The notes beneath the pieces are model-generated. The model saw only the letters and a list, made by a program, of their open reading frames with translations, searched no databases and was not told where the DNA came from. From the IMG/VR virus record IMGVR_UViG_3300005327_000002, positions 16,092 through 80,091 of that record: 64,000 bases of DNA. The stretch is one strand, 5' to 3'. The position numbers and the translations under genes are program-made. Below are positions 1 through 64,000 of the stretch, piece by piece; position 1 is the first letter of the stretch; each line of letters begins with the position of its first letter. The DNA is from a virus.

Positions 1-701
1 TGGCCGACATGCTGGGCTCCAACGTCCTGCGGGAGCAGGGCCGCTCCGGCGGCGGCGTCATGCTGCGGGTCGCCTCCGACATGACCGCCCGCAAGTCGCT
101 GGAAGGCCTGGTGGACGACACGGACACGATCGTCAACGTCCCGCCGTACGTGCTGCGCCCCCTCACGGAGGAGGAGCTGCTGGCCGGGGCGGAGGAGGAG
201 AAGCAGCCGACCTACGGCGCCGGGTACGTCCTGGACGGCGCCCGGGCGCTGAAGTTCCGGGCGCTGAACGTCTCCCCGAAGATCATCACCGGGATGCTGG
301 ACGCCACCCACGAAGTGCTCACCGGGGACGGCTGGCAGGGCGTGGAGGGCATGCCCGTCCCGGCTGCCAAGGGCGACGCTGACGACGAAGACGGGGACGA
401 CGACTACGGGGACGGGGAGGACTGGGCCGACGACGCGGACGACGATGCGGACGACCCGCAGGAGGAGGCGGACGGACCGGCCACCGTGGCGGACGTCATC
501 CTGCGGGTGCTGGCCGACACGGACGACCCCATGCAGACCGCCGACATCGTCTCCGCCGTCCGGGCGCGCCTTGACGTCGGATCGGGGGCCGTGCAGAACA
601 AGATCAGCGACATGGCCCGCTCCGGGGAGATCGCCCGCCTCAAGCGCGGCCTGTACCGGCTGGCGAGCGTCTCGGGAGGTTCGAGTGGCGACGACGACTG
701 A
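1..701 (+). CDS. C-terminal part of a probable TraB/FtsK-SpoIIIE-like DNA translocase with acidic linker and terminal winged HTH (5'-partial)
   Basis: LGSNVLREQ..GGGVMLR and GAGYVL..R..FRA resemble the end of the Streptomyces TraB FtsK domain; D/E-rich linker; wHTH-like end (TADIV..SGAVQNKISDMARSGEIARLKRGLY); Walker motifs lie outside the window. Confidence 0.5.
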   Translation, partial: ADMLGSNVLREQGRSGGGVMLRVASDMTARKSLEGLVDDTDTIVNVPPYVLRPLTEEELLAGAEEEKQPTYGAGYVLDGARALKFRALNVSPKIITGMLDATHEVLTGDGWQGVEGMPVPAAKGDADDEDGDDDYGDGEDWADDADDDADDPQEEADGPATVADVILRVLADTDDPMQTADIVSAVRARLDVGSGAVQNKISDMARSGEIARLKRGLYRLASVSGGSSGDDD

Positions 702-945
702 CAGGGCCTCCGGCGGGGGCTCCGACCGGTCCCACCGCCTGGCCCAGGTCCACCTGTCCTGGGTGCCGCCGACCACCGAAGTGGCCGCGTGCATCGGTGA
801 CACCCGCTTCGATGCCCAGATCGACGGGCGCGTTCCCTCCGGCCAGCTGCAGGCCCGCCTGCCGCAGGGCCTGCGCAAGGATCTGGCCCAGGTGTGCGCG
901 GGGTGCCGTGTCAGCACGTGCCAGTGGCGGGTACAGTCGGCGTAG
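685..945 (+). CDS. Small 4-Cys protein, WhiB-like
   Basis: GTG at 685 with GGGAGG RBS; AAC...VCAGCRVSTC pattern. Confidence 0.4.
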   Translation: MATTTDRASGGGSDRSHRLAQVHLSWVPPTTEVAACIGDTRFDAQIDGRVPSGQLQARLPQGLRKDLAQVCAGCRVSTCQWRVQSA

Positions 946-980
946 TCGGTAGTTCGGTCGAAGCGGAGGCCGCCCCGGGG

Positions 981-1235
981 TCACAACCCCAGGGCGGCCT
1001 TTCGCTTGTCCCGCTTCTGCCGGGCCCGGGCCGCCGACGTGGAGACCGCCGCACCCAGCCGGGCCAGGCAGGCCGGACCGGCGCCGGTCAGCTGGGAGTC
1101 CCGGGTGCGCAGCACGTGGCGGCAGTAGCGGCAGGTGCGGCGCGGGCCCAGGGCGGAGTTCCAGTCGTCCAGGGACACGCCGATGTCCTCCGGGCCGAAC
1201 AGGGTGTCCATCTCGGTGGTGTGGTCGTGCTGCAC
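981..1235 (-). CDS. DUF6011-like zinc-binding protein
   Basis: GGAGG RBS; CRYC-RHVL..S..GAGPAC motif. Confidence 0.6.
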   Translation of the reverse strand: MQHDHTTEMDTLFGPEDIGVSLDDWNSALGPRRTCRYCRHVLRTRDSQLTGAGPACLARLGAAVSTSAARARQKRDKRKAALGL

Positions 1236-1375
1236 GGGTCCTCCCCAGGGCGTGCTGGCGGCTGCTGGGGACCAGATTCGCACGGGGCGCCGTCGGCGGG
1301 CAGGTGCGCCGCCGATCCCGGGCCGCTGTCAGACCCTTGCCCTAGCGTCCAACCATGGTGCGCAACTGGCGAGTT

Positions 1376-1633
1376 ATGGCCGTGGTGACCGGCCACGAGA
1401 CGAGACCCATCCTGCGCGGGGACGTGCAGGCGCCGACCGCCCAGGAGGCCCTGGAGGCCGTCCTGCCGGACGTGGAGGAGATGGTGACCGGCGCCATGGC
1501 CTGGGTCGGCCTGGAGGGCTCCCTGGAGTACACCGTGGCGATCCTGGAGCCCGGCTTCCGGGCCGGGGACAAGGCAGCCGCCCATCGGCGGGTGCGGACG
1601 GTGATGCTCCTGGAGGACCCGCTGGCGGCGTGA
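1376..1633 (+). CDS. Hypothetical protein
   Basis: GC3-biased ORF followed by a hairpin. Confidence 0.6.
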   Translation: MAVVTGHETRPILRGDVQAPTAQEALEAVLPDVEEMVTGAMAWVGLEGSLEYTVAILEPGFRAGDKAAAHRRVRTVMLLEDPLAA

Positions 1634-1642
1634 GGACATGGA

Positions 1643-1678
1643 AGGGCCCGTCCCCCGGGGAAGTGGGGGACGGGCCCT
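1643..1678. terminator. Bidirectional stem-loop terminator
   Basis: AGGGCCCGTCCCCC...GGGGGACGGGCCCT between convergent genes. Confidence 0.75.
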
Positions 1679-1687
1679 GACCCTTTC

Positions 1688-1930
1688 TCAGGAAGGTTCG
1701 CGGGGCGGGTAGATCGGGGCGCCCTGCGGTTCCGGTGGACCGGGCCGCACGTGCACTCCTCCCCCGCCGCCGCTGCCGTGGTCGTCCGGCGCACGCCGTG
1801 GCGGCCTGTGCTGCTGGCCCTTCACGAACTGCGCGACGACCGCACGCAGCGCCGTGTAGACCAGCACCGCCACCCCCAGGCTGATCCCCAGCGCCAAGCC
1901 GGAGATCAGCAGGGACAGGGAGCCTTCCAT
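1688..1930 (-). CDS. Small membrane protein
   Basis: Hydrophobic N-terminal helix; GATGAT-N6-ATG leaderless-type start. Confidence 0.55.
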   Translation of the reverse strand: MEGSLSLLISGLALGISLGVAVLVYTALRAVVAQFVKGQQHRPPRRAPDDHGSGGGGGVHVRPGPPEPQGAPIYPPREPS

Positions 1931-2000
1931 CCGTCGATCATCCGATGATCAGCGCGCCGGAACGGGGAGCGTCCCCCGTGTGGCGCAGCGGTTCACCCGG

Positions 2001-2768
2001 CTAGTCCAGCAGCTCCGCCTCCATCGCGGGGCCCAGCTGCGCCCGGCCGCTGGCGGCGTCCAGGCGGACGGCGGAGGCCTGGACGACGGGCAGCGGGGGC
2101 AGGCGCTCCGTGGAGGTGGGAACCCAGCCCTCCAGGGAGCGGACCGCGCACTTCAGCCACATCTGGTCCTCCCAGCGCTGCCACGGGGACTTCGGGTTCT
2201 GCCAGCCCGCCGACATGGCGCGGCGCTTGTGTACGTCCCGCTTGTTGAGCACCACGACGCGGGACAGGCCGCCGGAGGCCAGCTGGGCGTAGGCGTAGAC
2301 CTTGACCAGCTCCCCGGGGTCGTCGTCCCCGTCGTAGGGGGTGTGGTCCGGGACGGCGCCCAGGGCGGGCTTGTAGCTGAACCGGTCGCGGGCGTGGACC
2401 ACCTCCGCGATCACGGCCAGCACGGCGCCGGAGTTGAAGATCCGGGAGACGATGCCCTTCCAGGACTCCGACCCGCGCACCTCCGACCCCTGGGGGATCA
2501 GGTAGAAGCGGTCCGTCCCGGGTTCGTGGCCCAGCCGGGCGGCCTCCATCAGCGCGGAGGCGAAGCTGACCGGGTTGCGGGCGGCGCACGCGGCCAGGTC
2601 CTCATTGCGGCGCAGCAGGCCCTGGGCCAGGCGCATCCACGTCTCCGGCCGGACGTGGGTGGGCAGGACGCTGGCGAAGTCGTCGGCGTAGGTGGTGATC
2701 ATCTGGGAGGCCGGGTTCTCCCGGCGGGCCAGGGCGCCGCCCACGCTGCGGTCGGGGCTGGTGGTCAT
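2001..2768 (-). CDS. recT: RecT-family single-strand annealing protein
   Basis: NPVSFASALMEAARLG, FYLIP, VYAYA, SPWQRWEDQMWLKCAVR; ATGA-coupled to the exonuclease. Confidence 0.9.
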   Translation of the reverse strand: MTTSPDRSVGGALARRENPASQMITTYADDFASVLPTHVRPETWMRLAQGLLRRNEDLAACAARNPVSFASALMEAARLGHEPGTDRFYLIPQGSEVRGSESWKGIVSRIFNSGAVLAVIAEVVHARDRFSYKPALGAVPDHTPYDGDDDPGELVKVYAYAQLASGGLSRVVVLNKRDVHKRRAMSAGWQNPKSPWQRWEDQMWLKCAVRSLEGWVPTSTERLPPLPVVQASAVRLDAASGRAQLGPAMEAELLD

Positions 2769-3850
2769 GCCGGGCACTCCTTCGTGGGGCTGGTGGCGTG
2801 GCGCTGCAGGTGGTGGCCGGGCATCAGGGCCCGGGTGCGGCCGGTGCTGGCGCTGATCTGGCGGTAGGCGATGGTGTCGGTGCCGACCTTGGCGCGGCGG
2901 CCGCCGCCGATGCACAGCAGCACCTGGGAGCGGCGCAGGTTGGCCTCCTCCTCCGCGCGGGCGGAGCCGTTGACGGCGTCGGCGTAGGCGCGGGCCAGGT
3001 CGGGGTCCAGCTGGACGTCCTGCTCCGCGTCCGGGTCGGCGCCGGGCAGCAGCTCCTTCACGGCGTTCAGGGTGGCGCTGTGGCCGTCCAGGGGCGGCGG
3101 GGTGCCGTCCTGGAGGGACTGCACGAAGTCCTGCCCGGCGCGGCGCATCAGCTCCAGGTCCTCCTGGTCGGCCTCCACGCTGTAGTGGCGCAGGGTGTGG
3201 CCGGACATCAGGACGGCGATACGAGCGCGCTGAAGGCCCAGGATGTCCAGGTACCACAGCACCTGGCAGCGGTAGTAGACGGGGATCTGGTCGGTGCCCT
3301 CCTCCCCCCAGTCCTCCGACCGGTCGGACAGCTTGATCTCCAGCACCTCCCGGCGGCGGGCCAGGGTGGGGCAGGTGGGGCAGTGCTCGCAGCAGGGCCC
3401 GCAGTCGTCCGGGTCGCAGCAGGCGCGGGTGCACGACGGGCACGGGGAGCCCGGCGGGCACAGGCAGGAGCGGGCGCGGTGCAGGCCGCAGTCGCAGGCC
3501 GGGATCAGGATGCGGTCGGGGGAGCCGATCTGCCACGGGCGCTTCGGGTGGGCGCGCAGGGGGACGGGGAGCATCTGCCACTGGGGGTGCAGCTGGGCGT
3601 AGCGGTCGGCCACCACGGGTTCGATCAGGCGGCCCCACATCATGCGCTCGGAGTCCTCCTGGCCCAGGGAGCGCAGCGGGGGCAGGTCGTGGCCGGGCGG
3701 GACGGCCAGGATCGCGCGCTTCTTGTGCCACAGGGAGAAGGCCGACTCCCAGGGGGACAGGCCCAGGACGGCCGCGATCTCGGAGCCGCCGAGTCCGGCG
3801 GCGCGGGCGCGGTGCCAGTCGGGTGTGCCGTGCAGGGGTGCTGTCTTCAT
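2765..3850 (-). CDS. YqaJ/RecE-like phage exonuclease with Cys-rich insertion
   Basis: W..R..GLGGSEIAAVLGLSPW, GSPDR, LEIK, YYRCQVLWYL. Confidence 0.9.
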   Translation of the reverse strand: MKTAPLHGTPDWHRARAAGLGGSEIAAVLGLSPWESAFSLWHKKRAILAVPPGHDLPPLRSLGQEDSERMMWGRLIEPVVADRYAQLHPQWQMLPVPLRAHPKRPWQIGSPDRILIPACDCGLHRARSCLCPPGSPCPSCTRACCDPDDCGPCCEHCPTCPTLARRREVLEIKLSDRSEDWGEEGTDQIPVYYRCQVLWYLDILGLQRARIAVLMSGHTLRHYSVEADQEDLELMRRAGQDFVQSLQDGTPPPLDGHSATLNAVKELLPGADPDAEQDVQLDPDLARAYADAVNGSARAEEEANLRRSQVLLCIGGGRRAKVGTDTIAYRQISASTGRTRALMPGHHLQRHATSPTKECPA

Positions 3851-3885
3851 GTCGTCACCGTAGGTATCTGCTCGGACACTGCCGG

Positions 3886-4440
3886 TCAGGAGGTGCGGGC
3901 GGCGGCCGGGGGAGCGACGGCCCGCAGGGGCGGGGGCACCAGCTCGAAGGAGGCCTGTGCGCCGATGCACCCGCCCGCCGGGCCGATCTGCCGGACCTCC
4001 GACAGGCCGATGGCGTAGGGCTTCAGCGGGGCGCAGCAGGTCAGGGCCTGCTGGACCAGCAGTTCGTCCCAGGCGGTGTCCGCCGTGAAGGCGGTCATGT
4101 CGGCGCAGGGCAGGCCGTTCTTCGGCTCCGGCCAGCAGCGCACCACCCCGGCCTGCACCTCCCACACCTCCTGGCGGCGCACCCCGCAGGCCGCGCCGCC
4201 GAAGCCGCGCTGGGGCGGGAGGGCGTCGAAGCGGCGGCGGGCCAGGCGGATGAACGCGGTACCGGCGCCGGTGTCGCACTTGCAGTGGCAGCCGTAGGCC
4301 AGGGGGCCGCGCTGGCCGGGAATCCACCAGCAGCAGCACACGCCGCGCCCGGCGGCGGCCAGGGTGTCGCACAGGCACTGCAGGACGGCGCGCAGGACGG
4401 TCTCCGCGCGGGGGTCGCCCTGGATCGGGGGCTGGGTCAC
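3886..4440 (-). CDS. Putative tail terminator / neck protein
   Basis: GTGA-coupled to the adaptor gene; GVVRC and IGPAGGC motifs; position in the head-tail block. Confidence 0.55.
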   Translation of the reverse strand: MTQPPIQGDPRAETVLRAVLQCLCDTLAAAGRGVCCCWWIPGQRGPLAYGCHCKCDTGAGTAFIRLARRRFDALPPQRGFGGAACGVRRQEVWEVQAGVVRCWPEPKNGLPCADMTAFTADTAWDELLVQQALTCCAPLKPYAIGLSEVRQIGPAGGCIGAQASFELVPPPLRAVAPPAAARTS

Positions 4441-5351
4441 GTGGTCGTCTCCGGGGAGCAGCAGCGGGGGATGGGCGGGGCGTCCTTGATCCGGTCGAAT
4501 TCGGAGACGCCCCGGAAGGTCCAGCGGGGAAGGTCGGGGCTGTACAGGCGGGCGATCTGGCGGCGGCGCTGGCCGTTGGGACCGGGCGGGTTGACGATGT
4601 CCAGCCATTCGTCCGCCTCCGGCACGCCGGTGTCACCGGCGCCCGGGGTCAGGTCCCACTCCACCCCGTCGCGGGAGACCCGGGTGGCGCCCTTCAGGGC
4701 GCCTTCGCAGGAGGGATCGCACATGCGCCGATAGAGGGCGCAGGCCAGCGCGGAGACGGCCCGGATCGCGTCGGGGTCCGCCGCCGGGTCGATCCCCCGC
4801 AGGTAGCGCACGCAAAAGGACCCCTCCTGGGCGCAGGTGGCGCGGAAGTTCTGGGAGTGCGGCCAGCAGCCGTCCGTCCGGATCAGGCGGCCCTCCCCGT
4901 CCACCCACCAGTCGGCGGGGTCCAGCTCGCAGCCGTCCATCGTCACGGCCAGCACGCGGGCGACCGGCCCGGGCAGCGGCAGGGCGCACCCGACGTCGCA
5001 GGCGCAGGAGCACCCGCAGTTGTACATCCGGCCGTCGGCGACGTACGGGCGCAGCACCGGGTTGAAGTAGGAGCCCGCGCCGTAGGGCCCGCAGCCGACC
5101 GGCTGGCGGCACTGGGTGGGGCCGCAGGGTCTCAGCAGGTCTTCGCACAGCCCCCAGCGGAACGCGGTCAGCGCCCGCAGGCGGCTGGAGGCGATGGCCT
5201 GGGCGGACAGGGCGCGCCGTTCGCTGGCGGTCAGCTCCCGGTCCGGGCGGCCGGTGGTGATCTCCTCCCACGTGTCCGGCCAGTCGGAGCAACAGCACGG
5301 GTCGATTGGCCACGCGCAGCACGGCGTGGTCTCGGGTCCCCGGTAGGCCAC
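4437..5351 (-). CDS. Head-to-tail adaptor (cluster B-like, Cys-rich)
   Basis: LPGPV..V..V.DG, RVSRDGV, TGVPEAD.WL..VNP motifs; follows the major tail gene. Confidence 0.7.
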   Translation of the reverse strand: MAYRGPETTPCCAWPIDPCCCSDWPDTWEEITTGRPDRELTASERRALSAQAIASSRLRALTAFRWGLCEDLLRPCGPTQCRQPVGCGPYGAGSYFNPVLRPYVADGRMYNCGCSCACDVGCALPLPGPVARVLAVTMDGCELDPADWWVDGEGRLIRTDGCWPHSQNFRATCAQEGSFCVRYLRGIDPAADPDAIRAVSALACALYRRMCDPSCEGALKGATRVSRDGVEWDLTPGAGDTGVPEADEWLDIVNPPGPNGQRRRQIARLYSPDLPRWTFRGVSEFDRIKDAPPIPRCCSPETTT

Positions 5352-5463
5352 GGGGGGCTCCTCTCGAACGTGGGAGCGCCCCGCCTCCGGGTCTCGGGTC
5401 CGGGTGGCGGGGCGCGGGTCCCCGGCCCGGCGCCTCCCCTGGTGTGGGCGCCGGGCCGGGGTG

Positions 5464-6783
5464 CTACTTGGACGCCGCCCCGGCGGGGGCCAGCGCCGCC
5501 GGGGGCGCGGCGTCGGCCGGGATCGGCGCGTAGGTGACCTGGCACTGGGAGATGGACTTGCGCTTGGCCCAGGACGCGCAGACCCGGTAGCGGCCCGGGT
5601 ACTTGTAGTCGTGGGTCAAGGTCGCCTTGCCGGTGGACTGGGAGACCTTCGCGGAGGACGTCTGCTGGTCGCCCCAGTCGATCACCACGTCAACGTCCTG
5701 CTGCGGCGTCATCTTGTACGCCTGCGCGGGCAGGGTGACCTCCAGGCTGACGCGGTTGGGGTGGGTCGCGTCGTCGGCGGCCGTGAAGGCCAGCACCGGC
5801 TTGTCCCCGGTGGCCGGGTCCGGCAGCGGCAGGGGCAGCGGGCCGATCTGGCGGCAGACGGTGGGCTCCGTCTTGTCGCACACCTTGATCGTGACCGGGT
5901 CGGCCACGGTGCCCGCGTAGGTGTGGCTGACCGTGGTCAGCTCCGCGACGTCCTGGACCGGGGTTCCGTCGCCCCAGTCGACGGTGACCGGGCCCAGGCC
6001 CGCGTTGTCGGCCATCAGCCGCGCGGTGCGGCGGGGCGACTCCCCGTCCACGCCGGTGACCACCACGGTGGCGGGCTCCGGGATCGGGCGGGGCACCTCC
6101 TCGCAGTCGCAGGAGGCCTGTGGCGGCGGGAGCGTGACGATGCCCTCCCAGAACGGTTCGTCCAGGGCCGGGTCAAAGGCGTCCGGGAGCCCGGCCGGGA
6201 CGCCTTCGGACAGCGTGATCTGGTAGGGGCCCTTGCCCCAGCGGGTGCCCGTCTTCGTCCGGCCGGTCATGACGAAGGACACTTCGTCGGTGCCGCCCAT
6301 GGTCAGGTCGCCCGGGGTGCCGCCGGTCACCCAGGGGTAGACGCGGTAGTACCAGGCGCCCACGCCGTCCTCACCGGTGCAGGCGTCATTGCTGCCCCCG
6401 GCGGAGGCCCACACCTCCACGGCGTACCCGGCGGAGCACTCGATCTTGTTGTTGGCGAACAGGCCGATGACCTCACCGGTGGCGGGGTCGAAGGACGCGC
6501 GCAGGCCCGGGTTCATGATCCGGAAGCCGTCCATGCTGATCTGCGACCAGGTCACCTCCAGCGTGTGGAAGTTGACGGTGTCGCAGCCCGCGCGGGTGTA
6601 GCAGGGCTTGCCGTCGAAGCCGGTCTGGGTCCGGGTGTCGGCGGTGGTGACGTCGGCGGAGTCCGCGATGGTCGCAATGCAGCGGGAGACGACCGCGCAG
6701 GCCCCGTAGATCGGGCGCCCGCAGGCGTCCACGGGGGTGATCCGGACCACTTCCCACTGGTCCGGGATGAGACAGGTACCCAT
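5464..6783 (-). CDS. Major tail protein with C-terminal PKD/Ig-like domains
   Basis: RITPVDACGRP, YAVEVW, WGKGPY; two DWGD PKD-type motifs. Confidence 0.75.
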   Translation of the reverse strand: MGTCLIPDQWEVVRITPVDACGRPIYGACAVVSRCIATIADSADVTTADTRTQTGFDGKPCYTRAGCDTVNFHTLEVTWSQISMDGFRIMNPGLRASFDPATGEVIGLFANNKIECSAGYAVEVWASAGGSNDACTGEDGVGAWYYRVYPWVTGGTPGDLTMGGTDEVSFVMTGRTKTGTRWGKGPYQITLSEGVPAGLPDAFDPALDEPFWEGIVTLPPPQASCDCEEVPRPIPEPATVVVTGVDGESPRRTARLMADNAGLGPVTVDWGDGTPVQDVAELTTVSHTYAGTVADPVTIKVCDKTEPTVCRQIGPLPLPLPDPATGDKPVLAFTAADDATHPNRVSLEVTLPAQAYKMTPQQDVDVVIDWGDQQTSSAKVSQSTGKATLTHDYKYPGRYRVCASWAKRKSISQCQVTYAPIPADAAPPAALAPAGAASK

Positions 6784-6784
6784 G

Positions 6785-7609
6785 TCAGCCTCCAGGAGGT
6801 GGGGTCGGGGCGCAGGTCGGGAGGTTCACTACGGCGGCCAGGCAGTCGGCGGTGGCCACGAAGGTCCGTTCCGCGATGCCCAGGTGCTCATTGGTGGCGT
6901 GGTCCACGTCGGAGTTGGCGAAGGGGTTGCTGCGCCACAGCGTGACCTGGCCGGTGATCAGGACGGGCGTGGTCGTGGGGACCGGGTCCACCGCCGGGTC
7001 GGAGTACCCGGCACCGGCGACCACCGGGGTGCCCCAGGTCGTCTCCAGGCCGGTGGCGGTGCGCACCAGCATGTGCTGGCGGGTCATCTCCGGCACCAGG
7101 CGGACGGGGACGTGCAGGACGGGCCGCCCGGCGTAGTGACCGGCGGCCCAGGACTCCAGCAGGCCCAGGGCGCAGGCCAGCTGGGTGTCCCCGTCGGGCG
7201 GGGTGGGGACGGTGTGCAGGTCTTCGCGGGCCAGCTGGTCGCGCCAGAAGACCTGCTCCAGGCGGTACTGGTCGCCCCGGGACAGCTGCGCCAGGGCCTC
7301 CTGCCGGGAGTCGAAGCCGGGCTGCGTGCACACCGTCCCGGAGTGGACGGTGCGCGGGGCGCCGGTGACGCGCACCGGCCGGAAGGGGGTGAATTCCTTG
7401 TCCGACCCCTCCACCGGGCAGAAGCCGTCCAGGGAGCCGGTCTCCAGGTTGCAGTTGGGGCTCCAGTACTCCACGCCCCGTTCGAAGGTCCCGGCCGGGG
7501 GCGGCGCCCCTTCGGCCGCCTGGGAGGGCAGGCCGAAGGGGCGCGGCTGGGCCGCCGGGGGTGCCACCGTGAACCGGACATCGGTCCCCGGGATGGGCGG
7601 CGTGCTCAC
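6785..7609 (-). CDS. Major capsid pentamer-type protein
   Basis: Directly after the large capsid gene; TTWGTPVVAGAGY, ITGQVTLWRS, TNE..IAERTFV resemble cluster B pentamer proteins. Confidence 0.65.
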   Translation of the reverse strand: MSTPPIPGTDVRFTVAPPAAQPRPFGLPSQAAEGAPPPAGTFERGVEYWSPNCNLETGSLDGFCPVEGSDKEFTPFRPVRVTGAPRTVHSGTVCTQPGFDSRQEALAQLSRGDQYRLEQVFWRDQLAREDLHTVPTPPDGDTQLACALGLLESWAAGHYAGRPVLHVPVRLVPEMTRQHMLVRTATGLETTWGTPVVAGAGYSDPAVDPVPTTTPVLITGQVTLWRSNPFANSDVDHATNEHLGIAERTFVATADCLAAVVNLPTCAPTPPPGG

Positions 7610-7635
7610 GGGTCACTCCTCCAGGTCGGCCCGGG

Positions 7636-9807
7636 TCACTTCTTCGTGGACCGGGTGGAGACGGCGGCGCTGGCGGCCAGCCCGGCCGCCGCCGACGTCT
7701 TGCCCGTCTTCAGGACCGGGGAGGACTTGCCCCCGGGGCCCACGGCCACGAACTCCACTTCGTAGGTGGTGTCCGCGTCCAGTCCGGTGAAGGTGTGGCT
7801 GGTCGAGCTGGCGCCCTTGGCGGTCACCGCCGACCAGGTCCCGGTGGAGGCCGGGGTCCGGTACCGCAGTTCGTAGCCGGTGATGTCTCCTCCGGTGGCG
7901 GGGGCGTCCCAGGTGGCCGTCAGGCTGGAGGATGTCGGGGTCCCGACGGCCGCAGACTCGGGGGAGGCGGGCGCCTCCGCCGCCGGAGCGGTGGGCGGGG
8001 GCCCGTAGCAGGGCCCCGGGTTCAGCGGGTACTCCGCGAAGCCGCCGGAGACGCCGCCCGGGCAGAACGGCACCTTGAAGGCCGCGATGGGCCCGCAGCG
8101 GTAGGCCACGCAGTACATGTCCTCCGCGAACAGGCGGATCTCCCGGTTCTGGGACAGGAGCGCCTTGTCGTGCACCATCTCGATCTGGACGGACGGGCCG
8201 TTGATCGCCACGAAGGCGCCCGCCTTGTACATCATGAACTCGAAGCTGGTCGGCCAGGCGGTGACCGCCCCGGCGGCGCCGATCGCGTCGTCCTGCCAGT
8301 CCCACACGAACTGGGCGCGGATGCCCCGGGAGAGCAGGTACCGCTGCAGGTCGGCGTCGGTGATGTCGTAGCGGGAGCGGTCCCAGCCGCCCTTCTTCGA
8401 CAGGTCGGCGCGCATGATCCCCAGCGCGAAGCGCGGGAAGACGGCCTCCAGGGTCGTGTTCAGCGCCAGGCGGCGGCGGGTGCGGATGTGCTCCGCCTGC
8501 AGCTCCACGAAGGAGAGCAGCGACTCGAACGCGCCCGGGCCGTGGGTGGCCCAGTCGGTCGCACCGGCGCCGGTGGTCATGTCGGTGTACGCGCCGCTGG
8601 TCGCCTTGATCTTGTTGTAGACGGCCCGGATGCGCTTGGCGTTCAGGGACCGCTGGTGGGCGATCATCAGTTCCGCGATGGCCCGCTGAACCTGGGACGG
8701 GTCGATGCGGGCCTGCAGGATGCCGGTCTCCAGGCACAGGGAGCAGGCGGTGAGGCGGCACTCGTCCCAGCCGTCGGGGCAGGGGATGGAGACGCACGGC
8801 TTGTTGACGGCCACCGGCGGGTCGTCGGTGGTCATCATGTCTTCGGTGAAGCAGTACGACCGGTAGAGCGCGCTGTAATCCGTGTTGTGCGGCCACATGA
8901 CGCCGCCACGGGTGGTGACCATCGTCGGGAGGTCCAGCATCGCGTCCAGGCTGCCCTCAATCGGGCACAGCTCCGTGCGGATCTCCATGGGCCCGCACCA
9001 GGCCCAGCCGACGGTGGCGGCGGTGAGCGCGTTCATCTGCGCGGTGGGCAGCACGCTGGAGGCCGACAGGCCCGGCACCGAGTTCATGCGCTTCAGGAGC
9101 GCGGCGGCCAGGGAGCCGCCGGGCATGGAGAACTCGTCGGCGGCCGCGTCCATGCGGTGCCAGTCGCGCATCTCGTCCGCGATCAGGTGCGTCTCCGGGA
9201 CCTGGCGCTGCAGGGAGACGACCGGGACCTGCCGACCGGCGCCGGAGCGGGCCAGGGTCCGGGAGCGGGAGATGACAGCGGCGGTCAGGTCCGTCATGGA
9301 CCCGATGGTCTGGCCGGAGAAGAAGCCCGGCAGGTCGCTGGAGGCGACCATCTGAATGGCCTCCCGGCGCACCACCGGCAGGCTGGCGCCCTGGTGGCTG
9401 ACCACGGTGCCGGTGTGCACGGAGCCGCCGGAGGCCGCCACGGTGCCGGAGCCGCCGGTGCCGTCGGACAGGACCTTCGTGGAGGCGATGCGCTCCGCCA
9501 GCTTGGCGGCGTGCTCCGCGCGGGCGGCCTTCTCCCGCTGCTCCTCGATCGCCTCCACCCGGACGGAGATCGCGTCGGAGATGTCCGCCAGAAGGGCGAA
9601 CTCCACCAGCGCCTCCGGCGTGATGTCGGAGGCCTCCGGGTTCACGTTGCGGGCCTTCTCCGTGACGGCGGCGGTCACGGCCGTCAGGTCCACGGCGGAG
9701 TTGGACAGGATCTCCGCCAACAGGAGCTTGCGGGCGTCGGCCTGGTCTTCGGGGCCCAGGTCCCCGTCTACGTCACGGAGTTGCGTGAGGATGTCGTCCA
9801 GAGTCAC
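7636..9807 (-). CDS. Major capsid (hexamer-type) protein with N-terminal scaffold-like region and C-terminal FN3 domain
   Basis: LTAA..WCGP.E, LDLP..RGG, EAVFP, QFVWDWQ, L..N..LFAED; FN3 signature LTATWDAP..ITGYELRY..TGLDADTTYEVEFVAV. Confidence 0.85.
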   Translation of the reverse strand: MTLDDILTQLRDVDGDLGPEDQADARKLLLAEILSNSAVDLTAVTAAVTEKARNVNPEASDITPEALVEFALLADISDAISVRVEAIEEQREKAARAEHAAKLAERIASTKVLSDGTGGSGTVAASGGSVHTGTVVSHQGASLPVVRREAIQMVASSDLPGFFSGQTIGSMTDLTAAVISRSRTLARSGAGRQVPVVSLQRQVPETHLIADEMRDWHRMDAAADEFSMPGGSLAAALLKRMNSVPGLSASSVLPTAQMNALTAATVGWAWCGPMEIRTELCPIEGSLDAMLDLPTMVTTRGGVMWPHNTDYSALYRSYCFTEDMMTTDDPPVAVNKPCVSIPCPDGWDECRLTACSLCLETGILQARIDPSQVQRAIAELMIAHQRSLNAKRIRAVYNKIKATSGAYTDMTTGAGATDWATHGPGAFESLLSFVELQAEHIRTRRRLALNTTLEAVFPRFALGIMRADLSKKGGWDRSRYDITDADLQRYLLSRGIRAQFVWDWQDDAIGAAGAVTAWPTSFEFMMYKAGAFVAINGPSVQIEMVHDKALLSQNREIRLFAEDMYCVAYRCGPIAAFKVPFCPGGVSGGFAEYPLNPGPCYGPPPTAPAAEAPASPESAAVGTPTSSSLTATWDAPATGGDITGYELRYRTPASTGTWSAVTAKGASSTSHTFTGLDADTTYEVEFVAVGPGGKSSPVLKTGKTSAAAGLAASAAVSTRSTKK

Positions 9808-9954
9808 GTGGACGCGCCCCCCTTCATGGTGATGGGTCGGGTACGTGGCTCGCCCGGCCCAGAGTCACCAGCGGCGCGTCCGCCTTACATGGTAGGCCGG
9901 ATTCCGCATTTCTGGCTGATAGTGATGGGTGATAGCGCTCTGTATTCTCGGGAT
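9808..9954. promoter_or_regulatory. Divergent promoter region between the capsid and portal operons
   Basis: Lower-GC intergenic stretch; TATTCT 6 nt before GTG 9955. Confidence 0.5.
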
Positions 9955-10275
9955 GTGGTCGAAATCATCCTGATCGTGACACTTGCGACATTGGCGACAG
10001 CCCGTCTGAACCGGCTGATCACCACCGACCGGATCACCAACAGGCTGCGCACCTGGGCCACCCGCCCGCGCGACCCGCAGGACCCCTCCCAGGGGGCCCG
10101 CCACCCGATGCTGGGATACCTGGTCACCTGTACCTGGTGCGTCGGCATCTGGACCGCCGCCGCCACCACCGCGTACGCCTTCGCCCTCACCGGCTGGCCC
10201 TGGCCCTGGTACCCCCTGGTGCTCCTGGCCGCCGCCTACGCCTCCGCCCTGCTGGCCACCCACGCGGAGGGCTGA
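9955..10275 (+). CDS. DUF1360-like membrane protein
   Basis: ARLNRLITTD.I, LVTCTWCVGIW and hydrophobic helices. Confidence 0.75.
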   Translation: MVEIILIVTLATLATARLNRLITTDRITNRLRTWATRPRDPQDPSQGARHPMLGYLVTCTWCVGIWTAAATTAYAFALTGWPWPWYPLVLLAAAYASALLATHAEG

Positions 10276-10278
10276 CCC

Positions 10279-12180
10279 GTGCGCCGTCCAGCATCACCCG
10301 GCCGCCGTCTCACGGCCTCCTCCATGCTGGACCCGCGCAGCGTCGGCGGGATCATCCCGACCCGGGGTGAGGGCAGCAGGCCCTGGGACCTCTACCGGCA
10401 GGTGCCGGAGCTGCGCTCCGGAATCCAGTGGCTGGCCGCCGCGATCAGCCGGGCCGACCTGTACGTGGCCCGCATCGAACCGGAGGGCCCGGTCCGGGAG
10501 GACGATCCGGAGATCACGTGCGTGCTGGACGAACTGTTCAGCACCGGCCCGTCCATGTCGGACATGCTGAAGCGGATGATCCTCCACCTGGAGTGCCCCG
10601 GGGAAACGTTCCTGGCGCCCTGGGTGGACGACCGGATGGGCCGGGTCTGGTCGGTGGCCTCCGCGAAGGAGCTGCGCTCCAACGGCTCCGGGCAGGTCGA
10701 GTACCAGCGGGACCTGAACGTGTGGGTGCCCTGCGACGGGAAGGTGGGCCGGATCTGGCACGCCGACCCGGAGGAGGGCTGGCGCGCCGACTCCCCCGTG
10801 GTCGCCATGGAGTCGATCCTGCACAACATCATCTCCCTGACCGCCCGCCTGACCGCCATCGGCCAGTCCCGGGCGGCGGGCAACGGCCTGCTGGGCATCG
10901 CCGACACCCTCTCCGTGCAGTCGCCCGCCAGCGAAGGCGTCAACCCGATCCACAGCCGCGACATCGCCACCTCCCTGGAGGACGCGATGGTGGCGCCCAT
11001 GACGGACCGGGGCCTGGCCTCCTCCGTCGTGCCGCTGCTCCTGGTCGGCCCGAAGGAGGACCTGAAGGACGGCATCATCCGCGTCAATTTGGCCTCCGAC
11101 CTGGACGCGCAGCTGCCCGACCAGCTGGACCAGGCGCTGCGCCGACTGGGCATCTCCCTGGCCATCCCGCCGGACGTGCTGACCGGCCTGGGGGAGGTGA
11201 ACCACTGGTCCGGCGCGGTCATCCTGGAGGAGGCCGTGCAGGTCGCGGTGGAGCCCCGCACCGACACGGTGTGCGCGGCCTTCACGTCGATGTTCCTGCG
11301 GCCGCACGTGGAGAAGCTGGGCCTGGACCCGGCGTCGTACGCGGTGCTGGCCGACCTGATGGACCTCACCGTCAAGCCCGACAAGTCGCAGTCCGCGATG
11401 ACCGCCCGCCAGCAGGGCCTGCTGACGGACGAAGCCTGGGCCCGCTACAGCGGCTTTGAGGAGTCCGACGTGCCGAAGGGCAAGGACCGGGAGCGCATCC
11501 TGCTGGAGCGCGTCATGCTCGCCGACCCGACCACCGCGCCGTTCATCCTGCCGAAGCTGGGCATCAGCGTGCCGGGCCTGACCGCCGCGCCGGTGCAGGC
11601 CGACCCGGAGGAGGACCTGCCGACGGCCGGGGACGTGGAGCCCGCGCTGGACACCGTCGCGCCGCCGGAGCGGCTGCCCACGCCCGGCCAGGGCGGCCGG
11701 GTGCTCCCCTCCCCGTCCCCCTCCCCCGAGATCGCCCCGCCGGACGCCGCGCACCGCACCCAGCCCCTGACCCGGGCGGCGCTGGCAGCGTCCGTGCTGA
11801 CCGACCCGGAGGCGGAGGACGACGCGGCCAACGACGTGGAGGAGCAGGTGGTCACCGCCGTGGAGGCCTGCGTGCTGGCCGCCCTGGACCGCGCGGGGGC
11901 GCGCCTGCTGCGCTCCCACTCCCGGTCCCACCGGGCCGGGCTGCGGGAGGTGCCGAACGCTGAGATGCACCTGCACCTGCCGGTCACCGCGTCACTGAAG
12001 GCGCACATGCTGAAGGGCGCGTTCGCCCCGTGGGAGCAGTCCATGCCGCGCCTGGCACTGATGGCCGACTCCTACGTGGGGTACCTGCTGGACAATCGCG
12101 TCCGGCACTCCCGGGAGCTGCTGAAGGAGACCCTGTACCGGCTCTCCGACCACTGGGACCAGCAGGGAGAGGCGGCCTGA
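10279..12180 (+). CDS. Portal protein (cluster B-like)
   Basis: LTASS, W..Y.VPELR..W.A..SR, RIWH.DP..ADSP, SR..GNGLL, NHWS. Confidence 0.85.
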   Translation: MRRPASPGRRLTASSMLDPRSVGGIIPTRGEGSRPWDLYRQVPELRSGIQWLAAAISRADLYVARIEPEGPVREDDPEITCVLDELFSTGPSMSDMLKRMILHLECPGETFLAPWVDDRMGRVWSVASAKELRSNGSGQVEYQRDLNVWVPCDGKVGRIWHADPEEGWRADSPVVAMESILHNIISLTARLTAIGQSRAAGNGLLGIADTLSVQSPASEGVNPIHSRDIATSLEDAMVAPMTDRGLASSVVPLLLVGPKEDLKDGIIRVNLASDLDAQLPDQLDQALRRLGISLAIPPDVLTGLGEVNHWSGAVILEEAVQVAVEPRTDTVCAAFTSMFLRPHVEKLGLDPASYAVLADLMDLTVKPDKSQSAMTARQQGLLTDEAWARYSGFEESDVPKGKDRERILLERVMLADPTTAPFILPKLGISVPGLTAAPVQADPEEDLPTAGDVEPALDTVAPPERLPTPGQGGRVLPSPSPSPEIAPPDAAHRTQPLTRAALAASVLTDPEAEDDAANDVEEQVVTAVEACVLAALDRAGARLLRSHSRSHRAGLREVPNAEMHLHLPVTASLKAHMLKGAFAPWEQSMPRLALMADSYVGYLLDNRVRHSRELLKETLYRLSDHWDQQGEAA

Positions 12181-12181
12181 C

Positions 12182-14839
12182 ATGGCGAAGGAGATCGTCC
12201 TGGAGCCCGTCGGGGAGGACGACCTGACGGAGGCCTTCACGGCGGCGCTGGAGCAGTGGCTGGCCATCGCGCGCGGGGACAAGGCGGCGCCGGTGGTGCG
12301 CTCCTCCTTCGCGGCCAGCGCGAAGATCCAGCAGCGCACGGTGCGCCGGTGGCTGGACCACGGGTCGCTGACGGCGGCGGTGTCGTGGCCCACCGCGCGG
12401 ATCTGGCGGGCCCTGGTGGACGACCACGTCCTGCCGGTGTCCGACCGCCTGTACCGGGCGGCGGCCAGCACCGTGGACGGGACGCTGCTGCAGACGTTCC
12501 TCACCGGGGTGCGCTGGCGGCTGACGGAGGTGTCCACGCTGCTGGACGACATCAAGGCCGCCTACCGCCAGCACGGGGAGGCGGCCCTGGACATCGACTG
12601 GGGCGGCGCCGACGGCACGTCCCTGCCGTGGCGCAGCCGGGCGTCCCTGACCGGCCAGAACGAATCCCAGGTCACCGGCATGCAGGCCGGGGTGGATTCC
12701 GCCCCAGTGGGGGCCATGAAGCGCTGGGTGACCCGGGGTGACGACAAGGTCCGGGCCACCCACGTCAAGGCCGGGCGCTCCGACCCGGTCCCCGTCGGCC
12801 AGCCGTTCAGGGTCGGCGGCCACGACCTCCAGTACCCGGGGGACCCGGCCGGTCCGGCCTCCGAGACGATGCGGTGCCGCTGCCACGCCGTACTGGTGCC
12901 GCCCGCGCCCACCGCACCACCGAGAGAGAGCAGGAAAGCCGCCATGACGGTGGACCACATCACGGCGGCCGTGTCCGCCGACCTGAAGGCGCCGTTCGCG
13001 CCCCGGGACACCTCCTGGGACTCCCAGGCCGCCAAGGACGCGCTGCGCACCTGGGCGACCACGGACGGGACCCTGGACGAAGACAAGCTGGCGCAGGGGT
13101 ACCTGTGGCGCTCCGACGGCCCGCCGTCGGACTGGTCGCTGCCCGTGGCCACCGTCCGCGACGGCCAGCTGCAGCTGGTCTGGGACGGCGTCACGGCGGC
13201 GGCCGCAGCCGCGCAGGGCGCCCGCACCCCGCTGGCCCTCCCGGCCGCCGACGTCGACCGGATCAAGGCCGCCATCAGCACGCTCTACAAGCGCGCCGGG
13301 CAGGAGTTCGGGGACGACTCCCTGGAGGCCCCCTGGGACCGGCAGACCGCCGCCCTGGGTCCGGGCCTGGACGTCGTCATGGCCGCGCTGCGCACCGCGC
13401 CGGGCCTGGAGCTGGACCTGCTGGCCGCCGCGCAGGCGCGCCTGGAGCAGGACCGCCGCTCCGAGCTGGCGCAGCAGGAGCGGGCACTGATCGCCTCCGC
13501 GCTGGGGGACGCGATCAAGGCCGCGCCGGAGTGGACGCCCCCGGCGGCGTGGTTCCTCGCCCCGGACGGTTCCCAGAAGGAACTCATCTCCCCGGAGGGC
13601 CGGGTGGCGGGGTACGTCGCCACGTGGCTGGACGACCAGGGCAATCCGACCTGCCACACCGGCTACGCCTCCCAGGGGTACTGCGAACCGGTCCCGCGCG
13701 GGGGCGACTACTCGTACTTCCACCAGGCGAACGTGGTCCTGACCCTGGACGACGGAACCCAGGTGCACCCCGGCCTGCTGACCACCGACATCGGGCACGG
13801 CTCCCCGGCCGCGCAGTCCGTGGACGCCCAGGCCGCGCACTATGACAACCCGCTGGCCATCGCGGCCGCCGTGGTCGTCGGGGAGGACGAGAAAGGCATC
13901 TGGATGGCGGGGTCCGTCCTGCCGGACGTCCTGCAGGACGCGGACCGGCTGCGGCGCCTGCGCCTGGCCTCCGTCTCCGGGCACTGGGCGCCGACGATGC
14001 CCGGCGGCCCCATGGACATGATCGCGGTGACGGCCGTCAACCACCCCGGCTTCGCCCAGCGCAGCCGGGGGCGCTACGCCCTGGCCGCGTCGCTGGCGGC
14101 CGCGCTGCAGGGCGACGACCAGAAGTACGCCACCGCGCTGCTGGACGTCCTGGAGCAGGCCCTGGTGCTGTCCTCCAACTACCTGGAGTCGGGCGCCGGT
14201 GCGGCCTCCGGCATGGCGGAGCTGGCGGCGGAGGTGCTGGAGAACGTCGGGGAGGCCGTGGCCACCCTGCAGGAGTGGACCAGCGGCGCCTCCCCGGAGG
14301 GCGACGCGCCGCCGGAGGACATGGCGGCGTCCGGCCGCACGCTGCGCGCCCAGGCCAAGGCCCAGATCCGGGTCCTGGCCACGCTCCTGGACCAGCTGAC
14401 CGACCCGCAGGAGCAGCTGGCGCCGGTGATCCCGCTGCAGGCCGGTGGCGACGGCTGCGGCTGTTCCGGGGCGGCTCCCGAAGGCGCTCCGGCGTCGGAG
14501 CCGGTGGCGGCCTCCGGCGGCGCGCTGGCGGCGCTGCCCGACGGCCTGGAGCCGGAGCTGGTGGCCGCCGCCCGCGCGGCCCTGGCGGAGCTGGCGGACG
14601 CCAAGGCCCTGAAGGCGGCGTCCGTCCCGGACCAGGTGACGCTGCCGAAGTGCCTGCAGATCCTGTCCGACTACCTGTCCGAGACCGGCGCGGACTCCCC
14701 GCAGCAGTCCCGGGCGGCGGCGGTGAAGGCGGCGGAGTCCATCTGCCGCAGCGGTGAAGTGATCGACGCGGCGCTGCGGGCCAAGGCCTGCCGCCTGCTC
14801 TCCGAGTACCGGGTGAAGTCCGGTGGAAAGGCGGCCTGA
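12182..14839 (+). CDS. MuF-like minor head protein fused to capsid maturation protease
   Basis: KRWVTRGDDKVRATH..LQYPGDP..CRC (MuF); GRVAGYVATW..CH, YSYFH, HYDN, GED..GIW, VSGHW (protease). Confidence 0.8.
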   Translation: MAKEIVLEPVGEDDLTEAFTAALEQWLAIARGDKAAPVVRSSFAASAKIQQRTVRRWLDHGSLTAAVSWPTARIWRALVDDHVLPVSDRLYRAAASTVDGTLLQTFLTGVRWRLTEVSTLLDDIKAAYRQHGEAALDIDWGGADGTSLPWRSRASLTGQNESQVTGMQAGVDSAPVGAMKRWVTRGDDKVRATHVKAGRSDPVPVGQPFRVGGHDLQYPGDPAGPASETMRCRCHAVLVPPAPTAPPRESRKAAMTVDHITAAVSADLKAPFAPRDTSWDSQAAKDALRTWATTDGTLDEDKLAQGYLWRSDGPPSDWSLPVATVRDGQLQLVWDGVTAAAAAAQGARTPLALPAADVDRIKAAISTLYKRAGQEFGDDSLEAPWDRQTAALGPGLDVVMAALRTAPGLELDLLAAAQARLEQDRRSELAQQERALIASALGDAIKAAPEWTPPAAWFLAPDGSQKELISPEGRVAGYVATWLDDQGNPTCHTGYASQGYCEPVPRGGDYSYFHQANVVLTLDDGTQVHPGLLTTDIGHGSPAAQSVDAQAAHYDNPLAIAAAVVVGEDEKGIWMAGSVLPDVLQDADRLRRLRLASVSGHWAPTMPGGPMDMIAVTAVNHPGFAQRSRGRYALAASLAAALQGDDQKYATALLDVLEQALVLSSNYLESGAGAASGMAELAAEVLENVGEAVATLQEWTSGASPEGDAPPEDMAASGRTLRAQAKAQIRVLATLLDQLTDPQEQLAPVIPLQAGGDGCGCSGAAPEGAPASEPVAASGGALAALPDGLEPELVAAARAALAELADAKALKAASVPDQVTLPKCLQILSDYLSETGADSPQQSRAAAVKAAESICRSGEVIDAALRAKACRLLSEYRVKSGGKAA

Positions 14840-14840
14840 C

Positions 14841-15074
14841 ATGGCTGGTTCGTGCTGCGGAGGAGGCGCTGCGGCGCCCCGTCCGGCGGTGTCCGTCCCG
14901 GGCGGCGGCTCCGGCCCGCTGGTGACGCGCCACGGCGTGCTGGAGTGGGTGCACATCTCGGCGGGCGGCGCGGAGTCGTTCTACGCCAGCGCGGCGGAGG
15001 TGGACTCCGCCATTGAGCTGTTCGGCGGGAGCAAGGACCACCGGCCCGCCCCCGGGTCGAAGCCGACCGCGTGA
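14841..15074 (+). CDS. Small head-module protein with N-terminal CC motif
   Basis: Starts 1 nt after the protease stop; MAGSCCGG. Confidence 0.6.
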   Translation: MAGSCCGGGAAAPRPAVSVPGGGSGPLVTRHGVLEWVHISAGGAESFYASAAEVDSAIELFGGSKDHRPAPGSKPTA

Positions 15075-15109
15075 CGGGGCGCCAGCGGTAGCATGCCGCC
15101 AGCAACCCG

Positions 15110-15140
15110 GGCCCCCGGCCGCGATCAGCGGCCGGGGGCC
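15110..15140 (+). terminator. Stem-loop after the portal operon
   Basis: GGCCCCCGGCCGC...GCGGCCGGGGGCC. Confidence 0.6.
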
Positions 15141-15167
15141 TCCCACGTTCGGCAGCAGGAGAAGCAC

Positions 15168-15695
15168 ATGGACGACCGGCCGGAGAACCTGGTGCACAAG
15201 CTGATGGACCACGTGGCCGTCCAGGCCGTCGGCGACGCCATGCCGCTGGTGGGCCAGCCCGCCACCCAGGAGGGGAAGCTGGACTGGGACAACCCAAGCG
15301 CGGTCTACCTGCAGCTGGACACCCAGGTCCGCATGATGCGCGACCTGACCCGCATCCCCGGGGAGAAGCTGGCCGACCCGGACTACCGGCTGCGCACCCA
15401 GGCCGCCCTGCAGTGCCTGGGTGCCGGGTACCTGCTGCTGCTGTCCGTCGACTCCGAACCGGGCTCCGCCGCCCTGGCGTCCGGCGGCACCGTGGGCGAC
15501 CTGACCGCGCTGCACGGCCTGCGCTACCGCAACCTGGCACGGACGCTCCTGGACCACGAAGTGGAGTGCCCGGGCCACGCGGAGCCCAGCGGCCTGCGGG
15601 TGGCGGTGGACCTGCACGTGGAGAACGTGCCCGGCGGTGCTCCGTCCGGGGGAGTCCCGGGCCGGACGGACGGCGCGGACGGCGGCTCCCGGTAG
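15168..15695 (+). CDS. Hypothetical protein
   Basis: AGGAG RBS; GC3 bias. Confidence 0.7.
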   Translation: MDDRPENLVHKLMDHVAVQAVGDAMPLVGQPATQEGKLDWDNPSAVYLQLDTQVRMMRDLTRIPGEKLADPDYRLRTQAALQCLGAGYLLLLSVDSEPGSAALASGGTVGDLTALHGLRYRNLARTLLDHEVECPGHAEPSGLRVAVDLHVENVPGGAPSGGVPGRTDGADGGSR

Positions 15696-15719
15696 GGTCG
15701 GCACCGACGCACCACGCGG

Positions 15720-15757
15720 CGAAGGCCCGCCCCGACGGACATGGGGGCGGGCCTTCG
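15720..15757. terminator. Bidirectional terminator
   Basis: CGAAGGCCCGCCCC...GGGGCGGGCCTTCG between convergent genes. Confidence 0.75.
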
Positions 15758-15768
15758 TCGTGCGGGCG

Positions 15769-16095
15769 CTACAGGGACTGGACGACCAGGTGTCCGGCGC
15801 GGTGCAGCAGGGCCAGGTGGTGGCGCAGCTGGTCCTTGTGCTCGCTGGGCGGGCCGTCCGGGTGGGTGCAGCCGGTGCAGCCGAAGCGCGCCCCGGCGGG
15901 CACCCAGAACTCCAGCAGGTCGGCGTGCTGGCGGGCCAGGTGGGCCGTCAGCCGCTCGAAGGCCGACAGGGCGCCCTGGTCGGGACGGCCCGGACCGGCC
16001 AGCCGGGGCGGGTACTCCAGGCGCAGCAGGAGGGCGGCGTGGCCCTTCTCGCACTCCTCGCAGCCCTGCGCCCAGCGGACCGGAGCGGCGCTCAC
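15769..16095 (-). CDS. Hypothetical metal-binding protein
   Basis: CEEC, HxxxxH, CTGC, HxxxH; GTGA overlap with the upstream gene. Confidence 0.6.
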   Translation of the reverse strand: MSAAPVRWAQGCEECEKGHAALLLRLEYPPRLAGPGRPDQGALSAFERLTAHLARQHADLLEFWVPAGARFGCTGCTHPDGPPSEHKDQLRHHLALLHRAGHLVVQSL

Positions 16096-16616
16096 CGGAC
16101 GGCCTCCGCCCGGGCCAGCCGGACGTGGGCGACGTCGTCCACCATGTCGAACTCCAGCGTGCCGTCCTCCCGCCAGACGTCCACCTGGTGGTTGAAGGCG
16201 ATCATGTGGACGCCTCCCTGGACCTCCATCACCCAGTGCTCCAGGTCCTGCACGGTGGTGAAGCCCCGGGGGTCGGCGTCCGGGAAGTCGGGGTCCTCCG
16301 GCTGGTCGAAGTACGCCCGGATGACCTTCTGCGCCTGGGCCACCTCCTGCCCCTTCTCCAGGGAGAACAGCTGCAGGGCCCGGGTGATCTCGGCGCCGGG
16401 CTCCAGCAGGAAGCCCCAGAAGTCCTCCACGGCGCTGGTCGGGCGCAGGACCCTGCCGCCAGTGCTGCCGGGCTGGGGCGCGATCCACACGCGGTGGGTG
16501 GTGTCGACGTAGGCGACGGGGTGGGAGCTGTATTCGCTCCATCCGCCCTGCCGGTGGGGGTTGACGACGACGAAGCGCCAGTCCGGCATGAGGATGGCGG
16601 GGGTGGGCTGGGTCAT
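16092..16616 (-). CDS. Hypothetical protein
   Basis: GAAGGA RBS; GC3 bias. Confidence 0.7.
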   Translation of the reverse strand: MTQPTPAILMPDWRFVVVNPHRQGGWSEYSSHPVAYVDTTHRVWIAPQPGSTGGRVLRPTSAVEDFWGFLLEPGAEITRALQLFSLEKGQEVAQAQKVIRAYFDQPEDPDFPDADPRGFTTVQDLEHWVMEVQGGVHMIAFNHQVDVWREDGTLEFDMVDDVAHVRLARAEAVR

Positions 16617-16674
16617 GTCGGTGATCCTTCCGGTTCGATCGGTCGAAGTGCTGTAGTCGGTTGGTGACAGCGTG

Positions 16675-16944
16675 TCAGGCGGTGGGGGTGTCGTCGGCGG
16701 GCTTGGCGAACTCCGCCGTGTAGCGGGCCAGCCACCAGCCCAGGAACTCCACGGCCTTGTTCCGGGCCGCCTGCTCCGTCTGGAAGCGCTGCTGGGCCAG
16801 GCGCAGGGCGGCGCGGCCGGGCAGCTTGCAGTCCAGGACGTACATTCCGCCGGGGTCGCGGGTGGTGGCGTAGCCGACGGTGAACATCTCGGTGGTGCCG
16901 AGCGTCCCCACGGTCGTGTTGCGGGTCTTCGTCCAGGCGAGCAT
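16675..16944 (-). CDS. Hypothetical protein
   Basis: GAGAGGG RBS; GC3 bias. Confidence 0.65.
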   Translation of the reverse strand: MLAWTKTRNTTVGTLGTTEMFTVGYATTRDPGGMYVLDCKLPGRAALRLAQQRFQTEQAARNKAVEFLGWWLARYTAEFAKPADDTPTA

Positions 16945-17015
16945 GTGCGTGCCCTCTCGGGTCGGTGGCGGGCCCCCGGCCGGGCGGCCGGGGGCAGTGG
17001 TGCGATCGTGCCGGG

Positions 17016-18059
17016 TCAGTCGCTGCCGGGCGGCCAGGGCTTGGACCAGCCCCACGCCGACGGGTCGTCCCCCAGGCAGTCCGGGCAGGAGCCGCAGTCG
17101 TTGCAGGACTCGTACGGGAGCGGGGTGCGGTCGCCGTACTTCGACGCCGCCGGGTCGGCGCCCGGGTGGGCGTGCTCCGGGTGGACCAGCTTCGACGGGT
17201 CGCGGCGCTCCGGCTGCGGCCGGGCCGGGGCCTGGGCGCGTCCGGCGGCGGGCAGCTGCTGGCGGGACGGGGCATTCAGCGCGGCCAGCGCGGTGCGCAG
17301 CTGATGCTCCGTGGCGTCGTTCGGGTTGTGGCCGTAGGTCCGGGTGTACTGGTCCACCAGCTGCTCCCGGGACCAGCCCAGGGCGTGGGCGGCGTCCTTC
17401 AGCTGGCGCGCGGCCTGGGACCGTCCGGACGGCTGCTGCCCGGAGGGCTGGCGGCCCTGCTGCGGGCGCTGGCCCTGGCGCTGGCCTCCACGGTCCGGGC
17501 GCTGCCCCCGGGGCTGCTGGCGGCCGCGCTGCGCCCCGCCGTCGGCCATCTCCTGGCGGCCGCGCTCCATCATCCGGGCCTCATGCTCCGCCTTGTGGCG
17601 GTCGGGGGTGTCGGAGTCCCCGTCGGCCAGGCCGTCCACCGGGATGTGGAACAACGCGGTGAGCATGTACTTCAGGGCGGCGGTCTCCGCCTTCATGGTG
17701 GCCTTGTCCGCGACGTCCCCGCCCTCACCCCAGTACGCGGCGGTGAAGGTGGAGCCGTCGGGGCCCACCAGGGTGTACTCCACCCGGACGGCCACGTAGT
17801 TCTGGCGGCCGCGCTGCTCGGAGACGCGCTCACCGGCCACGGGGATGATGACCAGCTGGTGCTGGACCAGGGCCCGGTTGAAGGCCGCCAGCACGTCCTC
17901 AATGGACCTGTAGGAGTAGCTGCTGTGGTCGTTCCAGCCGGACTTGCCGATGCCCACCGTGCCGATGGTGTGCATCACGTCCAGGACGGCCTGGTGGACG
18001 GTGCGGGGCGCCGCCCCCCGGGAGGGGGCGGCGGTCGTGATGACTGCTTCGACGGTCAC
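17016..18059 (-). CDS. ERF-family single-strand annealing protein
   Basis: IGKSGWN..YSYRSIEDV, GEG.D.ADKAT.KAET.ALKY.L..LFHIP..D.D; Gln/Arg linker; C-terminal CxxCxxCxxC. Confidence 0.85.
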   Translation of the reverse strand: MTVEAVITTAAPSRGAAPRTVHQAVLDVMHTIGTVGIGKSGWNDHSSYSYRSIEDVLAAFNRALVQHQLVIIPVAGERVSEQRGRQNYVAVRVEYTLVGPDGSTFTAAYWGEGGDVADKATMKAETAALKYMLTALFHIPVDGLADGDSDTPDRHKAEHEARMMERGRQEMADGGAQRGRQQPRGQRPDRGGQRQGQRPQQGRQPSGQQPSGRSQAARQLKDAAHALGWSREQLVDQYTRTYGHNPNDATEHQLRTALAALNAPSRQQLPAAGRAQAPARPQPERRDPSKLVHPEHAHPGADPAASKYGDRTPLPYESCNDCGSCPDCLGDDPSAWGWSKPWPPGSD

Positions 18060-18493
18060 GCGGCCAGGCCCATCCGGGCGGCGCGGGCGGTGGCGATGCC
18101 CTCACGGACACCGGCCAGCAGGCCGTCCGCGTCGTAGGTCTTGCGGGTCTGGCGCTCCGTCACGCTCTCGTCGGCGGAGGCCATGTCCTCCACGGAGGCG
18201 CGGAACATGGAGAAGAAGGCGGTGACCTTCGGCTGCGGGCCGCGCCACACACGGCGGGTGGTGCGGTGGCGGGTGATGCGGTCCAGGCGGAAGGTGCGCA
18301 TCTCGCCGCGCAGCTGGCAGTAGGCGCGGATGACGATGTCCCCGGCCTTCGTGACGTCGATCGAGTGGATCTCGATCGTCCGGACCTCCACCTCCGGGGA
18401 GTCCTTCCCGCACTCGTAGGTGATGGTGACGGGGCGCAGGGCTTCGGCGGCGGTGGTGAGCTGGGCCAGGCGGCGGGTCTCGGTGATCGGCAC
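18056..18493 (-). CDS. Stand-alone WYL-domain protein
   Basis: VTITY..RTIE..RAYCQLRGEMRTFRLDRI. Confidence 0.8.
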   Translation of the reverse strand: MPITETRRLAQLTTAAEALRPVTITYECGKDSPEVEVRTIEIHSIDVTKAGDIVIRAYCQLRGEMRTFRLDRITRHRTTRRVWRGPQPKVTAFFSMFRASVEDMASADESVTERQTRKTYDADGLLAGVREGIATARAARMGLAA

Positions 18494-18586
18494 GGTAGGG
18501 TCGTCCTTGCTCTCGGTGGGACCGGGGGTGCTGGGCCCCTCCCGCGTGCTGGCGTGCGATCGGGTGGGGCCCTTCGTTGTACTGCC

Positions 18587-18645
18587 TTGTGATAGTACAC
18601 CGAAGCCCCGCCATGATGCAACATGATGTGGCATCTTGGCGGGGC
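18587..18645 (-). promoter_or_regulatory. Hairpin/operator/promoter module 1 (drives WYL-ERF operon)
   Basis: 15-bp arms with 1 mismatch (18605-18619/18631-18645) around an 11-nt core; minus strand TTGCAT-N18-TACTAT. Confidence 0.75.
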
Positions 18646-18659
18646 CGGGTTGTGGCCGG

Positions 18660-19625
18660 TCAGGCTTGCTTCTGGACCACCAGCAGGTCGCCCAGGCCGT
18701 ATCCGGAGACGTCCCAGCGCTGCTCCAGGAGCGCGCGGACCTCCTCCAGGCGGCGGGCGACCGTGCTGCCGTCGGAGTCCAGTGCGGCGTGGCTCTCGGT
18801 GTAGCCGACCACCACGCCGCCGGAGGCCCGGGTGCGCACGCGAGCACCTTCCGACCAGCGGCGCCCACCCGGGGCGGTCTTGCTCAGGGCGACGCCGTGG
18901 CGGGCCAGGTAGCGACGGACGGCGTCGTAGGCGGCCTCCGGGCCCGGGCCGGTCGGGATGCGCGGGGAGGCGATGGCGTCCGGCGGCAGCTGGCGGGTGG
19001 AGCCGTCGGCGTAGTGCTCCACCCAGCCCAGGGAGCCGTCCACGTTGGGCTTGTGCGCCTGATCGACCTGCAGCAGGCGCCCGCACGCGGTGCACCAGCT
19101 GCCGGAGCGGTCGACCACGCGGCCCTGGGCGGTGCACAGCACCTCCGTGCGGCGGGTCGCGGGGTGGATCATCTGGTACTGCGTGCGGCGCTGCGGTGCG
19201 GTCACCGGCGCGGCGGCGGGCTTGGCGGTGGCGGGCACGGGCTCCTCCTGGGCGGCCGGGGCGGGGGTCTCCTCCGCCTCCTGCGTGGTGTCGGTGATGC
19301 CGGGCACGTCCTGGCGGACCCGGGGGCCGCTGTTGGAGATGCTGCAATCGGCCCGGCCGTTGAAGTTGTAGACGCTGACCCGGAACGGGAAGCCCTCCGC
19401 GTCCGTCGCTGCTTCGATCGCGTCGGCGTGACGGGCAACCGTGTTGTTGGCCTCCCGGCTGTAGAGGATCACCAGGGTGTACAGGCGCTCCCCGGCGGAG
19501 TTGTACTGGCCCGTCACGCTGAAGTCCCGGCGGCCCGCGCCGCCGCGCTGCTGCAGGCCCAGGGCGCGCAGCGCGCGGGCGACGGCGACGGTCGGGGTCT
19601 TCGCGGGGGCGGGCTTGCGGGCCAT
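18660..19625 (-). CDS. Hypothetical multi-domain protein
   Basis: GAAGGAG RBS; GC3 bias. Confidence 0.7.
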   Translation of the reverse strand: MARKPAPAKTPTVAVARALRALGLQQRGGAGRRDFSVTGQYNSAGERLYTLVILYSREANNTVARHADAIEAATDAEGFPFRVSVYNFNGRADCSISNSGPRVRQDVPGITDTTQEAEETPAPAAQEEPVPATAKPAAAPVTAPQRRTQYQMIHPATRRTEVLCTAQGRVVDRSGSWCTACGRLLQVDQAHKPNVDGSLGWVEHYADGSTRQLPPDAIASPRIPTGPGPEAAYDAVRRYLARHGVALSKTAPGGRRWSEGARVRTRASGGVVVGYTESHAALDSDGSTVARRLEEVRALLEQRWDVSGYGLGDLLVVQKQA

Positions 19626-19663
19626 CGGGGGCTCCTTCGGGTCGGTCGTGCTGGCGTCCCCCG

Positions 19664-19720
19664 ATGATGACACACGAAGACCCCTGATGCAACATCATGA
19701 GGCATCAGGGGTCTTCGTGT
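19664..19720 (-). promoter_or_regulatory. Hairpin/operator/promoter module 2
   Basis: Perfect 19-bp arms 19672-19690/19702-19720; minus strand TTGCAT-N17-CATCAT. Confidence 0.8.
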
Positions 19721-19724
19721 CCGG

Positions 19725-20147
19725 TCACGCCACCGTCGCGGGGTAGGTGCGCTCCTGGGCTCCGTCCGGGACGGGCAAGCTGTAGTGCTCGCCCTCCCGG
19801 GACGGCCAGGTGAACACCCGGATGTCCCGGCCGTCCACGGCCCACGGCATGGTGTCCCGGGTGTCCTGGGCCACCTGGTCGGCCAGGTCCTGCTCCGTGG
19901 CCGACCAGGCGGAGGAGCCGTACCTGCTGGCCCGGTCGGCGTCCCCGACGAACACCCGGTAGGTCAGGTCACGGGTGCCGGGCTGCGCGCCGCCGACGTG
20001 GTCCCAGCCCCAGCTGCCCATGGCCAGCAGGCTGGCGAAGGGGCAGCTGTCCAGCGCGGTCCGGGCGGCGGCGTGGTCGGTGCCCTTGTACAGCTCCGTC
20101 ACGCTGCGGCCGTCGGAGGTGACCACGGAGTACATGCGGGCGCTCAC
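19725..20147 (-). CDS. Hypothetical protein
   Basis: GTGA overlap with the HTH gene; GC3 bias. Confidence 0.65.
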   Translation of the reverse strand: MSARMYSVVTSDGRSVTELYKGTDHAAARTALDSCPFASLLAMGSWGWDHVGGAQPGTRDLTYRVFVGDADRASRYGSSAWSATEQDLADQVAQDTRDTMPWAVDGRDIRVFTWPSREGEHYSLPVPDGAQERTYPATVA

Positions 20148-20377
20148 CGGGCGGCCTGCGTGCGGGCGCGGGGCTTGGAGCGGCCCGGGAACTGGGTGCC
20201 GTAGCGGCGCCGGACGGTCTCCCGGGTCACGCCCAGGATGCCGGAGACGGAGTTGACCACGCCGTCCACGCGGGTGGCCAGGATCTCCCGGGCCAGACCG
20301 TCGATCTTCTCCTGCAGGTCGGCCTGCTGCTGCTGCAGGCCTTCCAGCTCCTGAATCTTGCTCTCGGTGGTGTCCAT
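20144..20377 (-). CDS. Small coiled-coil + HTH protein, probable repressor of the ATGC-N11-GCAT modules
   Basis: Heptad region then VVNSVSGILGVTRETVRRRY HTH-like; leaderless start. Confidence 0.65.
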   Translation of the reverse strand: MDTTESKIQELEGLQQQQADLQEKIDGLAREILATRVDGVVNSVSGILGVTRETVRRRYGTQFPGRSKPRARTQAAR

Positions 20378-20383
20378 GGCCCC

Positions 20384-20489
20384 ATGATGGAGCACGAAGA
20401 CGCTTAATGCAACAGGGTGCGCCATTGGGCCTACAGACGGTAACCCAATGCCACATCCTGTTGCATTGAGGGGACTTGCGTGTCATGCT
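20384..20489. promoter_or_regulatory. Divergent promoter pair with two operator copies
   Basis: Minus strand TTGCAT-N17-CATCAT-N6-ATG; plus strand TTGCAT(20461)-N17-CATGCT; operators at 20406 (imperfect) and 20446-20468. Confidence 0.75.
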
Positions 20490-20531
20490 GGCTTCTGCCA
20501 GCACGGAACAGCCCGCCGAGAGGAACCCGAC

Positions 20532-21032
20532 ATGACCGCCTCCGAGACCCCCGCCCGCACCGGGATGCACGTCCGCACCGAGAACGGCACCCGCACCCTG
20601 GTGACCACCCGGGCCGCCCTGGACGAGATGAACGCGGCCATGATGGACAAGGCCGTGAAGCGCACCGTCCGGGAGATGTCCGCCAGCCGCGACAGCGCCG
20701 ACATCACGTACCGGGACGGTCGCAAGGGCCGCAAGGTCAGCCTGCGCCCGGCCAGCGCCCAGGACGTGGCCGACCTGACCCCCGCGCCGGAGACGGAGCC
20801 GGAGGCGCCCGTGGAGAGCGCCCCGGCGGCGCCTGAGTGGCGCACCCTGAAGGGCCTGCGCGTCGGGGACACCGTCCGCCTGTGGTCGGGCAACCGGAAG
20901 ACCGGACCGACCGGAGAGGGCCGGGAGGCCACCCTGGTGGAGATCCGCACCGGCTGGGTCTTCCAGTACACCGACACCGGATGGACGGGCTGGATCGGCG
21001 GCGCCGCGTCCAAGCACTGGGTCTCCGTCTGA
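20532..21032 (+). CDS. Hypothetical protein (C-terminal SH3/KOW-like barrel)
   Basis: GAGAGGAA RBS; LRVGDTVRL. Confidence 0.7.
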   Translation: MTASETPARTGMHVRTENGTRTLVTTRAALDEMNAAMMDKAVKRTVREMSASRDSADITYRDGRKGRKVSLRPASAQDVADLTPAPETEPEAPVESAPAAPEWRTLKGLRVGDTVRLWSGNRKTGPTGEGREATLVEIRTGWVFQYTDTGWTGWIGGAASKHWVSV

Positions 21033-21098
21033 CCGTCACCGCCCCACGGGGCGCAGCCGCCCGGCTGCGCCCCTGCCCTTACCGAGAGGAACCGAACG

Positions 21099-21182
21099 AT
21101 GGCCCGCAAGACACAGCAGCCCCGCAGGCTGACCGACGCGCCCGGCTGGGTCCGCGACGTCCTGGACGGGGGGCTGCGGTGA
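21099..21182 (+). CDS. 27-aa small protein
   Basis: GAGAGGAA RBS; MARKTQQPRRLTDAPGWVRDVLDGGLR; stop overlaps the next GTG. Confidence 0.5.
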   Translation: MARKTQQPRRLTDAPGWVRDVLDGGLR

Positions 21183-21370
21183 GCGCGGGTGTCGCCTGCC
21201 GGGTGCGGGCGCACCGGGGTCTGTGGCGGGTGACGGTCCGCAAGGCCAACTACTCCGCCTTCAACGGCGGGCGCCGGACGCCGTCGGCCTGGTCCCAGCT
21301 GCGCTGCCCGGCCTGCTCCACGTCCTGGCGGAGCAAGGGCGCCTACGTGGACAACGTCCCCGACGCCTGA
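21179..21370 (+). CDS. Small zinc-finger-like phage protein
   Basis: C..H..W..NYSAFNG..TPS.WS.LRCPAC..WRSK. Confidence 0.65.
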   Translation: MSAGVACRVRAHRGLWRVTVRKANYSAFNGGRRTPSAWSQLRCPACSTSWRSKGAYVDNVPDA

Positions 21371-21377
21371 CCTGCGC

Positions 21378-21431
21378 CGAAGACCCCCAATGCCACATGA
21401 TGTTGCATTGGGGGTCTTCGTGTGTCATTCT
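21378..21431 (+). promoter_or_regulatory. Hairpin/operator/promoter module 4
   Basis: Perfect 16-bp arms 21378-21393/21405-21420; TTGCAT-N17-CATTCT. Confidence 0.8.
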
Positions 21432-21469
21432 GGTCTCTCGACCGCACGACCGACCCGAAGGAGCACGAC

Positions 21470-22369
21470 ATGGCGACCATCTCCCCGCGCATGCAGGACG
21501 CGATCCGCACCGGAGCCGACGGCGCGGTGGTCTTCTGCGAGCGCGCCGACACGGAGTCCGCCCTGATCCGGCACGGCCTGATCCACCCGGTGCAGTCCAC
21601 CCTCACCGAGTACGGCCAGCAGGTCCTGGCGGGCCTGCTGGAGGCCGACGCGGCGGCGCAGGCCGCCACCGGCGGCACAGTGCACCGGCCGCAGTCCTGC
21701 GCCCAGGACGCCGACGCCCCGGCGGAGTGGGAGGGCTTCGCCTTCAGCCGGGTGGCGGTGGGCGACTACGTCCGCTTCCAGACCCGGGAGACCGGCTTCG
21801 ACGGGCGCGGCCTGTACTACCGGGAGGGCTGGGTGATCCGCGTCACGGAGTCCTCCATGGTGGTCAGGGTCGGCCACAACGAGACCGCCCGCATCAGCGC
21901 GCAGTCCTTCATGGAGCGGGATGTGGCCCGCAAGCCCGGGATCAAGGTCCCCTACCACCCCGACTTCGCGCACCGGGTCGTCCGGGGCGCGAACGTGACC
22001 GTGATCTGGTCGCCCTTCCCGATCATCGACGCGGCGGCCGTGGTGGACAACTTCCTGGACGCCCGCTACCGGGACGTGGAGACCGTCGCGGAGGCCGCCC
22101 GCTTCACGAAGGCGGAGGGGGCCGACTTCTCCGGCTGGGTGGTGCGCAGCGGGCTGGACTACTCGGACCCGCGACGGACCCGGAAGGCCGCCCTGGAGCA
22201 GCTGGAGATGGCGGTGGCGGACTACTTCGGCGCGGCCGTGGACTACCTGCGCCAGGGCCCGCAGCCGGTGGAGGACCGGCCCACCCCGATGGCCGCGAAG
22301 GTGGCGGCCTTCCAGGAGCTGGCGAAGGAGCTGGAGGCGGCCGGGCTCAACGTGCGCGCCCTGCTCTGA
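21470..22369 (+). CDS. Hypothetical multi-domain protein
   Basis: GAAGGAG RBS; GC3 bias. Confidence 0.75.
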   Translation: MATISPRMQDAIRTGADGAVVFCERADTESALIRHGLIHPVQSTLTEYGQQVLAGLLEADAAAQAATGGTVHRPQSCAQDADAPAEWEGFAFSRVAVGDYVRFQTRETGFDGRGLYYREGWVIRVTESSMVVRVGHNETARISAQSFMERDVARKPGIKVPYHPDFAHRVVRGANVTVIWSPFPIIDAAAVVDNFLDARYRDVETVAEAARFTKAEGADFSGWVVRSGLDYSDPRRTRKAALEQLEMAVADYFGAAVDYLRQGPQPVEDRPTPMAAKVAAFQELAKELEAAGLNVRALL

Positions 22370-22379
22370 CCCCTGCCGG

Positions 22380-22434
22380 ACAACGACCCCTGATGCGACA
22401 TGATGTTGCATCAGGGGTCGTTGTGTGTCATGAT
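22380..22434 (+). promoter_or_regulatory. Hairpin/operator/promoter module 5
   Basis: Perfect 17-bp arms 22380-22396/22408-22424; TTGCAT-N17-CATGAT. Confidence 0.8.
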
Positions 22435-22493
22435 GGCGCTTCGACCGAAACACCCGCCGCGCCCGCCAGCCGGGCCGCCGAAAGGACACCGAC

Positions 22494-22934
22494 ATGAACG
22501 CCCCCGTCTGCGGCTACTCCGCCGCCCACACCGCCGCAGCAGTCCCCGCCGACCTCCGGGTGGGCATGGGCCCGCTGGGCCAGGTCCCCTGCTGCACCCC
22601 CTGCGCCGACACCTACGACCGGCTGAACGGGGTGCCCGGTGAGCGCCTGCCGCTGGCCGCCGTCCGGTTCGCGGTCGTCGCCACGGAGGCGACCTACGAC
22701 GAAGACGACGCCGAGATCATCGCGGTGACCGGCCCCCTGGCCTTCGGCGACAGCCTGGAGCAGGCCCTGAAGGCGCTGCCCGGGGAGACCGTCGGGGAGG
22801 TGTACGCGGTGTGGGCCTCCGCCGACGTGGAGCAGCGCGCGGGCGGCTGCCGCCCCGACTCCCTGGTGATGATCAACGTCTACGGGGACGCCATGGCGCT
22901 GGCCGACACCTACCTGCAGATCGTGGCGATCTGA
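22494..22934 (+). CDS. Hypothetical protein, AVW-RPD-GD-YL family paralog 1 with N-terminal Cys/His motif
   Basis: GAAAGGA RBS; motifs shared with 23331 and 23642. Confidence 0.7.
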   Translation: MNAPVCGYSAAHTAAAVPADLRVGMGPLGQVPCCTPCADTYDRLNGVPGERLPLAAVRFAVVATEATYDEDDAEIIAVTGPLAFGDSLEQALKALPGETVGEVYAVWASADVEQRAGGCRPDSLVMINVYGDAMALADTYLQIVAI

Positions 22935-23308
22935 TGGCCCGCCGCGCCTTCGTCCGCACCGCCGTGGCCAACCAGGTGCACGACCTGGTGGAGGAGCGCC
23001 TGGCCCCCCTGCAGATCCCCGCCGGGAACCTGTCCTTCGGCTACGCCCTGGCGGAGGACATCCTGGCCCTGGTCCGGGGCCAGGAGCCCGACACCGGCCG
23101 GAACCTGGACCGGGAGTGCTACGGCACCCTGTGCAAGGTCGCGCCGACCTGGCGGGCCCGCCTGTCCCCCACCCCGGAGGACGAGACCGGCGGCACGTGG
23201 CTGGGCGCCTGCGGCCGCCACCTGGCCTGGGTGTGCGACCAGATCTCCGACGGGGAGAACGTCGACCTGGACGTGGAGCGCATCCGCGCCTCCCTGACCG
23301 CCCGCTGA
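22934..23308 (+). CDS. Hypothetical protein (Cys/His motif)
   Basis: TGATG coupling; C..C..ACGRHL..VC. Confidence 0.65.
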   Translation: MARRAFVRTAVANQVHDLVEERLAPLQIPAGNLSFGYALAEDILALVRGQEPDTGRNLDRECYGTLCKVAPTWRARLSPTPEDETGGTWLGACGRHLAWVCDQISDGENVDLDVERIRASLTAR

Positions 23309-23330
23309 ACTACCCGAGAGGACACAGCAC

Positions 23331-23642
23331 ATGACCGAGCACTACGCCGTCCAGAAGACCACCGCCACCGAGACCGCCGACGGGGCCGCCTTCGTGCTGG
23401 ACGGGGACGGCCGGGTCTCCCTGGGCCTGGTCAACGCGGTGCACCGCATCGGCGCCTGGGCCGGGAACGTCTTCGCGGTGTGGACCGCCGACGGCCGGGA
23501 CGCGGCGCTGGAGGCGCAGCGGACCCGCAGGCCCGACGCCCTGTACACCGTGACCGACTCCGGCGACCTGCTCCAACTGGCGGACCGCTACCTGGAGTTC
23601 GTGGTCCGCATCGACCGGGCGACCGGCGGATGGGCCGCCTGA
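23331..23642 (+). CDS. Hypothetical protein, AVW-RPD-GD-YL family paralog 2
   Basis: GAGAGGA RBS; shared motifs. Confidence 0.7.
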   Translation: MTEHYAVQKTTATETADGAAFVLDGDGRVSLGLVNAVHRIGAWAGNVFAVWTADGRDAALEAQRTRRPDALYTVTDSGDLLQLADRYLEFVVRIDRATGGWAA

Positions 23643-23986
23643 TGGGCGCCTTCCTGTCGGCCAGCCGCTACGCGGTGCGCCGGGTGGTCCCGCGCGGGAC
23701 CACCGGCGGCGGCGGCTGGGACCTGGTCCTGGAGCAGGACGGTCCCGTGTGGACCGGGGACAGCTGGTCGCGGGGCGCCAACGCGCTGCAGCTGCCGCTG
23801 GGCGGCGTGCTGGCGGTGTGGGCGGACCCGGCCTGGGAGGAGCGGCCGCCGTCCCGGCCGGACCGCCTGTACGCGGTGCTGGGCAGCGGGGACCTGGTGG
23901 CGATGGCGCCGGAGTACCTGACCGGGGTTCAACTCCCGTACTGGGAGCGTCACGGAACGCAGTTGCCCGTGGTGATCAAGGGGTAA
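23642..23986 (+). CDS. Hypothetical protein, AVW-RPD-GD-YL family paralog 3
   Basis: TGATG coupling; shared motifs. Confidence 0.7.
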   Translation: MGAFLSASRYAVRRVVPRGTTGGGGWDLVLEQDGPVWTGDSWSRGANALQLPLGGVLAVWADPAWEERPPSRPDRLYAVLGSGDLVAMAPEYLTGVQLPYWERHGTQLPVVIKG

Positions 23987-24003
23987 GATCCCCGAAATGC
24001 AAC

Positions 24004-24031
24004 AGGGCCCCCGCCCGGAGGCGGGGGCCCT
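24004..24031 (+). terminator. Stem-loop terminator
   Basis: AGGGCCCCCGCC...GGCGGGGGCCCT. Confidence 0.7.
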
Positions 24032-24163
24032 TCACACTCGGTGCCGGTGAACTTTGGCGAGCGACCCGGCGCCCCGAACGTAAGACGTGGACCACCGTAC
24101 AGGGCCCGTGCGCGGTTGCGCACCTGGGGACCCGTCGGTGCGTCGGCGTCGTAGGAGCAGCGC

Positions 24164-25276
24164 ATGTCCTTCACCGCCATCACCTGGGCCCTGGAAGACG
24201 CCCCCGTGGCCGACACCGTGGAGCGGGCCATCCTGGTCAAGCTGGCCAGCCACGCCGACCACGACGGTCGGGCCGCCTTCCCGTCGAAGAAGACCATGGC
24301 CCGCGTGGCCCTGTGCGACCCGAAGACCGTCCAGCGCAAGCTGGCCGCGATGGTCCGCCGGGGGCTGATCGCCCTGGGCGACCAGGAGGCCGCCCGCATG
24401 ATCCCGAAGCACCTTCGCCCCACGGTCTACGACCTCCTGATTCCGGCGGCCTGGTACGGGCCGGAGCAGCTGGAGCGCGTCAACCGGGACCGGGTCTACG
24501 TCGGCCTGCCGCCGCTGGACGCTCTGGACCGCCCCGGCCTGGCCCCCGCCCCGGAGCGCGCGAAGCGGTCGGACGCCGGGGTGCCCCGCCCGCGCCGGGA
24601 CGCCCAGGAGACCGGGGACGGAGTTGTCCACAGGGGGGACTCACAGTCCCCCCACCCGGGGACTGTGAGTCCCCCCACCCGGGGACTGACAGTCCCCCAA
24701 ACCAGTACTAGTAACCAGTCCAGTGAACCTGTCCCTCCGTCTCCCGCCCGCAGGGCGGCAGGTGCGGGTAGTGGGCGCGCGGGCGCGGGGCGGCCCGCTT
24801 CGCGGGGAGATGGGGAGGCAGCGACCGGAGCGACCGAAGGCCTGGTGATCCACGACCGCCCCGACGGGGCCGTGGCGGCCGTCCTGGAGGCCGTGCCCGG
24901 CATCGTGCGGGCGCTGACCCCCGGACAGCTGCGCCTGGCCTCCAGGGCCGTCCTGGGCGTCCTCCAGGGGCCCTTCCAGGACCCGGCCGCCCTGGCCGCC
25001 CACCTGGAGGCCCGGCTGGCGCCCATGTCGCTGACCGACGACTGCGACCCCCGGGCGTTCATCCGCGACCCCTACGCCTGGCTGATCTCCCAGCTGCCGG
25101 ACATCACCGTGTGCCAGGGCGGCTGCGGGCGCACCGTCCACGCCACGGCCGGGCGCAGCGGGCTGCGGTGCGCTTACTGCTCGGACGGCGTCGACCCGGC
25201 CCGGGCGCTGGCGGAGCTGGCGCGGGAGAACGCGGCCGTACTCGGCGACGGGTGCCCTCCGCCGGACTGGGCGTGA
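24164..25276 (+). CDS. HTH replication initiator (lambda O / plasmid Rep-like)
   Basis: MSF.AI.WAL..ILVKLA.HA..G..AFPS..TMAR..KTVQRKL..M..GLI; AGGAG RBS; internal iterons. Confidence 0.75.
   Translation: MSFTAITWALEDAPVADTVERAILVKLASHADHDGRAAFPSKKTMARVALCDPKTVQRKLAAMVRRGLIALGDQEAARMIPKHLRPTVYDLLIPAAWYGPEQLERVNRDRVYVGLPPLDALDRPGLAPAPERAKRSDAGVPRPRRDAQETGDGVVHRGDSQSPHPGTVSPPTRGLTVPQTSTSNQSSEPVPPSPARRAAGAGSGRAGAGRPASRGDGEAATGATEGLVIHDRPDGAVAAVLEAVPGIVRALTPGQLRLASRAVLGVLQGPFQDPAALAAHLEARLAPMSLTDDCDPRAFIRDPYAWLISQLPDITVCQGGCGRTVHATAGRSGLRCAYCSDGVDPARALAELARENAAVLGDGCPPPDWA
24624..24697. repeat. DnaA box plus three palindromic iterons (putative origin)
   Basis: TTGTCCACA 24624-24632; GGGGACT-NNN-AGTCCCC at 24635, 24658, 24681 (23-bp period). 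Confidence 0.75.
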
Positions 25277-25527
25277 GTTTCACCGGATCGGGTGACTAAC
25301 GGTCGGGGGCTGCCGCCCGGGCGGCGTATCGTCGGCGGCTCCGGTGCTCCCGGGGGGCTGGTCCTCCGGGCGGGCGCCGACCCGCCGCCCCCGGGCGGCC
25401 CTCCGCGCACCCCACGGCGGCCATCACCCCGGCCGCAGGTCCGCAGCCGCCACGGCCCCCAGGCATCCGGCGGTGCGGACCCCCTCCCCGCGCGGTCGGC
25501 CTCCCGGGGGCGCCGCGCTTCCCGGGC

Positions 25528-27270
25528 CTACGGCGCGGGCGGGATGTACACCGCGCCGACGGCCAGCCGGGCCGTCAGCTTCGGGACGTCCCCGGCCTGG
25601 CCGCTGCTCTGGGCCATCACCCGCAGCTGCGTGCCGCCGGGAATCCGGGCGCTGCGGGACATGAACAGCTGCAGCGGGTTGCGGCCCTTGCCGATGGTGG
25701 CGCTGATCTCCTGCTGGTCGGTGTCGACGGTCTCCGTCCCGTCGCCCCAGCGCAGCCACACCCGCAGCGTCGCCCAGTAGGGCTCCTGGGCGGTGCTGGC
25801 CAGCAGCAGGCGCCCGGCGATCGTCCACAGTCCGGTGGAGGCCGGGGTGAGCGTGCCGTCCGCGCCGACCGCCAGGCCCTCCGGGGGCTGCTCCGGCACC
25901 AGCAGGAGCTGCACGGCGGTGCCGGAGGGGAGCGACTGCGCGGCCGCGTCCAGGAGGGCGCCTGCGGACTGCGCGGCCGGTCCGGGCGCCCCGGTGTCGC
26001 CCTTCGGCCCGGGGTCGCCCTGGTCGCCCTGCGGGCCCCGCAGGTTGGCCAGCTTCACCCAGTCGGTGCCGCGCTTGACGTAGAAGTCGCCGGTGAGCTG
26101 GTCCGTGTACAGGTCCCCGTCGGCACCCAGGTCCGGGGCGGGGACACCGGCGGCGCCGTAGACCGCAGGGGTGCGGCCGTCGCGGCCGTCGGCGCCCGGG
26201 GCCCCGTCGGCGCCCTTGTCGGCGGCCAGCTCCCAGGGCGACTGCGGGGGCTCCGTCCCGGCGGGCACCTCCTGGGCGGTGGAGTACGACCGGCCGCCGT
26301 GCCCCACGACGGAGTCCGGCGGGTACGTCACGGAGTCGACCCACTCCCCGGCCCAGGTCAGGCCGCCGCCGGTGGAGCCGCCGTCCATCGTGGCCAGCAG
26401 CAGCCACTGGCCGTCCGTGCCCGGGGTGCTGACCGCGTGGTCCTCCACCGCGCCCCACAGGCGGCGGCTGAAGGTCACCACGGTGCCGCGCCGGTAGTAG
26501 TCGCCGGGCACCCAGGCCCCGGCCAGCAGCATCCAGGTGTCCGTGCCGCCGTTGGGCAGCTGCGGGTCCGGGGTGCGCGGCGCCAGGCCCTGGGCGGGCA
26601 CCAGGAGGGCCGCGCCGGGGGTGCCTTCACGGACCTGCAGGCGCGACAGCAGCGCACCGCCGGAGACCTTCACCGTGGTGTCGGACTCCCGGCCGAAGGT
26701 CTGGCACCACAGCTCGAACTGCTCGCCCACGTCCATGGGGACGTCGAAGGCGATCGGCTGGGCGATCTTCTGGCCGCCGCCGATCAGGCCGGAGCCGCGC
26801 ACCGGCAGGGACGTGACGCTCTGCCCGCCCCGCGTCCACGACAGCCACAGCTCCACGTCCATGGTGTAGGCCGTCGGGGAGTCGGAGGTGAGGACCAGGC
26901 CGCCGATCCAGGACCAGGACGCGGCCGTGTCGGAGGAAACCCGGCCGTCGGCCACCGTGATGCCCTCCGCGTCGCCCACCTCCAGGAGCAGCGGCAGCCG
27001 GGCCGGGCCGACGGGCGCCAGCTGCTCCTGGACGGACAGCTCCCCGCCCTCCGGCAGGGTGCTCCCGGCCGGGCTGAACAGCTGCCAGGGCGGCTGCGGC
27101 GGGGCGGCCGCGCCCGGGCTGGCGGTGGCGATGAACACGCCGTCGGGGGTGGAGACCAGGTCGCCCCGGCGGTAGCAGCCACCGGGCTGGAAGTCGCCCC
27201 GGTAGGAGTCGATCACGGAGCCCGGCGGACCCACCACGCCGTAGCCGCCGCACTGTGTGGGGTGCGTCAT
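25528..27270 (-). CDS. Tail fibre with collagen repeats and CBM5/12-like modules
   Basis: GPQGDQGDPGPKGDTGAPGP; three Y..(G)..V..P..W modules. Confidence 0.7.
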   Translation of the reverse strand: MTHPTQCGGYGVVGPPGSVIDSYRGDFQPGGCYRRGDLVSTPDGVFIATASPGAAAPPQPPWQLFSPAGSTLPEGGELSVQEQLAPVGPARLPLLLEVGDAEGITVADGRVSSDTAASWSWIGGLVLTSDSPTAYTMDVELWLSWTRGGQSVTSLPVRGSGLIGGGQKIAQPIAFDVPMDVGEQFELWCQTFGRESDTTVKVSGGALLSRLQVREGTPGAALLVPAQGLAPRTPDPQLPNGGTDTWMLLAGAWVPGDYYRRGTVVTFSRRLWGAVEDHAVSTPGTDGQWLLLATMDGGSTGGGLTWAGEWVDSVTYPPDSVVGHGGRSYSTAQEVPAGTEPPQSPWELAADKGADGAPGADGRDGRTPAVYGAAGVPAPDLGADGDLYTDQLTGDFYVKRGTDWVKLANLRGPQGDQGDPGPKGDTGAPGPAAQSAGALLDAAAQSLPSGTAVQLLLVPEQPPEGLAVGADGTLTPASTGLWTIAGRLLLASTAQEPYWATLRVWLRWGDGTETVDTDQQEISATIGKGRNPLQLFMSRSARIPGGTQLRVMAQSSGQAGDVPKLTARLAVGAVYIPPAP

Positions 27271-27370
27271 GCGCCCAGTATCTGACGGTATGTCCGCAAT
27301 CCGACGGCACCCGGGCGGGTGACCGCCGCACGGGGTGTCCGGCCGGGTGGCGCTGCGCCATGCTGGTGCG

Positions 27371-27520
27371 ATGCCTGTCACCCATCTGCACTACACCTGC
27401 TGGGCCTGCGGGGCGGACAACGTCCTGCACGGCACGTCGGAGGACTGCTGCGACCTGGTCCACGGCATCCCGGAGGAGTGGGAGTGCTGGAACTGCGACG
27501 CGCTGAACGCGACCCCGTGA
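27371..27520 (+). CDS. Small zinc-ribbon protein
   Basis: CWAC...CWNC; CATGCT-N6-ATG. Confidence 0.6.
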   Translation: MPVTHLHYTCWACGADNVLHGTSEDCCDLVHGIPEEWECWNCDALNATP

Positions 27521-27597
27521 CCGTCAACGGCGCTGGTGTGCATTCCACCCCGCCGGGGGACTTGACGCACCATCACAGGTCAGGGGAGCCTGGATGT

Positions 27598-27921
27598 ATG
27601 AACACACGCCAGCACACCCCCTCCCGCGTCCGCATCGGGGAGACCTTGCACCTGATCGCGGCCTGGACCCGGGAGTCCACCCGCGACCTGGCCCCCTACG
27701 TCGGCGCCACCGACGACCGCCCCGGCGGCGTCGACCACACCACCGTCTCCCGCCTCCTGCGCCAGGGCCCCGGCAACCTGGACCACGTGGACGACCTGTG
27801 CCGCCACTGGGGCATCACCCTGACGGAGCTGCTGGCCGGGTTCGGATGGCTGGAGGAGAAGGGCCGCCTTCCCCGCGCCGTCCGCGACGCCAAGGCCACC
27901 GGCCAGCAGCTGCTGGCCTAG
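27598..27921 (+). CDS. XRE-like HTH protein
   Basis: TRDLA..GVDHTTVSRLL..LCRHWGITLTELL; TTGACG-N18-GAGCCT-N6-ATG. Confidence 0.65.
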   Translation: MNTRQHTPSRVRIGETLHLIAAWTRESTRDLAPYVGATDDRPGGVDHTTVSRLLRQGPGNLDHVDDLCRHWGITLTELLAGFGWLEEKGRLPRAVRDAKATGQQLLA

Positions 27922-28508
27922 CCGCCCAGCCGCTCCTGCAGGTCCCGCAGGTCCTGCTCCCGGGCGGCCCGCACAGCCTCCTGGTCCGGGTCGTCCACCT
28001 CCGCCGCCATCCGCACGTAGCTGAACAGCCCCGCGATCTCCTCCGGCCCGGCGCCCTGGAAGTCCTCCAGGGCCCGGGCCATCCGTTCGTCGTAGACCGC
28101 GCTGGCCGACACCTTCAGCCAGTCCGTGGCCATCTTCCGCGCCGCCCCCGGCGCCAGCGCCCCGTGCTGGCCCAGGCCCTCCAGCACCACCACGGCCCGC
28201 CGCGCCCGGGAGTTGGCCGTGGCCATCAGGTCCCGCGCCAGCTGCTCCACCTGGTCGGCGTCCACCACCGCCTGCCCGTGCCCCCAGCGGATCACGCACG
28301 GCGGCGGCCCCACCCGCATCTCACCCGGCGCCAGGCGCGGGGAGCCGATGATGTCCAGCACCGGCACCGGCTCCGCGACCACCGGCGCGGGCGCCAGCAG
28401 CGCCGCCAGCTCCTCCTGCGCCGCCGCCTGTCGGGCCGGGCGGGTGCGCCCCTCCCCGACGCGCCGACCGATCCGCCGCCGCCGCCGCCGCCGTCCGCCC
28501 TTGCCCAC
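27918..28508 (-). CDS. Hypothetical protein with Arg-rich N-terminus
   Basis: GGAGGAG RBS; GC3 bias. Confidence 0.6.
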   Translation of the reverse strand: MGKGGRRRRRRRIGRRVGEGRTRPARQAAAQEELAALLAPAPVVAEPVPVLDIIGSPRLAPGEMRVGPPPCVIRWGHGQAVVDADQVEQLARDLMATANSRARRAVVVLEGLGQHGALAPGAARKMATDWLKVSASAVYDERMARALEDFQGAGPEEIAGLFSYVRMAAEVDDPDQEAVRAAREQDLRDLQERLGG

Positions 28509-28533
28509 GCCGCACTCCTCCCGCTCCGCCGCC

Positions 28534-28926
28534 CTAGTCCAGGCGGTCGCTGTGCGCCACAGCGTAGAGCGGGTGCCAGGACGGCTCCCCCGTCGGCAGC
28601 AGTTCACCCAGGGCGTAGAACTCACCCGTACGGCCCGACAGCCAACCGACCTGACGCCACACCGTCCGCTCCCCGCCGCACGTCGTCACCCGCTCCGGGC
28701 CCGCGTCCGACAGCATCCGCACCGGCCGCACCTCCGGAGGCGCCCCGGTGAGCACCACCGGGACGTCCGCCGCCCCCGGCGCCGGGATCTCCGGCTCCAG
28801 GCGGAAGCCGTACAGCACCGTGCGCTCCGGCGGCCCCAGCGGCCTGCCGCCCGGGTCCAACCGGGTCACGTGCGCCACGGTGCGGTCGGGGAACTCCGGG
28901 TCAGGCCCGGTCGCGTTCGTCGTCAC
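28534..28926 (-). CDS. Hypothetical protein
   Basis: GGGAGG RBS; GC3 bias. Confidence 0.55.
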   Translation of the reverse strand: MTTNATGPDPEFPDRTVAHVTRLDPGGRPLGPPERTVLYGFRLEPEIPAPGAADVPVVLTGAPPEVRPVRMLSDAGPERVTTCGGERTVWRQVGWLSGRTGEFYALGELLPTGEPSWHPLYAVAHSDRLD

Positions 28927-28975
28927 CTGGCCAGCCTCCCAGGACTGCCGGGTGCAGCGTGGGACCCTGCCCGGC

Positions 28976-29593
28976 ATGAACCGACCGCCCCGCCGCCAGC
29001 CGCGCGGCCGCCGCGCCACCCTCACCCAGGACCAGCTCTGGGCCGACGCCGAACCCCGGGACCTGGCCCGCCTGTTCCGCACCGCCGCGACCGTCGGCGT
29101 ACCAGAGCCCACCCCCGACTGGGCGCAGGCCTGGGCCCAGGTCGTGGCGATGATCGAAGGCTCCCCCGCCCGCTGGGCCTTCGGCCGGACCGGCGGCCCG
29201 CTGCTCCCCGCCTGGGCGACCGGGGAGAACCCGGAGGACGTGCTAATCCGCCTGGACTGGACGGAGAACCCCGGCGGCCACCCCGACCTGGAATACGCCA
29301 TGGCCGCACGCCAGCGCGCCTCCCGGGAGCAGCGCGTACTGGCCGACGTGGAGCGCCGCCAGGCCGCCCTGGAGCTGGAGCGCCTGCTGAACGCCAAGGC
29401 CGCCCGTCGGGGGCTCCCCCGCGACCAGTCCGACTGCCTGGACGGGCTCTGCTCCCACGGCGCGCCGGACTCCGCCGACACGGCGCCCCCGGCCGTCTAC
29501 GGAAAGCCCTCCGCCACCGTCTACCCCGACCCCGGGACCGGAACGGTATGGCTGGGGAACTGCCCCATCAGCCCACCGGGCAGCGCCCAGTGA
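28976..29593 (+). CDS. Hypothetical protein
   Basis: GC3 bias. Confidence 0.6.
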   Translation: MNRPPRRQPRGRRATLTQDQLWADAEPRDLARLFRTAATVGVPEPTPDWAQAWAQVVAMIEGSPARWAFGRTGGPLLPAWATGENPEDVLIRLDWTENPGGHPDLEYAMAARQRASREQRVLADVERRQAALELERLLNAKAARRGLPRDQSDCLDGLCSHGAPDSADTAPPAVYGKPSATVYPDPGTGTVWLGNCPISPPGSAQ

Positions 29594-29605
29594 AGGGCCC
29601 GGGGC

Positions 29606-31603
29606 TCACAGGTACCAGGGGTTCCCGTCGCCCAGGTTGAACCTCATCTTGCGGAACGACACCCCCGGGGTGCCGTTGGTGCTCCCCGACTGCGTGATGG
29701 CCACGTACGTGTACCGGTGCGGCACCGTGTCGTCGTTCAGCACCGCCCGGTAGCGCGGGACCGCCCCCGGGGACGACGTGTCGTACATGCTGAACTGCAC
29801 AGACCCGGCGGCCACCGACAGCTTGAACTTGTACCAGGTGTTCTGCTGCAGCGCCCCGGCCTGGGTCGACTGGTAGGAGCCCGCCACGCCGTTCTGCCGC
29901 CAGGTGGAGAACATCTCCCCGTTCTGGCGGCAGCCCACCAGGCCGTAGTTGGGCGGGATCTGGTCCTCCCGCACCCGGGAGTCGTCCCGCAGCGACCACA
30001 CCAGGCCCCCGAAGTCGGCGCTGTTCGCGGAGAACTGGTCGAAGCGCATCCACCAGGTGGCCATCCATGACTGCGGGTTGGGCAGCGGGCACGCCCAGCC
30101 CAGCACGACGGAGGACGCGAAGCTGGCGCCGTTGACCAGCGGCGTGGGCAGCTTCCATCCGCCGTCGAAGTTGCCCGCCCCGTTGCGGGAGCCCTGCCCG
30201 CGCAACCAGAACGGCCGGTAGTCGTAGGTGGAGAAACCGTCATGGAGCTGCCCCGACATGTACGCCACCGAACCGCCCGCGCCACTCAGGGAGATGGGCC
30301 AGGTGTCCTTCTGCCGCACCGGGGTCCGATACCCGTAGTACATCGGGTCGGTGACGCACACCCCCCGCACCGCGTAGGTCCGCTCCGTCGGCTCGTTCAC
30401 CCGACGGTTCAGCCCGTGGTAGACGACCTGCAGCCCGGCCGCGACGTACGGCGCCGCGCTGCTCCCGTAGACGTAGCCGCCCGGCGCGCCGGTCGGGTTG
30501 ACGGGCACGAACACCCACGTGACCCCGGCGCGCACCAGCTGCGCGGGCGGGTTGGCCGTGATGTCGGCCTGGTCGGCCAGCCACACCCCGCGCGCGTAGT
30601 TCGCGGCCGCCCAGCCGGTCGTGTCGGCGCTCTCTCCTGGGAACCGGGCCGTGGTGACGTCCTGGTACTGGCCGTTGGCCAGGACGACGGAGGACTGCCG
30701 CACGCACTGGCGTTGCAGGGTCGGCAGCAGCGCCTTGTTGGCGGCCAAGTGGGTGGGGTCCACGGTGCCGGTGAAGGTGTCGGACGCCGGGGAGGTGGTC
30801 GTGTTGTTGCGCGGCAGCCGGTAGAAGACGGCCAGGCGGCCGCCGACTTCGTCCAGCATGTCGTCCACGGTCTCCCCGCCGGTCTGGAAGAACTCCCCGC
30901 CGCCGAACCAGCTGGGCCACGAGTCGTTCAGCCATGGCACGCCGTCTTTCGTGATGTTCAGCTGCCGCCACTGGGCCAGCGTCAGCTCCTCGTAGCGGTA
31001 GCCGGTGAAGCGGTCGGCCGACGCCGTCCAGGACTGACCGGCGCCCGGCACCGAGCTGTTCGCGGGCTTCGGGTCGGCGCTCAGTCCGAAGCGGTAGTAG
31101 GGGCACAGCACGGAGGTGCCGTCCCCCAGGCCGGAGACGTCGATGTGCACCGCCTCCAGGCCATCGTCCACGGCCCCCCGGACCGACTTCGCCAGGTTCC
31201 ACGGCATCACGTTCTCCCCGTAGCCGGACCTGCCGACGATCAGCCCCGGGCCCCCGGCCGTCTTCCCCAGCGGCAGCTGGCCCAGCGTCACCGTGCACGC
31301 CGGGGACGGCTCCGGGGGCGTGCCCGGCTTCAGCAGCCCGCCGTCCGGCCCGAACGTCAAGCTGTTGCCGTCCCGGCTGGACACCCCCAGCTGCCACTTC
31401 GCCGGGGAGCCGCCGGAGGACTTCGTCCCGGACCCGGCCCACACCGGGGCGCAGCCGCCCGCCTGGTCGCACACCCCCGTCCACGGGCCCGCCAGGTTCA
31501 GCCCGATCTGGACCGTGTCGGCGTCGGGCTGGGTGATCTCCACCGCTTCGTTGCCCGGCTTCCAGTGGCAGGCGCACTTGTCGGAGCATCCCGCGCGGCC
31601 CAT
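29606..31603 (-). CDS. Tail-tip protein 3: Cys-rich N-terminus, degenerate GDPD fold, lectin-like C-terminus
   Basis: IVGRSG..PWNL..EAVHIDV..GDG..AVRGVCVTDP; WYKFKLSV. Confidence 0.65.
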   Translation of the reverse strand: MGRAGCSDKCACHWKPGNEAVEITQPDADTVQIGLNLAGPWTGVCDQAGGCAPVWAGSGTKSSGGSPAKWQLGVSSRDGNSLTFGPDGGLLKPGTPPEPSPACTVTLGQLPLGKTAGGPGLIVGRSGYGENVMPWNLAKSVRGAVDDGLEAVHIDVSGLGDGTSVLCPYYRFGLSADPKPANSSVPGAGQSWTASADRFTGYRYEELTLAQWRQLNITKDGVPWLNDSWPSWFGGGEFFQTGGETVDDMLDEVGGRLAVFYRLPRNNTTTSPASDTFTGTVDPTHLAANKALLPTLQRQCVRQSSVVLANGQYQDVTTARFPGESADTTGWAAANYARGVWLADQADITANPPAQLVRAGVTWVFVPVNPTGAPGGYVYGSSAAPYVAAGLQVVYHGLNRRVNEPTERTYAVRGVCVTDPMYYGYRTPVRQKDTWPISLSGAGGSVAYMSGQLHDGFSTYDYRPFWLRGQGSRNGAGNFDGGWKLPTPLVNGASFASSVVLGWACPLPNPQSWMATWWMRFDQFSANSADFGGLVWSLRDDSRVREDQIPPNYGLVGCRQNGEMFSTWRQNGVAGSYQSTQAGALQQNTWYKFKLSVAAGSVQFSMYDTSSPGAVPRYRAVLNDDTVPHRYTYVAITQSGSTNGTPGVSFRKMRFNLGDGNPWYL

Positions 31604-31604
31604 C

Positions 31605-33578
31605 TCAGACCTTCTTCCACTCGAAGTTCGCCCAGGACCCGGACGCCCGGTCGGCGGGGTCCTGGCGCTTGTGCAGGGCCACGTAGCCGCCCCGTGGGCC
31701 GCCCGCCAGCGCGGGCGTGGACGCCGTGGCCGACTGGGCGCCGTTGATGCCCCACGCGGGCAGCGGGAACTGCTCCATGACCACGCCGACCGCCGGGGTC
31801 ACGGTCACGCGGAAGTGGTACCAGGTCGCGGCGGACACCAGCACCCCGGCGGCGGACATCGCGGTCACCGGCGCCTGCCCGGTCCGGTACATCGTGACCA
31901 CCAGGCGGCCGCTGGCGGTCTGCAGCGCTGTGAAGTAGTCCCGGTCCCAGGTGGTGTCCCGCAGGTCCCGGTCGTCGGGCAGAGCGAAGGCCAGGCCCAG
32001 GCCGTTGGGCTCCGCCCGCGCGGCCGCGCCCGCCGGGATCGAGTTCCACAGGTGCGACCACGCCACGGTGTAGGAGTTCGGGTCGGCCACCGGGGACGCC
32101 CACCCCAGCACCGTGGTGACCCGGCCCCACGTCGTGCCGTAGTCCGCCGACGTCTCGAACGACGTCTCCGGGCGCCACCCCACGTACGGCTTAGGGTCGG
32201 CCGGGACGGCGCAGTACGGCGGGTAGCCGAGCGAACCGGGGTCGCCCATGGTCGACTGGCCGCGCCACAGCGCGGAGGTGTCGTCCTCCGCCAGCGGCGC
32301 CAGCTGCCCCTCCGTGAACGCACCCATCGCCCAGGTGTCCCGGGTCATCACCGGCATGGAGGCGTACCCCACCATGGCGTCGCGCCGGTAGTAGGCCGGG
32401 TCCGTCGACACCACCCCGGCGTAGCCGTTCGCCGCGACCTGGGCGCGGTGGGTGCGGCGCTGCACCGCGCCGTTGATGACCACCCGCAGTCCGGCCGTGA
32501 CGAACGGCGCCAGGGAGGACGCCGGGATACGCCAGTCGGCGAACACCCAGTCGACGCCGTTTCCCAGCAGGGTGGCCGCGCTCACCGCGTCCGCGTCCGC
32601 CTGGGAGCGCGCCAGGTAGCCGGTCTGGATACCGGCCTGGGAGGCCGCCGTCAGGTTGGCGATGTTGCGGGACGCCACCACGGACGACGACTGGGTGCAG
32701 GCCCGCAGGATCGTCGCCACCAGCTTCGTGGCCACGTCCGGGCGGGTGTCCGTCGTCAGCCCCAGGGCGTAGACGTACACCATGCTGCGCCCGGTCTCCC
32801 CCAGCAGCTGCGCCACCGTGTTGATCCCGATCTGCGGCAGGCCCGCGAACTTGCCGTAGTAGGGCCCGGTCGTCACCCGGCCCTGCTCGCCCGGCCACAC
32901 CCCGGCGGGCCAGCGGTGGGTGCCCTGCCGGTACCAGTTGTTCACGGCCAGTACCAGGTTGCGCGCGGACTGGGTCGTCAGGTCGGACCAGTTCAGGTCC
33001 ACGGCCGGGTCGGACAGGCTCCCGTCGTAGCCGCCCGTGATGCACCAGTTGTCCAGCTGGTCGGTGCCCAGGTAGCAGTTGCGCAGGTACGGGGTGCCGT
33101 CGGCCAGGCCGTCGATGTCCAGCTGCACGCCGTCCAGCTCCAGGTCCACCGCTGCCCTGCAGGAGCGCAGCAGGCCCTGCGGGAAGCCGTTGACGCCGTA
33201 CCCCCGGTCGCCCATCACGATGTCCCCGGCGGTGCGCCCGGCCGTCGGCGGGAGGATGTCCGCGACGGTGCGCCCGCAGGCGGTGGCCGACTGCGGGGAG
33301 TACAGGCCATCGCTCTCCACGGTGACGGTGTTGCCGGACGCCTCCGAGATGCGGACCCTGATCCGGCCGGTGGCCGGGTCGTAGACCAGGCCGGTGCCCA
33401 GGTGCGCGCCCATGCACTGCGCGGCCTGCCCGCACACGCCCAGGTTCGCGGACGTCGGGTCGTAGAACTGGCCGGACACCACGAAGTCGTTGCCCTCCGC
33501 GCCGGTGCCGGTGACCGTGGTGCCCGCGCCATTGCGCATGTAGCACTGGCAGGAGGCTTCGTGCAGGCAGTCCGCCAT
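31605..33578 (-). CDS. Tail-tip protein 2: Cys-rich N-terminus, degenerate GDPD fold, lectin-like C-terminus
   Basis: Start MADCLHEASCQC; MGDRG..DGVQLDI..LADG..GYAGVVSTDP; WYHFRVTV. Confidence 0.65.
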   Translation of the reverse strand: MADCLHEASCQCYMRNGAGTTVTGTGAEGNDFVVSGQFYDPTSANLGVCGQAAQCMGAHLGTGLVYDPATGRIRVRISEASGNTVTVESDGLYSPQSATACGRTVADILPPTAGRTAGDIVMGDRGYGVNGFPQGLLRSCRAAVDLELDGVQLDIDGLADGTPYLRNCYLGTDQLDNWCITGGYDGSLSDPAVDLNWSDLTTQSARNLVLAVNNWYRQGTHRWPAGVWPGEQGRVTTGPYYGKFAGLPQIGINTVAQLLGETGRSMVYVYALGLTTDTRPDVATKLVATILRACTQSSSVVASRNIANLTAASQAGIQTGYLARSQADADAVSAATLLGNGVDWVFADWRIPASSLAPFVTAGLRVVINGAVQRRTHRAQVAANGYAGVVSTDPAYYRRDAMVGYASMPVMTRDTWAMGAFTEGQLAPLAEDDTSALWRGQSTMGDPGSLGYPPYCAVPADPKPYVGWRPETSFETSADYGTTWGRVTTVLGWASPVADPNSYTVAWSHLWNSIPAGAAARAEPNGLGLAFALPDDRDLRDTTWDRDYFTALQTASGRLVVTMYRTGQAPVTAMSAAGVLVSAATWYHFRVTVTPAVGVVMEQFPLPAWGINGAQSATASTPALAGGPRGGYVALHKRQDPADRASGSWANFEWKKV

Positions 33579-33589
33579 GGCCAACTCCC

Positions 33590-35623
33590 TTACAGGGTCG
33601 TACTGCTGGTGATGGTCAGGGACCGGTACAGGCCGGGGAAGTTCGCCTCCGTGGCCACCTTGACCTTGCGCAGGGAGGCGTACTTCAGGTCCGGGGTGGT
33701 GCGCAGCCGCGTCTGCTCGGAGGCGGTGTGCGTCATGACCACGGACTGCTCCACCGCGCCGGTGCCGGTGTTCAGGCGCTGCAGCTCCACGTTGGCGGAG
33801 CGCACGATCAGCCGGAAGCGCTGCCAGGTGCCCGCCGTCGGCGCCACCAGGGTGCCCGTGGGGGTCGACACCACCCCGGTGAAGGCGGCGCCGTTGGCCT
33901 TGCCGTCGATCGCCAGGGAGCCGTCCCGCTTCTGGTACCCGAAGTAGTAGTCCGGCGGGTCGTAGTTGAGCACCGGGGCGGGGGTGGGACGGTCGATGCC
34001 GGGCTGATCGGTGGGCTGCAGGATCACCAGGCCCAGGCCCAGCGTCGCGGACGCGCCGGGGAAGGCCGGGACGGGGTCGGTCGTGCAGTCGTTCATGTCC
34101 GGCATGGGTTCGCTGGGGGCCCACATCTGGTCCCACTGGTACACCAGCCGGTTGGTGCCGATGGCCGACACCGGGCCGGGTGTCGCCCACGCCAGCAGGA
34201 TGTCCCGGCGGGTCTCCCCGACCCCCACGGCGCCCTGGCCCAGGTTCGGCATCACCCACACCCCCGGGTTGCCGTTGTTGGCCACCGGAGCCGCCCAGTT
34301 GTAGCCGCGCCGGTTGGTGCGGTAGCCGCCGATGTCCATGTCCCCGTGGAACTGGCCGTCCGGGTGGCCGCCGAAGGGCCACGGGTCCTTCCGCATCGGC
34401 TTCAGGGCGCCCTTCGTGTAGACGCCGTTCTCCGACAGCACCCCCTTGAAGCCCTTCCCGGCCGCGATGGCGGCGGCCTTCACGGGCATGCGTGTGGCGT
34501 TGGTGGCCACCGTCGTCAGCCCGGCGCCGGAGTACGCCAGCGGGTCGTACAGGGCGGGCTGGTCGTTCCAGTTCAGGAACGCCCACTTCGCCCCGGTCCC
34601 GGCCACCTGCGCCGGGGTGTTGGCCGTGTAGTCGCCCGACCCGGACAGGAACACCCCGTACTGCAGGCCGGAGCCGTTCAGCGGCGTCAGCAGGCTGTAG
34701 AGGTTCGTCAGGATGATCACGGACTTCTGCAGGCACCGCCGCTCGATCATGCGGCGCAGGATCGGGATCGCCCGCTGCACCGCCACGTCGTTGTTGCCCG
34801 GGGTGTAGCCGTTGCGGAACAGGTAGAAGGCGATGCCGATCTTCCCGCCCATCTCGTCCAGGACCTCACCGACGGTGTTCCCGCCCCACTGGTTGGAGTG
34901 CTGCGGGAAGCTGTAGACCTCCGAGTTGACGATCATCGTCTTCCATGCCGACAGCGTCAGGCGGTCGTACTCGATCGGCGTCGGGGGCAGCGACTTGTCC
35001 GGCGTCTGCCGCGCCCAGGGCAGGTAGTCCAGGACGTTGTTGCAGTCGTTGGTGGCCGCGCCGCCGGTCTGGGTCCCGGGCGACATCACGCAGGACGGAT
35101 AGGTCCAGTTGTTCAGCATCGACCCGTACGGGGCGACGACCAGCGCGCCGTCCGCCAGCACCGCGACCGACAGCGTCATGCCTTCCAGGTTCTGCGACAC
35201 CGCGTTGCGGGCGGAGCGGATCGTGCCCCACGGGGCTGAGATCGGCCCCGCCCCGTCGTGCCCCCACACGTGCCCGACCGGGAACGCCGTCACGTCCCGC
35301 TGGCATGACCTGGTGGCCGCCTCCGCAGCGGGCACGTACAGGCCGTCCGGGCGCACCTGCACCAGGTTGCCCGGCTGCCCCGACACCTCCAGGCACACCG
35401 TGCCGGGCTGCGCCGGATCGTCGGGCACCGGCGGGCACCATCCCAGCCCGTTGCCCGTCACCCGGGGCACGCAGTCCCGCATGAACCGCAGGCACCCGTC
35501 CCCGCCGGAGATGTCGACGTTCACCGCGTACGCCGTCAGCAGCGACCCGTTGCCCGACACCGTGGCGCCGTCCCCGGCGATCACCCGGCACCGGCACTGC
35601 CCGGAGCATCCGCACCCAGCCAC
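33590..35623 (-). CDS. Tail-tip protein 1: Cys-rich N-terminus, degenerate GDPD fold, lectin-like C-terminus
   Basis: WGHDGAG..PWGT..LADGALVV..GFKGVLSEN; WQRFRLIV. Confidence 0.65.
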   Translation of the reverse strand: MAGCGCSGQCRCRVIAGDGATVSGNGSLLTAYAVNVDISGGDGCLRFMRDCVPRVTGNGLGWCPPVPDDPAQPGTVCLEVSGQPGNLVQVRPDGLYVPAAEAATRSCQRDVTAFPVGHVWGHDGAGPISAPWGTIRSARNAVSQNLEGMTLSVAVLADGALVVAPYGSMLNNWTYPSCVMSPGTQTGGAATNDCNNVLDYLPWARQTPDKSLPPTPIEYDRLTLSAWKTMIVNSEVYSFPQHSNQWGGNTVGEVLDEMGGKIGIAFYLFRNGYTPGNNDVAVQRAIPILRRMIERRCLQKSVIILTNLYSLLTPLNGSGLQYGVFLSGSGDYTANTPAQVAGTGAKWAFLNWNDQPALYDPLAYSGAGLTTVATNATRMPVKAAAIAAGKGFKGVLSENGVYTKGALKPMRKDPWPFGGHPDGQFHGDMDIGGYRTNRRGYNWAAPVANNGNPGVWVMPNLGQGAVGVGETRRDILLAWATPGPVSAIGTNRLVYQWDQMWAPSEPMPDMNDCTTDPVPAFPGASATLGLGLVILQPTDQPGIDRPTPAPVLNYDPPDYYFGYQKRDGSLAIDGKANGAAFTGVVSTPTGTLVAPTAGTWQRFRLIVRSANVELQRLNTGTGAVEQSVVMTHTASEQTRLRTTPDLKYASLRKVKVATEANFPGLYRSLTITSSTTL

Positions 35624-35637
35624 CTAGCGCTCCTCTC

Positions 35638-36948
35638 TCACGCCGCGTCCACGCGGGCCGCGATCTCCACCCGGACCCGGGCCGAACCGTCCACCGGCGA
35701 CTGCGCGACCAGCTCCACGCACCAGCCGCCCCCGCACCCGAACACCGGCCAGGAGAAGCTGCTGCCCTGCGGGCCCGTCATCACCGGCCGACCGCTGCCG
35801 CCCGGGCACGACATGGACGCGCGCAGCTGGCGGCCGTCCAGGACCACGGTGGAGCGCTTCGGCAGGTACGCGATGTTCAGATCGGCGCACGCGGAGCACG
35901 GGTCCGGGTCCTGCTCGGTGCACGGGATGCCCAGCGGGTTGGAGTAGAAGCGCACCGTCAGGCGCCGCAGGTCCGTCTCCCCCGTCTCGATCGTCACCAC
36001 CGGCACCGACTCCCACCAGTCCGGCACGTGGTCCGGGGCGACCGTCAGCAGGGTGCGCTGCGCCGCCATCGCCCCGGTGGGGTAGCAGGCGTTCGCGGGC
36101 AGCGCCGGGAAGAACGGGAACGGCGGCGGCGGGCAGTTGGGGTCCGACGGGCACGGGGACGCCGCCACGGACGCGCACTGGGCGTAGATCGCGTCCGGGT
36201 CGTAGTCGGGCACGAAGGAGCCGTGGGACAGGTCGACCCACCCGCCGGAGGCATCGGTGGGCTGGCAGTAGATCCAAGGGTTGGCCAGCGCCAGGGTGAC
36301 CTCCACCGTCAGCAGCACCGGCACGCCGGGGTCGCAGCCCTGCGGACCGCACCCGGCCGACCCCGGCAGGTACTCCCGCGCGGTCTCCGAAGGCCCGTCG
36401 ATCACGCCGACGTCGTACATGGTGCGCAGCTCCTGCTCCCCGGGGAGCCGGTCGGCGCCGGAGGGCGGGGTGCAGCCCGGGCAGCAGGCGTACATGCACA
36501 TCACGTCCCCGCCGCAGGCGTCCGGGCGGCACAGGCGGCCCTTCAGCGCCGCCGACAGGTACCCCAGCGCGTAGGACGCCGCGCAGTCACCCAGTGCCAG
36601 CACCTGGAACTGCAGGCGCACCTCCCGGTGCGGGGTGCGCAGCCCCGACAGGATGCCGCCTCCGCCCGGCAGGTCGGTGACCGTGCGGGCCGTCGGCGCG
36701 CTCTGGAATCCGTCCGCGCCGGTGCACCACACGCCCAGCAGCTGGCCGGACTCCGGCCGCGACGGGTCCCACCACGGCGCGTCGTCGGCCTCCGGCGTCT
36801 CGTAGTACGGCCAGCCCAGGACCTGCTCCAGCCCGTCGCACGGCGGGCAGGCGACCTGGACGCCGTAGCGGTCGGCGTAGGCCCGGGCCCGGGCCGTGTT
36901 GGCCAGCTCCGACCCGGCGAAGGCGATCCACCCCGTGTACATCAGCAC
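35638..36948 (-). CDS. Minor tail protein (Dit-like, Cys-rich)
   Basis: ELANTAR..AY, DDAPWWDP..PES, ANPWIY, VVLDG; position in the tail block. Confidence 0.7.
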   Translation of the reverse strand: MLMYTGWIAFAGSELANTARARAYADRYGVQVACPPCDGLEQVLGWPYYETPEADDAPWWDPSRPESGQLLGVWCTGADGFQSAPTARTVTDLPGGGGILSGLRTPHREVRLQFQVLALGDCAASYALGYLSAALKGRLCRPDACGGDVMCMYACCPGCTPPSGADRLPGEQELRTMYDVGVIDGPSETAREYLPGSAGCGPQGCDPGVPVLLTVEVTLALANPWIYCQPTDASGGWVDLSHGSFVPDYDPDAIYAQCASVAASPCPSDPNCPPPPFPFFPALPANACYPTGAMAAQRTLLTVAPDHVPDWWESVPVVTIETGETDLRRLTVRFYSNPLGIPCTEQDPDPCSACADLNIAYLPKRSTVVLDGRQLRASMSCPGGSGRPVMTGPQGSSFSWPVFGCGGGWCVELVAQSPVDGSARVRVEIAARVDAA

Positions 36949-37226
36949 ACCCTCCGGAAGCGCAGGGACCCGTCGTCGGCCACGTACCGCTCATAGCGGG
37001 GGCACGTGCCGTCCGCAGCGGCGGAGGCCGCCACAGGGCCCGCCAGGGCCGCCCGCGCGGCCGTGGAGGACACGCCCCCGGTGGTGCCGTCCTCCCAGAC
37101 GCTCACCAGCTGGGTGCCGTTGGGCGAGTTGAGCACCGGCTGCGCCCGCAGCGCCGCCAGCAGCTGCTGCAGGCGGACGGCGGACGGCAGCCCCGGCACG
37201 GCGCCGGGAACGGCGTACAGCGGCAT
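36942..37226 (-). CDS. Small tail-module protein
   Basis: GAGGAGG RBS; between minor tail genes. Confidence 0.6.
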   Translation of the reverse strand: MPLYAVPGAVPGLPSAVRLQQLLAALRAQPVLNSPNGTQLVSVWEDGTTGGVSSTAARAALAGPVAASAAADGTCPRYERYVADDGSLRFRRVC

Positions 37227-37236
37227 CAGGGCCTCC

Positions 37237-38463
37237 TCACGGGTTGTCGGTCGGCAGGGCCATCAGCGGCGCCAGCGAGACGGTGACCTTCTCCCCGCCG
37301 GTCGACCACTCCCCGCCGACGTAGACCAGGCGCAGCCCCTGGCGGACCTCCACGCACCGGTCGGTGAACAGCACGTCCACCCGCACCCCGGGGATGAGTC
37401 GCTTGATGTCCACCGGCGCGGTCGGTGCCAGCTGCGCCCGGTCCCCGACTTCGAAGGACACCGGCCACACGGTGCGGCCGCGCAGCAGCTCCTGGGCGTA
37501 GCGGGTCAGCAGCTGCTGCTCCTGGCCCTGCTGGTCCTGGGGGATGGAGACCTTCGTGCCGACGTCCAGGCGCCCGAACAGGCGCGTCCAGCGGTTGTCC
37601 TCCCCGGACGGGTCGACGCACCGCACCCCGGCGGTCACCGCCATGCCGGAGTTCTCCGTGGTCTGGGAGGTGGCCCAGGCCCGGGTGGCGATCTGGTCGA
37701 TCGACCGGACCACGCGCACCGCGCCGCCCAGGTCTTCGGCGGTGAGCAGCGCCTGGGCGTTGGTCCACCACAGGTTGCCCGTCGGGTCGGGGGTGAGCCC
37801 GGCGCCGGGCTTCACCAGCAGGGAGCGCCGGTACACCGTCCAGTCGAAGCCCTGGTCCGACAGGTCGTTCAGGATCTCCAGCAGCGGCACGTACCAGGAG
37901 TCCCGGGTGGTCGACTCCCACCGCACCCCGGTGTAGTAACCCACCATGCTGTCCAGCATGTTGGGCCAGTCCGGCTCACAGGAGTAGTCGCTGTCCAGGA
38001 GGTTGTCCGCGATCGTGCCCAGGGCCACGTCCATGATGTCGCGGGGGCTGTCGGGCAGGCCCTGGATCACCTTCGTGTTCCAGCAGCGGCCCAGCCACAG
38101 CCCCATGTCCTGGGCCTGGATCGTGATCTGGGAGCCCTCCGTGGAGGTGTGGGTGACCGGGCCGCACCACACCAGGTCCGCGTCCCGGTAGACGTGCAGT
38201 TCGTGGCCGCCGGGCATCAGCTTGGACAGCGGTTCGCAGCACTCGGTGGAGGCCTGCGCCAGGTCCAGCACGCACTCCGCCTCCGAGACGTCGCACAGGC
38301 GCCGGTCCCACTTCACCGTGAGCAGCATGCGGTCCGTCTGGTCGGCCTGCAGGTACGGCACCGTGCCGCCGCGCCAGAACAGGGCGACGTGCAGGGCCTG
38401 CGGGCAGCCCAGGGTGTCGCCCGGCTTCAGGTTCTCCCACACCCCCAGGGACATCAGACCCAC
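37237..38463 (-). CDS. Minor tail protein (Tal / baseplate hub-like)
   Basis: W.R.L.DVS, HELHVYRD..LVW.GPV, LIPGV; directly after the tape measure gene. Confidence 0.75.
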   Translation of the reverse strand: MGLMSLGVWENLKPGDTLGCPQALHVALFWRGGTVPYLQADQTDRMLLTVKWDRRLCDVSEAECVLDLAQASTECCEPLSKLMPGGHELHVYRDADLVWCGPVTHTSTEGSQITIQAQDMGLWLGRCWNTKVIQGLPDSPRDIMDVALGTIADNLLDSDYSCEPDWPNMLDSMVGYYTGVRWESTTRDSWYVPLLEILNDLSDQGFDWTVYRRSLLVKPGAGLTPDPTGNLWWTNAQALLTAEDLGGAVRVVRSIDQIATRAWATSQTTENSGMAVTAGVRCVDPSGEDNRWTRLFGRLDVGTKVSIPQDQQGQEQQLLTRYAQELLRGRTVWPVSFEVGDRAQLAPTAPVDIKRLIPGVRVDVLFTDRCVEVRQGLRLVYVGGEWSTGGEKVTVSLAPLMALPTDNP

Positions 38464-41400
38464 GCCCCCTGGACGGAGGAGCCGAACAGGGAGCCGACGC
38501 GGGCGGCCACCAGGTTGGCCAGCAGCCGGGAGTCCTGCGCCTGCGACTGGATCACGAACGTCTGGGTGACCTGGGCGCCGCCGTCCGGCTGCTGGCCGTC
38601 GCGGCGCTGGATCATCGCGGTAAGGCCGGACAGGTCGGCCAGCTGCAGCGCCCGCTGGCGGTTGGTCAGCGGGATGACGACCTCCGCCCCGGCCTCACCG
38701 ATCAGCGCGGTGGTGGGGCCGGTGACGATCGCGCCCCGGGCCAGGCGGGGAATGTGCGGGATGTCCACCGGGGAGAAGTCGTTGAAGCCGTCGGCAAACT
38801 TGTTGATCAGGTCGATTCCCTGATTGATCATCGCCTTCAGTCCGGACCAGATGGTGGAGCCGAAGGACGACAGCGCGGAGCCGATCTTGCCCGGCAGGCC
38901 GGAGAAGAAGCCCGCGATCCGGTCGATCCCCTCCGAAGCTTTCTGACCGGCCCAGGACAGGGCGCTTGACACGGCGTCACCGACCGAACTGCCCAGCGAC
39001 GCAAGGGCGTTGTAGGCCCGGCCGGGCAGCGCGCGGAACCACGCCAGGACGGCGTCACCCCAGGACGGCAGGGTGACCGCCACGAAGTTGATCGCGGATT
39101 CGAAGACGCTTGCGATCATGGAACCCAGGGACGACAGGGCAGAGCCGATCCGGCCCGGCAGGTCCTTGAACCACTGCAGGACGGCGTCGATCGCGGCCGG
39201 GATCGCCTGGATCAGGAACTGCACGGCCCCGATCACGACCGATACGAGCATGCCCGCCAGCGCACCCAGGGCGTACGCGATCCGGCCGGGCAGCGCCGCG
39301 AAGAAGTCCACCACGGCCTGGAACCACACCGGCAGGGTCTCCGTCACGAACGACGCCGCCGCCGTCCAGGCCGCCGTCAGCCCTTGCACCAGCAGGTCGC
39401 CCAGGGAGGAGAACCAGCCGGGCACCGTGACCGTGAAGAAGTCGGCCACGGCCGTGCCGATCGGCGCCAGCCACTCACCGATCTTGCCCGCCAGGCCGAC
39501 GACAGCGCCGACGATCGCGGCGCCGATCGCCACCGCGATCACTGTAGGCAGCGCCGCGAAGAACAGCACCACCTTGGCCGCGATGGGCCCCCACTGGTCG
39601 ATGCTGGAGCCGATCTTGTCACCCAGGGAGAAGACGGCGGACAGCACCTTCGGCGCGGCATCCTCCACCCCCTGGGCAACCTTTTCGATCAGCTGGCCGC
39701 CCAGGTCAAGGGCCGCCTTCGCCAGCGGCGGCCCGTACGTCTTCGCCCCGTCGATCAAGGACCCGATCACCCGGGCGCCGGTCTCCTTCAGATCCGGCCA
39801 GGCCTTCTTCAGGTTGTCCGCCGCCTGGGAGATCGCGGTCTTCAGGGCGGGCAGCGCGTCCTCCACGGACGCTTCGAACTCCCCGATCCCGGAGAAGTCC
39901 CCGGAGAAGATCCCGCCCAGCAGCGTCCGGGCGTTGCGCGCCACGGACTGCAGCTTCGTACCCAGGTTGTCGCGCAGGGCGTCCGCCGCCTTGTCGCTGG
40001 CCCCGGCGACGTCGCCCAGCGACTGGGCGGCGGTCTGCAGGTTCAGGTTGAAGAAGGCCTCACCCTGGGTGATGCCCGGGTCACCGAACAGGGCGCGCAC
40101 CGCGTTGACCGCGTCCTGCGACCCGGGCCCCAGCTCCCGGATTCGGTCCAGGACCTTTCCCAGCCCGGCCCGGGCGGAGTCACCGCCCTTCAGCACCTGG
40201 GCGGACAGGTCGTCGAAGTCGATCCCGATCGCCTTCAGGGCATCGGTGGTCCCCTGCGCCTCCGTGGTGGCCTTCTCGAAGAACTGCGTGATGCCGTCGG
40301 CCAGGGCGTCGCTGTCCTTGGCGCCCTTCTGCAGGCCCTGGTTGAGCAGGCCCATGGCGTCGCTGGCGTTCAGGCCCAGCTGGTGGAACATCACCGGGTA
40401 CTCGGAGAAGGTGTCCAGCAGGTCGTCCGCGATGCCCACGTTCAGCTGCTGGCCCCGGATCAGGATGTCCATGGCCTCCTGGGCGGACCCGGCCAGCTGG
40501 TTCTTCAGGATCGTGGACACCGCCCGCGCGGCGCCGCCCACGTCCCCCTCCAGGACCGTGGCCACGTCCTGCAGCTTCGTGGACAGCCCCTCCAGCCCCA
40601 GGCCCGTGGTGTCGAAGTTCAGCAGCCCCTGGCGCAGCACCTGCTTGACGGCGTCGGCGCCCTCCTCCACGGAGTCCGTGACGCCCTTGGTGTACAGGTG
40701 CCCGGCCACGGTCCCGGCTTCGTGCGCGGCGTCGTCGCTGGCCCCCAGGGCGGCCCGCAGCGAGCCCTCCAGGACCTGGCGGTCCATCATCTGGGAGAAG
40801 GCCTCCGTGAACTGCTCCCGGACCGTGTCGGCGACCTTCAGGAACACGCCCACGGTGATGGCGGCCGCCGCCGCCACGGCCGCCGCAGCCCCGGCCTTGG
40901 CCGACGCCCCGAAGGACGCCATGAAGCCGCCCCCGGCCTCCTCCCCGGCCGCGTCGATGCCCTCCGTGTCGGCGTCCACCTCCACGGTCACCGGGTCCGC
41001 TTCGATCCCGTCGATCTCCGCTTCGGCCCGGGAGGTGTCGGCCGTGACCTCCACCTGGACGCGCTGCGCCGCGTCCCCGACGTCGCGCACCTCCGACTCC
41101 GCGCGGGAGGTGTCCGCGATCACGTCGATCTGGACCACCTCACCGTCCAGGCGGTCGATCTCCCGGGCGACGTCGCCGGTGTCGGCGTCCACCTGGACTT
41201 CGACGTCCGGCACCCGGGTGGACTCGATCTCCTGGACCAGGCCGTCCGTGTCGGCGGTCACCTCCACGTCGGCGGTCAGGTCCTGGGAGGCGCGGTCCAG
41301 GTCGCGGCGCAGCCCCTGCAGCAGCTCCCGGGCGTCGGCGGTCAGGGCGATGCTGGCGGTGATCCCGCCGATCGCGTCGCGCACCGCCCGGGCGAAGCCG

Positions 41401-41525
41401 TTCAGGTCGGGGGCCATCTTGACCTTGAAGGCGGGCATCCGCGCCAGCTTGCGGGCCAGGTCCTGCTGGAACTTGGCCGTGTCCGCTTCTACTTCAACCG
41501 CCGCTGTGGCGTAGGGAGTTGACAC
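38454..41525 (-). CDS. Tape measure protein
   Basis: 1023 aa, Ala/Gly-rich helical; DDLLDTFSEY, WF..LPGRI repeats, IPRLARG..ALIGEAGAEVVIPL; N-terminal V.V.ADT repeats. Confidence 0.9.
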   Translation of the reverse strand: MSTPYATAAVEVEADTAKFQQDLARKLARMPAFKVKMAPDLNGFARAVRDAIGGITASIALTADARELLQGLRRDLDRASQDLTADVEVTADTDGLVQEIESTRVPDVEVQVDADTGDVAREIDRLDGEVVQIDVIADTSRAESEVRDVGDAAQRVQVEVTADTSRAEAEIDGIEADPVTVEVDADTEGIDAAGEEAGGGFMASFGASAKAGAAAAVAAAAAITVGVFLKVADTVREQFTEAFSQMMDRQVLEGSLRAALGASDDAAHEAGTVAGHLYTKGVTDSVEEGADAVKQVLRQGLLNFDTTGLGLEGLSTKLQDVATVLEGDVGGAARAVSTILKNQLAGSAQEAMDILIRGQQLNVGIADDLLDTFSEYPVMFHQLGLNASDAMGLLNQGLQKGAKDSDALADGITQFFEKATTEAQGTTDALKAIGIDFDDLSAQVLKGGDSARAGLGKVLDRIRELGPGSQDAVNAVRALFGDPGITQGEAFFNLNLQTAAQSLGDVAGASDKAADALRDNLGTKLQSVARNARTLLGGIFSGDFSGIGEFEASVEDALPALKTAISQAADNLKKAWPDLKETGARVIGSLIDGAKTYGPPLAKAALDLGGQLIEKVAQGVEDAAPKVLSAVFSLGDKIGSSIDQWGPIAAKVVLFFAALPTVIAVAIGAAIVGAVVGLAGKIGEWLAPIGTAVADFFTVTVPGWFSSLGDLLVQGLTAAWTAAASFVTETLPVWFQAVVDFFAALPGRIAYALGALAGMLVSVVIGAVQFLIQAIPAAIDAVLQWFKDLPGRIGSALSSLGSMIASVFESAINFVAVTLPSWGDAVLAWFRALPGRAYNALASLGSSVGDAVSSALSWAGQKASEGIDRIAGFFSGLPGKIGSALSSFGSTIWSGLKAMINQGIDLINKFADGFNDFSPVDIPHIPRLARGAIVTGPTTALIGEAGAEVVIPLTNRQRALQLADLSGLTAMIQRRDGQQPDGGAQVTQTFVIQSQAQDSRLLANLVAARVGSLFGSSVQGAWV

Positions 41526-41529
41526 GTGC

Positions 41530-42012
41530 TCACCCCCTGGCCTTCACGCCGGGCGGGGGCATGAACATGCGGGTGGACCAGCCCTTGACCTCCGCCGGGC
41601 CGTCCATCCGCTCCACCCGGTAGGCCACCGCGCTGGCCAGGATGCGCCGGGCGTCCTCCCGCTCCGGGTCGAAGCCCCTGCGCACGCACCACACCGTCCA
41701 CGCCAGGTGCTCCTCCGCGACCTCCAGGAGGATGCGGTGGGCGGCCCACCACGGCATGCCGTACACCTGCTCCGCGACCGCGAAGGCCACCGGGCGCAGC
41801 GCCATGTAGTCCAGGACGTCGTCCGGGTCCTCCAGGCGCTCCTGCCACCAGGCGCGCTGATCGTCCGGCAGGTGGCCGGGGAACAGCGGGCGCCAGTCGT
41901 CGGCGGCCGCCCAGGTGCACGCCAGCGGTCCCGGCGGCTGCTCCATGGTGACCAGGTAGGCCTGGCCGTCCATGTCCACCGGGACAGCGACGGGGGCGAC
42001 GGTGCCGAACAC
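41530..42012 (-). CDS. Tail assembly chaperone (downstream)
   Basis: Directly upstream of tape measure; GMPWWAA..L motif. Confidence 0.6.
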   Translation of the reverse strand: MFGTVAPVAVPVDMDGQAYLVTMEQPPGPLACTWAAADDWRPLFPGHLPDDQRAWWQERLEDPDDVLDYMALRPVAFAVAEQVYGMPWWAAHRILLEVAEEHLAWTVWCVRRGFDPEREDARRILASAVAYRVERMDGPAEVKGWSTRMFMPPPGVKARG

Positions 42013-42014
42013 CG

Positions 42015-42485
42015 TCAGCGGCGACCGGCCGCCACGGCGGCGCGGCGGGTGGAGGACTTCTTCGCCGGGGAGGCGGCCTTCTTCACCGGGATGGTGCGCG
42101 GCTTCTGGCCGGAGCCGATGGCCTTCAGCTGCTCCTGGACCTGGTCACCCCAGCGCGGGCCGTCCGGGTCGTTCAGCAGGTACTGGGTCAGCTGGTACAG
42201 CGTCGTGATCGACACCTCCCCGTTGTCCGGGTCCAGCAGCATGGCCTCCACCCGGGCGGCCGGTTCGGTGCCCAGCATGGCGGCCATGAAGCGGGTGACC
42301 AGAGACAGGGAGCGCTTCTCCTCCTGGTAGATCATCACCAGGACGGAGTCCTTCGGGCAGTGCGCTTCGAAGACCTCCCCGCCGATGCGGACCCAGGCGG
42401 TGCGCCCGGTCTTCGTGGCCAGGGCGGCGGTGTCGATCTCGACAGCGGGGGTGGCGGGCGCGGCGGCGCGGGGCATCGGGGGCAC
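42015..42485 (-). CDS. Tail assembly chaperone (upstream)
   Basis: Position; F.A..PK and LLDPD motifs. Confidence 0.55.
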   Translation of the reverse strand: MPPMPRAAAPATPAVEIDTAALATKTGRTAWVRIGGEVFEAHCPKDSVLVMIYQEEKRSLSLVTRFMAAMLGTEPAARVEAMLLDPDNGEVSITTLYQLTQYLLNDPDGPRWGDQVQEQLKAIGSGQKPRTIPVKKAASPAKKSSTRRAAVAAGRR

Positions 42486-42650
42486 CTTCCGGTAGGACCA
42501 CCGACGACTCCCGGGGAGGGGGGCGCCGCCGGTGGATCTGGCAGCGGTCCCGCCCGGGGCGGCGGTACGGCCTGGTGCGACCTACACCCGATGTGACCCA
42601 GTATGCACCTTCTGTGACCCGGCCTGGTGGACCCGGCTACGCTCCGACGC

Positions 42651-43211
42651 ATGACCGGAGCCCCGCACCGCTGCATCGACGCCTGCCACTGCCCCGACCA
42701 CGGCACCCCGCTGCTGTTCGCCCCCGCCAGCGGGGAGCACGCCTGCCCGGACGCGGACTGCCGGTACTCCGGCGGCCTGGAGAGCGCGGAGGAGGCCCGG
42801 CGCACCGGCCTGTGGCTGAACGACGCCGCCGTGGACCACGGCTTCATCCAGGCCTGCATGTACGCGGGCCTGTGGACCGCCCGGAACGGAGCCGACCGGG
42901 CGGCCGGGGAGCTGCTGGACGCCCTGTACGCCCAGTCCAGGCTGCGCAAGCTGGCCGCCGGGAAGGCCCGGACCGGGGAAGGGGACAGCGCCTACGGGCC
43001 CGGCACGCCGTACCTGGAGCACCTGGTGCTGCGCCAGCACCTGGCCCTGGTGGCGGAGGGGACCGGTCCGGCCGACCCGCTGGTGACCGACCACGCCACC
43101 CTGCAGCACGCCGCAGAGCGCGCCGGGTACCTGCTCACCCCGGAGCAGCGGGAGGAGATCCAGACCGTCGGCCAGCCCCTGGACTTCACCGTCCCGCCGC
43201 CCGGCCGCTAG
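42651..43211 (+). CDS. Hypothetical protein with N-terminal Cys/His cluster, opposite to the tail genes
   Basis: C.DACHCPDH..HACPD..C; TACGCT-N7-ATG. Confidence 0.65.
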   Translation: MTGAPHRCIDACHCPDHGTPLLFAPASGEHACPDADCRYSGGLESAEEARRTGLWLNDAAVDHGFIQACMYAGLWTARNGADRAAGELLDALYAQSRLRKLAAGKARTGEGDSAYGPGTPYLEHLVLRQHLALVAEGTGPADPLVTDHATLQHAAERAGYLLTPEQREEIQTVGQPLDFTVPPPGR

Positions 43212-43594
43212 TCGTTCTCCCGGATCGCGTACCGGTCGCCCAGCAGCTCCTTCAGCGCGTCGACCAGCCACGGCTGCGCGGCGGCCGCCCGCACCCGGCG
43301 CACGAAGCGCGGATAGGGGGATGGCAGCGGGCCCAGCACCTTGCCCGGCCGGGCCTGCACGGGACCGCGCCCCTGGTGGACGTACGGGGCGTAGGGGATC
43401 GCGGTGTAGACCCAGCCGCGCACCCGGGTGCCCTCCGTCCAGACCTTGAACTTCTGCGACTTCCACAGGTCCCCGTCACGCTCCGGCGCGGTGCGCAGCG
43501 CCCGGTTCCAGACCCGCATCACGTCCCGCTCCACGGCCCCGCTGACCGCGTCCAGCAGGACGTCATCCCTCACCGTCAACAGCCTGATGGCCAT
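43208..43594 (-). CDS. HK97 gp10-like neck protein
   Basis: AP.RDGDL..S, YAPYVHQG, QPWL.DAL. Confidence 0.75.
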   Translation of the reverse strand: MAIRLLTVRDDVLLDAVSGAVERDVMRVWNRALRTAPERDGDLWKSQKFKVWTEGTRVRGWVYTAIPYAPYVHQGRGPVQARPGKVLGPLPSPYPRFVRRVRAAAAQPWLVDALKELLGDRYAIREND

Positions 43595-43808
43595 CTTCGA
43601 ACTCCTTCCACGCGGTCCAGTGGGACAGGTCCCCGACGACGTCCACGAACACCGGGGCGCGCGGCGCCGGGACGGTGCCGGGGTCCAGGTCGTCGTAGGC
43701 GCCTTCGTCGGCGTACCGGTGGCAGCGCCCGCAGTAGCGGTGCTTGGCGTCGGCCGGGTGCTGCGACGTCGCGGTGCAGTGCGGGCAGGTGTAGGCCACG
43801 GCGGTCAC
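43563..43808 (-). CDS. Small zinc-finger protein
   Basis: YTCPHC.ATS.HP.D..RYCGRCH. Confidence 0.65.
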   Translation of the reverse strand: MTAVAYTCPHCTATSQHPADAKHRYCGRCHRYADEGAYDDLDPGTVPAPRAPVFVDVVGDLSHWTAWKEFEDGHQAVDGEG

Positions 43809-44197
43809 TTCCCCGGGGCGTAGGACGGCGGCCGGTGCCGCCAGGCGGTGCGCGTGGCACAGGCCATGTTGGTCAGCACGACGCCCAGGGCCACGCCGAC
43901 GTAGTACCAGATCCCGGCGGAGGGGAGCAGCAGCACGGTGCCGATGCCGACCAGGAGCCCGTCCACGGCCACCTCCGCAGCGACCACCCGCCAGCCGGTC
44001 CAGCGGCGGCGCAGCCGGGGCGTGATGTGCGTCCACGCCGTCCAGGCGGCCACCAGCCACGCGGCCGTCCCGGCCACCAGCAGGGCGGCGCCGTCCGGGC
44101 CCGCGCGGTGCAGCGCCCGGGCGAAGGAGCCCAGGAGCAGCACCGCCAGCATCCACAGGACCAGGGCCCAGCCCGCGTCTGTCATGAACCTGCGCAT
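43805..44197 (-). CDS. Multi-pass membrane protein (possible holin)
   Basis: About four hydrophobic helices. Confidence 0.55.
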   Translation of the reverse strand: MRRFMTDAGWALVLWMLAVLLLGSFARALHRAGPDGAALLVAGTAAWLVAAWTAWTHITPRLRRRWTGWRVVAAEVAVDGLLVGIGTVLLLPSAGIWYYVGVALGVVLTNMACATRTAWRHRPPSYAPGK

Positions 44198-44199
44198 GA

Positions 44200-44343
44200 T
44201 CACCATCCGATCCAGCGTCCGAAGACGCACCAGACAATGCCGATGTACGTCAGCAGGGAGCCGCCGACGACCAGCGCGGCCAGCGCGGTGGACTCCGCGA
44301 ACCGGCGCAGCGTCCGGCGCCACAGGGCCCTCCAGTCCGTCAC
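44200..44343 (-). CDS. 47-aa membrane protein
   Basis: GAGGGGAGG RBS; VTDWRALWRR..ALVVGGSLLTYIGIVW; too short for the ORF track. Confidence 0.5.
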   Translation of the reverse strand: MTDWRALWRRTLRRFAESTALAALVVGGSLLTYIGIVWCVFGRWIGW

Positions 44344-44355
44344 GCGGCCCTCCCC

Positions 44356-45906
44356 TCACCGGCCCGGCAGGCGGCGGCCCCCGGGCGACGTGCGGCCCTC
44401 CAGGCGCCGTCCGGCGCGGCCGCTGACGGTGTCCAGTCTGCGGGGCCCGGTCTCCTTCACCAGGTGCTCCGTCCCGGCGGGTCGCAGCAGGTTGATAGCG
44501 ATGTACGCGGAGGCGTCCAGCGCGCCCGGGCTGTCGACCGACCCGGCGCGGTAGGAGGCCCACTGCCGCTGGAGGTGGGTGAGGCCGCCGACGAACAGGA
44601 CGCGGCCCATCGCCACCTCCTGGGCGACGGGCTCCGCCCGCAGCACCTTCCCGCGCAGCGCCCGCACCGAGATGATCGCGGGCATAAGGCCGCTGCGGGG
44701 CTTGCGGCTCCAGGCGGTGCGGATGGCCTGCTCCACCAGCCGGTTGGCGAAGTTGACCTCCAGCAGGATGCGGTCCGCCTGGGCGCGGTCGGCGATGTCG
44801 CACACCCGCTCCGGCCACTCCGTCACCGGCATCACGGCGGAGTCGTCGGCCGTGATGATCACCCGTTCGTCGTGGGTCTGGATACCGGTGATGATGCCGA
44901 CTTCGTCCCCGCCGCCGCCGGACGGGTCGACCGCCACGACGACCAGGGACGCCTCCGGCAGCCGGGCCGCCGGGATGGTGGCCTCCTGGAGCTTGTCCCA
45001 GGAGATCAGCGCGCCCTCCCGGGGGTGCGGGTCGCCCTGGTACAGGGCGTGCCAGTCCAGCGCCAGCGGCAGGCCGGAGCGCTTGTCCTCCCAATGTTGC
45101 AGAAGACGCACCACGTCCCGGTCCGGGATCTTCGGGTGCGTCAGCGGCTCCCCGTCACGCCTGCCCAACGGGTCCGTCCCGCCCGTCAGCTTCAGGTCCG
45201 CCAGCGCCGGGAGGTGGATCACCGACCACTTCCCGCCCTCCTCCGCCCGCCCCTCCCGGTCGATCAGGCGCAGCACCGGGTCCCGCTCCGTCCACAGCGT
45301 GCCGATCATCACCACCGGGCTGGAGGGCGCCAGGCGCGTCAGCATGGACGACGACAGCCAGTCCCAGGCGGTCTGCTGCTCCGCCGGGCTCTCCGCCTGC
45401 GCGCGGTTCTTCCAGATGTCGTCCACCAGCACGATGTCCGCGTCGTAGCCGGTGATGCCGCCGCCGATGCCCGACGACTTCAGGCCGCCCCCGGCCGACG
45501 TCGACCACTCCGCCACCGACTTGGCGTCCCGCGCCAGCCGCACTCCGTACCGGCCGCCGATGTCCCGGACCAGGTTGCGCACCCGGCGTCCGTTGCGGTT
45601 GGCCAGGTTCTGGCCGTAGCTGGTCGTGATGATCTTCGTGTGCGGGTTGCGCATCAGCAGCCACGCCGGGGTCCACACGTTGGCCAGCTCCGTCTTGCCG
45701 ACCTGCGGCGGCGTGATGATCGCCACCCGCGCGCCCGGGCGGCGCAGCGCGGCCGCCAGCTGCTCCCCGATCAGCTCCGTGTGCGCCCGGATCTTGAACC
45801 GGTCGCGGGGCGTGTGGCGGGCCGCCAGCAGGTGCGGGAAGCGCAGCGCCGCCAGGTCGGCGGAGCGCTGCTCCTGCGGGCTCTCACGCCGCTTCGTCGT
45901 CGGCAT
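44356..45906 (-). CDS. terL: Terminase large subunit
   Basis: TPPQVGKT Walker A, GGGITG, IVLVDD Walker B, ALYQG.P, VAVDPS nuclease, DA. Confidence 0.92.
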   Translation of the reverse strand: MPTTKRRESPQEQRSADLAALRFPHLLAARHTPRDRFKIRAHTELIGEQLAAALRRPGARVAIITPPQVGKTELANVWTPAWLLMRNPHTKIITTSYGQNLANRNGRRVRNLVRDIGGRYGVRLARDAKSVAEWSTSAGGGLKSSGIGGGITGYDADIVLVDDIWKNRAQAESPAEQQTAWDWLSSSMLTRLAPSSPVVMIGTLWTERDPVLRLIDREGRAEEGGKWSVIHLPALADLKLTGGTDPLGRRDGEPLTHPKIPDRDVVRLLQHWEDKRSGLPLALDWHALYQGDPHPREGALISWDKLQEATIPAARLPEASLVVVAVDPSGGGGDEVGIITGIQTHDERVIITADDSAVMPVTEWPERVCDIADRAQADRILLEVNFANRLVEQAIRTAWSRKPRSGLMPAIISVRALRGKVLRAEPVAQEVAMGRVLFVGGLTHLQRQWASYRAGSVDSPGALDASAYIAINLLRPAGTEHLVKETGPRRLDTVSGRAGRRLEGRTSPGGRRLPGR

Positions 45907-46438
45907 CGTCGCCCCCGGCCCCGGCGGGCGGGAAGAACTCATCGAAGCGGGCCACGGCGTCGTCCACGGCCGCCCGCAGGTCGTAGGAGTCGTCCTCCGC
46001 CGTGCCGTCCGGGATGACCGGGTGGGCGCTGCGCAGCGCGGTGGCCATGCGCATCACGTCGGCGGTCTGCACCCGCTCGATCGGCTGGCCCAGCAGGGAC
46101 TCCGCCTTGTTGTTGATCAAGGTCATGACCTTCAGCACGGCGGAGGAGCGCAGCCGGGCGGCCTCCGTCAGGTCGGCCAGCACCCCGGCCCGGCTGTCCA
46201 CCCGGTCGGCCAGCGACTGCTGCGCCTGCTCGGTGTCCCAGGCGATGGCGCGGGCGCTCCACCCCCAGTCGGCGGCCACCCGCCGCAGGTAGCTGTGGGA
46301 CAGCCGCAGCACGTCCGCCGCGCGGTCCAGGCGGCGGTCCGGCAGCGCCAGCCAGTCCAGGAACCGTCCGTACTGCTTGTCCGGCTCCCCCGGCTGCTGC
46401 GCCCAGGCGTGTGGTCCGGTATCGGTGAGATCGTCCAT
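45884..46438 (-). CDS. Terminase small subunit
   Basis: W.QQPGE..Y.RF, W..RA.AWD motif; overlaps terL. Confidence 0.7.
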   Translation of the reverse strand: MDDLTDTGPHAWAQQPGEPDKQYGRFLDWLALPDRRLDRAADVLRLSHSYLRRVAADWGWSARAIAWDTEQAQQSLADRVDSRAGVLADLTEAARLRSSAVLKVMTLINNKAESLLGQPIERVQTADVMRMATALRSAHPVIPDGTAEDDSYDLRAAVDDAVARFDEFFPPAGAGGDDADDEAA

Positions 46439-46619
46439 TGTGTCCTCCGATGACCGATTGTGCCTGTCCGGGCACGCGGCGTGAAGATCACGGAGGGGGT
46501 GGGGTCCCGGGCGCTGGGGGGTCTCGGAGGTGAAAGGCCCTCTCTCCACCCATGGCGGCAGCACAGCGGCTTTGACGCCCGGGACAGCGGGACGGCGAGC
46601 CATGGAGCACGCGAATCCG

Positions 46620-46982
46620 CTACGAGTCTGCGCCCAGGGGGGTGTGCACCGGGCGCGGCGCGCCGGGCATCGGCGGCAGGTATCCGCACACCAGGACGGC
46701 CAGCTTGTCGGTGGGGGAGGCGATGGCCAGGCCGGGCAGGTGCACCAGGCCCTGGTCCACCAGGTCGCGCAGCAGGGAGGCGGAGACGCGCGGGCCCAGC
46801 GGGCGCCCGTGCTTGCCCCGCAGGTCGGCCAGCTGGCGCAGCGTCACCCGGCGGCGCGCGGCGGCGGCCCAGGTGACGTAGGAGAAGACGATCAGGTGTT
46901 CCACGTCCATGGTCGCCACGTCGTCGGCGTCCAGGGGCGTCGGCCGGGTGTGCCGGTGGGGGCGGGCGTCGGTCACGGTCAT
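46620..46982 (-). CDS. Hypothetical protein, possible winged helix
   Basis: VTLRQLA..VSASLLRDLVDQGLV. Confidence 0.5.
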   Translation of the reverse strand: MTVTDARPHRHTRPTPLDADDVATMDVEHLIVFSYVTWAAAARRRVTLRQLADLRGKHGRPLGPRVSASLLRDLVDQGLVHLPGLAIASPTDKLAVLVCGYLPPMPGAPRPVHTPLGADS

Positions 46983-47040
46983 GATCCCCAGGGTGCGGCC
47001 CGTACGTCCCGGGCCCGGGTGTTCGAGCGCCGTCCGGCGT

Positions 47041-47227
47041 GTCCCTACCCGCCCTTCGGTCGCGTCCCTAGTCCCTAGTCCCTAGCGCCCGCGCTCACTC
47101 TTCCGAACCGTTGACACCTCTCTGACCTGCTGTTACGCGCGATAACACACACAGCTGATGTCCGTTTTGTACACATTTATATAGTGGAGAGCGAGCGCGC
47201 CAGTCCCTAGAACTAGGGACTAGGGAC
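47041..47227. repeat. GTCCCTA heptamer array flanking an AT-rich core (putative lytic origin or packaging site)
   Basis: GTCCCTA at 47041, 47064, 47071, 47078, 47203; TAGGGAC at 47214, 47221; TTTTGTACACATTTATATAG core. Confidence 0.65.
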
Positions 47228-47248
47228 ACCCTGCTGCGGGCACGCGAA

Positions 47249-47281
47249 AGGCCCCCCGGGCTGCTCGCCGGGGGGCCCTTT
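47249..47281 (-). terminator. Stem-loop after the helicase-like gene
   Basis: GGCCCCCCGG...CCGGGGGGCC. Confidence 0.6.
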
Positions 47282-47291
47282 GTTCGAACGG

Positions 47292-48881
47292 TCAGGCGCG
47301 GCCGCGCATGAGCACGCCGCCCTCCAGGACCAGCAGCCCGGAGTTGACCGCGTACTCCAGGACGCGGGCCTTCGACCAGCCCGGCGCGTGCCGGTCAAGC
47401 TGGCGCTTCGTCAGGTAGTTCTGGTTCGCCTTCGTCTTCGTCAGGCCGCCCTGGTCGGCCACCTCCGCCAGCTTCTCCACCAGCTTGGCCACGTACGGCG
47501 GGACCGCCATCTCCACCAGCTGCAGCTGCCGGGACTGCGCGGCCCGCGCGATGTACCGGGAGTCCTCCTCCAGGCGCCGCTGGCGGGCGTCCTCCAGCGC
47601 GGCCCGGTGGTAGGTGTCCCGGGCGTCCGCGTGCGCGTCCCACAACATCCTGGTGCGCCGCCAGACCTCCGGGTCCGGGTGGACGGAGCCGCACAGCAGG
47701 TTCAGCACGTGGTACATGGTGATCATCTGCCGGGGCCGGTGGACGTCCAGGTCCGACTCCAGCCCCTTGCCGGTGGCCTGGTCCAGCAGCTTGGCCACGT
47801 CCACCACCGCGTTGCTCGGCAGCTCCATGGTGCGGTCCGGCAGGGCGGACACCCACTGGCCCAGCGGCTGGCCGGTGGCGACCTTCAGCGACTCCACCGG
47901 CGCCTGGGCGGAGCGGTCCGTCAGGGCGGCCACCACGGCCTCCAGCTCCGCCTCCCCCAGCTCCTGCCCGTACTGGACACCGGCCAGCGCCGGGTCCTCC
48001 TCCTGCTCTCGGATCGCGTTGAAGACCAGGAAACGCTGCACCAAGCCCTGCCCGGCGGTCTCGTACAGCGTCTGCAGGCGCGCGGGCTGGCCGCCGGTGA
48101 CGACCGCCAGCCGGTAGGAGTCGGCGTCCACCTTGCGCTTGCGCGTCAGGTCGGCGTTCGGTGTCTCGTACCCGTGGCCCTGCAGCATGGAGGACAGCAC
48201 CGCACCGATGGTGTTGTTCGGCCGGTCGATCTGCGCCAGCAGCGCCTGGATCTCGTCCTGGTAGGCGAGCACCCGGGAGGCGAGCATCACGCGCTCCGGC
48301 GGCCCCTCCACCGTCTCCCCGTCGTCGCCCTCCCGCTTCGCGCCCTTGCGGTACATGCAGAACTGGTCCAGCAGGCCCTCCCCGGTGGAGACGCCCGCCA
48401 TCTCCACCAGGTCCTCCCGGCCGTCGGCGTTGAAGACCAGCGGGGTGGGCAGCAGCAGGGACGCCGTCCGGTACCCGAGCGACTTGCCCATGCCGGGGGG
48501 CGCCGCCAGGATCGTGCCGCCGTTCAGGGTGCCGTTCGGCATGCCGGGCACGGACCCGGCCCGCAGCCCCACCGGCGCCATGGCCTGCACGCGCGCCATC
48601 ACGGAGCCCAGCACCGCCTCCGGCGACTGGTACCGCGCCCGGGCCACGTCCCGGATGGTGCGCAGCGTGGCGTGGCCCCAGAAGGCCTCCGGCAGGCGGC
48701 CGCAGCCGCGCAGCATGTCCAGGGTGGAGGCGGTGTACTCCTCCGGCTCCTGGTCCCACTCGATTTCGGGGACCGCCTCCAGGTGGCTGGCCTGGCGCTG
48801 GCGGCCCAGGGCCACCACCTCCGCCACCGCTTCGCGCGCTTCCCGCAGGTCGTCCGCTTCGGTGAATCGCTTCGCTCCCAC
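47292..48881 (-). CDS. P-loop NTPase, helicase-like (DUF3987/YfjI-like) partner of the primase
   Basis: APPGMGKS, STGEGL, YQDEI, GL.QRFL. Confidence 0.7.
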   Translation of the reverse strand: MGAKRFTEADDLREAREAVAEVVALGRQRQASHLEAVPEIEWDQEPEEYTASTLDMLRGCGRLPEAFWGHATLRTIRDVARARYQSPEAVLGSVMARVQAMAPVGLRAGSVPGMPNGTLNGGTILAAPPGMGKSLGYRTASLLLPTPLVFNADGREDLVEMAGVSTGEGLLDQFCMYRKGAKREGDDGETVEGPPERVMLASRVLAYQDEIQALLAQIDRPNNTIGAVLSSMLQGHGYETPNADLTRKRKVDADSYRLAVVTGGQPARLQTLYETAGQGLVQRFLVFNAIREQEEDPALAGVQYGQELGEAELEAVVAALTDRSAQAPVESLKVATGQPLGQWVSALPDRTMELPSNAVVDVAKLLDQATGKGLESDLDVHRPRQMITMYHVLNLLCGSVHPDPEVWRRTRMLWDAHADARDTYHRAALEDARQRRLEEDSRYIARAAQSRQLQLVEMAVPPYVAKLVEKLAEVADQGGLTKTKANQNYLTKRQLDRHAPGWSKARVLEYAVNSGLLVLEGGVLMRGRA

Positions 48882-49061
48882 CGTCTCTCTCCCAGTCTCA
48901 TTGGACCGGATGACGTACCCCCGACAGGGCCGCTATCGTGCCTGTCGTAAGGCCGGTTCGCCCGGTACTCGTCAGTTCCACTGGGTCGTCGGTCCTCCCG
49001 AGATCGGGCCGCAGACCCCCCTTGCGTGAGCCCCGGTGTGCCGCCGGGGCTTCGTGCTTTT

Positions 49062-49256
49062 TCAGGCCGCCACGCCCATGGCGCGCAGCCCGGCCTCCAT
49101 GACGGTGCGCGCCCCGGCGGAGGCGTTGCCCCCGCCGATCAGGCGCAGGGTCCGCTTCAGGTCGGCGGGCAGGGTGACCTCCAGGGAGTCGGTCTTCTCC
49201 GCCAGCCGGGGGCGGCCGGGAAGCCGTCCTGACCTTCGCTTCTGCTGCTGCGCCAT
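49062..49256 (-). CDS. Small DNA-binding protein (RHH-like)
   Basis: GGAGGG RBS; GRPRL..LEVTLP..GGGNASAGAR. Confidence 0.6.
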   Translation of the reverse strand: MAQQQKRRSGRLPGRPRLAEKTDSLEVTLPADLKRTLRLIGGGNASAGARTVMEAGLRAMGVAA

Positions 49257-49288
49257 CGTCCCCTCCGGGTTTCTCCAGGTAAAACTGG

Positions 49289-50797
49289 CTATACGATCTG
49301 CCATCGAACGGACTTGTCCCAGGAGCTGTAGCCACGACGGGCGGCCAGCCGGATCTCCTCCAGGTCCATCAGGACCGCCCGGCCCTCCAGGGCGCTCAGC
49401 AGGCGGTCCGGCGAGAGTCCGGCTTCGATCAGGGGGGCCAGGTCGCGCGCTGCGTGCTCGACACAGCGGCCCTGCCACTCCGGGGTATCGGCCTGCGTGA
49501 CCCGGGTCAGGCACCGGGCGTAGATCGTCTCCACGGCCCGGGCTGACACCCTCCGGACGATCGGCGCAAGCACCGACGCGCTACCCGGCGCATCAGAGGG
49601 TGCACGGACATCATCTCCCGTGTTCGAATCGTCCTGGGCAGCGCATTCGGGTGAACTCTTTACCTGCTCCGGTTCGGCGGCCGGGCGCAGCTCCAGGGGC
49701 TTGAAACCGGGGAAGTCGCGCGCCTGCAGCAGCTGGGCGATCTTGCCGACGTACTCCGCCCGCCCGGCCCGCTCGAAGGAAAGAGCCAGTGCCGCACGGG
49801 CCTTCTCGTAGTCCAGGCTGCCGCCGCAGATGAGCGCGGCCACCGGAACGGTCGCGGTGACCGCCGTCCCCCAGCGCTGGCCGGTGGTCGCGTTCTCGAT
49901 CTTCGTGCAGGCCTTCGACAGGACGGCGGCGGCGTACCGGTCAACGTCGCGCACCTCCTGGATCTCTACTCCGTCCACGACGTGTTCGGATTCGAGCACG
50001 GGGGGTCGCTCCTGTGCGCCCCCCGTGCTCTCCGCCGGACGGGGAGTCAGCAGGGCTCGCAGCCACTCCGGCAGCGGCGCGGGCGGCCGGTCGTCCAGGA
50101 TGCGGTAGACGCCCTTGGCCGACTTCCCGCCGGGGGCGACGATGTACCCGCCCAGGGAGCGCACGTCGGCGCCGTACAGGGCCCGGTAGCCGCCCTTGGA
50201 CTGCTGCTGGACGCCCTGCGGGTCGGCGTAGGCCAGGTGCTTGCCCCCGGAGGGCGTGGCCACGGTCAGGGTCGCGGTGTGCTTGACGCCCAGGTGCGCC
50301 AGCGCCAGCCCGTAGGCGTCCTCCCCGTTGACGATCAACTCCGCGTCGGCGGCGTCCACTTCGATGTCCCGGCCGGTGACGACGTCGCTCGACACCAGGA
50401 CGGCCTGGTCCTCCACGTCGGTGGGGTACCAGCGCGGCAGCGGGTCACCGTCCTTGTGCACGTCCAGGTCCAGCACCGTCCAGCCGGTCGGGCCGGTGGC
50501 GATGCCCACCGTGTGCGCGCCCTCCCGGGCGAACATGGCCTCCAGCCGCTCCGGGTCGGTCGTGGCGGCGTACCAGCCGTGGCAGACCTCCCCCAGGACG
50601 TCGGGGCGCAGGCAGGCGCACGTGGCGGCGTCGTGCGGTTCGTAGTCCGGGTTCCTCACGGTCTCCCCGGTGCGTGCGTCGCGCATCGTCTTGGAGCACC
50701 GGCGGCAGCCGCGCAGCGGCATCTTGGAGCGGCCCAGGGGGAAGCAGTGGGCGCCCCGCAGGGCCCAGCGCAGGGCCAGGTCAAGCGCGCTGCTCAC
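49289..50797 (-). CDS. Bifunctional DNA primase/polymerase
   Basis: FPL..SKMP, CHGWYAATTD, GIATG, VLDLD, TPSGGKH, DVRSLGGYIVAPG, APLPEWL. Confidence 0.9.
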   Translation of the reverse strand: MSSALDLALRWALRGAHCFPLGRSKMPLRGCRRCSKTMRDARTGETVRNPDYEPHDAATCACLRPDVLGEVCHGWYAATTDPERLEAMFAREGAHTVGIATGPTGWTVLDLDVHKDGDPLPRWYPTDVEDQAVLVSSDVVTGRDIEVDAADAELIVNGEDAYGLALAHLGVKHTATLTVATPSGGKHLAYADPQGVQQQSKGGYRALYGADVRSLGGYIVAPGGKSAKGVYRILDDRPPAPLPEWLRALLTPRPAESTGGAQERPPVLESEHVVDGVEIQEVRDVDRYAAAVLSKACTKIENATTGQRWGTAVTATVPVAALICGGSLDYEKARAALALSFERAGRAEYVGKIAQLLQARDFPGFKPLELRPAAEPEQVKSSPECAAQDDSNTGDDVRAPSDAPGSASVLAPIVRRVSARAVETIYARCLTRVTQADTPEWQGRCVEHAARDLAPLIEAGLSPDRLLSALEGRAVLMDLEEIRLAARRGYSSWDKSVRWQIV

Positions 50798-51002
50798 CGG
50801 TGCCCCCTGCGGCGTCGTGGGCGGACGGGCGGGCGTCGGCGGGCCGGGTGGCGGGCGGGAAGCGCTCCGCCAGCTCCGACAGGTACTCGATCGTCTCGGA
50901 CAGGGTCATGTCCCGGTCCAGCGCGGCGGACAGCTGGCGGACGGCCCGGCGGAGCGCGGCCTGCGCCCCGGCGGTGATGCTGATCTTCGTGTAGTTAGCC
51001 AT
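50781..51002 (-). CDS. Small DNA-binding-like protein
   Basis: YTKISIT..TLSETIEYL; TATGGT-N6-ATG. Confidence 0.6.
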   Translation of the reverse strand: MANYTKISITAGAQAALRRAVRQLSAALDRDMTLSETIEYLSELAERFPPATRPADARPSAHDAAGGTGEQRA

Positions 51003-51107
51003 ACCACCACCATAGGACCTGATGGTGCATTGTGGTAGACGGTGGGGCCTGTTGGTGGCATGCTTTTGGTACCCACCGAGAGCAAAGGACCACAGACCGT
51101 GATCGAC

Positions 51108-51800
51108 ATGACCGAGATCCGCAGGGCCGCGAAAGCCGCCGGGTACCGCCTGGCCGCCACCCACGTGGACGACCTGATCCAGCGCGTCCCCGGCACCACC
51201 GCGCACGACGTCTCCGTGTTCCTGCGCGCCGGGGCCGACCTGCAGGAGCGCGCCGTCCCGGACGGCCCGATCCCCGTCCTGCTGGAGGAGGCCCCCGCGC
51301 TGCTGGACCACCCGGTCCTGGGCCCGGAGCTGATGCGCCTGGCTCTGCAGCGCCACGCCCGCCAGCAGCTCACCGCCCCCGGCTTCGTCCCGCCCGACCA
51401 GTGGGCGGCCCGGCTGACGGGCCCGGCCACCCGGTCCGGGAAGACCTCCGCCGCCGCCGACCTGGCCCAGGAGGTGCGCCAGCTGGTCCAGGCCGACCTG
51501 CTGGCCTGCTTCCGCCGCAACCTGAACGCCTACGGCACCCTGCCCGGCGGCTTCCCCGACGCGCAGCAGCTGGAGCGGATCGCCCTCCTGCCCGCCGCCG
51601 ACGTCCTGAAGCGCGCCGTGATCGCCACCGAGAAGGCCGCCCGGGACAACGCCCTGCAGCACACCACCCCGAAGGACGTGTGGCTGGCCGGGCTCGCCGA
51701 CCTGCGCGACCTGCAGCAGGCGCAGCAGGACCGGATGGACGCCCAGGAGAGCCTGCTGCACGCCTACCGCACCAACCGCACCGACACCCAGGAGAGCTGA
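51108..51800 (+). CDS. Hypothetical protein
   Basis: GC3 bias; start may be GTG 51099. Confidence 0.7.
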   Translation: MTEIRRAAKAAGYRLAATHVDDLIQRVPGTTAHDVSVFLRAGADLQERAVPDGPIPVLLEEAPALLDHPVLGPELMRLALQRHARQQLTAPGFVPPDQWAARLTGPATRSGKTSAAADLAQEVRQLVQADLLACFRRNLNAYGTLPGGFPDAQQLERIALLPAADVLKRAVIATEKAARDNALQHTTPKDVWLAGLADLRDLQQAQQDRMDAQESLLHAYRTNRTDTQES

Positions 51801-51803
51801 ACC

Positions 51804-52319
51804 GTGGCCGCCGTCGACATCGCCAGCGCCTTCCGGCGCCTGCTGGCCGCCCTGCGCCGCACCGCCCCGGAGCCCGTCGTGCTGCCCGTCCCGGAGGACT
51901 GGGACCACATCGGCCCGGTGGACGCCATGCGCTGCTTCTCCGCCCGCTACCGGGTGTACGGCGCCCGCCCCGACGGCTTCCCCACCCGGGAGCAGCTGGA
52001 GTACGCGGTCTGCCTGCCCGAAGCCCGCCCGCTGCTGCGCCCCGTCCTGCTGGCGGAGCGCGCCGCCGGGGACGGCCTGGTCCACACCGCGACCGGGAAG
52101 GACGTGTGGCTGGCCGTGATGGCCGACCTGGAGGGCTTCCTGGAGGCCCACTGGGTGCAGGTCGACCTGAACCGCCGCTCCGCCGACGCCCCGACCGTGC
52201 ACTGCGTGCGCAACACCCTGATGGACGACCACGGCCCGCACGGCTGGGAGGCCGTCGGCGGCGTGCGCCGCTGCCCCGGCTGGCCGCTGCCGATGGCCGA
52301 CACCGAGAAGGAGAACTGA
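51804..52319 (+). CDS. Hypothetical protein
   Basis: GGAG RBS; GC3 bias. Confidence 0.7.
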   Translation: MAAVDIASAFRRLLAALRRTAPEPVVLPVPEDWDHIGPVDAMRCFSARYRVYGARPDGFPTREQLEYAVCLPEARPLLRPVLLAERAAGDGLVHTATGKDVWLAVMADLEGFLEAHWVQVDLNRRSADAPTVHCVRNTLMDDHGPHGWEAVGGVRRCPGWPLPMADTEKEN

Positions 52320-52321
52320 CG

Positions 52322-52519
52322 ATGGCCCGCACCGCTGACATCGCCCGCCAGTCGGCCCACGCCGCCGGGTACCGGGAGGCGACCGTGCACCTGGAGCAGC
52401 TGCTGCTCCGCCACGGCACCGACGTGCAGGCCGTCCTGGCTGCCATGCTGCGCGGCGCCCGCCTGCGGGAGCACGCCGCCGCGACCGGCGCCCCCTACCC
52501 CACCGCTGCGGCGGAGTAG
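52322..52519 (+). CDS. Hypothetical protein
   Basis: AAGGAG RBS; fills the gap before the polymerase. Confidence 0.6.
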   Translation: MARTADIARQSAHAAGYREATVHLEQLLLRHGTDVQAVLAAMLRGARLREHAAATGAPYPTAAAE

Positions 52520-52522
52520 GCC

Positions 52523-54484
52523 ATGGCGCCGCCCCTGGTCGTCGGCTTCGACATCGAAACCGGCAGTGCGAACCACATGCACAAGTGGCGTGAGGAGTAC
52601 GGCCCGTATGTGATCCTGGGCGGCGCGATCTGCAACGGCCGGACCTGGATCACCCGGGACATCCCGAAGCTGGTGGAGCTGCTGCACCGCGCGGACTTCA
52701 TCTACGGCCACAACATCTTCGGCTTCGACATCCCGGCGCTGGCCGCCCACGCCGGGGCCGACATGCACGCCCTGTACGCGAAGGGCATCGACACCCTGGA
52801 GCTGGCGCGGCTGGCCGACCCGCCGCGCCCGAAGGGCATGGTCCCGGTCCGGTACGACCTGTCATCCGTCGCGCAGCGCCTGGGAGTTGAAGGCAAGACC
52901 GACTCCGTCAGCGACCTGGCCGCCCGCGCGCTGGACGACCTGGTGGAGGAGGCCGTGCAGGTGCTCCCCGACCCGGCGGAGCCCGGCCTGACGAAGAAGG
53001 AGGCCGTCGCCCGGACCCGGGACCGGCGCCGGGCGGAGAAGGAGGTGCGCGCCCGCTACAAGGACCTGGGCACGTACCACCTGATCGACCCGGAGAACCC
53101 CGACTTCACGGCCTACCTGGAGGGCGACCTGCAGGCCACCGCCAAGGTCTTCTCCCGGCTGAACTACCTGATGCGGCGCGGCACTTACGGAGCGCGGGAG
53201 ATGGAGGGAATGCGCACCCTGCACGCCATGGCCCACTCCGGCTGGCGCGTGGACCGCTCCCTGCTGGAGCGCCGGGTGGCAGAGGAGGAGGAGCGGGTGG
53301 AGGCCGCCAAGGCCCGCCTGCAGGACCTGGCCCCCGGCGTCCCGCTGGACAAGGCCTCCCCGATGGCCACGAAGGCCGGGAAGGAGGCCATGGAGGCCGC
53401 CCTGCTGGCCGCCGGGGTCGCGGAGGACCACCTGCCGCGCACCGACACCGGCGGCCTGTCCACGGCCCGCGACGCCCTCTCGGAGGGCGACTGGGTCCGG
53501 GCGCAGCTGCGCCCCGTCAACCGGTTCGACCGCAAGACCGGGGAGTGGGTGGAGACCCTGCGCAAGGTGCAGGTCCGCACCCCGGGCCTGCGGTCCCTGT
53601 ACCGGGACAACCCGGCCGTACAGGAGCTGTGCGAGGTGGCCACCCTGGCGGGCGGTCGGCAGCTGAAGTACGCCGAACTGCTGGACTACGCCCAGGAGGA
53701 CGGCACCCTGTACTCCCGGATCGGCCAGATCCAGGTCTCCGGCCGGTACGCCATGGTCACCCCGTCCATCACCAACATCGGCAAGCGGTCGGAGGCCCTG
53801 CTGCGGGTGCGGGAGGTGTTCGTCCCGCGCCGCGAAGACGAAGTGATCGTGTGCGCCGACCTGGACCAGGGCGACATGCGCGTGGTCGCGGCCCTGTGCC
53901 AGGACCCGGAGTACATGAAGCTTTTCCTTCCCGGCGTGGACGCCCACATGGAGACCGCCTACGGCGTCTTCGGGGAGCGTACGAAGACCGCCCGGAAGAA
54001 GGCGAAGGCGATCGGCCACGCGGCCAACTATGGCGGGGGCCTGGAGACCATCGTCACCACCTCCGGCCAGTCGAAGGAGGACGTCCAGCGCTACCTTGAC
54101 CACCGCGCGGACGCCTACCCGGTGCTGGCCCGCTGGCAGGACGCCGTCCGCCGGGAGGCGGAGTCCGGCTGGATCGAAGACAACGGCTGGGGTCGCCGGA
54201 TGGCCTGCGACCGGCGCGCGGCCTTCACCCAGGGCCCGGCCCTGTACGGCCAGTCCGGCACCCGGGAGATCCTGCTGGACGGCGTCCTGCGGATGTCCCC
54301 GGCCCTGCGCCGGATGCTGGTGGCCATCGTGCACGACGAAGTGGTGGCCTCCGTCCCGCTGTCCGACGTGGCTGCTATCTCGGAGGAGATCCGCAGCTGC
54401 CTGGAGACCACCTGGCGCGGCGTCGCCTTCACCGCCGGAGTGTCCAAGCCCGGCACCAACTGGGCCGCCTGCTACACCGATTGA
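52523..54484 (+). CDS. Phage family A DNA polymerase with 3'-5' exonuclease
   Basis: FDIET, GHNIFGFD, YLEGD; motif A DLDQGDMR, motif B RKKAKAIGHAANYG, motif C VHDE. Confidence 0.92.
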   Translation: MAPPLVVGFDIETGSANHMHKWREEYGPYVILGGAICNGRTWITRDIPKLVELLHRADFIYGHNIFGFDIPALAAHAGADMHALYAKGIDTLELARLADPPRPKGMVPVRYDLSSVAQRLGVEGKTDSVSDLAARALDDLVEEAVQVLPDPAEPGLTKKEAVARTRDRRRAEKEVRARYKDLGTYHLIDPENPDFTAYLEGDLQATAKVFSRLNYLMRRGTYGAREMEGMRTLHAMAHSGWRVDRSLLERRVAEEEERVEAAKARLQDLAPGVPLDKASPMATKAGKEAMEAALLAAGVAEDHLPRTDTGGLSTARDALSEGDWVRAQLRPVNRFDRKTGEWVETLRKVQVRTPGLRSLYRDNPAVQELCEVATLAGGRQLKYAELLDYAQEDGTLYSRIGQIQVSGRYAMVTPSITNIGKRSEALLRVREVFVPRREDEVIVCADLDQGDMRVVAALCQDPEYMKLFLPGVDAHMETAYGVFGERTKTARKKAKAIGHAANYGGGLETIVTTSGQSKEDVQRYLDHRADAYPVLARWQDAVRREAESGWIEDNGWGRRMACDRRAAFTQGPALYGQSGTREILLDGVLRMSPALRRMLVAIVHDEVVASVPLSDVAAISEEIRSCLETTWRGVAFTAGVSKPGTNWAACYTD

Positions 54485-54488
54485 CCAC

Positions 54489-54522
54489 CCAGCCCCGGCG
54501 CCGCACCAGGCGCCGGGGCTGG
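54489..54522 (+). terminator. Stem-loop after the polymerase
   Basis: CCAGCCCCGGCGCC...GGCGCCGGGGCTGG. Confidence 0.7.
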
Positions 54523-54563
54523 CCCGTACCACCCGACCGACACCGACATGGGAGCAATTCGCA

Positions 54564-55962
54564 ATGGCGCGACGCACGTTGACGTACGAACTGATCAAGT
54601 CCGAGATTGAGGAGGCCGGTTGGCCGTACGAGATCACGACGAACCGGCAGCTGAAGGTCACGGTCCCGGCCCAGCGGCCGGACGCGGGGCGCACCCTGAC
54701 GCTGTCCCCGCAGAGCAACCAGCCCACCACCTACCAGAACTTCTACACCCGGCTGAACCGGCACGGGTTCCGGGAGGACCTGCGCGACGCCCGGGAGCGC
54801 GCGGCGGCGGAGCGGCGGGAGAAGATCGAAGCCGACCGGCTGGCGGCCGCCCAGAAGATCGCCCAGCTGCAGCAGGCCGCCGACGGGCGCGCCGCCGCCA
54901 CCCTGGACGCCGACCGCCGGGAGCGGGCCCTGCACGTCTTCCGGGTCACCGGCTGGGACGGCGTCGCGTTCAAGGTCGGCTCCCTGCCGAAGCCGGAGAC
55001 GGTGGTGGAGAAGGACGGCACGGAGTGGGTCGACTACCCCACGATCACCCCAGCTGATCACCCCGGACGTGGCGGCCGCCTGGATCGCCAATCCGGTCTG
55101 CAACCCCCGGCCGGAGAAGGAGCGCACCCGAAAGACCGTCACCGCCGCGATCCGGGCCGGGAAGTGGGACACCAACCACCAGGGCTTCGCGGTGTGCGCG
55201 GAGCACGGCGGCCTCCTGGACGGCATGAACCGCTCCCGGGTGATCCACCGCCTGGGGGCCTCCGTGCGCGTCAAGGTCACCTACGGCATGCCCCACAACT
55301 CCTTCGTGAACATGGACCAGGGCTCCAACCGGTCGATCTCCGACATGGGCGCCAACTCCGGCGAGCTGCCCGCCACCCTCACCAACACCGAACGGCGCAT
55401 CGTGATGACTGTGGCGAAGATCCTGCACCACGCCGACGCCCCGGACCCGATCGCCTGGAGCCGCTGGGACGCCTCCAGCCCGGACCACACCCTGGTCCTG
55501 GACTCCCTGGCCCGCCTGCAGCGCGACGACCCGGGCCTGATCGTGGACGCCGCCACCGCCGCCCGCCTGAACGCGGAGCAGTCCAAGGGCGTACCGGCCG
55601 GACTGGCCCTGGCGTGGTTCGTGATCCACCGCGCCTGGCCGGAGACCCCGTACGCCGCCGACTTCTTCGCCCGCCTGGCCGACAACGATGGCGTACCGTC
55701 CCGGTCGGCGGTCGGACGGCTGCGGGAGCACTTCTACGACTCCACCACCACCCCCGCCAAGCGCAAGCTGCGCACCGCCACCGACCACGGCGCCAAGACG
55801 GTCAAGGCCTACAACCGCTTCGTGGTCGGCTCCCTGCTGGGCGAGCCCTGGGCGGAGGCTCCCAGCGTCCGCTTCATGACCACGGAGGACTTCCCCACCC
55901 CGCACGACGCGGCCACGTCGGAGCGCGCCGCGCTGGCCGCCACCGACCCCAACAAGCGCTGA
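54564..55962 (+). CDS. HicA-like / coiled-coil / ParB-like fusion with a +1 frame change near 55050
   Basis: Frame of 54564 has good codon bias to about 55049; the +1 frame continues ITPDVAAAWI..G.W..GGLLDGMNR..MDQG..RS (ParB-like). Confidence 0.6.
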
Positions 55963-55979
55963 CAGCAAAGGACTTCGAC

Positions 55980-56390
55980 GTGAGCAACGACCCGAGCACG
56001 AACCGGCCGATGGTGGAGGACGCCGTCCAGGTCGGCCCCCGGGGCCTGTACGCCTACGGCGGCCCGCACCCCCTGCGGCTGCGCGACGTGGCGGGCACCC
56101 TGGTGGAGGTGGGGGAGTCCTCCGACGCCGACGACCCGGGGGCCTACCTGGCCTTCACCCGGCCCGGCCTGCACGGTGAACCCCGGGTGGCCTTCGTCGC
56201 ACCCCTGGACCTGGCGGAGGCGATGGCCATCCGCGACCGGCTGGACCAGTTCGTCCAGGGAACCCTGGTGCGCTGGGAGGACGGCCCGGAGCGGTACATG
56301 CACGCCATGGAGCAGCTGCAGGGCCGCGTGCCCCGCGACCCGGCCCGCCGCCCCACCGAAGGCCGCGTGGTGCGGATCGACAACACCTGA
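55980..56390 (+). CDS. Hypothetical protein
   Basis: AAAGGA RBS; V.VGESS.A motif. Confidence 0.7.
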   Translation: MSNDPSTNRPMVEDAVQVGPRGLYAYGGPHPLRLRDVAGTLVEVGESSDADDPGAYLAFTRPGLHGEPRVAFVAPLDLAEAMAIRDRLDQFVQGTLVRWEDGPERYMHAMEQLQGRVPRDPARRPTEGRVVRIDNT

Positions 56391-56455
56391 TCAACCCTCC
56401 TGCGCCGCCGGGGAGTTGGTCCCCGGCGGCGCATCCCCAGCGAGAGGAGCAGCGC

Positions 56456-57397
56456 GTGAGCAGCGCAGAGAAGGAGCAGGAGGCGCTGTCCGGGGACGTC
56501 GTCCTGGGCGGTGAGCGGGAGGTGGTGCGCGGGACGCCCCGACGGGGCGCGCTGGACAGGTACCCGGCGCCGGTGGCCAACGACCGGGAGGGATGGACGC
56601 TGGCGGAGGACACCGCCTTCTTCTACGACGTCGACACCAGCAACGGCGGGCAGTACCTGCTGGTGGTCACCCCGAAGGACGCCACGGACGTGTGGCTGTG
56701 GGGATGGCGCTACCCGCGTGACCTGCGGGTGGTGCAGGACGCCATGGCGGAGTGGGACCCGCACGTGCACGACGAACCCCGGGGCTTCATCAAACGCGCC
56801 GGGGGTCTGATCCGCCGGGCCCCGGCCCGGGACAAGGACCTGGACCGCAACCGGGAGCGGTGCGAGCACGGCCGCTACCTGACCGCTCTGGACTGCCCGG
56901 TGATCGCGTGCGCGGCCTGGCAGCCCGGCAACCCCGTTCGACCCCAACTCGCCCAGGAGGAACCGCAGATGACGTACGGACAGGGACTGCACCGAGAGCC
57001 CGTTCCCGCCCCGGCCAGCCCGCTGGACGCCACGGAGCGCGCCTACCTGGTCACCCGGGTGGAGAAGCGGGCGGGCGTCTGGAGCCCGGCCGACACCACG
57101 GTGGTGCTCACCATCGGCACGCTGGAGGAGCTGGCCGACAGCGAAGACGGCGCGTCCTGGGAGGCGGGCCACACCCTGGCGGTGTGGTGGTGCTACCGGC
57201 CCGCCGACGCGGAGCAGCACCACGCCGCGCTGGCCGACCTGGTCCGCCGGGCCAACGAAGGCCAAGCCCCGGACGCGGTGTACGAGATCCGGGAGGGGCG
57301 CCAGCTGGAGCGGGTGTCCGGCATGGTCCCGTATTCGGTGGACGTCCAGGGCCGTACGGGTGACCACCTGCCGTCCACCAACTCCATGGAGCGGTAA
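56456..57397 (+). CDS. Hypothetical protein (possible two-gene fusion; internal start 56969)
   Basis: GAGGAG RBS; internal AGGAGG-N8-ATG. Confidence 0.65.
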   Translation: MSSAEKEQEALSGDVVLGGEREVVRGTPRRGALDRYPAPVANDREGWTLAEDTAFFYDVDTSNGGQYLLVVTPKDATDVWLWGWRYPRDLRVVQDAMAEWDPHVHDEPRGFIKRAGGLIRRAPARDKDLDRNRERCEHGRYLTALDCPVIACAAWQPGNPVRPQLAQEEPQMTYGQGLHREPVPAPASPLDATERAYLVTRVEKRAGVWSPADTTVVLTIGTLEELADSEDGASWEAGHTLAVWWCYRPADAEQHHAALADLVRRANEGQAPDAVYEIREGRQLERVSGMVPYSVDVQGRTGDHLPSTNSMER

Positions 57398-57598
57398 GGC
57401 AGTTGAACAGGCATCACCCGAACGGGCCCGCCCCGGCTGGACAGCGATCCGGCCGGGGCGGCACCTTGTCCGTGAACAGGTTCCGCGTTCCACGCGGGCG
57501 GGCCGCCTCCGGGGCTTCAACGAAGGGGCGGCCCGCACCTCCCTGATCGACACCCCACAGGGCCGCCCGTGGTGCTCACGGCGGCCGGTCCCCACAGC

Positions 57599-57642
57599 GC
57601 AGGAGCCCCCGGCCGCAGCTGCTCACCGCCGGGGGCTCCTGC
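57599..57642. terminator. Bidirectional terminator
   Basis: GCAGGAGCCCCCGGC...GCCGGGGGCTCCTGC. Confidence 0.7.
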
Positions 57643-57649
57643 GTGTGCG

Positions 57650-57958
57650 TCAGCAGGCGTCGCAGGGGTCGGTGCGGTCGAACTCCTCCCGCCAGTGCCC
57701 CACCAGCTGGCCCGCCAGCCGCTCCCCGCCGGGCTCCCCGTGGTGCATGTGCCGCAGCCCGTACTCCGCGCGGGCCTGGATCGCGGCCCAGTAGCTCAGA
57801 GCGTGCTCCGCCCAGCTGCTCCCGCAGTCGTCTTCGTCGCCGGGCAGGCATCCGCGCATCGGGGCGCCCAGCTTCTTCAGGACGCCGCGCAGGAGCAGCG
57901 CGTGGTCCCGCCAGCTGTCGGACATGCCGTCGGCGGGCGGCGTGGTGGTCGTGGACAT
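57650..57958 (-). CDS. Hypothetical protein
   Basis: AGGGAG RBS; Cys/His motifs. Confidence 0.6.
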   Translation of the reverse strand: MSTTTTPPADGMSDSWRDHALLLRGVLKKLGAPMRGCLPGDEDDCGSSWAEHALSYWAAIQARAEYGLRHMHHGEPGGERLAGQLVGHWREEFDRTDPCDAC

Positions 57959-58023
57959 GCTCAGTACTCCCTGTGTCGGTAGGTCGCTGCGCGTGACCCT
58001 ACCGCCGTGTGGGACCCTGTCGC

Positions 58024-58057
58024 CTGACCCCGGATATGTATGTGTATCCGGGGCGAC
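58024..58057. promoter_or_regulatory. lox-like recombination site
   Basis: CCCCGGATA-TGTATGTG-TATCCGGGG, 30 nt upstream of the recombinase. Confidence 0.6.
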
Positions 58058-58083
58058 CCCAATTCGTACGGAGATGTGACGAC

Positions 58084-59100
58084 ATGACAGACCTGGTCCC
58101 GGTACGGCCATCCGCAGAGCTGGAGCGCGTCGACCCGCTGGCCGCCTTCGTCGCCCGCGCCGACGCGGCCGCCCGCGCGCACCAGCGCGACCGCCGCCCG
58201 CCGAAGACCGTCCAGGGGTACCGCCGGGACTGGGAGGTGTGGACCCAGTGGGTCGACCAGGTGGCCACCCCCACCGCCGGGGTCGACGTCCCGCACACCA
58301 TGGTCACCTCCGGGCTGCTGTACGCCTTCGTGGTGTGGCTGGACGAAGACCTGCAGGCGCCCTGGTCGACGGTGGACCGACGCATCACCGGCGTGACCGT
58401 GGAGGGCCGCACCCGGGGCGCCGTGATCGACCGCTCCGTGACCGCCGCCGCCCGCGACTACGTCAAGGCCATGAAGGCCGACCCCGTCAAGGCGCTGCGC
58501 GGCCGGGGCAAGGCCGTGGGCACCAACCCGCAGGAGCTGCGCCAGATGGCCGCCGCGCTGCCGTCCGGCCCCGTCGCGGCCGCCCGCGACCAGTCGCTGA
58601 TCACCATGTCCTTCGCCATCGCCGGGCGCGCCGGTGAGGTGGGGTACCTGGACACGGAGGGCATCACCCCGGAGGGCCCGGGCCTGCGCGTGTGGGTGCC
58701 CCCGATCAAGGGCAAGCCCGGCCGGGTCGTCCACGTCGCCCCCGGCGAGCACCGCGCCAGCTGCCCGGTGCGCTCCTGGTACGCCTGGCGCCGGATCTAC
58801 ACCCCCGCCACCGGCCCGGCCTACGTGGAGGTGGACCGCTGGGACAACCTGCAGGAGCACCGGCTGACCGCCGACGCCTGCTCCGCCGTGGTGGCCCGCT
58901 CCGCCCAGCGCGCCGGACTGGGCAGGCGCACCGGCCACTCCCAGCGCCGGGGCCTGATCAACACGGCGCTGCAGGAGGGCAAGCCCCGGGAGAAGGTCGC
59001 GGCCCAGTCCGGGCACGCGGCCGGGTCGAAGGCCTTCGACGCCTACGTGGACGACGCCGCCAGGGTCTCCGACCCGACCACCGCCGGGATCGGCCTCTAG
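58084..59100 (+). CDS. Tyrosine recombinase, Cre-like resolvase
   Basis: T..GY..DW N-domain; RD..GRAGE, K, GHSQRRG, SGH, Y catalytic set; 338 aa with no arm-binding domain. Confidence 0.88.
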   Translation: MTDLVPVRPSAELERVDPLAAFVARADAAARAHQRDRRPPKTVQGYRRDWEVWTQWVDQVATPTAGVDVPHTMVTSGLLYAFVVWLDEDLQAPWSTVDRRITGVTVEGRTRGAVIDRSVTAAARDYVKAMKADPVKALRGRGKAVGTNPQELRQMAAALPSGPVAAARDQSLITMSFAIAGRAGEVGYLDTEGITPEGPGLRVWVPPIKGKPGRVVHVAPGEHRASCPVRSWYAWRRIYTPATGPAYVEVDRWDNLQEHRLTADACSAVVARSAQRAGLGRRTGHSQRRGLINTALQEGKPREKVAAQSGHAAGSKAFDAYVDDAARVSDPTTAGIGL

Positions 59101-59405
59101 CCGAAGTGCTCCGCCGGGGGCCCTTCGCGCCGGTCGCCGAAGTTCGCCCCCGTCCGCTCCTTCTTCTCCCACGTGACGTGCACGACGTCCACGCAGACGG
59201 CGGGCAGGTCGTCCACCCAGTCCAGGTGGTCCAGGCCCACGCCGAACGGCGCGGCCGCCGCCAGCACGGCCTCCAGCAGCCGGGCGGCGTGCTCCAGCTG
59301 CTCCTCCGTCAACGGCGTGGTGGCGTTGTTCACCCGCTCCACCCGGGTGCGCGCGGTACGGCCGTGCCGGTCGACCGGGCCGCCGGGCTCCGGGGCGATC
59401 ACCAC
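59097..59405 (-). CDS. Hypothetical protein
   Basis: GC3 bias; start uncertain. Confidence 0.45.
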   Translation of the reverse strand: MVIAPEPGGPVDRHGRTARTRVERVNNATTPLTEEQLEHAARLLEAVLAAAAPFGVGLDHLDWVDDLPAVCVDVVHVTWEKKERTGANFGDRREGPPAEHFG

Positions 59406-59695
59406 GCCGTCGCCCAGTCGCCCTCCGGGCCGTACGGGGAGCGCTGCGCCGCCAGCCCCGTCCGCCCGGACGTCGTGCGCCGGACCGCCTCCACCTGGGA
59501 GGACAGCCGCTGGGCGGCCTGGGCCAGCGCGTCGAAGACGGCCTGGAGCACCGGCCGGACGCTCTCCCAGATCGCCCGCAGCGTCTCACCGGCCCGGTGC
59601 AGGGCCAGCTCCAGCCGCTCCCGCTGGTCCGGGGTCAAGGTGGCCAGGAGCGCCGCCGGTTCGGGCGCCGGTGGCGGGGGTGTCGTCTCATCCAT
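59399..59695 (-). CDS. Hypothetical protein
   Basis: CATCAT-N6-ATG; QRSPYGP end motif. Confidence 0.6.
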   Translation of the reverse strand: MDETTPPPPAPEPAALLATLTPDQRERLELALHRAGETLRAIWESVRPVLQAVFDALAQAAQRLSSQVEAVRRTTSGRTGLAAQRSPYGPEGDWATAW

Positions 59696-59720
59696 GGGCC
59701 CATGATGCCCGGCGCAGCAC

Positions 59721-59749
59721 GAAGGCCCCCGCACGCGGCGGGGGCCTTC
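59721..59749 (-). terminator. Stem-loop terminator
   Basis: GAAGGCCCCCGC...GCGGGGGCCTTC. Confidence 0.7.
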
Positions 59750-59760
59750 TCAGGGATTTC

Positions 59761-60063
59761 TCAGACCGGCCACGGCGGGGCGGCCGTCGGGTCCAGGTCG
59801 GGCTGCAGCCCGCGCTCCTGCATGACCTGCTCGAAGCCGTCCTGCACGGCCTTCGGCATCAGCCGGTGGGCGACCAGGGCGGCGGACAGCTGGCGCTGAC
59901 CGGCGGGCATCTCCTGCAGGAGGGCGTCGGCCCGCTCCAGCAGGGTGCGCGTCATGGCGGCGGCGGACACCGCCAGGTTCGCGTAGGTCAGCTTGGCCAG
60001 TCCGTCGTCCGCCAGCGCGTCGATCACGGCATTCACCGTGGTGGTCGGTCGGGTGCTCTCCAT
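59761..60063 (-). CDS. Hypothetical protein
   Basis: GAGGAG RBS. Confidence 0.65.
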   Translation of the reverse strand: MESTRPTTTVNAVIDALADDGLAKLTYANLAVSAAAMTRTLLERADALLQEMPAGQRQLSAALVAHRLMPKAVQDGFEQVMQERGLQPDLDPTAAPPWPV

Positions 60064-60084
60064 CAGGTTCTCCTCAGATCCTTC

Positions 60085-61428
60085 TCAGCTCGCCGGGTTG
60101 CTGCCGGGGGTGCCCATCGGGTACAGGGCCACGTCGGTGTCCGGCCCCCGCAGGTGCTTGTTCACTTCGATCTCCCCCAGGTCGCGGTACTCGATCTCAC
60201 GACGCCCCGGGCCGACGCGGTAGCCGTGCAGGTGCGGGCGCCGGGTGTGCGGCGGCATCACGCGCCCGGACGACCCGGCCGGAGCCCGGGTGCCGGAGGC
60301 CCGGTCGGCCTGCTGGCGGTTCCAGCGCTCCACGGACTGCCCGATCCGGTACCCCACCGGCCGGTACCGCTCCTGCCGGGCGGAGGCGGCCGCGCTGCGC
60401 CGGTTGCGGGGCGGCGGGGCCGCCAGCTGCGGGTCCGGGGTGCCCACGTCGGCGTTGCGGGAGGCCAGGTACAGCAGGTGCGTCAGCGCGGTGCGGTAGG
60501 CCATGCGCAGGTACTCGTCCACGTCGGAGGCTTCGTACTCGGACATCCGGTCGGCGCCCAGGACGTCCAGGGAGGCCTGCGTGACGGACTCCACCGTCAC
60601 GTCCTGGGCGCCGGTGGGCAGCGGGATGACCATGTGGGAGCCGTTCTGGGTGAGCACCCGGGCGCCGGAGTCGGACAGCACCTCCGACACGGCGTAGACG
60701 TTCAGGCCGTCGATGTCCGGCGCCCCGGTGGACACCACGACCCGGGGCGCGTCGATGCCCTGGGCCAGCTCCTGCGCCACCGGCTGGTCGTAGCGGAAGC
60801 CGCTGACCACCAGGGAGCGCAGGACGCCGCGCACGCCCTTGCCGAAGACGAACGGGATGCCCTCCGTGAAGACGATCATGGGGTCCGTCCACGTCAGGGT
60901 GCGCAGCAGGGACACCGGGAAGGCGTCCGTCTTCGACCGCAGCAGCTCCCGGGTGAAGTGCGGGTGCGGGACGAAGACCTCCCGGGCGCCGTCCCACAGC
61001 GACAGCGGCACCCAGTCCCGGTAGGCGTCCTGGTACTCGATCAGGCGCTGTCCGCGTGCGCTGCTCAGAAAGCCGGACCCGGGATCGGAGTGCAGCGCCC
61101 CGAAGCCCTGCAGGTCCAGGTTGGCCAGCTTGTAGCGCTCCAGCAGCCGCTGGTGGTGGGCCAGGCGCTGGCGCTCCGTGCGGACGATCTGCCAGGCCTC
61201 CAGCCGGGGGTGGTGCACCCAGGGGAAGCCGTCCGGCAGCGCGCTGCGCGTACCCGGGTCGTCGTGCGGGGCGCGCTCCCGGCGGCCCTGGCCCAGGGCG
61301 ATCTCCAGTTCCACGGACGTGGAGTCCGCGCCGGAGCGGCCCTGGACGCGGTACGGGAGCCCGCCCGGGCCGCCGGGGAGGAACCCGGGCGGCAGGGGCG
61401 GGCGGCCGGGGGTGGTGTCGCGGATCAT
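60085..61428 (-). CDS. AcrVA2/FinQ-like protein
   Basis: LLYLAS.NADV, VGYRIG, PHTRRPHLHGYRVGPGR..VN. Confidence 0.55.
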   Translation of the reverse strand: MIRDTTPGRPPLPPGFLPGGPGGLPYRVQGRSGADSTSVELEIALGQGRRERAPHDDPGTRSALPDGFPWVHHPRLEAWQIVRTERQRLAHHQRLLERYKLANLDLQGFGALHSDPGSGFLSSARGQRLIEYQDAYRDWVPLSLWDGAREVFVPHPHFTRELLRSKTDAFPVSLLRTLTWTDPMIVFTEGIPFVFGKGVRGVLRSLVVSGFRYDQPVAQELAQGIDAPRVVVSTGAPDIDGLNVYAVSEVLSDSGARVLTQNGSHMVIPLPTGAQDVTVESVTQASLDVLGADRMSEYEASDVDEYLRMAYRTALTHLLYLASRNADVGTPDPQLAAPPPRNRRSAAASARQERYRPVGYRIGQSVERWNRQQADRASGTRAPAGSSGRVMPPHTRRPHLHGYRVGPGRREIEYRDLGEIEVNKHLRGPDTDVALYPMGTPGSNPAS

Positions 61429-61462
61429 GTGCCGGTCCTTCGGTGTCGGTAGGCGGGCCGGA

Positions 61463-61897
61463 TCAGGCGTTGGCGGCGGCGGCGCTGGCGTGCAGGAGCT
61501 GCCGGGCGTCCACGGCCTCCAGGGCGGCGGCCACGGCCTCCACGTGCTCCAGCGTCAGGTCCCGGCCACCGCGCAGGGAGGCCTCCAGGCCGTGGCCGTG
61601 CAGGGTCTCCCAGGCGTCCGCCCAGCGGCTGCGCCGGTCGTCCTGCTCGGTGGTGGTGAAGTACGTTCCGCTGCTGTGGGCGCTGTTCAGCCGCTGGCCC
61701 TCCAGCCGGAAGGCGCTGGTGACCGTGCTGGACGAGTCCTTCGCGCGCAGGTGGACCAGGGTGTTGCCGACCTTGGCCACCACGTGCGGTTCGGTCTTGC
61801 GGTACCGGTTGCCGGGGTAGTGGACGGTGACTTCCTGGCCCACCTTCAGGGACTTGCGGGTGCTGGTCAGGACCATTTCGTGGTGCCAGGCGGTCAT
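61463..61897 (-). CDS. Beta-barrel-like hypothetical protein
   Basis: GAAGGAG RBS; LKVGQEV..VAKVG..LVHL..FRLE. Confidence 0.65.
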   Translation of the reverse strand: MTAWHHEMVLTSTRKSLKVGQEVTVHYPGNRYRKTEPHVVAKVGNTLVHLRAKDSSSTVTSAFRLEGQRLNSAHSSGTYFTTTEQDDRRSRWADAWETLHGHGLEASLRGGRDLTLEHVEAVAAALEAVDARQLLHASAAAANA

Positions 61898-61898
61898 G

Positions 61899-62057
61899 TC
61901 AGGCTCCTTCGGTCCAGCGCTCATCCGCGCTGGGGTCGTAGTGCTCGGTGTGCTTCGTCTTGGACTTCCCGCAGACCAGCGTCCGGCCGTCCTTCACGGC
62001 CACGGCGGCGCAGCGGGCGTGAATGGAGGGGCGGGCGGCGGGGCGGCGGGCGCTCAC
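61899..62057 (-). CDS. Small Cys/His protein
   Basis: C..C..H..HYD..W; GTGA-coupled to the HTH gene. Confidence 0.5.
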   Translation of the reverse strand: MSARRPAARPSIHARCAAVAVKDGRTLVCGKSKTKHTEHYDPSADERWTEGA

Positions 62058-62380
62058 GCGGAGATCCCGGCGGCCGCGTCGGCGGCGGCCTGGGCCCACT
62101 CCGCGTGGATGTTGGCCACGTGCTGGGGGGTGTAGCCGGTGACGCGGGCCACGGCGGCCTGCCTGCCGCCGTTGGGGATGCGGTCGGCGCCCTGCTGGCG
62201 GGCGGCGTCGGCGGCGGCCTTGTCCTTCTCCACCAGGCGGAACATCTCCCCGCGCTGGGCGGCGTCGGCCTCCTCCAGCTGGGCCTGCAGGGCGTTGACC
62301 CGGGCGGTCAGCTGGCGGAGCTGGGTGAACTCCTGGGTGTCTTCCAGGCGCTGGCGGCGCCTTCCGGTCGGTGTAGTCAT
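62054..62380 (-). CDS. Small coiled-coil + HTH protein (Aca-like regulator candidate)
   Basis: Heptad region then RQAAVARVTGYTPQHVANI; leaderless start. Confidence 0.65.
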   Translation of the reverse strand: MTTPTGRRRQRLEDTQEFTQLRQLTARVNALQAQLEEADAAQRGEMFRLVEKDKAAADAARQQGADRIPNGGRQAAVARVTGYTPQHVANIHAEWAQAAADAAAGISA

Positions 62381-62386
62381 GGCTTC

Positions 62387-62467
62387 AGTATGCCCAACGT
62401 CCTTGATAAGTCAACTGACAAGACTGCTCTCAAGTCAATTGACAAACCGCTGGAGGTGCGGGAGGCT
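62387..62467. promoter_or_regulatory. Divergent promoters with two palindromic operators
   Basis: AAGTCAACTGACAA 62408-62421 and AAGTCAATTGACAA 62432-62445; plus strand TTGACA-N17-GAGGCT, minus strand TTGACT-N16-CATACT-N6-ATG. Confidence 0.75.
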
Positions 62468-62507
62468 GGCCCCGTACCGATCGACACCGACGAAGGAGCC
62501 CGCCGAG

Positions 62508-64000
62508 ATGACCGACACCACCCCGGCCCAGCAGCGCCTGAAGGACCTGGAGGCGGAGATGGCCGCCGACGCGGCGGAGCGCCGGAAGAAGCTGTGGGAG
62601 GCCCAGTACGGTCCGCAGCCGCAGGGCTGGACCCGGCCCAACAACACCAACGTCTCCAAGGCCCTGAAGGCCGCCGGGTACGCCCCCTCCGACGCGAACA
62701 ACCGCAGCCCGCGCTTCTCCGGCCACAACTGCCAGCAGAGCGGCGACGTGGTCCGCGTCTCCTACCGCTCCGGCGCCAACCAGGACCACCTGCCGATCGA
62801 AACCGTCCGGGAGCGCGGGAAGGCCCTGGTGAAGGAGTACGCCCAGGCCCTGGAGGCCGACGGCTACACCGTCCGCCTGGAGGGCGACGCCAGCACCCTG
62901 TACGTGATCGCGGGCAAGGGCCGCAAGGCCCGCGCGCCGAAGCTGACGGAGACCGGGAAGAAGGCGCTGGAGGCCGCCGACGCGGACGGGTTCCTGACCA
63001 CCACCGGCCGGGAGTGGATGGTGGAGGAGGCCCTGGAGCGCCTGGGCCTGGTGGAGAAGGTCGACGGGTGCGGCCACGTCCTGGGCGACGACACCGACAC
63101 CGGCCACCAGGGACACCTGCACCGGGCGCGCCTGACCGCCAAGGGCACGGAGCTGGTCGGCCGGACCTGGTCCCCGTTCTCCCCGGTCGTCCACGCCGAC
63201 GACTTCGCCATGGGCGGCCAGCTGCTCTGCGGGGAGGACTACCGCAACGGCACCCGGCGCTCCGGCGACCCGGCGGAGGTGACCTGCACCGGCTGCCGCG
63301 ACCACCTGGAGCGCACCGGCCAGCTGGCCGCCGCCCCGGCCGCCCAGGAGCCCCCGGCCCCGCAGGCCGCCAGCGAGCTGGAGGCGTCCCTGGTGGCCGC
63401 CAAGGCCGGGAAGTCCATGGCCTGCCACGTCCCCGCCGACCTGGCCGACCTGGCCCGCCAGCTCCGCCCGGAGCACATGGACCTGTTCACCGACCGCCGG
63501 GGGCTGTCGGCCATCGCCACCACCGCCGACCACCTGGAGCTGGCCCACCGGCTGGAGGAGGCCCTGCGGGACGTCGGCACCGACGCCCAGAAGCAGGGCG
63601 CCGTCCTCTACGCCCGCTGGGCGGTGGCCTGGGCCCGGTCGGAGCGGCTGCAGACCCCGGCCCGCACCGCCCTGGAGGAGGCCCTGTACACCCCCGTCTA
63701 CAACCTGGCGGGCCCGCTGGCCGCCATCATCTGGGAGGGCTTCGTGATCCCGGACGGGGTCGACCTGCGGGAGGACGACGCCCGCAGCACCATGTACGCG
63801 GTCGGACCGCGCTCCCGCCAGGCCATGCTGGCCCGCGACCTGGAGAAGGCCGCGAAGACCGGCGACCAGGTCCACGCCGCCCGCGCCTACCGCGCATGGG
63901 CCGGGGACGACCCGGAGGCCCTGGTGCACTGGGAGGACCTGGTGGAGGCCGGTGCGGGCGGCAGCGGCTGCGGGGAGGCCCAGCAGGAGGAGCCCCGAAC
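62508..64000 (+). CDS. Large multi-domain hypothetical protein (3'-partial)
   Basis: GAAGGAG RBS, ATG 62508, open to the window end with strong GC3 bias; missing from the ORF track because it has no stop. Confidence 0.75.
   Translation, partial: MTDTTPAQQRLKDLEAEMAADAAERRKKLWEAQYGPQPQGWTRPNNTNVSKALKAAGYAPSDANNRSPRFSGHNCQQSGDVVRVSYRSGANQDHLPIETVRERGKALVKEYAQALEADGYTVRLEGDASTLYVIAGKGRKARAPKLTETGKKALEAADADGFLTTTGREWMVEEALERLGLVEKVDGCGHVLGDDTDTGHQGHLHRARLTAKGTELVGRTWSPFSPVVHADDFAMGGQLLCGEDYRNGTRRSGDPAEVTCTGCRDHLERTGQLAAAPAAQEPPAPQAASELEASLVAAKAGKSMACHVPADLADLARQLRPEHMDLFTDRRGLSAIATTADHLELAHRLEEALRDVGTDAQKQGAVLYARWAVAWARSERLQTPARTALEEALYTPVYNLAGPLAAIIWEGFVIPDGVDLREDDARSTMYAVGPRSRQAMLARDLEKAAKTGDQVHAARAYRAWAGDDPEALVHWEDLVEAGAGGSGCGEAQQEEPR

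Follow-up and report, generated by a model that had tools for sequence, protein, structure and literature searches.

Why would a phage place six copies of one short element between the genes of a single small stretch of its genome? The question is raised by the IMG/VR record IMGVR_UViG_3300005327_000002, a complete phage genome of 80,091 bp with 73% GC, part of which (positions 16,092 to 80,091, 64,000 nucleotides, hereafter the window, to which all our coordinates refer) we analysed. Its genes, which include those for a terminase, a tape measure protein, PrimPol, PolA, an ERF protein and a tyrosine integrase, are those of a temperate high-GC actinophage. All six units lie within 3.9 kb (18.6-22.4 kb) of the 80-kb genome, and the transcription units of this island run outward from a divergent centre (Table 1).

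Table 1. Control units, genes and hairpins of the island, in map order.
Feature	Position	Strand	Composition and setting
Operon behind E1	17016-18493	-	Stand-alone WYL-domain protein (18056-18493); ERF-family recombinase (17016-18059)
E1	18592-18645	-	Palindrome 18605-18645; core 18616-18634; -35 TTGCAT, 18-nt spacer, -10 TACTAT (18592-18597); 14 nt past stop of 321-aa gene; heads WYL-ERF operon; hairpin -35.4 kcal/mol, z -4.6
321-aa gene	18660-19625	-	phrog_15616 (function unknown)
E2	19664-19720	-	49-bp palindrome 19672-19720; core 19687-19705; TTGCAT-N17-CATCAT (19664-19692); 4 nt past stop of 136-aa gene; heads 321-aa gene; hairpin -42.9 kcal/mol, z -6.9
136-aa gene	19725-20135	-	Apparently co-transcribed with 77-aa gene
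77-aa gene	20144-20377	-	Long N-terminal helix, C-terminal HTH-like segment GILGVTRETVRRRY, basic tail
E3L	20384-20425	-	Degenerate dyad 20407-20425 (one good half, CTGTTGCAT); TTGCAT-N17-CATCAT; heads 77-aa gene
E3R	20448-20489	+	Full dyad 20448-20466; TTGCAT-N17-CATGCT; heads 166-aa gene
Cargo behind E3R	20532-21370	+	166-aa gene (20532-21032), 27-aa micro-ORF (21099-21182), 63-aa gene (21179-21370)
Plain GC-rich hairpin	21048-21073		In cargo behind E3R, after 166-aa gene
E4	21378-21431	+	Palindrome 21378-21420; core 21390-21408 (consensus copy); TTGCAT-N17-CATTCT; 7 nt past stop of 63-aa gene; heads 299-aa gene; hairpin -41.3 kcal/mol, z -7.2
299-aa gene behind E4	21470-22369	+	No family match
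E5	22380-22434	+	Palindrome 22380-22424; core 22393-22411; TTGCAT-N17-CATGAT; 10 nt past stop of 299-aa gene; heads 146-aa gene and three further small genes; hairpin -42.6 kcal/mol, z -7.2
Cargo behind E5	22494-23986	+	Genes of 146, 124, 103 and 114 aa; no family matches
Right-hand boundary	23997-24031		Isolated half-site CTGTTGCAT on - strand (23997-24005), no usable -10
Boundary hairpin	24004-24031		GC-rich, separate; touches half-site; after last rightward small gene

The core ATGC-N11-GCAT occurs exactly five times in the window, where 0.28 copies are expected, and none of 100 shuffled windows held five or more; a 19-mer search allowing up to three mismatches gave no chance matches. The five exact elements of the original prediction were thus recovered, and the weaker copy that it placed near 20406 is a real, degenerate sixth core with one half kept. 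Neither the core nor the promoter pattern TTGCAT-N17/18-nAnnnT was found outside the six sites in the whole 80,091-bp genome. The 19-bp dyad, ATGCnACATnATGTnGCAT, lies at the tip of the palindrome, is centred at about -39, spans about -48 to -30, and is far better conserved than the hairpin arms. Indeed, the core varies little or not at all among the copies, and this holds for the tip bases CAT-N-ATG too, while arms and spacer diverge; since these tip bases would be free to vary as far as a hairpin loop or a -35 is concerned, we counted the conservation of the core in favour of the operator described below. Dyad positions 5 and 15 (left C, right T) are unpaired in five of the six copies, so that TTGCAT stands on the promoter side alone and the opposite side reads TGGCAT, as expected of a one-way -35. 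Against the operator, part of the left half of the core is accounted for simply by its pairing with the -35 inside the hairpin.

All six putative promoters share one geometry, TTGCAT, 17-18 nt and nAnnnT. The pattern TTGCAT-N16-18-CATNNT was matched five times against 0.01 expected, and E1 supplies the sixth copy with TTGCAT-N18-TACTAT; the -10 boxes are those first listed (TACTAT, CATCAT, CATGCT, CATTCT and CATGAT). The TTG of the -35 is invariant, the spacer usually ends in TGT, and four copies have a TGn extended -10. Measured against the E. coli consensus the promoters are weak, matching at about 7 of 12 positions (3 of 6 in the -35, and C rather than T at -12 in five), and a generic promoter scan reported none of the six. 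At E3L, CATCAT is followed after 6 nt by the ATG at 20377, which therefore stands 7 nt after the -10; this geometry predicts that transcription of the 77-aa gene starts on that ATG and would make its transcript leaderless, and the divergent centre is arranged as had been proposed. The other five start codons are preceded at 6-10 nt by SD-like motifs.

Four units (E1, E2, E4 and E5) carry near-perfect palindromes of 41-49 bp, the longest in the genome, with arms of 20-24 nt that are 90-95% complementary and separated by 1 nt. These palindromes begin 4-14 nt past the upstream stop codon, while the central copies E3L and E3R lack both an upstream gene and long arms of their own; their dyad centres are 41 bp apart, and jointly they form an inverted repeat with 27-nt arms (20403-20470). 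Long arms are thus found only where an upstream gene ends, an internal control that separates the function of the hairpin from that of the core. The RNA hairpins of the four palindromic units have predicted energies of -35 to -43 kcal/mol (z -4.6 to -7.2) and lack a U-tract. Hairpins without a U-tract are common in actinobacteria, where their terminator efficiency is debated. A search of Rfam 15 gave no match at the gathering score, just sub-threshold matches to miRNA-like hairpins. In all four palindromic copies the right arm consists of the -35 and the promoter spacer, and the -10 hexamer follows 2-5 nt past its end.

When the six copies were aligned, 76% of cells paired, compared with 33-49% when the partners were slid; 13 of the 26 pairs had changed on both sides, and none of 500 shuffles reached the observed score. 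The number of independent covariation events is nevertheless small, given that these are six paralogous copies from one genome with shared ancestry. E2 and E4 have the outer arm GAAGACCCC in common and are 83% identical, in inverted orientation, over 89 nt including the leader, and the arms of E1 have wholly diverged from those of E2, E4 and E5. The claim that the inverted arms of four copies differ yet stay complementary is therefore confirmed. However, the broader statement that structure is conserved rather than sequence holds for the outer arms only, since the tip keeps its sequence and a fairly conserved promoter spacer makes up part of the right arm.

The reading that we favour, with a probability of roughly 55%, is that each unit combines up to three functions: a hairpin terminator or 3′-end former, a dyad operator placed over the -35, and a promoter. 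Its anatomy (stop-codon spacing, armless centre, conserved tip, one promoter geometry) agrees with the terminator-operator-promoter modules of the original prediction, in which function is read from the sequence. The palindrome would form the 3′ end of the transcript of the upstream gene and would fold there into an RNA hairpin of 20-24 bp that terminates or stabilises this transcript. By their geometry, TTGCAT, the 17-18 nt spacer that is also the right arm, and nAnnnT would make a host principal-sigma-type promoter with an extended -10. The promoter-side half of the dyad contains TTGCAT, and a dimeric DNA-binding protein sitting there would exclude sigma region 4 and switch the promoter off. 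On balance, the six paralogous control units, of about 55-100 bp each, would partition an early/accessory region of about 5 kb into separately controlled transcription units. The cargo, which the original prediction described as mostly unknown small proteins and likened to early anti-host regions, shows no recognisable function: except for WYL and ERF, no Pfam, NCBIfam or functional PHROG match was found in it.

The regulator of the units is probably the 77-aa protein, an autoregulated, nearly orphan, coiled-coil/HTH-like candidate. Its gene is coding by GC3 (0.95), and the two known homologues show conservation at the protein level that includes the HTH-like segment. An AlphaFold2 model (pLDDT 72.7) has a long helix and a short C-terminal helix, and a fold search with it returned no significant match. 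The protein has weak HTH matches (HTH_8 of Pfam with an E of 0.17, HTH_Crp_2, HTH_23/28, Fis and sigma-4), all below every curated threshold, and a look-alike cluster at TM 0.60, 72% of whose members are Pfam Mor, is a lead only. The protein would be made from the leaderless transcript of the central leftward promoter, which has only half a dyad, so that it would hold the five cargo promoters under tighter repression than its own. The idea that this one protein is the repressor of all units is therefore plausible in that the weakest dyad suits autoregulation, but its HTH segment is sub-threshold and its fold unmatched. The other regulator of the genome is a GntR protein, whose own promoter has different repeats, TGTCATAG, and no dyad.

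The nearest relatives in design are the PeSL cassettes of T4-type phages, compared below, and the CIR operators of phiC31. The CIR operators and c repressor of phiC31 are reportedly the work of Ingham, Wilson, Smith and co-workers in the 1990s. We re-derived the CIR sites from NC_001978, and found the dyad CCTACTCACGTGAGTAGG in about 15 copies over the whole genome, some of them at the tip of longer hairpins just past genes (for example at 34784, 27545 and 6100). This temperate Streptomyces phage thus resembles ours in repeating one conserved dyad intergenically, sometimes within hairpins. However, its dyad is unrelated to the one described here, ATGCCACATGATGTTGCAT, and does not overlap a TTG-type -35; phiC31 has its early promoters further downstream, as a repeated motif distinct from the dyad. 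In the complete genome of the present phage, a search for the 683-aa phiC31 c repressor gave no match at E ≤ 1, and we therefore do not assign the units to the CIR/c-repressor system.

The divergent centre resembles the lambdoid OL/OR switch, with a divergent promoter pair, two dyads whose spacing of 41 bp puts them on one face of the helix, and a small regulator gene predicted to be leaderless; lambda cI transcribed from PRM is leaderless as well. Here, in contrast, the operator-promoter is reused at four further downstream gene boundaries, where it is fused to hairpins, and the 77-aa candidate belongs to the Cro/CI family by no threshold. The stoperators of cluster A mycobacteriophages (L5, Bxb1) and the dyads of cluster O are likewise short multicopy sites for one regulator among phage genes. 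A stoperator blocks elongation; it is an asymmetric site of 13 bp whose orientation follows transcription and which occurs in many copies, also within operons. The units, which are 19-bp dyads present in six copies at promoters only, are not members of that group. Cluster O has more than 30 of its 17-bp dyad repeats, roughly a third of which fall inside genes; they are not tied to promoters, and divergent leaderless SigA-type promoters are found there too (PMC4351075). In the present phage, by comparison, every copy makes one putative promoter, with its own hairpin in the four long-armed units and without one in the central two.

The order of stop codon, stem-loop, putative sigma-70-type promoter, SD and start within a short intergenic region is also that of the PeSL (promoter-early stem-loop) cassettes of the T4-type phages RB49 and phi1, whose stem-loops overlap the -35/-10 (some cover the -35, others may occupy the spacer) and terminate upstream transcription, with promoter and terminator activity both tested; the copies, about 50 in RB49 or phi1, are gathered in a plastic region, where they precede ORFan genes, and recombination between them reshuffles the cassettes (Arbiol et al. 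2010, PMC2839356). The cassette shuffling suggested for the present units has a precedent in these phages, and E2 and E4 are alike enough to make it conceivable, but no related genome was found for comparison. Here, four copies have a stable stem-loop at the promoter between stop and SD/start, and copies are concentrated before ORFan genes, although there are only six. PeSLs are AT-rich, with consensus-strength promoters and short G/C-tract stems, come from lytic myoviruses and have no conserved dyad, whereas the present units, from a temperate 73% GC phage, have 20-24 bp stems and a conserved 19-bp dyad over the -35, and diverge around the gene of the candidate regulator. It is possible, though unlikely, that they are pure PeSL-type promoter and terminator cassettes with no dedicated regulator, the core being the -35, its complement and the shared ancestry of recent duplicates. 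Indeed, the right half of the core holds the -35, the left half has to pair with it if the hairpin is to persist, the identity of E2 and E4 suggests recent copying, and PeSLs function without an operator (PMC2839356). Yet the tip ACAT-N-ATGT, outside the -35 and at the loop, is still conserved while the arms of E1 have diverged completely, the central copies retain the core with no need of a hairpin, and two cores 41 bp apart at a divergent centre look like a classic operator pair.

The dyad could instead be an activator site. RNA polymerase would then be brought to middle-type promoters by a small dimeric HTH protein, either the 77-aa protein or a different one, in the manner of Mor and C of phage Mu. 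Class II and Mor-type activators use positions of about -48 to -30, which the dyad matches, both -35 and -10 are imperfect, and the Mor-rich look-alike cluster points the same way as a lead only. We nonetheless find this quite unlikely: the invariant TTG and the TGn of four copies suggest promoters that work independently of an activator, the one-sided TTGCAT argues that sigma reads the -35, and the weakest site at the activator's own promoter would create a start-up problem. More speculatively, and improbably in our judgement, the units might be portable regulatory seams, at which ERF-helped homologous exchange would invert, swap or excise cassettes like PeSL mini-circles, while cruciform extrusion would make promoter availability follow supercoiling at entry and a Fis-like 77-aa protein would read the tip.

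That a host regulator rather than a phage protein reads the dyad, the cargo following a host signal, seems very doubtful. The site ATGCAACATGATGTTGCAT between divergent TetR-family and MFS transporter genes, on an unrelated high-GC metagenome contig, suggests that dimeric host HTH regulators can use such a site, but it was the search pattern itself that picked out this match, and the roughly 150 single pattern matches across all kinds of taxa are chance-like; no unit-bearing relatives were found. We also know of no Streptomyces regulator box that fits the dyad, which counts against a host regulator.

Frpo-type single-stranded promoters hold both the -35 and the -10 inside the hairpin stem, and integron attC sites have a conserved base (R/L boxes) and a variable centre, with promoterless cassettes in one orientation and an adjacent integron integrase. 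The units belong to neither class, their -10 lying beyond the right arm, their tip being conserved and their base variable, their cassettes having their own promoters in both directions, and the only integrase of the genome, a phage-type tyrosine integrase, being located 35 kb away. Phage DNA, like TraB-type plasmid DNA, enters cells double-stranded. With these same points against it, and with no recombinase directly beside the units, an action of the palindromes mainly at the DNA level, as cruciforms, as single-stranded promoters or as places where site-specific recombination exchanges cassettes, is highly improbable, even though supercoiling could extrude near-perfect palindromes of this length around their 1-nt centre, the ERF recombinase adjoins the island and PeSLs do mediate shuffling; the cruciform or ssDNA-dependent control once suggested for the units thus found no support.

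Read as a hairpin, an operator and a promoter in one, the unit is a neat new variation on a design already known from phages rather than a system of a new kind. Some 55 bp would pack a transcript end, an operator and a promoter, with the spacer doubling as a hairpin arm and the -35 as half of the operator. Six sites and one candidate 77-aa regulator make a small, clean test system for how actinophages insulate and co-regulate their accessory genes, and the units may provide compact, insulated and switchable promoter parts for Streptomyces engineering.

The six units of the control element (E1, E2 and E3L reading leftward, E3R, E4 and E5 rightward) are built around a 19-bp dyad core, ATGC-N11-GCAT, of which we found five copies (18616, 19687, 20448, 21390 and 22393) against 0.28 expected, together with a degenerate sixth copy at 20407-20425 and an isolated half-site at 23997-24005. 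Over the entire genome, the core is confined to these six places, as is TTGCAT-N17/18-nAnnnT, and TTGCAT-N16-18-CATNNT gave five matches against 0.01 expected. Aligned in the promoter direction, the copies read left arm, ATGCCACAT-N-ATGTTGCAT, right arm (about GGGGTCTTCGTGTGT) and then CATNAT. Four of them form near-perfect palindromes of 41-49 bp with one central base, the longest of their kind genome-wide. When we compared the six copies in an ungapped alignment, a sample of paralogues from one genome that represents few independent events and in which E2 and E4 have the outer arm in common, 76% of mirror positions were paired against 33-49% with the partners slid, and both sides had changed in 13 of 26 pairs, values that none of 500 shuffles reached. 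The original prediction had described repeated modules with five cores, a degenerate copy, palindromes and covarying arms, and that description was accurate. The predicted function that fits these units best is that of a combined terminator, operator and promoter, to which we give a probability of about 0.55.

Long arms are restricted to units that closely follow the end of a gene: stop codons lie 14, 4, 7 and 10 nt before E1, E2, E4 and E5, respectively. The central copies E3L and E3R have no gene upstream and no long arms of their own, and mirror each other to form a joint inverted repeat with 27-nt arms. This confinement of long arms to units behind gene ends matches what a transcript-end function would predict. 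Folded as RNA, the four palindromes have predicted energies of -35 to -43 kcal/mol (z -4.6 to -7.2); a U-tract is absent from these hairpins and likewise from this genome's hairpins at 21048-21073 and 24004-24031. The former, a plain 12-bp GC hairpin without a promoter unit, precedes a 27-aa micro-ORF with a good SD (21099-21182), which overlaps the GTG start of a 63-aa gene (GTGA overlap).

The invariant columns are concentrated in the 19-bp core while the arms drift, and they include ACAT-N-ATGT, which would be placed at the hairpin loop or next to it and is not part of the -35. Because these tip bases are kept while the arms diverge, the conserved tip argues for a sequence-specific reader of the dyad, that is, for a putative operator. 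A pure promoter/terminator cassette, with hairpin and promoter and no reader for the tip, is the strongest of the alternatives and still rather unlikely.

In the terminator-operator-promoter reading, each unit is also a predicted one-way promoter, since the mirror pair at core positions 5 and 15 is C versus T in five of the six copies, which leaves TTGCAT on the promoter side and TGGCAT opposite. The spacer between TTGCAT (-35) and the -10 is 17 nt (18 nt in E1), TGT stands immediately before the -10 in four copies (extended -10), and in every -10 the second base is A and the sixth T. In E3L, the ATG of the 77-aa gene starts exactly 7 nt after the -10, an arrangement typical of leaderless transcripts in actinobacteria; each of the other five unit-headed genes is preceded by an SD-like motif, 6-10 nt from its start. 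The boxes match the E. coli consensus only modestly, and a generic promoter scan listed none of them; a canonical TTGACA-17-TAAGCT promoter is present elsewhere in the phage. On this promoter assignment, the dyad extends from about -48 to -30, and the central dyads of E3L and E3R are 41 bp apart, or about four helical turns. A dimer bound at the dyad would cover the -35. An activator site is an unlikely alternative reading of the dyad.

The gene behind E3L, which is coding by composition (GC3 0.95), encodes a 77-aa coiled-coil/HTH-like protein. Among billions of proteins we detected just two homologues, on short Logan (1,508 bp) and JGI (1,921 bp) contigs, one with 79% identity (BLASTP; 81% in the alignment) and the other with 41% (45% over the matched stretch), and a segment N-x-V-x-GIL-x-V-x-RETVRR is kept in both. 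The N-terminus of the Logan homologue is MPHHGSMDTT, in which His-His could be the translation of a conserved CATCAT -10. In the AlphaFold2 model (mean pLDDT 72.7), a long helix spans residues 3-48 and a short one residues 52-62, and the basic tail is disordered. No above-threshold match came from Pfam, PHROGs or NCBIfam, and nothing significant from the PDB sequence and fold searches; the best weak matches were to Fis, sigma region 4, LuxR-type HTH, HTH_8, HTH_Crp_2 and HTH_23/28. Atlas matches were all below 0.9, and one look-alike cluster has 72% of its members in Pfam Mor. The weakest dyad is that of this gene's own promoter, a position from which one can argue that a repressor would stay expressed while the promoters of the other unit-headed (cargo) genes are shut. 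The 77-aa protein is a plausible candidate repressor of the units.

Apart from this candidate, the genome encodes one clear regulator, a GntR protein, which we rejected as dyad reader since the repeats of its own upstream region (genome 8700-8760) are different, TGTCATAG / CTATG, and no dyad is found there. The 9-mer GTGTGTCAT is found once in this region. A host regulator might read the dyad instead, which we consider quite improbable. Near the GntR gene, a large protein (genome 14129 to window 701) has a weak, sub-threshold FtsK/SpoIIIE match (E 7e-4); with these two, the phage genome carries functions of a plasmid-like (Kor/TraB-type) kind.

E2 and E4 are 83% identical over a stretch of 89 nt that takes in a 21-nt leader and its SD. 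This leader also stands behind an unrelated consensus promoter at a distance of 33 kb; thus regulatory pieces have been copied from place to place in this genome. The leader and RBS, 21-40 nt long (GCACGACCGACCCGAAGGAGC...), are common to 19623-19660 (E2), 21440-21472 (E4) and genome 2360-2442. This distant copy is 90% similar to E2 over 40 nt, and its gene has the canonical TTGACA-17-TAAGCT promoter, no dyad and no hairpin.

The phage record is complete, with 80,091 bp, a 60-bp terminal repeat and 73% G+C, and the window covers bases 16092-80091. To judge from its recognisable genes, a terminase at most 41% identical to those of the nearest cultured phages, and weak DNA matches of a few cargo genes to Streptomyces phages and plasmids, the carrier is a temperate phage of siphovirus type whose host is a Streptomyces-like actinobacterium, and it has no close relative among sequenced phages. 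The stop of the WYL-domain gene overlaps the start of the ERF recombinase gene, so that the two are translationally coupled. Within the replication-initiator-like gene lies a perfect palindrome with 19-bp arms and a 6-nt loop (GGGGGGACTCACAGTCCCC / GGGGACTGTGAGTCCCCCC), which may represent a replication origin located within the gene for the initiator, as in lambda O. The phage also encodes a protein with a Phage_ProQ_C_like domain; RNA 3' hairpins are targets of ProQ/FinO-type proteins, and a link to this phage's many strong hairpins is conceivable.

Genes and features of the carrier phage (window coordinates unless marked genome).
Feature	Position	Strand	Remarks
GntR protein	genome 8001-8690
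ERF recombinase	17016-18059	-
WYL-domain protein	18056-18493	-	stand-alone, 145 aa, without HTH
77-aa protein	20144-20377	-	candidate regulator
Replication-initiator-like HTH_36 protein	24164-25273 (gene 24164-25276)
Perfect palindrome	24633-24676
Tape-measure protein	38457-41543	-
Large terminase	44359-46053	-
PrimPol	49292-50905	-
Family A DNA polymerase	52520-54481
Tyrosine integrase	57997-59097
Phage_ProQ_C_like domain protein	61466-61993	-	E 6.6e-13

In IMG/VR, the exact core pattern gave 13 single matches, none of them high-GC with arms, and the promoter-side pattern gave none. Pattern scans returned 34 scattered single matches in GTDB genomes and at least 119 loci in JGI metagenomes, with no multi-copy high-GC relative among the matches listed. 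Scattered single matches such as these in IMG/VR, GTDB and, among the matches listed, JGI are typical of chance. The E4 unit gave chance leader matches only in blastn against cultured phages and plasmids, protein-guided searches of IMG/VR (77-aa protein, ERF, a 321-aa protein and alignment A2) found nothing, and no Rfam family matches the units. Metagenome contig FSXL01000626.1, from a 67% GC organism, carries a perfectly symmetric 19-mer version of the core, ATGCAACATGATGTTGCAT (1477-1495), in the region that separates a TetR-family gene from a divergently oriented MFS transporter gene. This 19-mer is unrelated to the phage and probably serves as operator for the TetR protein, and its location indicates that dimeric HTH regulators use dyads of this kind. 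Another half-site lies about 30 nt from this 19-mer.

Several known designs were rejected. The units differ from stoperators, cluster O dyads, integron attC sites and ssDNA promoters in a feature that defines each of these, N4-type hairpin promoters would call for a giant virion RNA polymerase, of which none is evident, and the TGCAAC-to-CGT spacing of 22 nt is too long for an ECF-type promoter on the opposite strand. The palindromes might also act at the DNA level, which we consider highly improbable.

The units, with their predicted promoters, share their layout with the promoter-early stem-loop (PeSL) cassettes of T4-type phages (RB49, phi1), in which stop codon, stem-loop, sigma-70 promoter, SD and start follow in this order and the stem-loop can overlap the -35 or occupy the spacer (PMC2839356). 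PeSLs number about 50 copies per genome, clustered in hyperplastic regions before ORFans; their promoter and terminator activity has been tested, and their shuffling is driven by recombination between copies (PMC2839356). In contrast, the units described here have much longer stems, a conserved dyad tip, a low copy number and a divergent arrangement around a candidate regulator gene, and are carried by a temperate GC-rich phage. When we re-derived the operator dyad of the phiC31 c repressor (CIR) from NC_001978, we obtained CCTACTCACGTGAGTAGG in about 15 intergenic copies, several of which form the tip of a longer inverted repeat that immediately follows a gene (34784, 27545 and 6100), with a T-run following the copy at 34784. 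Streptomyces phages thus offer a precedent for a terminator-like hairpin that has an operator as its tip, although the phiC31 dyad is unrelated in sequence to the one found here and does not overlap a TTG-type -35; no homologue of the c repressor was found in this phage genome. The design is thus already known in its two parts, PeSL-like cassettes and a multicopy phage operator, and the units of this phage would be a variant that combines both.
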